Source of the DNA: Desulfocapsa sulfexigens DSM 10523 | Lineage (GTDB): Bacteria > Desulfobacterota > Desulfobulbia > Desulfobulbales > Desulfocapsaceae | Direction of reading: 5' to 3' | Assembly: GCF_000341395.1 (NCBI RefSeq) | Contig: NC_020304.1 | Span: 2,670,001-2,702,000, forward strand | Length of the DNA stretch: 32,000 nt | In this document: positions 1 through 32,000 of the stretch, piece by piece | Layout: the number at the start of each line of letters is the position of its first letter | How positions within the stretch are numbered: the stretch's first letter is position 1 | Position numbers and translations under genes: made by a program | Notes under the pieces: generated by a model | Database searches by the model: none | What the model saw: only the letters and a program-made list of their open reading frames with translations | What the model was told of the DNA's origin: nothing

Positions 1-1036
1 CAATCATGGCCCCAATAAAGAGGGCAGGGGCAAAAACTCCACCGGCTCCACCTGATCCAAGGGTTATGGATGTTGCAAAAATCTTCATAAAAATGAGAAT
101 AAAGAGAAGCAAAATAGCTCCCTCACCATTGAGGACTCTTTCTATGAAACTGTATCCATCTCCCATTATCTCGGGATAGGCCATCGCCATGCAGCCAATG
201 AGAAAGGCACCAGTTATTGGTTTCAGCTGCGGGTGTAGAGGCAATGCCTCGTATTTGTCTCTTACCCAGTAAAAGACACGGATATAGAAGACCGCAATCA
301 GTCCGATGATGATTGCCAGAAGAATGTAGAGTGGCAACTCCACGAAGGGGTTAACCATAACATAGTGTGGAATCGGGAAAGCGGGTATTTCACCGTAATA
401 TGCTCGTGTGACAACGGTAGAAAGAGCAGAAGCGATGACAAGAGCGGAAAAGGAGGAAATTTCAAAGGTGCCGAGGAGTACAATTTCCGAAGCAAAAAAT
501 ATACCGGCTATGGGGGCATTAAACATCCCTGCTATCCCACCTGCAGCGCCAGCTGCAATATATACTTTCATCCTGCTGCCGGATACTCTGAAAAACTGTC
601 CAACCTGAGATCCTGCTGCGCCACCAATCGCGGCGATTGGACCTTCAACACCGGCGGAATTCCCGGTACCGATGGTAAGGGCAGTGGTGATAATCTTGAG
701 TGCTATGGTTCTTGCCTTGATATATCCGCCCTCAAGATTGACTTTGCGGAGAAATTTCGTAAATCCGTAGCCGTTGACTTCTCCTGGAAAAAGAAGTGAA
801 AGGGGAATCAAAAGAACCATGCCGGCCATGGGAATGAGGGGGAGTAACAGGAGGTGCCAGCCGCCCTGGTCAATGTTGAGCAGATCTTTTCCGCCAACCA
901 TGAATATTTCATCCACCCAATGAACAATAGTCCGAAAAACGATATTGCAGAGACCGGCCAGAAGACCAATCACGGAGGCAATAATCATCATGCCGGTATT
1001 TTCGCCGGGCATGAACTTTCGGAGGTTATATTTCAT
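1..1036 (-). CDS. ClC-family chloride channel / H+-Cl- antiporter, N-terminal approx 345 codons; the 3' end runs off the left edge
   Basis: Absent from the ORF track because there is no stop in the window. My minus-strand translation from the ATG at 1036-1034 reads MKYNLRKFMPGENTGMMIIASVIGLLAGL...IGTGNSAGVEGPIAAIGG...GMFNAPIAGIFFASEI...LGSGGAGGVFAPALFIGAMI. These are the ClC selectivity-filter-type motifs (GxEGP, GxFxP) in the canonical order, within many hydrophobic helices. Confidence 0.85.
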   Translation of the reverse strand, partial: MKYNLRKFMPGENTGMMIIASVIGLLAGLCNIVFRTIVHWVDEIFMVGGKDLLNIDQGGWHLLLLPLIPMAGMVLLIPLSLLFPGEVNGYGFTKFLRKVNLEGGYIKARTIALKIITTALTIGTGNSAGVEGPIAAIGGAAGSQVGQFFRVSGSRMKVYIAAGAAGGIAGMFNAPIAGIFFASEIVLLGTFEISSFSALVIASALSTVVTRAYYGEIPAFPIPHYVMVNPFVELPLYILLAIIIGLIAVFYIRVFYWVRDKYEALPLHPQLKPITGAFLIGCMAMAYPEIMGDGYSFIERVLNGEGAILLLFILIFMKIFATSITLGSGGAGGVFAPALFIGAMI

Positions 1037-2283
1037 TGTTTTCTTGGTACCTTACAGCCGACGTTTGCAGCCTGTTTAAGGAAGAAATCATCTGTCATTC
1101 CTGCTATATAGTCACAAACCATGGCGGCAGGTGTGTGTGATTCAAGATAGGACGCATCCATGTCGGTCATGATATCTACGGGTTTTGTTGTCTGCCCGCT
1201 TTCCAGTTGCGTGAGATAGTGAGTAAAGAGTGCTTCGTAACAGTTTTGAATAAGGGGAAGATTTGTCTTGGTTTTGGGGTGAAGATAGATGTTTTTGTAA
1301 TTGAATGTTTTCAGTTCCTGGAGAAATTCGGAGATTTCCTGAGAAAACCCGATATGTCCATTTCTGCTGTCACCACTGGATGGAAGGACACTGTTACGGA
1401 TAAGGTCTGTGACCAGGGTATAAACGATTTCTCCGTTGGTACGGCCAAGTTGTGTGCGGCAGGATTCCGGGATATCTTCGCGTCGTATGAGCTTCAGTAG
1501 AATGGCGTCTTCGATGTCTCTTCCGATATAAGCCACGGTGTCAGCCATGCGGACGACACACCCTTCAAAGGTCATGGGAGCGAGTTTGTAACCTGGATTT
1601 TCTTTTTTCTTTTCAAGCTCCCTGTCAAACGAGGCAAAGTTTTTAACGGTGCCCGGGCTTATTCTGTTGGCGTGGACCTCACCATCATGACAGAGGATAC
1701 CGTCGAGGGTCTGCAGACTGAGATTCCAGCCCCGTCCTTTGCGTTCCAGGTGGTTCAAAAAACGAACCGACTGAATATTATGCTGAAAGGGGGGCAGGTC
1801 GTGTTTCCTGCAGAGATCTGCGAGAAAGTTTTCTCCGTCGTGTCCAAATGGGGCATGGCCTATGTCGTGGCCAAGGGCTATAGCTTCAATGAGATCTTCG
1901 TTAAGTTTAAGAAAGCGACCTATCGTTCTGGCAATTCGTGATACCAGCTGGACGTGGAGAACCCGATGAGTAATATGGTCATTGGAGACCATGCAAAATA
2001 CCTGGGTTTTGTCAATATAGCGGGTATAGGCCCGGGAGTGGATAATGCGATCCGCATCAAGGCTGAAGGCTTGTCGGTACCCGTTACGCTCTTCCTGTCT
2101 TCGACGTATAGCATCTGTTGAACGGGTAGCTGCCGGAGAGAGCCTCTCTTCTTCCATCCTGTTGAGGTGATCGAGCATTGGGAGGAGGCTGTTTTGTGGG
2201 CTGGGTGCCTGCATTATTCTACTGATAAAAGAGTGGGGTTCGGAGAATCTGTAAAAGTAAAAAAGGCCATTAGGCCAAGTCAA
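1033..2283 (-). CDS. dGTP triphosphohydrolase-like HD-domain phosphohydrolase
   Basis: A 416-aa ORF with DRIIHSRAYTRYIDKTQV, HVQLVSRIARTIG and ALGHDIGHAPFGHDGE, the HD signature of the dGTPase family. The true start is uncertain: TTG at 2283, or internal ATGs at 2214 or 2178, none with a clear SD. Its stop TGA (1035-1033) overlaps the ClC ATG (1036-1034) as ATGA. Confidence 0.85.
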   Translation of the reverse strand: MTWPNGLFYFYRFSEPHSFISRIMQAPSPQNSLLPMLDHLNRMEEERLSPAATRSTDAIRRRQEERNGYRQAFSLDADRIIHSRAYTRYIDKTQVFCMVSNDHITHRVLHVQLVSRIARTIGRFLKLNEDLIEAIALGHDIGHAPFGHDGENFLADLCRKHDLPPFQHNIQSVRFLNHLERKGRGWNLSLQTLDGILCHDGEVHANRISPGTVKNFASFDRELEKKKENPGYKLAPMTFEGCVVRMADTVAYIGRDIEDAILLKLIRREDIPESCRTQLGRTNGEIVYTLVTDLIRNSVLPSSGDSRNGHIGFSQEISEFLQELKTFNYKNIYLHPKTKTNLPLIQNCYEALFTHYLTQLESGQTTKPVDIMTDMDASYLESHTPAAMVCDYIAGMTDDFFLKQAANVGCKVPRKQ

Positions 2284-2350
2284 AAGAAAATATTATACCA
2301 GACTGAGTGGAAAAAGCACGTTTTGGAGCTGGGCTCCTGTGAAAAATGGT

Positions 2351-2377
2351 TTGTTTCCCAAACGTATGTGTTAGAAT
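2351..2377 (+). promoter_or_regulatory. candidate sigma70 promoter with an extended -10, upstream of the selenoprotein gene
   Basis: TGtTAGAAT at 2369-2377 fits the extended -10 pattern TGnTAnAAT. TTGTTT at 2351-2356 is a -35-like hexamer, but the spacer is short (15 nt). Sequence pattern only. Confidence 0.3.
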
Positions 2378-2425
2378 CCGTCAGATTATTTTTACTTGCT
2401 TACAAATAAGAACAGGAGAATTTGC

Positions 2426-2644
2426 GTGAAGGTTTCCATTGAATACTGCACGAAGTGAAACTATAAACCTCGTGCTTCCAGTCTGGGAGAAGAGTTGACT
2501 ACCCGGTTTAATGCAGACGTTGAGTTGATTGCATCGGATGGTGGTGTTTTTGAAGTTGTGGTTGATGGCAGGAAGATTTTTTCCAAAAAAGCGTTAAATC
2601 GTTTTCCTGAAGAAGGTGAGATTTTTAGCCAGATTCAAGCCTGA
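2426..2644 (+). CDS. selW: SelW/Rdx-family (SelW/SelT/SelH-like) selenoprotein, 72 codons, with in-frame UGA = Sec at 2456-2458
   Basis: AGGAG at 2414-2418 lies 7 nt before GTG 2426. The translation is VKVSIEYCTK-U-NYKPRASSLGEELTTRFNADVELIASDGGVFEVVVDGRKIFSKKALNRFPEEGEIFSQIQA, with stop TGA at 2642-2644. It has the CxxU redox motif (C-T-K-U) in the IEYC context, plus the GGxFEV...DG..IFSK...RFPE tail typical of Rdx-fold proteins. No Met follows the TGA, so the conserved part cannot be expressed without readthrough. Confidence 0.8.
2469..2494 (+). promoter_or_regulatory. bacterial SECIS-like stem-loop directing Sec insertion at UGA 2456
   Basis: Pairs 2469-2471/2492-2494 (CUC/GAG) and 2475-2479/2485-2489 (CUUCC/GGGAG, one G-U pair), with apical loop AGUCU at 2480-2484. 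The loop G and U lie 26-27 nt from the U of UGA. The CC-AGUCU-GG apex resembles the E. coli fdhF SECIS apex GC-AGGUCU-GC. Confidence 0.5.
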
Positions 2645-2662
2645 CAGGGAGTAATGCAAAGT

Positions 2663-3169
2663 TTACTCTTTGTTGGTTTGCAGGTTGCAGGAAGAGACGC
2701 ATTCGTTGCAATTGTTTCTGGTGGTCCCGCGTTTACAGTAATCTGCAAAGCCTTCAAGAAGGTCATCGCCACCTCGTGGGCAGACCTGTAAGAAGTTGAT
2801 AAAGGAAATCATTCGTTCGATGACTTCAGGAGGGGCAGCATGTTCTACTTTGCAGGCACCTTCTTCTGCAGTTTTCGGATCGATGGCAAGCACTTCAGTG
2901 AAGAAACGCTTTAAGGCATCATGACGAAAAATAACGTCTTCCGCTGTTTTTTTTCCGACAGTAGTGAGAGTGATTGGTTCGTAGGGTGCGTAATGAATTA
3001 ACTTTTTTTTGGAGAGAGTACGAAGGGCTTCTGTTACGGATGCCCTGCTGACACTCAGTCGGGTTGCAATATCCTTACTTCTGGCAACCTGTTTTTTGGT
3101 TATGATATGATATATTGCCTCTATGTAGTCTTCCAGGCTGGCACTGAGCGGAACCGTTTGAGTAGGCAT
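2663..3169 (-). CDS. DtxR/MntR-family metal-dependent transcriptional repressor with a Cys-rich C-terminal tail
   Basis: LEDYIEAIYHIITKKQVARSKDIATRLSVSRASVTEALRTLSKKKLI is the winged-HTH of DtxR/IdeR/MntR, followed by the dimerisation/metal domain (RHDALKRFFTEVL...). The ATG at 3169 (MPTQT...) is preferred; the ORF track starts at TTG 3175. The tail is C-x14-C-x8-C-x2-C-x3-C. Confidence 0.85.
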   Translation of the reverse strand: MPTQTVPLSASLEDYIEAIYHIITKKQVARSKDIATRLSVSRASVTEALRTLSKKKLIHYAPYEPITLTTVGKKTAEDVIFRHDALKRFFTEVLAIDPKTAEEGACKVEHAAPPEVIERMISFINFLQVCPRGGDDLLEGFADYCKRGTTRNNCNECVSSCNLQTNKE

Positions 3170-3448
3170 AATCAACGTATCTTTGAGATAGTATGAACGT
3201 ACTTAGGGTAGAGGAAGAGACACCCGATAGAATTCTTCTTAAAATACCCTTGTTTGCCAGTGTCGTCAAGTTTGTTGAAGTTGTAGTATTAGTAAACGGT
3301 CAGTAAGGCGGCCCAGATACATCCACGAATTGTTTTTATAAAGAGTCCTGATACGCGTCGACTGTGAAAGTAAGTCTAAGCTATTAAAAAGGCAGAGAGT
3401 GCCAAAATATTTTTTTTTCGGGCTGATCCCGGAATCCATTATTCTCAT

Positions 3449-5137
3449 ATGCTCTGTGAATTGAAAATTGATAATCTTGCTCTGATTGAAAGTCTTCATC
3501 TTGATCTTTGCTGCCAAAATGGAAATGGACTGGTTGTGATGACCGGTGAAACCGGAGCCGGAAAATCTATCATGCTCCGTGCCATTCACCTCCTTACTGG
3601 TGGCAGGGCATCTGCTGACTGGATTCGTAATGGGGCTGAATGCTGCACTGTGGAGGCACTTTTTGAGGTTTCTCAGAATAACCAGCTGTTGCAGGAAATA
3701 TTTGCCAAGCAGGGGATCGATGCTGAAGAAACCCTTGTTATGAAACGGGTGGTGACCAATAAGGGCAGGAGCCGGATGTATATTAATGGCTCTCCCGCCA
3801 CTACCAAAATGGCAGCGGAACTTGCCGTGAGCCTGCTGAATGTTGCCAGTCAACATGATCACCAGCAATTGCTGCAGCCCTGGTTTCATCTGGATTTTCT
3901 TGATACCATGGGAGAGACCTGGCCCCTGAGAAAACAGTTTGATCTACTTTTTGGGAGGTGGCAGGGAAAACGAGACGAACTGGAACAGCTTCAAAAACAG
4001 GAACAGGAAAAGGAACAGCGCAGGGATTTTCTTCAGTACCAGTTGGAGGAAATCAGGGCCATTGAGCCGATTCCAGGGGAAGACGAACTCCTCGCTGAAG
4101 AAAAGAAACGACTGAAAAGTGCCGATACTCTGATAAAGATCAGCAGAAAATCCCACGGTCTTATGGAGCAATCTCTGCTTGACGGCCTGATCCAGATTCG
4201 GATGGATATGAGTCAGGCTGCAGAACTTGATGGCGACGCGAAGGAACTGGCAACTGAGCTTGCAGAGTTCAGTTATCATGCTGAAGATCTGGTGTTGAAA
4301 CTGCGGGAATACAGAGATTCCCTGAACAATGATCCCTACCGGCTTGACACTGTAAATGAGCGCCTCAATGAGCTTCAGGGCTTGAAGCGAAAATACGGAG
4401 ACAGCCTCGAAGCTGTAATCGCTTTTGCCGAAGATGCTGAGGCACAGTTGCAGCAGATAGAAAACCTCGAAAAGGTTGTGAGTGGATGTGAGGCCGAGGT
4501 ACTGGCACTTGAAAGCGAACTCTGCCTTTTTGCTGGAAAGCTCAGTGAAAAAAGAAAAAAGACAGCGGTAACATTGGAACAATCCATGGGGAAAGAGCTT
4601 GAATCCCTTGCCTTTAACCAATCGGGGCTCGAGGTTCGTTTTCAGGAACATGGGGAGAATGTGGCGGCACTGCGGCAGGGGGGCTGGGATAAGGTGGAAT
4701 TCTTTTTCTCCGCAAATCCCGGTGAGCCGGTGAGACCTCTTGTGAAAGTGGCTTCCGGTGGTGAACTTTCTCGTCTGATGCTTGCCTTTAAATGTCTCCT
4801 TGCCAGGAAGGATATGGTGGAGACAGTGATTTTTGATGAGGTGGACGCCGGAATCGGGGGAGAGGCTGCAGAGGCGGTGGCTAGAAAAATTCAGGAACTT
4901 TCCACTCACCATCAGGTTTTCTGTATAACCCATCTGCCACAGATTGCAGCCCGGGGGAATACCCATTTTCTCGTGGAAAAAGGTGTGGAGGACGGACGAA
5001 CCCAGTCAGGAATATATATGCTTACGCCGGAGCAGCGCCTCAATGAAGTGAGCAGAATGCTGGCAGGGGAGTCTGTGTCTGATCAAACACGTGCCTGGGC
5101 TGAAGAACTGCTGGCAAAGGGAAGGGGCGCTGCGTGA
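3449..5137 (+). CDS. recN: DNA repair protein RecN (SMC-like ATPase)
   Basis: 562 aa. It has the N-terminus MLCELKIDNLALIESL, Walker A GETGAGKS, a long coiled-coil middle, the signature ASGGELSRLMLA and Walker B VIFDEVDAGIGG. Confidence 0.95.
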   Translation: MLCELKIDNLALIESLHLDLCCQNGNGLVVMTGETGAGKSIMLRAIHLLTGGRASADWIRNGAECCTVEALFEVSQNNQLLQEIFAKQGIDAEETLVMKRVVTNKGRSRMYINGSPATTKMAAELAVSLLNVASQHDHQQLLQPWFHLDFLDTMGETWPLRKQFDLLFGRWQGKRDELEQLQKQEQEKEQRRDFLQYQLEEIRAIEPIPGEDELLAEEKKRLKSADTLIKISRKSHGLMEQSLLDGLIQIRMDMSQAAELDGDAKELATELAEFSYHAEDLVLKLREYRDSLNNDPYRLDTVNERLNELQGLKRKYGDSLEAVIAFAEDAEAQLQQIENLEKVVSGCEAEVLALESELCLFAGKLSEKRKKTAVTLEQSMGKELESLAFNQSGLEVRFQEHGENVAALRQGGWDKVEFFFSANPGEPVRPLVKVASGGELSRLMLAFKCLLARKDMVETVIFDEVDAGIGGEAAEAVARKIQELSTHHQVFCITHLPQIAARGNTHFLVEKGVEDGRTQSGIYMLTPEQRLNEVSRMLAGESVSDQTRAWAEELLAKGRGAA

Positions 5138-6183
5138 AACAGATAACTGCACTTGCCCTTTTCTCCGGTGGCTTGGATTCCATCCTTGCCGCGAAGCTGG
5201 TGGCATCCCTTGGTGTACGTGTCCTGGCGGTAAAATTTGTGACCCCGTTTTTCGATTATGAACTGCTCGATGATCCAGAAAAATACAAACAGAAGATTAT
5301 GGATAAATATGGAATAGAAGTGGTTCTCCATGATCTCAGTCATAATTATCTTGATCTGCTGCATAATCCATCGCACGGATTTGGCAAAAATTTTAATCCC
5401 TGTATTGATTGCAAAATTCTCATGTGTCGTCGGGCAAGGGAAATGATGCCTGAATATGGAGCGTCTTTTCTTGTCAGTGGCGAAGTGCTTGGGCAACGTC
5501 CCATGTCTCAGCGTCGTGATACTTTGCGGGTTATTGAACGTGATTCAGAGAATGACGGCCTCTTGCTGCGACCGCTTTCTGCAAAACTCATGACCCCGAC
5601 AACGGCTGAAACTGAAGGGTGGATTGATCGTGAAAAGCTCCTTAACTTCAGTGGTCGCGGACGATCGAGACAGATACAGCTTGCAAAGGAATATGGTATA
5701 ACGGATTTTCCCGCACCTGCTGGTGGCTGTATGCTGGCTGATCCTATCCTCAGTACACGAATAGAGAAGATCTACAATGGTGATTTTGTAATAAAGGCGG
5801 AGGAGATAACTGTTACTGATGTTCGTTTTTTGTTAGTCGGACGCCAGTTTCTTCTTCCGGATGGCTTTTGGGTAATCCTTGGCCGCAATGAAAAAGAAAA
5901 TATCAAAATTGAGAATCTGGCTGAAGATACTGACGTGTTGGTTCATATGCCTGACAGACCAGGCCCCACTGCTCTGCTTCGGAATTCCAATAACCGCTTG
6001 TTAACCAGTGGCAATAAAGACGAGATTATTGCCAGGGCTGCAGGCCTGGTTGTGCGATACGGAAAAACAGTGGAAGAGGATCCCGGAGCGGCATTAGAAA
6101 TTCAAGGCTTAGGGACAACATACAGGATAACAGGGCACCCGATTTCTGAACAATTGTGCAGGGATTGGATGATACAAAGTTAA
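5134..6183 (+). CDS. PP-loop ATP pyrophosphatase, ThiI/tRNA-sulfurtransferase-like, without a THUMP domain
   Basis: It has the SGGLDS PP-loop near the N-terminus, NPCIDCK, and SGEVLGQRPMSQRRDTL...LLRPLSA, which resembles the ThiI adenylation domain. GTG 5134 overlaps the recN stop as GTGA. Confidence 0.6.
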   Translation: MKQITALALFSGGLDSILAAKLVASLGVRVLAVKFVTPFFDYELLDDPEKYKQKIMDKYGIEVVLHDLSHNYLDLLHNPSHGFGKNFNPCIDCKILMCRRAREMMPEYGASFLVSGEVLGQRPMSQRRDTLRVIERDSENDGLLLRPLSAKLMTPTTAETEGWIDREKLLNFSGRGRSRQIQLAKEYGITDFPAPAGGCMLADPILSTRIEKIYNGDFVIKAEEITVTDVRFLLVGRQFLLPDGFWVILGRNEKENIKIENLAEDTDVLVHMPDRPGPTALLRNSNNRLLTSGNKDEIIARAAGLVVRYGKTVEEDPGAALEIQGLGTTYRITGHPISEQLCRDWMIQS

Positions 6184-6281
6184 GACAAGCCCGCCTTGCG
6201 CAAGCACAGTTTTTTTGGTAAACGTCATGTGCTTAAACAGAATAAGTATTTTGCAGCTATACACAATGAGGATAAATAATA

Positions 6282-7367
6282 ATGAAGACAGCCTTTATTA
6301 CAGGGGTAACTGGGCAGGATGGCGCGTACCTTGCTGAATTTTTATTGGGGAAAGGCTACGATGTCCACGGTCTGAAACGAAGGGCATCATCTTTTAATAC
6401 TGACAGGGTTGATCATCTCTATCAGGATCCTCATGAAGAAGATGTACGGTTTACTCTTCACTATGGTGATCTCACTGATTCCACCAATCTGATTCGTATT
6501 ATTCAGGAAATCCAACCGGATGAGATTTATAATCTTGCTGCTCAGAGTCATGTGGCAGTCTCTTTTGAGACTCCTGAGTATACAGCGAATTCTGATGCAT
6601 TGGGTACACTCCGGGTCCTGGAGGCCATTCGTATTCTCGGGCTGGAAGGAAAAACAAAATTTTATCAGGCTTCGACTTCTGAGTTGTTTGGAAAGGTTCA
6701 GGAAACCCCGCAGACTGAAAAAACACCCTTTTATCCAAGATCTCCTTATGCCTGCGCGAAATTATATTCCTACTGGATCTGTGTGAATTATCGGGAAGCA
6801 TATAACATGTATGCCTGCAATGGCATTCTCTTTAATCACGAATCACCTGTCAGAGGAGAAACCTTTGTTACCCGTAAGATCACTCGTGCTCTGGCGCGAA
6901 TAAAACTAGGTCTCCAGAAAGATATGTATCTGGGCAATCTGAGTGCCAAACGCGATTGGGGACATGCTAAAGACTATGTAAAAATGCAGTGGTTGATGCT
7001 GCAGCAGGAAACGCCTGAAGATTTTGTTATTGCTACAGGGGTGCAGCATTCAGTTCGTGAGTTTGTTCAGATTGCGGCAGAACAACTGGACATGCAGATT
7101 GAGTGGCGGGGTGAGGGGCTTCAGGAAATTGGTGTCGAAAAGAATAGTGGAAAAACCATTGTTCATGTTGATTCCCGTTATTTCCGTCCAACGGAGGTTG
7201 AAACTCTACTTGGTAATCCTGCAAAGGCTAAAGAAAAATTGGGGTGGGTTCCTGAGATTACCTTTGAGCAACTGGTACAGGAAATGGTTGTTGCAGATCT
7301 GAAACTTGCTGAACGTGATCAGATTGTGAGTAAGAAGGGATACAAAGCGTATAATTATTTTGAGTAG
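6282..7367 (+). CDS. gmd: GDP-mannose 4,6-dehydratase
   Basis: 361 aa, with [17 protein letters not shown], the YxxxK region [12 protein letters not shown], and [17 protein letters not shown], all typical of Gmd. GAGGA lies 9 nt upstream of the ATG. Confidence 0.95.
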
Positions 7368-7371
7368 GCTT

Positions 7372-8313
7372 ATGGATTCTCACTCATCTATTTACGTAGC
7401 CGGACACCGTGGCCTGGTTGGAGCAGCAATTTGCCGATCTCTTACCAAGGCGGGATATACGAACATTCTCACTCAATCACATGCTGAACTTGAGTTGACA
7501 AATCAAGCAGCAGTGCAGGAATATTTTGCTGATGTACAGCCTGAATATGTCTTTCTGTCTGCTGCAAAAGTAGGCGGTATTCACGCGAACGATACCTTTC
7601 CTGCAGATTTTATCCGCGATAATTTGTTGATACAGACAAATGTTATTGACGCTGCGTATCAAAACAAAGCCAAAAAACTTCTATTTCTCGGATCCTCCTG
7701 TATTTATCCCAGGCTTTGTCCTCAACCGATGAAAGAGGAATATCTGTTAACAGGTCCTCTTGAAATCACCAATGAGTGGTATGCCATTGCGAAAATAGCA
7801 GGAATTAAAATGTGCCAGGCGTATCGAAAGCAATATGGATTCAACGCGATTAGTCTTATGCCGACAAATCTGTACGGTCCTGGGGATAATTTTGATCTGG
7901 AAAATTCTCATGTGTTACCGGCGCTCATGCTTAAATGTCACAATGCAAAGAAAAACGGTGATGCTCAAATGACAGTATGGGGCACCGGAAAGGCTTTAAG
8001 GGAATTTCTGCATGTGGATGACCTTGCTGATGCCAGTGTGTTTCTTATGGAATCCTGTGACGATTCGGAACCGGTTAATATTGGAAGCGGTCGAGAAATT
8101 TCCATAGGTGATTTGGCTCATCTTGTGGCCAATGTTGTCGGGTTTAAGGGAGAAATTGTTTTTAATACAGAAATGCCTGATGGAACTCCTCGAAAGCTGC
8201 TTGACAGCAGCAAGCTTAATACTCTCGGTTGGCATTCTCATATTACCTTGGAACAGGGTCTTATTCAAACCTATCAATGGTTTTTAGAAAATCAGGAAAT
8301 AATAAGATCATAA
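7372..8313 (+). CDS. fcl: GDP-L-fucose synthase (GDP-4-keto-6-deoxy-D-mannose 3,5-epimerase/4-reductase)
   Basis: IYVAGHRGLVGAAI, AAKVGGIHAN, FLGSSCIYP, YAIAKIAG, and its position directly after gmd. The ATG at 7372 is preferred over the track's TTG at 7360. Confidence 0.92.
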   Translation: MDSHSSIYVAGHRGLVGAAICRSLTKAGYTNILTQSHAELELTNQAAVQEYFADVQPEYVFLSAAKVGGIHANDTFPADFIRDNLLIQTNVIDAAYQNKAKKLLFLGSSCIYPRLCPQPMKEEYLLTGPLEITNEWYAIAKIAGIKMCQAYRKQYGFNAISLMPTNLYGPGDNFDLENSHVLPALMLKCHNAKKNGDAQMTVWGTGKALREFLHVDDLADASVFLMESCDDSEPVNIGSGREISIGDLAHLVANVVGFKGEIVFNTEMPDGTPRKLLDSSKLNTLGWHSHITLEQGLIQTYQWFLENQEIIRS

Positions 8314-8383
8314 AGTAGAGTCTTATCCTGGAAGGTGAAGGGATACTGGGAAGCATATTCCCGGAACAAATAAGTGGGATATA

Positions 8384-9973
8384 ATGGATACTCTTGCGTC
8401 AAATATTGCTGTTGTTGGGTCAGGTTACTGGGGTAAAAATTTAGTACGTAATTTTAATACCCTTGAAGCGCTGCATACCATTTGTGATACAAACAAAACG
8501 ACCCTGACACGTTTTGAAGAGCAGTACCCTGGTATAAATACAGCGACTGCATACAGCCAGATTTTGACGAATCCTGAGATACAGGGGGTTGCTATCGCAA
8601 CTCCTGCAGAGACTCATGCCACCCTTGCAACGGAAGCACTACTGGCTGGAAAAGATGTTTATATAGAAAAACCGCTCTGTCTCTCTGAAAAGGAAGGTGC
8701 TGAATTAAATGCACTTGCCAAAAGACAGAACTGTGTACTTATGGTCGGACATTTACTCTGGTACCATCCGGTTGTTCTCAAACTTAAAGAACTTGTCGAT
8801 GCCGGGGAACTTGGTCGTATCCAGTATATATATTCAAATCGATTGAATCTTGGGAAACTGCGTAGAGAGGAAAATGTACTCTGGTCATTTGCTCCCCATG
8901 ATATTTCTGTCATCCTGGGGCTGACCGGGGAAATGCCTGAATCCATCCGTGCTCAGGGTGGGAATTATCTCCACCGACAAATTGCTGACACCACTATGAC
9001 GTTGATGAATTTCTCAAGTGGCATCAAGGCTCATATCTTCGTCTCCTGGCTTCATCCTTTTAAGGAACAGAAGCTTGTTGTTGTTGGTGAAAAGCAGATG
9101 GCTGTTTTTGATGATGTTGCGCCATGGGATGACAAATTGCTGCTGTATCCACACTCTATAAAGTGGAGTGATAACATCCCCGTTGCCAATAAGGCAGAGG
9201 CTGTCAAAGTTACGGTTAAACAGGATGAACCCCTTAAGGCAGAATGTGCTCATTTTCTGGATTGTATAAAAAACAGAAGCAAACCACGCACAGACGGTGA
9301 GGAAGGGTTAAGAGTTTTAAAGGTACTTAATCGGTGTCAGGAGTCCCTGGAAAATGAACAAAAAGTCCAGGTAACCAGCCACAGTAATCAGGCGGATTTC
9401 TTTTGCCATGAGAGTGCTGTCGTCGATTCCGGTGTGGATATCGGTTCAAATTCTAAAATATGGCATTTCAGTCATATCCTCTCTGGTTCAAAGATCGGTT
9501 GTAGCTGCAATATTGGTCAGAATGTTGTGGTAGGGCCTAACGTGACCATCGGGGACAGATGTAAAATCCAGAACAATGTCTCTGTGTATGAAGGCGTGAG
9601 CATTGGAGATGAGGTTTTTTGTGGTCCCAGTATGGTATTTACAAATGTGATGAATCCCCGTGCTGCAATCTCCAGGAAGGATGAGTATTGTGACACTGTT
9701 GTTCGAAGGGGGGTGACTTTTGGGGCGAATTGTACCATTGTCGGCGGTATTGAGATTGCTGAATATGCCTTTATTGGTGCCGGAGCAGTTGTGGTGAAGA
9801 GTGTTCCCGCTTTTGCCCTGATGGTTGGTAATCCTGCACGACAGATTGGCTGGATGAGTAAATATGGAAAAAAAATGGACTTACCACTTACTGGTCACGC
9901 TGATTTTACATGTCCTTTTACCGGGGAAAAATACACTCTGCGGGATGATTGTGTTACGGTGGTGCCGGAATAG
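8384..9973 (+). CDS. fusion protein: Gfo/Idh/MocA sugar-nucleotide oxidoreductase (N-terminal, approx 330 aa) plus left-handed beta-helix N-acetyltransferase (C-terminal), WbpB-WbpD / WlbA-WlbB-like
   Basis: The N-terminus has the IAVVGSGYWGKNLVRNF Rossmann motif and EKPL. The C-terminus has hexapeptide repeats IWHFSHILSGSKIGCSCNIGQNVVVGPNVTIGDRCKIQNNVSVYEGVSIGDEVFCGPSMVFTNVMNPR, closely like 3-amino-sugar N-acetyltransferases of the WlbB/WbpD type. Confidence 0.8.
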   Translation: MDTLASNIAVVGSGYWGKNLVRNFNTLEALHTICDTNKTTLTRFEEQYPGINTATAYSQILTNPEIQGVAIATPAETHATLATEALLAGKDVYIEKPLCLSEKEGAELNALAKRQNCVLMVGHLLWYHPVVLKLKELVDAGELGRIQYIYSNRLNLGKLRREENVLWSFAPHDISVILGLTGEMPESIRAQGGNYLHRQIADTTMTLMNFSSGIKAHIFVSWLHPFKEQKLVVVGEKQMAVFDDVAPWDDKLLLYPHSIKWSDNIPVANKAEAVKVTVKQDEPLKAECAHFLDCIKNRSKPRTDGEEGLRVLKVLNRCQESLENEQKVQVTSHSNQADFFCHESAVVDSGVDIGSNSKIWHFSHILSGSKIGCSCNIGQNVVVGPNVTIGDRCKIQNNVSVYEGVSIGDEVFCGPSMVFTNVMNPRAAISRKDEYCDTVVRRGVTFGANCTIVGGIEIAEYAFIGAGAVVVKSVPAFALMVGNPARQIGWMSKYGKKMDLPLTGHADFTCPFTGEKYTLRDDCVTVVPE

Positions 9974-10062
9974 AAATAAGAGTTGTGGTGATCAGCAACC
10001 GGGTTCCATATTGTGAGGGGATTGCCTGGAACAAACTTAACGTAGAAGTGGTAAAGGCCTGA

Positions 10063-10863
10063 ATGGGTACAATCAGTCTTTTTTTGAAATCAATAATCAA
10101 ACAACGGCGTCTCATACTCTCAATGGCCAAACGGGAGGTGAAGTCGCAGTATGTTGGTTCCACTCTTGGACTGGTGTGGACTTTTATTCATCCTCTGGTA
10201 TTGATTTTTGTCTTCTGGGTTGTTTTCAGCGTGGGATTTAAGGCTGTTCCTGCCAGTAATGTCCCTTTTGTTGTCTGGCTGACAGCGGGGATGACATGCT
10301 GGTTTGCATTTTCTGATATGATATCAGGATCAACCAATATTGTTGTCGGAAATAGTAATTTAATCAAAAAAACAGTTTTTCCTGCCCAGATACTTCCCGT
10401 TGTTAAAATAACCTCTTCCCTTGTTGCCCATAGTATTTTTGTTCTTATCCTGATGGGACTGATACTTTTACAAAGGTTGCCTTTCAGTATCTTTTATTTT
10501 CAATCACTCTATTATCTGTTCTGTATGCTGGTACTGGTGCTCGGACTTTCCTGGTTATTTTCGTCATTGAATGTCTTTGTTCGGGATATCAACCAGGCCG
10601 TTGCCCTTGCCCTGCAGGTTGGGTTCTGGGGCACTCCTATCTTCTGGGATATTAATATTATGCCGCAGAAGATACAGTCCGTGCTCAAACTGAATCCGAT
10701 GTTTTATATTGTTCAGGGGTATAGGGATTCTTTCCTTAATTTTATACCTTTTTGGGATCATCCTATTTTAACGCTTTATTTCTGGGTGGTTGCTTTGTCT
10801 ATCTTTATACTTGGGGCTGTTGTGTTTCGTCGTTTACAGCCGCAGTTTTCAGATGTCCTGTGA
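10063..10863 (+). CDS. wzm: ABC-2 type polysaccharide export permease (Wzm/TagG/KpsM-like)
   Basis: 266 aa with about 6 hydrophobic helices. The N-terminal RRLILSMAKREVKSQYVGSTLGLVWTFIHPL motif is typical of ABC-2 permeases. It lies directly upstream of the matching ATPase. Confidence 0.85.
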   Translation: MGTISLFLKSIIKQRRLILSMAKREVKSQYVGSTLGLVWTFIHPLVLIFVFWVVFSVGFKAVPASNVPFVVWLTAGMTCWFAFSDMISGSTNIVVGNSNLIKKTVFPAQILPVVKITSSLVAHSIFVLILMGLILLQRLPFSIFYFQSLYYLFCMLVLVLGLSWLFSSLNVFVRDINQAVALALQVGFWGTPIFWDINIMPQKIQSVLKLNPMFYIVQGYRDSFLNFIPFWDHPILTLYFWVVALSIFILGAVVFRRLQPQFSDVL

Positions 10864-10869
10864 AAGCTT

Positions 10870-12159
10870 ATGAATAGAGAAATTTCAATTGATGCCCATG
10901 AACTGACGAAGACCTATTATCTGTATGACCGGCCTATTGATCGTGTAAAGGAGACCTTTCATCCCTGGCGTAAGATTTATCATCGTCCTTTTGATGCCGT
11001 TAAAGGGTTGAGTTTTACTATTCACAAGGGTGAGTCGTTTGGTATAATTGGTCGCAATGGCAGTGGAAAATCCACATTGTTGCAGATGATATGCGGAATT
11101 CTTCAGCCCACAAGCGGTTACGTAACTGTTAATGGCAGGGTTGCTGCTTTACTGGAATTAGGAGCAGGATTTAATCCTGAGTTTTCGGGACGTGAAAATG
11201 TTTATTTAAATGGCGCCATTTTAGGGTTTTCCACAGCAGAAATTGACGATCTCTATGATGAAATTGTTGGTTTTGCTGATATAGGAGATTTTGTTGACCA
11301 GCCCGTGAAAACCTATTCCAGCGGAATGTATGTCCGTTTGGCCTTTGCTGTGCAGGCATGCGTTGAGCCGGAGATTCTTGTTGTCGACGAAGCCCTGAGT
11401 GTGGGGGATGTTTTCTTTCAGCAAAAATGCCTTGGCAGGATGCGACAGCTCAGGGAGAACGGTACCACACTGCTTTTTGTCTCCCATGACATGGGCATTG
11501 TCCGTGAGCTTTGTGAAAGTTCCGTTTATCTGCATAAGGGGCGGCTTGCGTACTGTGGGCCCAGCCATAAGGCAGTGCAGAAGTATTATAATATGGATCA
11601 CCGTCAGGTCTCTGGTTCTTCAGGAAGTGAAAATGGTGGCGCACCTGTCGCCTCTTCACTCACGGGGAATGAAATATGGAAACAGGACATATCTCAATCT
11701 CAGGATGGTGCTGATGCGGAAATACTTTCAGTGAGCATGGAGGATAAAGATGGCTTTCCATCCATGAAGGCAACCATTGGTGAACAGATCTCATTTACAT
11801 TGTACTATCGGGTAAATAAAAGTGGCCCTATTCATGCTTCGGTTTCTATTAAAAACAGGTTTGACAACCTGATCAGCTGTAACGGAACCTATATCAACAA
11901 TCTTGAACCACAGACTTTAGCCGAAGGAGCTGTAGGGAAAATTGTTTTTAAAGTTCAATGTGACATGGAGGCTGGCCCTTATACTCTCCATTTTAGCTTG
12001 TCTTCCCCAGGGGATCGCCCTAACAGGGCCGCAACAGTTGATGAAACCCCATGGCTTGGTCCTCTTTCCATAGAGTGGGATTATGAGAATCATAAGGCTC
12101 CTTTTCTGGGGATGTTCAACCTGCCTGTTTTCTGCTCATTTGGCGAGGATACGAAGTAA
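10870..12159 (+). CDS. wzt: polysaccharide ABC exporter ATP-binding protein with a C-terminal beta-sandwich (Wzt_C-like) domain
   Basis: Walker A GRNGSGKST, signature YSSGMYVRLAFA, Walker B LVVDEALSVGD and H-loop SHD. An additional approx 180-aa C-terminal extension (EILSVSMEDKDG...YTLHFSLSS) resembles the glycan-cap-binding domain of Wzt proteins. Confidence 0.88.
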   Translation: MNREISIDAHELTKTYYLYDRPIDRVKETFHPWRKIYHRPFDAVKGLSFTIHKGESFGIIGRNGSGKSTLLQMICGILQPTSGYVTVNGRVAALLELGAGFNPEFSGRENVYLNGAILGFSTAEIDDLYDEIVGFADIGDFVDQPVKTYSSGMYVRLAFAVQACVEPEILVVDEALSVGDVFFQQKCLGRMRQLRENGTTLLFVSHDMGIVRELCESSVYLHKGRLAYCGPSHKAVQKYYNMDHRQVSGSSGSENGGAPVASSLTGNEIWKQDISQSQDGADAEILSVSMEDKDGFPSMKATIGEQISFTLYYRVNKSGPIHASVSIKNRFDNLISCNGTYINNLEPQTLAEGAVGKIVFKVQCDMEAGPYTLHFSLSSPGDRPNRAATVDETPWLGPLSIEWDYENHKAPFLGMFNLPVFCSFGEDTK

Positions 12160-12222
12160 TGAGTGATACAGCTTTTGTTGAGTTTTTTGAAAAATTTTCT
12201 TCGATGTTGAGACTGTAATAAA

Positions 12223-13185
12223 ATGGACAGTGCTATCCGCGCCTTTAAATTGAATCTGGAAAAACTAAACTGGTTACCAGGAATTTCCTATCTGCGATCA
12301 AAAGCATTCTTGACTCCCAGACTGGGTAAGCTTCATCTCTATTCCCCGCGTCCTCTCTACATACCAGATTTTTATCGGCAGACTCCTGCGAACCATGAGA
12401 ACTGTCTTTCCATTTCAATTGTTACCCCTTCCTTTAAAAGTGGCTGTTATATCGAAGACACCATAAAAAGCATCTTGAAACAGATGTATCCCGGGTTGGA
12501 ATATATCATTCAGGATGGTGGTTCGGATGATGAAACAGTTTCAATTATAAAAAAATATGAAAAAAATTTGAAGGCATGGGAATCCAAGCCAGATAAAGGA
12601 CAGTCACATGCAATAAATCTCGGTTTTGATAAGACAAAAGGCGATGTCATGGCCTGGCTCAACGCTGATGATCTGTTGTTGCCCGGTACTCTGGATTATG
12701 TGAATAATTATTTTCAAAAGCATCCCCAAGTTGATGTTGTCTATGGGCACCGGGTACTCATCGATTCAGAGAACAATGAGATTGGTCGCTGGATCCTTCC
12801 TCCCCATTGTCATCATACCATTACCTGGCATGATTTTATTCCTCAGGAGACCCTGTTTTGGCGGAGAAGTATCTGGGAAAAGGCAGGTGGACGAATTGCA
12901 GATGAAATGCAATTTGCTATGGACTGGGAATTTATTCTGAGACTCAGAGATGTCGGAGCGACCTTTGCCCGTTTGCCCAGATTTACAGGTGCCTTTCGTG
13001 TTCATCCAGACATGAAAAGCATTAAAGACGTCGACATAACAGGCGTGCGTGAAATGGATATGCTGAGAAAACGATACCGGGATCCTTATGTTAGTGATGA
13101 CCAGCTTGAGCATTACATTCGATCCTACCTGCGTAGGCATCTGCTTCTTGATAGATTGTACAAAATTAAAGTTCTCCGGTATTGA
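12223..13185 (+). CDS. family 2 glycosyltransferase
   Basis: ISIVTPSFKSGCYIEDTIKSILKQMYPGLEYIIQDGGSDDETV and WLNADD (DxD-type), which fit the GT-A fold of GT2 enzymes. Confidence 0.8.
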   Translation: MDSAIRAFKLNLEKLNWLPGISYLRSKAFLTPRLGKLHLYSPRPLYIPDFYRQTPANHENCLSISIVTPSFKSGCYIEDTIKSILKQMYPGLEYIIQDGGSDDETVSIIKKYEKNLKAWESKPDKGQSHAINLGFDKTKGDVMAWLNADDLLLPGTLDYVNNYFQKHPQVDVVYGHRVLIDSENNEIGRWILPPHCHHTITWHDFIPQETLFWRRSIWEKAGGRIADEMQFAMDWEFILRLRDVGATFARLPRFTGAFRVHPDMKSIKDVDITGVREMDMLRKRYRDPYVSDDQLEHYIRSYLRRHLLLDRLYKIKVLRY

Positions 13186-13269
13186 CTTCTTTTCATTGCT
13201 GGTTCATTAGGGAAAAAGACAATGCTCAGTAAGGTTCATGTGGGCAGGCAGGCGTGATCATAGGTTGTT

Positions 13270-16245
13270 ATGAATAAAATTCATCTCTCTCCAAAAGTAT
13301 TTGCAGGATTTTCTCTTCTGTTATTCTGTCTTGTGTGGCTGTTTGTTGCGCCTTTCTTTCAAAAAGCTCAATTAAGCGTAAGTCTTGAAACGGAAAGCGA
13401 TGAATTGATCCAGGTTTTTTGGAATACGAATAATGTTTTTGGCAATGAGCGTGGGTATTTTGAAGAGCAATCTGCCGTAAGACGGTTAAGGGCAGGACGT
13501 ACAGAATACAAATTTACCTTGCCTAGTCTTAAGGGTATTGAATCACTACGCATTGATCCAGCAACTACAGCCACTTCGTTTACCCTCTATTCCATTAGCA
13601 TTTCTCAAGCCGGTTTTGATCCCATTGTTATTGAGACGGAGGAGACAGCAAAGGACCAGTTGGAACTTCATGGCACAGGGTTTAAAGCAATATCCGGGAA
13701 TGGTATTGGTTTTGGATCTTTTACTGAAGACCCTCAACTCATACTCAAGATACGGCCCGTCTTTAGCTATTTTAAATATGTTGTCGATAAAAAGAATGAA
13801 TACTCAGCCTTTGTATCTCAACGAATGGATCTTTTAGGCCTGGATTGGTCTGGCTTCTTTTTCCTTGGTATCGATATTTTACTTCTTCTGAGTATCAGTG
13901 CCACTATACTCACTCTTTTGGGATTAAGAGAAAAAAACAGTACAGAAGTTTGTGTTCTTCTAGGGTTAACAGGACTTGGGGTAATCGTTCTTTCTGTGAC
14001 TTTTTTAGGGATGGCCTATCTGCTTAACTGGAAAAATATACTGTTTGGACATTTAGGATTGTGGGGATTGATTCACATTGCCGTCGCAAGGGGTTCTGAC
14101 CAGATGTTTTTCACTGCGGCAGTAAGGAATTTTAAGCAGATTTATGGAGGAATTCTCCTTTCGGTACGAAAAACCCTCTTTCCTGCTGAATGGAAAAGAG
14201 TTTCTCTCAGCAGTGCAATACTTTTGGTTCTGATCGTATTTTTGTTGGTGTATTATATTATCCCCGCAGCCTTCACCCTGCCCCTGAATTTTGATTCCAA
14301 CGATTATCGCCTCTCCCGAATTGGCTATTGGCTCCAAGAAGCAAATATCTGGCAATTTCCAAGCAATGACATCAGAGAAATTATAATGCCAGTAAATTGT
14401 GATCTGGCCATGTTGTGGATAACCTCTTTTTTCAAAAAGGGGTATCCACTGGTTCATCTCATGTCTTATTTTGGCGGGTTTCTGGTTTGTTGTTCTGTTT
14501 ATGCTATCTGCAGGGCATTGGATTTCTCAAAGAACTATAGCCTTATAGCTGTTTTGATCTGGCTTGGTATCCCCAATAGTGCCAGTCAGATGCTTACATC
14601 GCAGACCGACTTGTTTACCACCGGTTGTCTGATGGCTGGACTGTACTGTTTTTATCAGGCCATCAGACATAAAAAATATTCTTATTATGTATATGCTGGA
14701 ATAGGTATAGGTCTATCAGTCGGGGCAAAAAGTACAGTGTTTTTGTGGGGACCGGGATTGCTGTTTCTCTGTCTTGCCATTATTGCAGGCAGGTTAAAGG
14801 TCTTACAGTGGAAGGTCTTTGGAAAAGGAATACTGTTGTTGGTGGCTTGTACTGTTTTGTCAGGAGGTTTTGTCTATGGACAAAATGCTATCCGTTTTCA
14901 TAATTTCTTAGGGCCGAGTGAGGTTGTTGAGTCAATCGATGTCAGTCGTGACCCGGTTGTGAAAAAAGCCGGGGTGGGACAGAAAAGACATACAATGAGT
15001 AAAGTGTCTTTTGTTTACTTGAAAGCTCAGTCCTATTTGTGGCAGATTTTCGAGCCCAGTTCCAATTTAACAGTAATACGACCACTGACGGACAAGGCCT
15101 TTGATTTACTTGAGCAATCCATTTATAAGACGAATAAAACGCTCAAAGCTTCTTTTGTGTCGATGTTCAGGGCTGCTGCATCCTGGCTCCGCTCAAGCCA
15201 GCTTAGTGAAGACTATGTCTCCTTTGGATTTGTAGCTTTCTCTCTACTGCTTCTTGGTGGAAGCCTTGCTCTTTTCAGGTCATTTCTAGTAAGGGATACT
15301 CAATCGATTGCTGTCACCATCATTTTCATTTCTATTCTTCTCTATATGATGTTTTTTTGCTGGATTGTGGGGTGGACTGTTCATAGATACCGATATGCCG
15401 TTCTGGTGACACCATTCATTGCGATAACAGTGGTGTACTTTTTGTCTACCTGTTCAGCTACAAATATAAAATCTCTCCGTTATTTTACGGTCACCTTAAC
15501 CTGTGCTGTTGTTCTTTATCAGGTGATGATGGCTTTGAATGTTGCAAGTAATAGCAGGTCTCATGGTTGGTTCGCTTTTCGTTTTCCTCATAAAGTACAT
15601 AGCTATGTCTTTTATTGGCGTGATGCCAGGCATCTCACAGATAAGCTACCGGAGAAAGTTCATCGTTTGGGACTGGTTTTGGCAAAGGGTGCCTGGAAAT
15701 CAATGTTCTATCGGACAGGGAGAAATATCTCATCATACACTATTCCGGTACAAGGAGATATTCACGCAAGTCATACTTTTTTAGAAAGCAGAAATGTTGA
15801 CGCTTTAATTGCAAGGAACCTATCTTCAATAAGTGTAGAGGATAGCTTTAACCTCCTGCCGTCTTTGACGAATACTTATCAGGCGCTTATTCCTGTGAAA
15901 AAAAATGCAGAGCGCTCGGCATGGATTATTCCAAATGGCTCGTGGAGTGACGGATGGGTTAAATTGCGTGGGGCGGTCAGAGTTGGCAACTGGAAAAGTA
16001 ATATCCTTTCTTTGGAAATTTGTAATCCGGCTCCTGTTGATGAGAAGATACTTTTCAGATCATCCGTTAAGGAGTATGAGATACTCGTCACCAGAAATAG
16101 TGAGTGTGAAAAAGTTGATATTTCTGTTAATGCTAATGACTATATAAGTTGGCATGTCGATCCAGGTTATCACCCTTGGAAAAACCCAGGTACAAGAGAG
16201 GTTCGATCCCTAGGGGTAAAAATTAAATTCCCAAAACCTGAGTGA
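13270..16245 (+). CDS. large polytopic membrane protein, putative GT-C-fold (ArnT/PMT/GtrC-like) glycosyltransferase with extra N- and C-terminal soluble domains
   Basis: 991 aa. It has one N-terminal TM helix, an approx 150-aa soluble segment, then at least 12 hydrophobic helices. A loop, NFDSNDYRLSRIGYW, loosely resembles the acidic first-loop motif of ArnT/PMT enzymes. An approx 250-aa C-terminal soluble domain follows. The GtrB-like gene starts 12 nt downstream. The family call is tentative. Confidence 0.45.
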   Translation: MNKIHLSPKVFAGFSLLLFCLVWLFVAPFFQKAQLSVSLETESDELIQVFWNTNNVFGNERGYFEEQSAVRRLRAGRTEYKFTLPSLKGIESLRIDPATTATSFTLYSISISQAGFDPIVIETEETAKDQLELHGTGFKAISGNGIGFGSFTEDPQLILKIRPVFSYFKYVVDKKNEYSAFVSQRMDLLGLDWSGFFFLGIDILLLLSISATILTLLGLREKNSTEVCVLLGLTGLGVIVLSVTFLGMAYLLNWKNILFGHLGLWGLIHIAVARGSDQMFFTAAVRNFKQIYGGILLSVRKTLFPAEWKRVSLSSAILLVLIVFLLVYYIIPAAFTLPLNFDSNDYRLSRIGYWLQEANIWQFPSNDIREIIMPVNCDLAMLWITSFFKKGYPLVHLMSYFGGFLVCCSVYAICRALDFSKNYSLIAVLIWLGIPNSASQMLTSQTDLFTTGCLMAGLYCFYQAIRHKKYSYYVYAGIGIGLSVGAKSTVFLWGPGLLFLCLAIIAGRLKVLQWKVFGKGILLLVACTVLSGGFVYGQNAIRFHNFLGPSEVVESIDVSRDPVVKKAGVGQKRHTMSKVSFVYLKAQSYLWQIFEPSSNLTVIRPLTDKAFDLLEQSIYKTNKTLKASFVSMFRAAASWLRSSQLSEDYVSFGFVAFSLLLLGGSLALFRSFLVRDTQSIAVTIIFISILLYMMFFCWIVGWTVHRYRYAVLVTPFIAITVVYFLSTCSATNIKSLRYFTVTLTCAVVLYQVMMALNVASNSRSHGWFAFRFPHKVHSYVFYWRDARHLTDKLPEKVHRLGLVLAKGAWKSMFYRTGRNISSYTIPVQGDIHASHTFLESRNVDALIARNLSSISVEDSFNLLPSLTNTYQALIPVKKNAERSAWIIPNGSWSDGWVKLRGAVRVGNWKSNILSLEICNPAPVDEKILFRSSVKEYEILVTRNSECEKVDISVNANDYISWHVDPGYHPWKNPGTREVRSLGVKIKFPKPE

Positions 16246-16257
16246 GTTTCGTAGATT

Positions 16258-17211
16258 ATGAGTGAAAAAAAGGAAAATACTCATCGGATAAAATTGATTA
16301 TCCAAATTCCATGTTTTAATGAGGAAGAAACCTTGCCTATTGTTCTCGGGGAATTACCGAGAGAATTGCCAGGAGTCGATATCGTTGAGTGGTTGGTTAT
16401 TGATGATGGAAGTACAGATAGGACGGTTGAAGTTGCGAGAGCACATGGTGTTGATCACATCGTTTCTCATCCACAAAATAAGGGGCTGGCAACAGCTTTT
16501 ACCACGGGACTGAAGGCATCTCTAAAAAATGGTGCGGATATTATCGTAAACACTGATGCAGATAATCAGTATAAAAGTAGTTATATTAAGGACTTGATCC
16601 AGCCAATACTTGATAATAAAGCGGAGTTTGTAGTTGGGGCTCGTCCAATCAATAAAATTGAAGGTTTCTCAAGGATAAAAAAAATTCTTCAACGACTGGG
16701 AAGCTGGACTGTGCGAATGGCTTCTGGAACTGATATCCCCGATGCGCCCAGTGGCTTTCGCGCTATTTCTCGAAATGCCGCCCAAAAACTAAATATTTTC
16801 AGCGGATATACGTATACCCTGGAGACGATAATTCAGGCGGGGAAAAAAGGAATTGCAATGTCCTGGGTTCCCGTAGAAACGAATGAGGAGCTACGACCGT
16901 CCAGACTATTAAGTAGTATTCCGTCTTATATTTTTCATTCGATGTGCACTATTATCCGGATTTTTATAGTGTATCGTCCGTTTCGCTTTTTTGCGTCAAT
17001 TGGTGTTGTTTTTTCCACTCTGGGAACAGGTCTCTTGTTACGCTTTCTCTATTTCTATTTTACGGGGAATGGTTCTGGCCACGTTCAGTCAGTGGTTATT
17101 GCTGGTATCTTGTTAGGTATAGGTTTTCATACAATACTAATCGCCTTTGTTGCCGATCTCATCAGTGTTAACAGGCGACTACTTGAGCAAATAAGAGCTT
17201 CTATTCAATGA
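16258..17211 (+). CDS. polyprenyl-phosphate glycosyltransferase (GT2; GtrB/ArnC/DPM1-like)
   Basis: IIQIPCFNEEETLPIVL, VIDDGSTDRT, NKGLATAF, and TDADNQY (DxD), plus two C-terminal TM helices (FFASIGVVFSTLGTGLLL and VVIAGILLGIGFHTILIAFV). This architecture is typical of GtrB/ArnC. Confidence 0.75.
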   Translation: MSEKKENTHRIKLIIQIPCFNEEETLPIVLGELPRELPGVDIVEWLVIDDGSTDRTVEVARAHGVDHIVSHPQNKGLATAFTTGLKASLKNGADIIVNTDADNQYKSSYIKDLIQPILDNKAEFVVGARPINKIEGFSRIKKILQRLGSWTVRMASGTDIPDAPSGFRAISRNAAQKLNIFSGYTYTLETIIQAGKKGIAMSWVPVETNEELRPSRLLSSIPSYIFHSMCTIIRIFIVYRPFRFFASIGVVFSTLGTGLLLRFLYFYFTGNGSGHVQSVVIAGILLGIGFHTILIAFVADLISVNRRLLEQIRASIQ

Positions 17212-17274
17212 TCCCATGGTGCTTACAAGTACCCTGTGATATTGATTCTTTTCACTTAATGGTTTGTTGCATTT

Positions 17275-18321
17275 ATGAATATTCTCGTTGATCTCTATCA
17301 TCCTGCACATTTGCATCTTTTTCGAAATGCAATGAAAAAACTTGAAGAACAGGGGCATACCGTAATCTGGGTAACCCGGGATAAAGATATTACGGTTCAG
17401 TTGCTGAATGAATACAAATTACCATATAAAATCCTGACAAAGGCTAAAAAAGGCCTGTGGAACATGTTTTGGGAGTTGGTGGTCCATGATTGTAAGGTTT
17501 GGTACGAGGCTGTTAGAAATGACGTTGATTTGATGGTTGGTACGTCGGTAAGTATTACCCATGCAGCCCTTTTCTGTAAGGCAAAAAGCTGGGTTTTTGA
17601 AGAAGATGATGCCAAGCAGGCAAAACTCATGACATATCTGTCCTATCCCTTTGCATCCAAAATCATTACTCCTGATTTTCTTGCTCATGAGAAACACGGA
17701 AAAAAACACGTCACCTATCCCAGTTACCACGAATTGGCTTATCTGCATCCGAATAATTTTCAGTCTAACCCAGAGATTCTTGAGGAATTGGGTTTAAAGG
17801 AAGGTGATAAATATTTTATCATGCGTTTTGTTTCTTTGAATGCAAGTCATGATTTTGGGGTGAAGGGACTTTCACTGGAAGCTAAGAAGACCTTGCTTAA
17901 CAAACTCCTTCAACATGGGAAAGTATTTATAACTTCTGAGGCGGAATTGGATAAAGAGTTTGAGCCATACCGCCTGCGTATGCCCCCTCATAAAATTCAT
18001 GATTTGCTTGCATATAGTACCCTTTGCATCGGCGACAGTCAGACTATGGCTATTGAAGCTGCGGTTTTAGGTGTACCAGCTCTTCGCTGTAATTCTTTTG
18101 TGGGAGAGTTGAGTCTATTGAAGGAGCTCGATGATATCTATGGTTTGACATTTGGGTATAGACCGGAGCACGGGGAAGAACTCCTCGCAAAAATAGATGA
18201 ATTACTGGCTGAAGATGATTTGAAGGGGCTATGGCAGAAGAAACTGCAACGTTTTTTTAGTGATAAAATTGATATGACAGAGTGGCTTCTCAAATACATT
18301 GATAGTGAAATGAAAAAGTAG
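17275..18321 (+). CDS. DUF354-family protein (GT-B / UDP-GlcNAc-2-epimerase-like fold, function unknown)
   Basis: The N-terminus MNILVDLYHPAHLHLFRNAMKKLEEQGHTVIWVTRDKDIT matches my recollection of the DUF354 signature (I.ID..HPAHVHFFKN...L...GH.V..T.RDK). Confidence 0.6.
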   Translation: MNILVDLYHPAHLHLFRNAMKKLEEQGHTVIWVTRDKDITVQLLNEYKLPYKILTKAKKGLWNMFWELVVHDCKVWYEAVRNDVDLMVGTSVSITHAALFCKAKSWVFEEDDAKQAKLMTYLSYPFASKIITPDFLAHEKHGKKHVTYPSYHELAYLHPNNFQSNPEILEELGLKEGDKYFIMRFVSLNASHDFGVKGLSLEAKKTLLNKLLQHGKVFITSEAELDKEFEPYRLRMPPHKIHDLLAYSTLCIGDSQTMAIEAAVLGVPALRCNSFVGELSLLKELDDIYGLTFGYRPEHGEELLAKIDELLAEDDLKGLWQKKLQRFFSDKIDMTEWLLKYIDSEMKK

Positions 18322-18541
18322 AAAGAATGTTCGTCATAGAACGTGTGACAATTCTGTTCTAGAATGAGAGTGGTGTGTCCGATCCTTCCGTTGGTGTTTA
18401 TCTTGACCTGTCTCTGTGTGGATCAGTCATTTCCGGTAACGCCTTTTTTGTGGCTTGCTTAGGAGGATTCTGGTTTGCCTTATCCCCGTCTGATAGCTTT
18501 GCCAATAAATTCTATTTTGGTAGACATTTTAATAGCTTACT

Positions 18542-19591
18542 ATGCAACGGAATGATTTTTTAGATTTTTTGAAGGGGAGCCTGATAACATTGGTCTGTAT
18601 TGGTCATGCTAACCAGTATGTTGTCCACCAAGACCGTGACTTTTTTCAAGATCCGTTATTCAAGGCGATATATATGTTTCACATGCCTTTGTTTATGGCA
18701 GTTGCCGGTTATCTTTCCCACCGTGGAATCACGGAGGAAAAAGGCCGATTTTTCTATATTATACGGAGGGCATCCAGTTATTTGCTCCCCATATTTGCTT
18801 GGACGATAATTGAACACAGTTCACGCTATTTTGTGTTTAGCCAACCTGTAAATTTTGATATTATTTTTGGTTATACTGGGTTGGACAGACTTTGGTTTCT
18901 TTGGGCACTTATCGAATCCGTTGTGGTGACAGTATTTGCTACACTGTTTGGTAAATATAGACCCATTATGCTCCTGGTATCTTTTGTGGCGATTCTTGCC
19001 ATACCTGACACATCTCATTTTTATCTGTTGAAGTATGTCTTTCCATTTTTTCTGTTTGGTTTCTATTTGGCCGGGAGTAATCTTAAACGAATTGTGATAA
19101 CCAACATTCAATGGCTGGTGTTACTGTCAGCAGTTGCAAGTCTACTTTGTTTTTTTATATGGGATCAGCATACCTATATATACATTTCTAAAATGTCACT
19201 TACATCTGAGAATATCCCTAATATTGTGTTTCGCTGGGTGGCCGGGGGAGTTGCTTCTCTGTTTTTTGTCTCCTTTCTCTATCTTTCCAATTCTTTTATT
19301 TCAGTAATGGTAAAAAAAATAATCATACTTGCTGGACGAGACTCCATCTATATCTATATTCTTCAGACGTATATATTTCTTTTTCTCTTTGCCCTGGTTT
19401 CGCGGGTTATTCAACCAATCTCTAACATCTTTATTGGGGGCTCATTGTCAATAATTACTGGATGTGTGGTGACTCTATGTAGTTTGTGGATTGGAAATAT
19501 CATCGCTCAGAACAGACATCTTGATCGTGTGCTGTTCGGTAAACTCCGACCCAGAAATTCGACCACTACACAAATAAAACAGCTTAATTAA
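18542..19591 (+). CDS. acyltransferase family 3 integral membrane O-acyltransferase
   Basis: 349 aa with about 10 hydrophobic helices. It has the N-terminal FLDFLKGSLITLVCIGHA motif and FHMPLFMAVAGY, typical of the Acyl_transf_3 family. Confidence 0.75.
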   Translation: MQRNDFLDFLKGSLITLVCIGHANQYVVHQDRDFFQDPLFKAIYMFHMPLFMAVAGYLSHRGITEEKGRFFYIIRRASSYLLPIFAWTIIEHSSRYFVFSQPVNFDIIFGYTGLDRLWFLWALIESVVVTVFATLFGKYRPIMLLVSFVAILAIPDTSHFYLLKYVFPFFLFGFYLAGSNLKRIVITNIQWLVLLSAVASLLCFFIWDQHTYIYISKMSLTSENIPNIVFRWVAGGVASLFFVSFLYLSNSFISVMVKKIIILAGRDSIYIYILQTYIFLFLFALVSRVIQPISNIFIGGSLSIITGCVVTLCSLWIGNIIAQNRHLDRVLFGKLRPRNSTTTQIKQLN

Positions 19592-19623
19592 CAGCGTTAA
19601 TTCCCAATGTAGTCAAAGTAATT

Positions 19624-20814
19624 ATGGAGAATCTAAGGGACAAAGTACTGTTGGTTGTTTCTCAAAATTATGCAAGTTTTGTTAAGGATCAAGTTGAAAG
19701 CATAGCTCCTTATTTCAGGCGTGTGTATGTTCTTGCGGTCACCAGACCTGTGGCAGAAATCTCCAATTTTCTTCCTATACATAGCCTTAAACCATTCAGA
19801 CAGAAAGTGAAAATCAACCTTTCTGAGTTACCTGAAAATGTTACCGTCATTACCACTCCGCTGTATTATCTTCCATTTTCGTTTTGGTATAAAAAAGTTG
19901 GTGAACAGCACCTAAGAGCAGTACGTAAAGCTATTAAAAAGAATGATATTTCTTTTGATATTATCCACTGCCATTTTACCTATTCTTCTGGTTATGTTGG
20001 AAAACGATTAAAGGAAGAGTTTCGGGTTCCGTTAATTGTTACTGCGCACGGATTTGACGTATACGATCTCCCTTTTCGCAATGCTTTTTGGCAAAAAAAG
20101 GTTGCCGCTACTCTTAAAAGTGCAAATAGGATCATCACTGTAAGCAAAAATAATGTGGAATGTATCAGGAGAATTGGGGTAGAAACAGCGGTGGATCTGA
20201 TTCCGAATGGATATCAGAAGAAGCTTTTTTATCCCTTGGGGAAAATTAAGTCTAGAAGGACATTACAATTACCTGAATCAGGGAAGGTAATTGTATCAGT
20301 TGGAAACTTGATTGCTGTGAAAGGACACAAGTATCTTGTTGAAGCTGTATCTGGATTGCAAAAACAGCACAAGGACCTTTTCTGTTATATAATTGGCAGC
20401 GGAGGATGCAGAAAGCAGTTAGAAGCACAAATAAGCAGGCTTGGGCTTGGGGAAAAAGTCATTCTGGTTGGTGCGCTAAGACATGATGAAATAAACACCT
20501 GGCTTGGCGCTGCTGATATGTTTGTGTTACCAAGTCTTAAAGAGGGCAATCCTACCGTACTCTTTGAATCTCTGGCTTGTGGCTGTCCTTTTATCAGTGC
20601 TCATGTTGGTGGTGTTTCTGAAATAATAGATGATGAGAAACTCGGGTACCTTTTTCATCCAGGAAATGTTAAGGATATGGAGGTTGCTCTGGGGAAAGCT
20701 TTGACCAGGCATTGGGATAAGGAATATATTATTGAAAAATCTCAGGCCTATTCTTGGGAATGTATCGCCGTTGAGATTGTGAAGAGCTACGGTGCTGTTT
20801 TAGAGTCCTGTTGA
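19624..20814 (+). CDS. family 4 (GT-B) glycosyltransferase
   Basis: The C-terminal half has SVGNLIAVKGHKYL and PSLKEGNPTVLFESLACGCPFISAHVGGVSEII, the E-x7-E motif of retaining GT4 enzymes. Confidence 0.85.
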   Translation: MENLRDKVLLVVSQNYASFVKDQVESIAPYFRRVYVLAVTRPVAEISNFLPIHSLKPFRQKVKINLSELPENVTVITTPLYYLPFSFWYKKVGEQHLRAVRKAIKKNDISFDIIHCHFTYSSGYVGKRLKEEFRVPLIVTAHGFDVYDLPFRNAFWQKKVAATLKSANRIITVSKNNVECIRRIGVETAVDLIPNGYQKKLFYPLGKIKSRRTLQLPESGKVIVSVGNLIAVKGHKYLVEAVSGLQKQHKDLFCYIIGSGGCRKQLEAQISRLGLGEKVILVGALRHDEINTWLGAADMFVLPSLKEGNPTVLFESLACGCPFISAHVGGVSEIIDDEKLGYLFHPGNVKDMEVALGKALTRHWDKEYIIEKSQAYSWECIAVEIVKSYGAVLESC

Positions 20815-20832
20815 TTGTTTGAAGGTGAATAA

Positions 20833-21933
20833 TTGAAAATAATTACCGTTGTGGGGGCGCGACCTCAATTTATTAAAGCAGCTGCAGTAAGCCGGGCAAT
20901 CATTGAGCACAATCAAAACAACCGTTTTGCAATACAGGAAAATATTCTTCATACTGGTCAGCATTATGACGAGAAGATGTCATCTGTCTTCTTTGACCAG
21001 TTAGAAATTCCAAAACCAAAGTACAATCTTGGAATAACTGAAAAGACCCACGGAGCTATGACAGGGAAGATGCTTGAACAGATTGAAACTGTACTAATGA
21101 AAGAAGCTCCGGATATCCTTCTCGTTTATGGTGATACTAATTCTACCTTGGCCGGGGCTCTTGCCGCATCGAAGTTACATATTCCTGTTGCCCATGTTGA
21201 GGCAGGGTTACGTTCTTTTAATAGGGCTATGCCGGAAGAAGTGAACAGGGTTCTTACCGATCATATCTCTGATTTCCTGTTTTGCCCTACTCAGACAGCC
21301 GTCAGCAATCTCCACAATGAAGGTGTTGTTGAACACATACACAACGTTGGTGACGTGATGTATGATGTCACTCTGATGTATCGAGAGAAAGCCGAAAAGC
21401 AATACACTTTAAGTAACTGGGGAGTTGGTGAAAAAGGATATGTTTTATGTACTGTTCATCGTGCTGAAAATACTGATGATAAAAAGCGATTGCAGGATGT
21501 TTTTCTGGCTTTGAACGAGATGGCTCATGATATTCCAGTTATATTGCCACTGCACCCCAGAACTCATAAGATGTTATGTGAATATGGGCTTGAGCATTTG
21601 CTTAAAAAACTGCAGGTGATAGAACCGCTATCTTACCTGGAAATGACCCGTCTGGAGATGTCAGCAAAAGCGATTGTTACTGACTCTGGTGGCATACAGA
21701 AAGAGGCGTATTTCCATAGAGTTCCCTGTCTGACATTACGTGATGAGACTGAATGGATTGAAACCGTTGCCATGGGATGTAATTTTCTCTGTGGAGCAGA
21801 GAGAAAAACAATTCTTGCAGGTTGGGCTTCCATTGCGAACAGTGATAATGTTTTTGCAACTGTGGATGAGCAAGGTGAATTGCCGTACGGTAACGGTTTT
21901 GCGTCCAGATTGATCGTAGAGAAGTTGTTATAG
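20833..21933 (+). CDS. wecB: UDP-N-acetylglucosamine 2-epimerase, non-hydrolysing type (WecB/WbpI-like)
   Basis: MKIITVVGARPQFIKAAAV, LVYGDTNSTLAGALAA, HVEAGLRSFN, and TDSGGIQKEAYF. The start is TTG 20833, preceded by GAAGGTGA (20821-20828). Confidence 0.85.
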   Translation: MKIITVVGARPQFIKAAAVSRAIIEHNQNNRFAIQENILHTGQHYDEKMSSVFFDQLEIPKPKYNLGITEKTHGAMTGKMLEQIETVLMKEAPDILLVYGDTNSTLAGALAASKLHIPVAHVEAGLRSFNRAMPEEVNRVLTDHISDFLFCPTQTAVSNLHNEGVVEHIHNVGDVMYDVTLMYREKAEKQYTLSNWGVGEKGYVLCTVHRAENTDDKKRLQDVFLALNEMAHDIPVILPLHPRTHKMLCEYGLEHLLKKLQVIEPLSYLEMTRLEMSAKAIVTDSGGIQKEAYFHRVPCLTLRDETEWIETVAMGCNFLCGAERKTILAGWASIANSDNVFATVDEQGELPYGNGFASRLIVEKLL

Positions 21934-21980
21934 AGCTAGTCTGTGATTTATTAAGACTTCAAACCAGTAGAAGGAATAAA

Positions 21981-21999
21981 ACACTTTTTGAAAAAGTGT
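21981..21999. promoter_or_regulatory. perfect 19-bp palindrome ACACTTTTTGAAAAAGTGT in the wecB-pseB intergenic region (operator or weak hairpin candidate)
   Basis: Read directly: 9-nt arms around a central G. TTGAAA (21988-21993) lies inside it. The pseB ATG is 33 nt downstream. Confidence 0.35.
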
Positions 22000-22019
22000 A
22001 TAAGATAAATTTTTATTAG

Positions 22020-24187
<2,168 letters not shown>

Positions 24188-24410
24188 CTTTTAGTAAAAC
24201 CAGGCAGCATTTCACCTCCCTGATACTATCCTTAAATCCACGCAATTATATTGTACACTGTTACGATGGAGAGACAAGCGTAAAACTATTTTAATAAGCA
24301 CTGTCGCCGTTATATGATCAGGGGAGCCCCAATTGTAGGTGGCTTGGCGATGATGCCTTTGAGCCATTAGGGGAATTGATGATTGTATTTTGCAGAGTGT
24401 TGAGGAAAAA

Positions 24411-25121
24411 ATGAAGAATTTAGCGATAATACCTGCGAGAGGAGGAAGCAAAAGGATACCGAAAAAAAATGTTAAACTATTTTTAGGAAAACCAATTATT
24501 GCCTACTCAATAGAAGTTGCCATTGAATCCGGACTCTTTGACGAAGTGATTGTCTCCACTGATGACCAGGAAATTTCTCGAATTTCGCAAAAATATGGTG
24601 CTAAGGTACCATTTATGAGAAGTGAAGAAAATTCAAATGATTTCGCAATATTAAATGATGTTTTAACTGAAGTTGTTGAAGAGTACTCAAAACGTGAGAT
24701 TGTATTTGATAATGTTTGTATCATTTTAGCCACAGCCCCCTTGATAACAGTTCGCAGTTTGAAGGAATCATATGATTTGATGCATAACAAAGGGTTTGAT
24801 TCGGTTAGACCAGTAGTGAAATTTTCATATCCCATTCAAAGAGCTTTTAAAATGGATGCAACTGGTAAGGTTGAAATGATGCACCCTCAAAATTATAGTA
24901 TGAGGTCTCAAGACCTTGAACCAGCGTACCACGATTCTGGTCAATTTTACTGGATTAATCAAGGTAAGGATCTATTAGATCCCAATAAGGGAGCCTTTGT
25001 GATATCGGAAATGCTTGTTCAGGATATTGACGATGCGGATGATTGGGCACTGGCTGAACTGAAATACAGGCATTTAAACAGGAAGAATGACAATGAATTG
25101 TTACATTCGGGCGGATGCTAA
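24411..25121 (+). CDS. pseF: pseudaminic acid cytidylyltransferase, PseF
   Basis: MKNLAIIPARGGSKRIPKKN (CMP-NulO synthetase P-loop-like motif) and QFYW. GAGGAA lies 4 nt upstream of the ATG at 24411; the track's TTG at 24390 is less likely. Confidence 0.85.
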   Translation: MKNLAIIPARGGSKRIPKKNVKLFLGKPIIAYSIEVAIESGLFDEVIVSTDDQEISRISQKYGAKVPFMRSEENSNDFAILNDVLTEVVEEYSKREIVFDNVCIILATAPLITVRSLKESYDLMHNKGFDSVRPVVKFSYPIQRAFKMDATGKVEMMHPQNYSMRSQDLEPAYHDSGQFYWINQGKDLLDPNKGAFVISEMLVQDIDDADDWALAELKYRHLNRKNDNELLHSGGC

Positions 25122-26121
25122 CGAAATAATAGGCATAGGCCACCTGGTAAGAACTGAAATATTGGCTGATGAATTGAGTGGAAGAGGTTTTGATGTAACG
25201 TTTCTTTGTAAAACAATTCCGGAAAAATTTTGTCAGAAGATCCTTCTTAAGGGGTACCGAGTTGAGATGGTCCCTTTGTTGGGTAAAGAATTGCCATATA
25301 TTACAGAGGTAATATTAAATTCTGATCAGAATGTACTGGTTGTTGATAGTGATATAGAGGAGTTTTATACAGAAGAGTTTCAAAGAACTATTCGACGGAA
25401 TAACATCAGACTAATGATGATTACTTTTTACAATCAGTATCATTATTATGCAGACGTTGTACTAAATCAAAATATAATGGCTCTTTCGCAAACGTATGAT
25501 AGCGAAGTGTATACTCAAAAACTATTGGGCCCCCAATACGTCATTCTTAAAGCTGAATATCAAAAAATATCTAAGAACCTCTCCCACTATAAGAACAAGT
25601 TAGATGGTAAAACGGTACTGCTGACCTTTGGTGGCATTGATGAGCCTGATCGAACCAGTTTTGTTTACAAATCTTTAATTAAGACCCTGCACTCCCCTGC
25701 GAAAATAATTATTGTTTTAGGGGCAATGTACAAATATAAAGCAGACCTTGAAAAAATAATAGAAATTTCACCTATAAAAACAGAGGTATATCAGGACACT
25801 CCCCAAATGCCCTATTTGTTAGCGGAGGCAAATATCGTATTTAATTCTGGTGGATTGACCGTCTGGGAGTCGGGAGCTTTGGGCGCTCTCAATATAATAA
25901 TGGGTTATAGTGAAAGAGAGAAGATAGGAGGACTGTATGCCGGGGAAAATGGGTACGCAATTTATCTTGGTTCTAAGCAGGATTATTCTGTTCAAAGTTT
26001 AGCAGATACAATCGATACTATTTTATGTCAAAATAATCAGAAATATATCTCCAAGCTGAGTGAGTGTATTGATGTGTATGGCGTTAATAAGGTGGCTGAT
26101 GTAATAGAAAACATTCTATAA
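25093..26121 (+). CDS. pseG: UDP-2,4-diacetamido-2,4,6-trideoxy-beta-L-altropyranose hydrolase, PseG
   Basis: The N-terminus IRADANEIIGIGHLVRTEILADEL matches the PseG IRAD...G.GH..R motif. It has a GT-B-like two-domain length and its C-terminal half contains FNSGGLTVWES. The start is ATG 25093 or 25087, and it overlaps the pseF 3' end. Confidence 0.8.
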   Translation: MNCYIRADANEIIGIGHLVRTEILADELSGRGFDVTFLCKTIPEKFCQKILLKGYRVEMVPLLGKELPYITEVILNSDQNVLVVDSDIEEFYTEEFQRTIRRNNIRLMMITFYNQYHYYADVVLNQNIMALSQTYDSEVYTQKLLGPQYVILKAEYQKISKNLSHYKNKLDGKTVLLTFGGIDEPDRTSFVYKSLIKTLHSPAKIIIVLGAMYKYKADLEKIIEISPIKTEVYQDTPQMPYLLAEANIVFNSGGLTVWESGALGALNIIMGYSEREKIGGLYAGENGYAIYLGSKQDYSVQSLADTIDTILCQNNQKYISKLSECIDVYGVNKVADVIENIL

Positions 26122-26184
26122 TCTTAAATGTGATGCGTTTCATGCTGCAGTACACAAATGCTGGAATATGAATTACGGGTAACT

Positions 26185-26203
26185 CTGCTGCCGCTTTCAG
26201 CAG
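26185..26203 (+). other. stem-loop CTGCTG-ccgcttt-CAGCAG in the 109-bp pseG / next-gene spacer
   Basis: A perfect 6-bp stem with a 7-nt loop, read directly. The following T-run (TTTT at 26210-26213) is not adjacent, so this is not a canonical intrinsic terminator. Confidence 0.25.
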
Positions 26204-26230
26204 GAATAATTTTAGGAAAAATCAGTGCAG

Positions 26231-27196
26231 ATGGATAGTCAAAATAAAAATAGAACCGAAATATACAGGAAGGATCGTAGTGCTGAAAATCTTTTTGAAA
26301 TAATGAATAAAGCACTTATTTCAACGGAGAAGGAGTTTATAGAAGGATTTGACGTCCCGATTCATCCTGTTATTTTTATCGTCGGAGCCCAAAGGTCTGG
26401 GACAACTCTTTTGATGCAATTAATGACCCAATATTTTGCCCTCTCGTACCCGAATAATTTTATAGCAAGGTACTGGGATGTCCCTTTTGTTGGGGCGATG
26501 CTTTATAAAAGCTTATCTAAAGACATTGTTGTAGAAAAGCCCAATTTAAATTCTGATCTGGGATATACGCAGGGGATTGAAGGGCCCCACGAGTTTGGGT
26601 ATTTTTGGAGGAAATGGCTTCCATGGGAGAGTTGGGAAGAAAAGAATGACAGTCAGATGGATTATACGGTCTTTAAGAAACAGTTGGCCGCATGGGAGAG
26701 TATAAATAATACACCAATAATATTCAAAAATTTAATACAGGTTGATTTTAACATTCTGACAATTAAAGAAATATTACCAAATGCAGTTTTCATATTTCTA
26801 GAAAGAGATCTTGTATACAATGTACAGTCTACCTACCAATCAAGACTGAGACTATTTGGAGATGATAGAGAGTGGTTTGGAGTAAAACCTCCGCGGTTTC
26901 ATGAATATCAGAAACTACCCGTACTGGAGCAGATTGCTTGTCAAATAATTGATACAAATCATGCAATACGAGAGCAATTAGATAAGGGGGGTGATTGTGA
27001 CGCTGTGACGGTTAGTTACGAAAATTTAATTTTAAATCCTAAGGCAGAACTTGATAGAATAGGGAAAAAACTCCACTTAGAATTAAAGGATAATGTTGAT
27101 TGTTTTGAGGCAGAAGTTACATCAGGAAATAGTGTGAAAGTGGATAGAGCAATATTTGAAAAGATAGAAAAAATATGTAAAAAGATGAAACGTTAA
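26231..27196 (+). CDS. sulfotransferase-family-like protein
   Basis: VIFIVGAQRSGTTLL resembles the 5'-PSB (PAPS 5'-phosphosulfate binding) loop. FIFLERDLVYNVQS resembles the RDP.D...S 3'-PB region. The size (approx 320 aa) fits bacterial Sulfotransfer-type proteins. Motif-level evidence only. The start is ATG 26231 or GTG 26225. Confidence 0.5.
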   Translation: MDSQNKNRTEIYRKDRSAENLFEIMNKALISTEKEFIEGFDVPIHPVIFIVGAQRSGTTLLMQLMTQYFALSYPNNFIARYWDVPFVGAMLYKSLSKDIVVEKPNLNSDLGYTQGIEGPHEFGYFWRKWLPWESWEEKNDSQMDYTVFKKQLAAWESINNTPIIFKNLIQVDFNILTIKEILPNAVFIFLERDLVYNVQSTYQSRLRLFGDDREWFGVKPPRFHEYQKLPVLEQIACQIIDTNHAIREQLDKGGDCDAVTVSYENLILNPKAELDRIGKKLHLELKDNVDCFEAEVTSGNSVKVDRAIFEKIEKICKKMKR

Positions 27197-27197
27197 G

Positions 27198-28148
27198 ATG
27201 GAAACAGTTATTGAGAATAGAGCGTCATTTGTTCTGTATAATGTGATACTTTCAAATATGTTACATAAAGGTATTATGTTACTTCCTGCAAATATTTGTC
27301 CTATCGTTCCTGCTACTTTATTCAAAACAAATACTAAGTTCGAATTTGTAGATATTAATGCTGAGACCCTGTTGGTTGACTGTGATTCAATTATCAGAAG
27401 AATTAGGAACTCAGGTGATGTGGCGTCAATATTGGTTAACAGTACCTTTGGGTTTGACAGTGATTTCGAAACATTCTTCAATGATGTCAAATCAATAAAC
27501 GAAGATATCTTAATTATAAATGATAAATGTTTGAATATTCCTAGTGTGGAATCTGTGGTTACGAGTGCTGATGTCGTTTTATTTAGCACAGGGTATTCAA
27601 AATATGTTGATTTTTCCGTGGGAGGGTACGCTTTTACTAAAAAAGAGGTGAATTATATTAGAGAAAGTATCCCCTATAGAGAAGAAGATCATGATGTTTT
27701 AGTAAGGTCATTTGAAAGTGCTTTAAACAAAAATTCTGTATATGGTTACTCAGATTCAGACTGGTTGGATGGAACATTTTTAGATCAGGGTAAAAAAGAA
27801 TATTTTAAGAATATTGTTGATCGAGTAGAGGAAATAGCCAGGCACAAAAAGATAATTAATAATATTTACAGAGAGAACCTAAAAACAGGAATTTCTCTGG
27901 GAAATGGATATAATGATTGGCGATATACTGTTGTAGTAAATAATAAAGAGGAAGTTTTGAATGAAATATTTAAAAATAATTTATTTGCTAGTTCTCATTA
28001 CCAATCATTAGTCGGAATTTTCGGGGGGGGCAAGGGAGTGAATGCAGAACAGTTGCATTGCAAGGTGATCAACCTTTTTAATGACTTCCGATTTTCTGAA
28101 GAACAGGCCTATTCTATCACAAAAATTATTAACAAATATGCGAAATAG
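27198..28148 (+). CDS. short, divergent DegT/DnrJ/EryC1-like (fold type I PLP) protein, function unknown
   Basis: It aligns by eye with PseC in this same window: LLPANICPIVPATLFKTNTKFEFVDIN vs SPVTFVASANCARFCGADIDFVDID; IINDKCLN vs IIEDACHA; VVLFSTGYSKYVDFSVGGYAF vs ITVFSFHPVKIITTAEGGMAL (Lys conserved). It lacks about 60 N-terminal residues relative to PseC. Confidence 0.45.
   Translation: METVIENRASFVLYNVILSNMLHKGIMLLPANICPIVPATLFKTNTKFEFVDINAETLLVDCDSIIRRIRNSGDVASILVNSTFGFDSDFETFFNDVKSINEDILIINDKCLNIPSVESVVTSADVVLFSTGYSKYVDFSVGGYAFTKKEVNYIRESIPYREEDHDVLVRSFESALNKNSVYGYSDSDWLDGTFLDQGKKEYFKNIVDRVEEIARHKKIINNIYRENLKTGISLGNGYNDWRYTVVVNNKEEVLNEIFKNNLFASSHYQSLVGIFGGGKGVNAEQLHCKVINLFNDFRFSEEQAYSITKIINKYAK
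28023..28030 (+). repeat. G8 homopolymer inside the DegT-like CDS (codons GGG GGG GGC = GGG)
   Basis: Read directly at 28023-28030, in a region of roughly 30-35% GC by spot count. Loss of one G gives TGA at 28039-28041. Gain of one G gives TAA about 50 nt downstream. Confidence 0.9.
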
Positions 28149-29292
28149 TCAAAAAAAAATAATGATCCTTGGTGCAGGTCAAATGCAGGTTCCTGTAATC
28201 AAAAAATGTAGTGATTTAAATATATTCACAATAGCAGTTGATTTTGATGAATATGCACCAGGATTTAAATATTCCGATAAAGGTCTTATTCTATCAACGC
28301 ATGACAAAGAAGAAATACTTAAACAGGCTAAAAAGAATAAGATTGATGGGATTTTGACGACTTCAGATTATCCTGTTAATAGTGTTGCATTTGTTTCGAA
28401 TCAATTGGGGCTCAGTGGTTTGAGTCAGGATGTTGCCACATTATCAACAAATAAGTTTTTATTGAGGGAAAAACTGAAAGAATGCAAACTGAATTGCCCC
28501 AAATATATAATCGCCTGTGACAATTCTGAACTTACTCAAGTTGATTTCTTTCCGGCCATCATCAAACCCATTGATTCTTCGGCAAGTCGTGGTGTTAAAA
28601 AAGTTAACACACCCGAAGAGCTTTATGAACAATTTGCAATCTCCAGAGAATTTTCAGTCAGTCAAAAAGTTATTGTAGAAGAATTCATCCATGGCAGAGA
28701 GTATAGTGTTGAAGCAATATCTCAGGGTGGCAAACATTACATAATATCAATAACAGGCAAGACAATAGTTGGTGAAGAGGATGGGTTTTTTGTTGAATTG
28801 GCTCATCAAATTCCTGCTAATCTTAGCGAAGAAGAAATAGAATTAGTCCATACTGAAACACTAGCTGCCTTAAATGCTATTGGGCTAGATGATTCAGCTT
28901 CTCATGCAGAAATTATTTTATCTGGAAAAAAAGCATATATAGTTGAAGTGGGTGCCAGGCTGGGAGGGGATTTTATTGGTTCAGATCTTGTTCCTCTCTC
29001 GTGCGGCGTGGATATGTTAGAAGATATCGTGAAGGTTTCGATTGGAGAAGAGATTAGTACTACAAAAGACAGGATGTGTTACTCGGGAATACACTTTATT
29101 ACCCCAGAAAATTATAAATCAGCAGCTGCGTTCATTCAAGAGAAGCAAGACATTATCGTGAAATATGAGATAAATAACTACCAAAACAAAAAAATTGAGA
29201 ATTCTTTGGACAGATTAGGATATATAATTGTAGTTACGGAGTCAAGAAAAGAACTAAATGATGCTTTTAGAAGCATAAATGATGATAATTAA
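28138..29292 (+). CDS. ATP-grasp family carboxylate-amine ligase
   Basis: KIMILGAGQMQVPVIKK (pre-ATP-grasp Rossmann-like domain), FPAIIKPIDSSASRGVKKV, VIVEEFIHGREYSVEAI and AYIVEVGARLGGD, the typical ATP-grasp B and C subdomain motifs. The ATG at 28138 overlaps the upstream stop by 11 nt; alternative starts are 28081 and 28162. Confidence 0.8.
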   Translation: MRNSQKKIMILGAGQMQVPVIKKCSDLNIFTIAVDFDEYAPGFKYSDKGLILSTHDKEEILKQAKKNKIDGILTTSDYPVNSVAFVSNQLGLSGLSQDVATLSTNKFLLREKLKECKLNCPKYIIACDNSELTQVDFFPAIIKPIDSSASRGVKKVNTPEELYEQFAISREFSVSQKVIVEEFIHGREYSVEAISQGGKHYIISITGKTIVGEEDGFFVELAHQIPANLSEEEIELVHTETLAALNAIGLDDSASHAEIILSGKKAYIVEVGARLGGDFIGSDLVPLSCGVDMLEDIVKVSIGEEISTTKDRMCYSGIHFITPENYKSAAAFIQEKQDIIVKYEINNYQNKKIENSLDRLGYIIVVTESRKELNDAFRSINDDN

Positions 29293-30331
29293 CAAAACTA
29301 AAATATCTGAAAATGATAAGACATATATAATTGCCGAGCTTTCCGCCAATCATGAGCAAAATTTTGATCTGGCTGTGAAAACCATTTCTGCAATGAAAGA
29401 TTCGGGTGCTGATGCTGTTAAATTACAGACATATACACCTGACGCAATAACTATTGATTCAGATCAACCCTGGTTTAAAACTAGAGAAGATAGTTTGTGG
29501 GCTGGTCAGAAAATGTATGATTTGTATAAAAAGGGCGAAACCCCCTGGGAATGGCATTCGCAGTTGCAGAAAGTTGCAGTTGAACTTGGAATGGATTTTT
29601 TCTCATCACCCTTTGATTTGAAATCAGTTGATTTGCTTGAATCTATAAATGTTCCAGCCTATAAGATAGCTTCTTTAGAAATTACTGATATCCCATTAAT
29701 CGAGAAGTGCGCAAAAACCTGCAAGCCAATAATACTTTCAACGGGGATTGCGCGGATTGAAGATATTGATCTAGCAATAAAGACGTGTATGGATGTCGGC
29801 AATGAAAACCTTGCCCTGCTTAAATGTACTTCCGCTTATCCGACTCCTTTTGAGGAAGTGAACTTACGACAGATTGATACATTAAAGAAAAAATATAATC
29901 TAATTGTGGGACTGTCTGATCATACTCTGGGAATAGAAGTTCCTATTGCTTCAGTAGCCTTGGGCGCGAGAATTATAGAAAAACATTTTATTTTGTCCCG
30001 AAAAGGAAATGGTATAGATAGGGATTTCTCTTTGGAACCTCATGAGTTTAAACAAATGGTTGAGGCAATAAGAAATGTTGAGAAAGCTATGGGGATTAAA
30101 GAATATACTGTGACCCCAAGAATGAAATTGGCTCAAAAATCCTGTCGATCGTTGTTTATCGTAGCAGATGTTGTAAAAGGAGATGTTTTAACAAGTACGA
30201 ATATGCGCTCAATTAGACCTGGTATTGGGTTGCATCCAAAACATTATAAAAATATTTTGGGAAAAAAAGTCAAACAAGATTTGATTCGGGGAACTCCACT
30301 TGAATTAAAACATGTTTGTTTTGAACGATGA
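29279..30331 (+). CDS. pseI: pseudaminic acid synthase, PseI (NeuB family)
   Basis: YIIAELSANHEQNFDLAVKTI (the ELSANH variant typical of PseI), GADAVKLQTY, YKIASLEITD, LSDHTLG, and a C-terminal SAF/antifreeze-like domain (RSLFIVADVVKGDVLT..NMRSIRPG). It overlaps the ATP-grasp stop by 14 nt. Confidence 0.9.
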   Translation: MMIINKTKISENDKTYIIAELSANHEQNFDLAVKTISAMKDSGADAVKLQTYTPDAITIDSDQPWFKTREDSLWAGQKMYDLYKKGETPWEWHSQLQKVAVELGMDFFSSPFDLKSVDLLESINVPAYKIASLEITDIPLIEKCAKTCKPIILSTGIARIEDIDLAIKTCMDVGNENLALLKCTSAYPTPFEEVNLRQIDTLKKKYNLIVGLSDHTLGIEVPIASVALGARIIEKHFILSRKGNGIDRDFSLEPHEFKQMVEAIRNVEKAMGIKEYTVTPRMKLAQKSCRSLFIVADVVKGDVLTSTNMRSIRPGIGLHPKHYKNILGKKVKQDLIRGTPLELKHVCFER

Positions 30332-30449
30332 CGCTGTGTAAAATGTAATTTATTGACTTGTTTCAACTACGCTTTCTTTTATTCTTCCCTCCCCCTTTCC
30401 AATGAACAAAAAAAACTACCTTTTCTATTCGCAAGTGAATGGCTGAATA

Positions 30450-32000
30450 ATGGAATATAGACGTGAAATAGATGGATTAAGGTCTGTTGCTGTGTTTCCT
30501 GTTATTTTGTTTCATGCAGGCTTTCAGTTGTTTGGCGGAGGATTTGTCGGCGTTGATGTTTTCTTCGTGATTAGCGGTTATTTGATTACCTCAATTATTA
30601 TTACCGAAAAAAAGAAGGGGACTTTTTCAACTATTAATTTTTATGAACGGCGGGCAAGGCGAATATTGCCAGCTCTGTTTGTCGTTATGCTGGCTTCTCT
30701 GATACCAGCGTGGTTTCTATTGACGCCAAAAGAAATGGAGGATTTTTCGAAGAGCTTGATCACAGTTCCATTGTTTGCATCCAATATATTGTTTTGGCAG
30801 GAGAGTGGCTATTTCGAATTAGCGAATGAATTGAAACCACTTTTACATACGTGGAGTTTAGCCGTTGAGGAACAATTTTACCTGCTTTATCCTCTTTTCC
30901 TGACATTGGTCTGGCGTTTAGGGAAGTATTGGTTATTTGGTTTTCTTTTTGTTATTTTAGTCATCAGTCTTGGGAGTGCCGAATGGGGCTTGATCCACGA
31001 TCCAGTTGGAGCTTTTTATTTGTTACCCACGAGAGGTTGGGAGCTTATAGTTGGTAGTTTGGCTGCCGTTTACACATTATATAAACAATCTCCCCCCAGT
31101 CAGACAGTATTGCGTGACCTAACAGGTGAACTCTTTGGAATAGTCGGTTTACTACTTATTAGCTATGCAATATTCACTTTTGATGAAACCGTTTCTTTTC
31201 CTGGTTTTAACGCAGCATTTCCTACTGTCGGGGCAGCATTAATTTTACTTTTTACTTCACAACGGACATGGGTTGGGAAACTGTTAGGCTCAAGGGTTCT
31301 TGTTGGATTAGGGCTGATTAGCTATAGTACATATTTATGGCACCAACCTTTGTTTGTCTTTGCTCGGTATTATTTTAGGTCAAAACCCAGTAATAACACA
31401 ATTTTCATTTTGATTTTATCTTCTGTTATCTTAGCATATTTAAGCTACCGGTATGTAGAGACACCGTTTAGAAAAAAAGACCTGATTAACCGCAATAAAA
31501 TTTTCTCATACTCAATTCTAGGCTCTATGTTTTTTGTCGTGTTGGGTGTTATTATTATGAATACTCAGGGCTTTAGTTCCCGTAAACCACAAAATATCCA
31601 ATGGGCTAGTCTTGGTGATAAAATTGATGTCGTCGGCAGAGTATGCGATATGCAGCCGGTTGATGATCATGAAAATATTAGATTGGGCTTTTTTGGAGAT
31701 TTGAGTGCTGATAGAACAGTAGGTTTATATGGAGATTCTCATGCATCAGCCCTCTCTTACCAATTGGATGACGAATTCAAGAAAAGAGGCATTAAGGGGG
31801 TCTATTTAGGCCTTGTCGGAAAGTGTCAAACCAATCCACTGTCTTCAGATAAAGGTATAAAAAAGGACACAATAAACTGCCAAAAGTCATTCAATTCTCT
31901 GTTAGACTATGTAGCGAATAATATTGATTCTATTATAGTTGTAAGCAGGTGGACTTTCAGACTCTATCCTGTGGCTGGAGCAATAGAGTCACTTGCTTTT
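30450..32000 (+). CDS. OafA/YrhL-type acyltransferase-3 with the beginning of a C-terminal SGNH domain; partial, continues past the right edge
   Basis: Absent from the ORF track because there is no stop in the window. My translation from ATG 30450 reads MEYRREIDGLRSVAVFPVILFHAGFQLFGGGFVGVDVFFVISGYLITSII...RRARRILPAL...HTWSLAVEEQFYLLYP...SYSTYLWHQPLF, then YGDSHASAL (SGNH block I). The frame is open for 517 codons to 32000. A TTGACT at 30353-30358 could be a -35 element. Confidence 0.85.
   Translation, partial: MEYRREIDGLRSVAVFPVILFHAGFQLFGGGFVGVDVFFVISGYLITSIIITEKKKGTFSTINFYERRARRILPALFVVMLASLIPAWFLLTPKEMEDFSKSLITVPLFASNILFWQESGYFELANELKPLLHTWSLAVEEQFYLLYPLFLTLVWRLGKYWLFGFLFVILVISLGSAEWGLIHDPVGAFYLLPTRGWELIVGSLAAVYTLYKQSPPSQTVLRDLTGELFGIVGLLLISYAIFTFDETVSFPGFNAAFPTVGAALILLFTSQRTWVGKLLGSRVLVGLGLISYSTYLWHQPLFVFARYYFRSKPSNNTIFILILSSVILAYLSYRYVETPFRKKDLINRNKIFSYSILGSMFFVVLGVIIMNTQGFSSRKPQNIQWASLGDKIDVVGRVCDMQPVDDHENIRLGFFGDLSADRTVGLYGDSHASALSYQLDDEFKKRGIKGVYLGLVGKCQTNPLSSDKGIKKDTINCQKSFNSLLDYVANNIDSIIVVSRWTFRLYPVAGAIESLAF

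What the first reader, a model, noticed from the sequence alone, without database searches (positions are those of the whole stretch)
2426..2644. Unannotated SelW/Rdx-type selenoprotein gene with in-frame UGA
An SD (AGGAG) plus GTG opens a frame that reads ...IEYCTK, then TGA, and continues for 61 more codons with a clear Rdx-fold C-terminal signature (GGVFEVVVDGRKIFSK...RFPEEGEI). The TGA sits exactly at the second redox position of the CxxC/CxxU motif. Standard gene callers, and the supplied ORF track, miss it. It implies a selABCD Sec-insertion system in the host.
Basis: partly seen in the sequence, partly recalled or inferred. Interest (0 to 1): 0.6.

Follow-up and report, generated by a model that had tools for sequence, protein, structure and literature searches.

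The report
SelW-like selenoprotein gene, truncated by annotators
This is a real 72-codon gene for a small SelW-like (Rdx family) redox protein whose in-frame UGA encodes selenocysteine, but it belongs to a bacterial selenoprotein family described about twenty years ago, so it is ordinary.

Summary
AGGAG lies at 2414-2418, the GTG start at 2426, Cys8 at 2447-2449, the in-frame TGA at 2456-2458, and 61 further codons run to the stop at 2642-2644.

With U replaced by C, the 72-aa product matches Pfam Rdx end to end (E=1.5e-21). It scores above the curated cut-off of the NCBIfam equivalog 'SelT/SelW/SelH family (seleno)protein'.

All 80 orthologous loci fetched from Desulfobulbales genomes carry TGA at the same codon. 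Their ten upstream codons are under protein-coding constraint.

A 6-bp hairpin with an invariant loop G sits 16 nt after the UGA (2475-2489). It is paired in 99.6% of cells and covaries at synonymous sites (C-G 38, U-A 30, U-G 6), as a bacterial SECIS would.

Pseudogene, 49-aa fragment and TGA=Trp readings are rejected. Gene callers either skip the gene or call only the last 49 codons. Many database copies translate the TGA as Trp.

No sel genes or tRNA-Sec lie in the window, so the host's Sec machinery is inferred, not shown.

Bacterial CxxU SelW-like selenoproteins are already published, including one in Desulfotalea psychrophila of the same order.

The parts
2414..2418 (+). Shine-Dalgarno-like AGGAG, 7 nt upstream of the start codon
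   Evidence: Read directly from the sequence.
2426..2644 (+). Complete SelW-like / Rdx-family selenoprotein gene: 72 codons including UGA-Sec at codon 11, plus the stop codon
   Evidence: Translation. Pfam PF10262 E=1.5e-21 over the full profile. NCBIfam NF041051 at 104.2 bits against a cut-off of 88, and TIGR02174 at 65.4 bits. The start position is shared by orthologues, 65 with ATG and 10 with GTG.
2447..2449 (+). TGC, Cys8, first residue of the CxxU redox motif
   Evidence: Invariant Cys in 75 of 75 distinct orthologues. It aligns with the first Cys of CTQC in PDB 2fa8.
2456..2458 (+). In-frame TGA read as selenocysteine (U11)
   Evidence: TGA at this codon in 80 of 80 related genome loci. 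It aligns with the second Cys of CxxC in Cys homologues. TGA is otherwise an ordinary stop in this window, ending 8 of 22 genes.
2475..2489 (+). Putative bacterial SECIS hairpin: 5' arm CUUCCA 2475-2480, loop GUC 2481-2483 with invariant G2481, 3' arm UGGGAG 2484-2489. It starts 16 nt after the UGA.
   Evidence: RNAalifold consensus on 75 sequences. 99.6% of cells are paired against 37-68% when partners are slid. Pair 21:33 is C-G 38, U-A 30, U-G 6, and 0 of 500 shuffles reach the observed values. Third positions of codons 18 and 20 are almost frozen, and G at loop position 26 is invariant while the encoded residue varies S/G/R.
2495..2644 (+). The 49-aa TTG ORF that gene callers report instead of the full gene (an annotation artefact, not a separate gene)
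   Evidence: ORF list. P0018 (JGI) is 100% identical to this fragment. A further 57 truncated relatives of 40-89 aa are in the database.

Best explanation
Window 2426-2644 (+) is an intact, expressed-type gene for a 72-residue SelW-like (Rdx family) protein with a thioredoxin-like fold and a Cys8-Thr-Lys-Sec11 motif.

Shown here:
- the reading frame
- family membership
- conservation of the TGA and of both flanks across the order Desulfobulbales
- a conserved, covarying hairpin 16 nt downstream of the UGA

Inferred from the established bacterial Sec pathway: during translation the hairpin acts as a bacterial SECIS and recruits SelB·GTP·Sec-tRNA(Sec) to the ribosome. UGA-11 is then decoded as selenocysteine rather than as a stop.

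Inferred from the family: the protein works as a small redox protein. Cys8 and Sec11 lie at the junction of strand 1 and helix 1 and cycle between a selenolate/thiol form and a selenenylsulfide, reducing an unknown, probably thiol- or glutathione-linked, substrate.

The host is an uncultured Desulfocapsa-like sulfur-cycling deltaproteobacterium. The gene sits in an order-wide conserved neighbourhood: HD phosphohydrolase (-), SelW-like (+), DtxR-family regulator (-), RecN (+), ThiI-like (+).
For: - **Frame and motif:**
- **Family HMMs:** Pfam Rdx E=1.5e-21 over the full-length profile, against 5.7e-10 for the post-TGA ORF alone. NCBIfam equivalog NF041051 'SelT/SelW/SelH family (seleno)protein' scores 104.2 bits against a cut-off of 88, and TIGR02174 scores 65.4 against 34.2.
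- **Solved relatives by sequence:** 2fa8 at E=2.7e-10, with YCTQCNW aligned to YCTK(U)NY. 3dex, 2obk, 2oka, 2ojl and 2p0g also match, as does mouse SelW 2npb at E=0.008.
- **Fold:** the AlphaFold model of the Cys homologue P0079 (pLDDT 81) has the order strand, helix, then three strands, with CxxC between strand 1 and helix 1. It superposes on those entries at TM about 0.76 and rmsd about 1.6 A.
- **Conservation of the TGA:** 261 relatives were found in genome contigs and the best 80 kept, essentially all labelled as Desulfobulbales-type taxa. All 80 have TGA at the same codon.
- **Coding constraint upstream:** codons 2-10 have third-position entropy of 0.8-1.9 bits, above that of positions 1 and 2 (at most 0.8 bits, except first positions of codons 4 and 9, 1.24 and 1.48).
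- **Hairpin:** 99.6% paired, synonymous-site covariation, 0 of 500 shuffles as good, slid controls at 37-68%.
- **Database 'W' is TGA:** the 58 full-length database relatives that show 'W' at this position are TGA in the DNA where checked.
- **Standard genetic code:** TGA ends 8 of 22 other genes in the window.
- **Synteny:** kept in 62-70 of 80 loci.
- **Literature:** CxxU SelW-like selenoproteins are described in bacteria (PMC1088965). Desulfotalea psychrophila is listed with SelW-like, SelD and ten other selenoproteins (PMC1794560).
Against: - No selA, selB, selD or tRNA-Sec is present in the 32-kb window or in the extra 6.5 kb of the matching contig. The host's decoding machinery is therefore not demonstrated.
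- The hairpin is short, at 6 bp. In the window sequence alone, folding is no more stable than in shuffles (MFE -9.6 kcal/mol, z=+0.45).
- A possible lower stem is not conserved (48.9% paired).
- No Rfam family matched at gathering score.
- Part of the hairpin's conservation could reflect the conserved peptide RASSLG, although frozen synonymous positions and the 21:33 covariation argue otherwise.
- The biochemical function of bacterial SelW-like proteins is unknown, so the redox mechanism is inferred from the family.
Confidence: 0.93

Rival explanations
1. Pseudogene: a Cys-type Rdx gene in which TGC/TGT mutated to TGA, so the locus is dead or decaying.
For: A single in-frame stop in a short gene is what a fresh nonsense mutation looks like. 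Cys-type homologues exist (P0079, TGT).
Against: TGA is present at the identical codon in 80 of 80 orthologous loci spanning 61-80% protein identity. Both flanks are under purifying selection, and there are no frameshifts or additional stops. A covarying hairpin is maintained just downstream.
Confidence: 0.01
2. The real gene is only the 49-aa ORF from TTG 2495, as JGI called it, or similar 45-67-aa calls. The upstream similarity would then be untranslated.
For: This is what gene callers output (P0018 and 57 other truncated entries, some named 'Rdx family protein' or 'selenoprotein W-related protein'). The fragment alone still passes the Pfam threshold (39.7 bits).
Against: - The fragment lacks strand 1, the CxxC/U motif and half of helix 1 of the fold.
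- The internal start differs from locus to locus (TTG, ATG and GTG at different codons).
- The MK[IV]SIEYC start, with ATG or GTG and a Shine-Dalgarno sequence, is conserved.
- Codons 2-10 show a coding pattern of substitution.
Confidence: 0.03
3. TGA is decoded as a standard amino acid, with Trp or Gly under an alternative genetic code. This is what the 58 database translations with 'W' at this position imply.
For: 58 full-length database proteins carry W at the position.
Against: The 'W' entries come from short contigs (longest contig per cluster 502-3,498 bp), and the DNA codon is TGA. This fits a gene caller switching to translation table 4. In the window, TGA terminates 8 of 22 long genes and this gene itself. 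The position aligns with the catalytic Cys of CxxC, not with Trp, in solved homologues. Desulfobulbales are not known to use a recoded TGA (own knowledge).
Confidence: 0.01

Closest known systems
Bacterial SelW-like selenoproteins (Rdx family; Pfam PF10262, NCBIfam TIGR02174 and NF041051), as catalogued by Kryukov, Zhang and Gladyshev, including the SelW-like selenoprotein of Desulfotalea psychrophila
   Same: About 70-aa single-domain protein with a CxxU motif near the N-terminus, UGA followed by a small hairpin with a G in the apical loop, and few Cys homologues among close relatives. It occurs in anaerobic deltaproteobacteria. One of the 80 orthologous loci is from a Desulfotalea sp. MAG (L045).
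   Different: Nothing essential. This is another orthologue, from an uncultured Desulfocapsa-like genome. The order-wide synteny and the synonymous-site covariation of the hairpin were worked out here. I did not find them in the passages of the two cited papers that I read.
Cys-type bacterial SelW-related proteins with solved structures (2fa8 Atu0228, 3dex SAV_2001, 2obk, 2oka, 2ojl, 2p0g)
   Same: Same fold and motif position. Sequence E-values run from 2.7e-10 to 3.2e-07. Model superposition gives TM about 0.76 and rmsd about 1.6 A.
   Different: Those proteins have CxxC rather than CxxU. They are about 100 aa long with a C-terminal extension that the 72-aa protein lacks. None has an assigned biochemical function.
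Mammalian selenoprotein W (mouse SelW, PDB 2npb)
   Same: Rdx fold with a CxxU motif, the Sec in the same position.
   Different: Only a distant match (E=0.008; TM 0.62). Eukaryotic Sec insertion uses a 3'-UTR SECIS with SBP2 and eEFSec, not a hairpin in the coding region bound by SelB (established knowledge).
E. coli fdhF SECIS, the paradigm bacterial SECIS
   Same: A hairpin in the coding sequence directly 3' of the UGA, with a G (here G-U) in the apical loop. It is presumed to bind SelB.
   Different: Here only a 6-bp helix with a 3-nt loop (or 5 bp with a 5-nt loop) is conserved, starting 16 nt after the UGA. No conserved lower stem or bulged U was seen. SelB binding is not tested.

Membership tests
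Rdx / SelT-SelW-SelH family (Pfam PF10262; NCBIfam TIGR02174, NF041051) | Profile HMM score above the curated family cut-off over the whole domain | tested here: met
   PF10262 scores 76.8 bits against 22.6, covering profile positions 1-73 of 74. NF041051 scores 104.2 against 88, and TIGR02174 scores 65.4 against 34.2. Sec was entered as Cys.
Rdx / SelT-SelW-SelH family (Pfam PF10262; NCBIfam TIGR02174, NF041051) | CxxC or CxxU motif immediately after the first beta strand | tested here: met
   C8-T-K-U11. It aligns with CTQC of 2fa8 and 3dex. In the model of the Cys homologue the motif lies between strand 2-8 and helix 14-28.
Rdx / SelT-SelW-SelH family (Pfam PF10262; NCBIfam TIGR02174, NF041051) | Thioredoxin-like fold: strand, helix, then three strands | tested here: met
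pLDDT is 81. The top PDB matches are all SelW-related proteins at TM about 0.76. For the window protein itself this is inferred.
Bacterial selenoprotein gene (SelB/SECIS-dependent UGA decoding) | In-frame UGA aligned with Cys in homologues, with protein-level conservation on both sides | tested here: met
   TGA in 80 of 80 loci. Cys is at that position in P0079 and in the PDB homologues. Third-position-dominated variation is seen upstream and downstream.
Bacterial selenoprotein gene (SelB/SECIS-dependent UGA decoding) | Stem-loop immediately 3' of the UGA with a conserved G in a small apical loop (the consensus range of roughly 16-37 nt between UGA and the loop is recalled from Zhang and Gladyshev 2005, own knowledge) | tested here: met
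   Helix at columns 20-25 with 29-34, loop G26-N-N, G26 invariant, 22 nt between the UGA and the loop. 99.6% paired with covariation at pairs 21:33 and 22:32. Caveat: the helix is short and is not thermodynamically exceptional in a single sequence.
Bacterial selenoprotein gene (SelB/SECIS-dependent UGA decoding) | selA, selB, selC (tRNA-Sec) and selD present in the same genome | not testable with these tools
   None is in the window or the extra flank. The literature lists SelD and 11 other selenoproteins in the related Desulfotalea psychrophila (PMC1794560).
Bacterial selenoprotein gene (SelB/SECIS-dependent UGA decoding) | Selenium actually incorporated at the UGA position | not testable with these tools
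   This needs 75Se labelling or mass spectrometry.

The most novel reading that the evidence does not exclude
The SelW-like gene has been locked into one neighbourhood across the whole order Desulfobulbales. It is divergent from an HD-domain dGTPase-like phosphohydrolase, convergent with a DtxR/MntR-type metal-dependent repressor and next to recN. In the extended contig, Fe/Mn superoxide dismutase and Mg/Co transporters lie a few kb upstream.

The most novel reading not excluded is that this reflects a functional module. The CxxU protein would serve a metal- or oxidative-stress or DNA-damage response under the neighbouring repressor. That would give the first concrete physiological handle on bacterial SelW-like proteins, whose function is still unknown.
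Probability: 0.1. Interest if true: 0.35.

Novelty: already known. Interest (0 to 1): 0.12.

Why it matters
The value is mainly for annotation quality. This gene is either skipped or cut to its last 49 codons by standard callers. In the protein database searched, of the 118 relatives returned, 58 were truncated fragments and 58 were mistranslated with Trp at the Sec position. Only one genuine Cys form was found.

Correcting such calls matters for selenoproteome censuses and for inferring the selenium dependence of sulfur-cycling Desulfobulbales. It also marks the host as very probably Sec-decoding.

It does not change what is known about selenoproteins. The family, its CxxU motif, its SECIS type and its presence in this bacterial order are already published.

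Tried and rejected
- **Rfam scan of the whole window at gathering thresholds:** no hit, so no curated SECIS or other RNA family supports the hairpin.
- **Single-sequence folding of UGA+60 nt:** the MFE is not better than shuffles (z=+0.45). The hairpin claim therefore rests on comparative data only.
- **Extended lower stem (columns 14-16 with 37-39) suggested by the window's own fold:** rejected, only 48.9% paired across orthologues.
- **tRNA-Sec search:** none in the window. In 41 loci, comprising 40 related loci and the extended contig, only a syntenic tRNA-Arg turned up.
- **sel genes in the window:** Pfam scans of 25 long ORFs found none.
- **Promoter and terminator consensus scan of 2150-3350:** nothing assignable to this gene.
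- **Structure prediction of the window protein with U replaced by C:** I used the natural Cys homologue P0079 instead.
- **My first regular expression for parsing orthologues was too strict and was corrected.** The five loci it still missed were read by hand, and all have TGA.
- **Pseudogene, 49-aa gene and TGA=Trp readings:** rejected, as set out under the rival explanations.

Full report
**1. What is in the sequence**

On the + strand an AGGAG lies at 2414-2418, 7 nt before a GTG at 2426. The frame reads (M)KVSIEYCTK, then TGA at 2456-2458. It continues for 61 sense codons, NYKPRASSLGEELTTRFNADVELIASDGGVFEVVVDGRKIFSKKALNRFPEEGEIFSQIQA, to a second TGA at 2642-2644. The mechanical ORF list shows only the 49-aa TTG ORF 2495-2644.

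**2. Family assignment**

With the UGA entered as Cys, the 72-aa product matches Pfam Rdx (PF10262). Residues 2-71 align to profile positions 1-73 of 74, at E=1.5e-21 and 76.8 bits. The post-TGA ORF alone gives 39.7 bits, so the region upstream of the internal start contributes about half the score.

NCBIfam gives 104.2 bits to the equivalog NF041051 'SelT/SelW/SelH family (seleno)protein' (cut-off 88). It gives 65.4 bits to TIGR02174 'CXXU_selWTH'.

By sequence, the nearest solved structures are bacterial SelW-related proteins:
- 2fa8 at E=2.7e-10, with YCTQCNW aligned to YCTK-U-NY
- 3dex, 2obk, 2oka, 2ojl and 2p0g
- mouse SelW 2npb, more distantly, at E=0.008

I modelled the natural Cys homologue P0079 instead, using an alignment of full-length relatives. 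The model has pLDDT 81. Its order is strand 2-8, helix 14-28, then three strands, with the CxxC between strand 1 and helix 1. Foldseek returns the same SelW-related entries at TM about 0.76 and rmsd about 1.6 A, then mouse SelW, then glutaredoxins and thioredoxins.

**3. Is the TGA a selenocysteine codon?**

A search of the protein database returned 118 relatives. They fall into four groups:
- 58 are full length and show 'W' at the Sec position.
- One has Cys (P0079).
- One has Arg (P0035).
- 58 are 40-89-aa fragments that begin after the TGA. Several are named 'Rdx family protein', 'selenoprotein W-related protein' or 'selT/selW/selH-like putative selenoprotein'.

The 'W' is an artefact of translation. 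The contig encoding P0002 has TGA at that codon. The Cys form has a real TGT.

A scan of one genome per species found 261 relatives. Nearly all of the best 80 are labelled as Desulfobulbales-type taxa. They include Desulfocapsa, Desulfopila, Desulforhopalus, Desulfosediminicola, Desulfotalea and Desulfofustis, among them cultured strains. The best match, an uncultured Desulfocapsa, is 80% identical. All 80 carry TGA at the identical codon: 75 were parsed automatically and five read by hand.

The start codon is at the same aligned position in all 75 distinct sequences, ATG in 65 and GTG in 10. Codons 2-10 vary mainly at third positions. Third-position entropy is 0.8-1.9 bits, above that of positions 1 and 2 in every codon (at most 0.8 bits, apart from the first positions of codons 4 and 9). 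This is the signature of translated sequence.

TGA is an ordinary stop for 8 of 22 long genes in the window, and for this gene itself. A recoded genetic code is therefore excluded.

**4. The recoding signal**

I aligned UGA+63 nt from the window and 74 distinct orthologues. The alignment is ungapped. RNAalifold predicts one helix, columns 20-25 with 29-34. In the window this is CUUCCA 2475-2480, loop GUC 2481-2483 and UGGGAG 2484-2489.

Counting pairs gives the following:
- 99.6% of cells form standard pairs, against 37-68% when the 3' arm is slid by 1-3 columns.
- Pair 21:33 is C-G in 38 sequences, U-A in 30, U-G in 6 and unpaired in 1.
- Pair 22:32 is U-G in 48, U-A in 25 and G-C in 1.
- None of 500 shuffles reaches the observed pairing or covariation score.

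Columns 21 and 33 are both third codon positions. Column 21 is Ala GCU or GCC. Column 33 ends the Gly or Glu codon (GGA, GGG, GAA or GAG). The covariation is therefore not imposed by the protein.

Other signs point the same way:
- The third positions of codon 18 (UCC) and codon 20 (YUG) are almost invariant, at 0.18 and 0.00 bits. Elsewhere third positions show 1-1.9 bits.
- The loop G (column 26) is invariant, although the residue it helps to encode varies among Ser, Gly and Arg.

[quoted passage not shown] The consensus spacing is recalled from my own knowledge.

There are caveats:
- The helix is short.
- The window sequence alone folds no better than shuffles (z=+0.45).
- A lower stem suggested by the single-sequence fold is not conserved.
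- Rfam has no match.

**5. Context**

The neighbourhood is conserved across the order:
- HD-domain phosphohydrolase, 1033-2283, minus strand
- SelW-like gene, plus strand
- DtxR-family metal-dependent repressor, 2663-3175, minus strand
- RecN, 3449-5137, plus strand
- ThiI-like protein, 5134-6183, plus strand

These neighbours are found next to the gene in 62-70 of the 80 loci. The gene is thus vertically inherited and orthologous across the order.

A Logan contig whose RecN product is identical to the window's extends 6.5 kb further left. It carries a CLC channel, tRNA-Arg, MgtE, a diadenylate cyclase, Fe/Mn SOD and CorA. Its gene calls leave the interval holding the SelW-like gene empty.

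The rest of the window, 6282-32000, is a polysaccharide and nonulosonic-acid biosynthesis cluster.

No selA, selB, selD or tRNA-Sec is present anywhere in the sequence available. The existence of the host's Sec machinery is therefore inferred. It rests on the long-term maintenance of TGA plus hairpin, and on the literature for Desulfotalea psychrophila. That member of the same order is listed with 12 selenoproteins, including SelW-like and SelD (PMC1794560).

**6. Mechanism**

The following is shown:
- an intact frame
- family and fold membership
- conservation of the TGA
- a covarying hairpin

Inferred from the established E. coli pathway summarised in PMC1794560: the hairpin binds SelB·GTP·Sec-tRNA(Sec) and directs Sec insertion at UGA-11.

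Inferred from the family: Cys8 and Sec11 form a reversible selenenylsulfide in a thioredoxin-like redox protein. The physiological substrate is unknown for all bacterial members. PMC1088965 likewise says that the function is unclear, that the CxxU motif suggests a redox role, and that the protein interacts with glutathione.

**7. Rival explanations**

- A pseudogene is excluded by the 80-of-80 conservation of the TGA and the clean frames.
- A stand-alone 49-aa gene would lack strand 1 and the redox motif. Its start codon is not conserved among relatives.
- TGA=Trp is excluded by stop-codon usage and by alignment of the position to a catalytic Cys.

**8. Comparison with what is known, and verdict**

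Bacterial SelW-like CxxU selenoproteins were already listed among known selenoprotein families in a 2005 survey. They were the most abundant selenoprotein family in the Sargasso Sea data, with 48 genes (PMC1088965). They were noted for having few Cys homologues, and were listed for Desulfotalea psychrophila and Geobacter sulfurreducens (PMC1794560). NCBI maintains an equivalog model named for the (seleno)protein.

The window's gene meets every sequence-testable criterion of that family. It differs in nothing essential.

The finding is a routine annotation repair, not a discovery. Novelty is 'already known' and interest is 0.12.

The only mildly new observations concern this orthologue group in Desulfobulbales: a minimal 6-bp SECIS supported by covariation, the fixed synteny, and the scale of database mis-annotation.

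Noticed in passing
Protein database hits P0001-P0118; locus L081 543-767: The family is systematically mis-annotated. Of 118 relatives, 58 are translated with Trp at the Sec position, and the DNA is TGA where checked. These sit on short contigs, apparently called with translation table 4. Another 58 are truncated to 40-89 aa starting after the TGA. Only one is a genuine Cys form.
   Followed up: partly
L082 847-1053 (Cys homologue P0079, TGT codon): The one Cys-type close relative still has a hairpin-like sequence at the SECIS position (GCAGCCAGUUUGGCGGC). Five of six pairs are intact and pair 21:33 is broken. It looks like a remnant SECIS after a Sec-to-Cys conversion, as described for other families in PMC1794560.
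   Followed up: no
window 6282-32000 (+): A long co-directional polysaccharide or O-antigen type cluster. It holds:
- GDP-mannose 4,6-dehydratase and an epimerase/reductase (6282-8313)
- a GFO/hexapeptide fusion (8384-9973)
- ABC-2 Wzm/Wzt transporter genes (10063-12159)
- several glycosyltransferases
- a 991-aa PMT_2-domain protein (13270-16245)
- an acyltransferase-3 gene (18542-19591)
- UDP-GlcNAc 2-epimerase (20833-21933)
- PseB-like dehydratase and DegT aminotransferase (22026-24187)
- a cytidylyltransferase (24390-25121)
- a sulfotransferase (26225-27196)
- an ATP-grasp protein (28081-29292)
- NeuB (29279-30331)

G+C falls from about 0.47 at the left of the window to 0.34-0.38 at 26-32 kb. 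This suggests a horizontally acquired or hypervariable surface-glycan island.
   Followed up: partly
window 25087-26121 and 27198-28148 (+): Two ORFs of 344 and 316 aa inside the glycan cluster have no Pfam match at E<=0.001.
   Followed up: no
window ~30446-32000 (+): An open frame of at least 518 codons runs off the right end of the window. Its N-terminus...EIDGLRSVAVFPVILFHAG..., resembles acyltransferase-3/OafA-type proteins. That resemblance is from memory only and was not scanned.
   Followed up: no
window 1-1012 (-); L083 5807-7564: The left end of the window is the 5' part of a CLC chloride-channel/CBS gene that runs off the window. This is seen as a 343-codon open frame and as the gene called on the extended contig.
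   Followed up: partly
L083 5557-5633 and the equivalent place in most related loci: A tRNA-Arg(TCG) gene lies about 1.5-9 kb upstream of the SelW-like gene in 35 of the 41 loci scanned. In 33 of them it is on the minus strand only. It lies just outside the window.
   Followed up: no
window 2663-3175 (-): The mechanical ORF for the DtxR-family repressor starts at TTG 3175 (MIMPTQ...). The gene called on the matching contig is 168 aa, which implies the ATG at 3169. Its stop is only 18 nt from the stop of the convergent SelW-like gene, and no terminator-like site lies between them.
   Followed up: no
window 5134-6183 (+): This ThiI-like PP-loop protein has a C-terminal NFACT-R_2 RNA-binding domain. 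Its start overlaps the recN stop by 4 nt, and it is syntenic with recN in 65 of 80 loci. It is probably a tRNA-modifying enzyme co-transcribed with recN.
   Followed up: no
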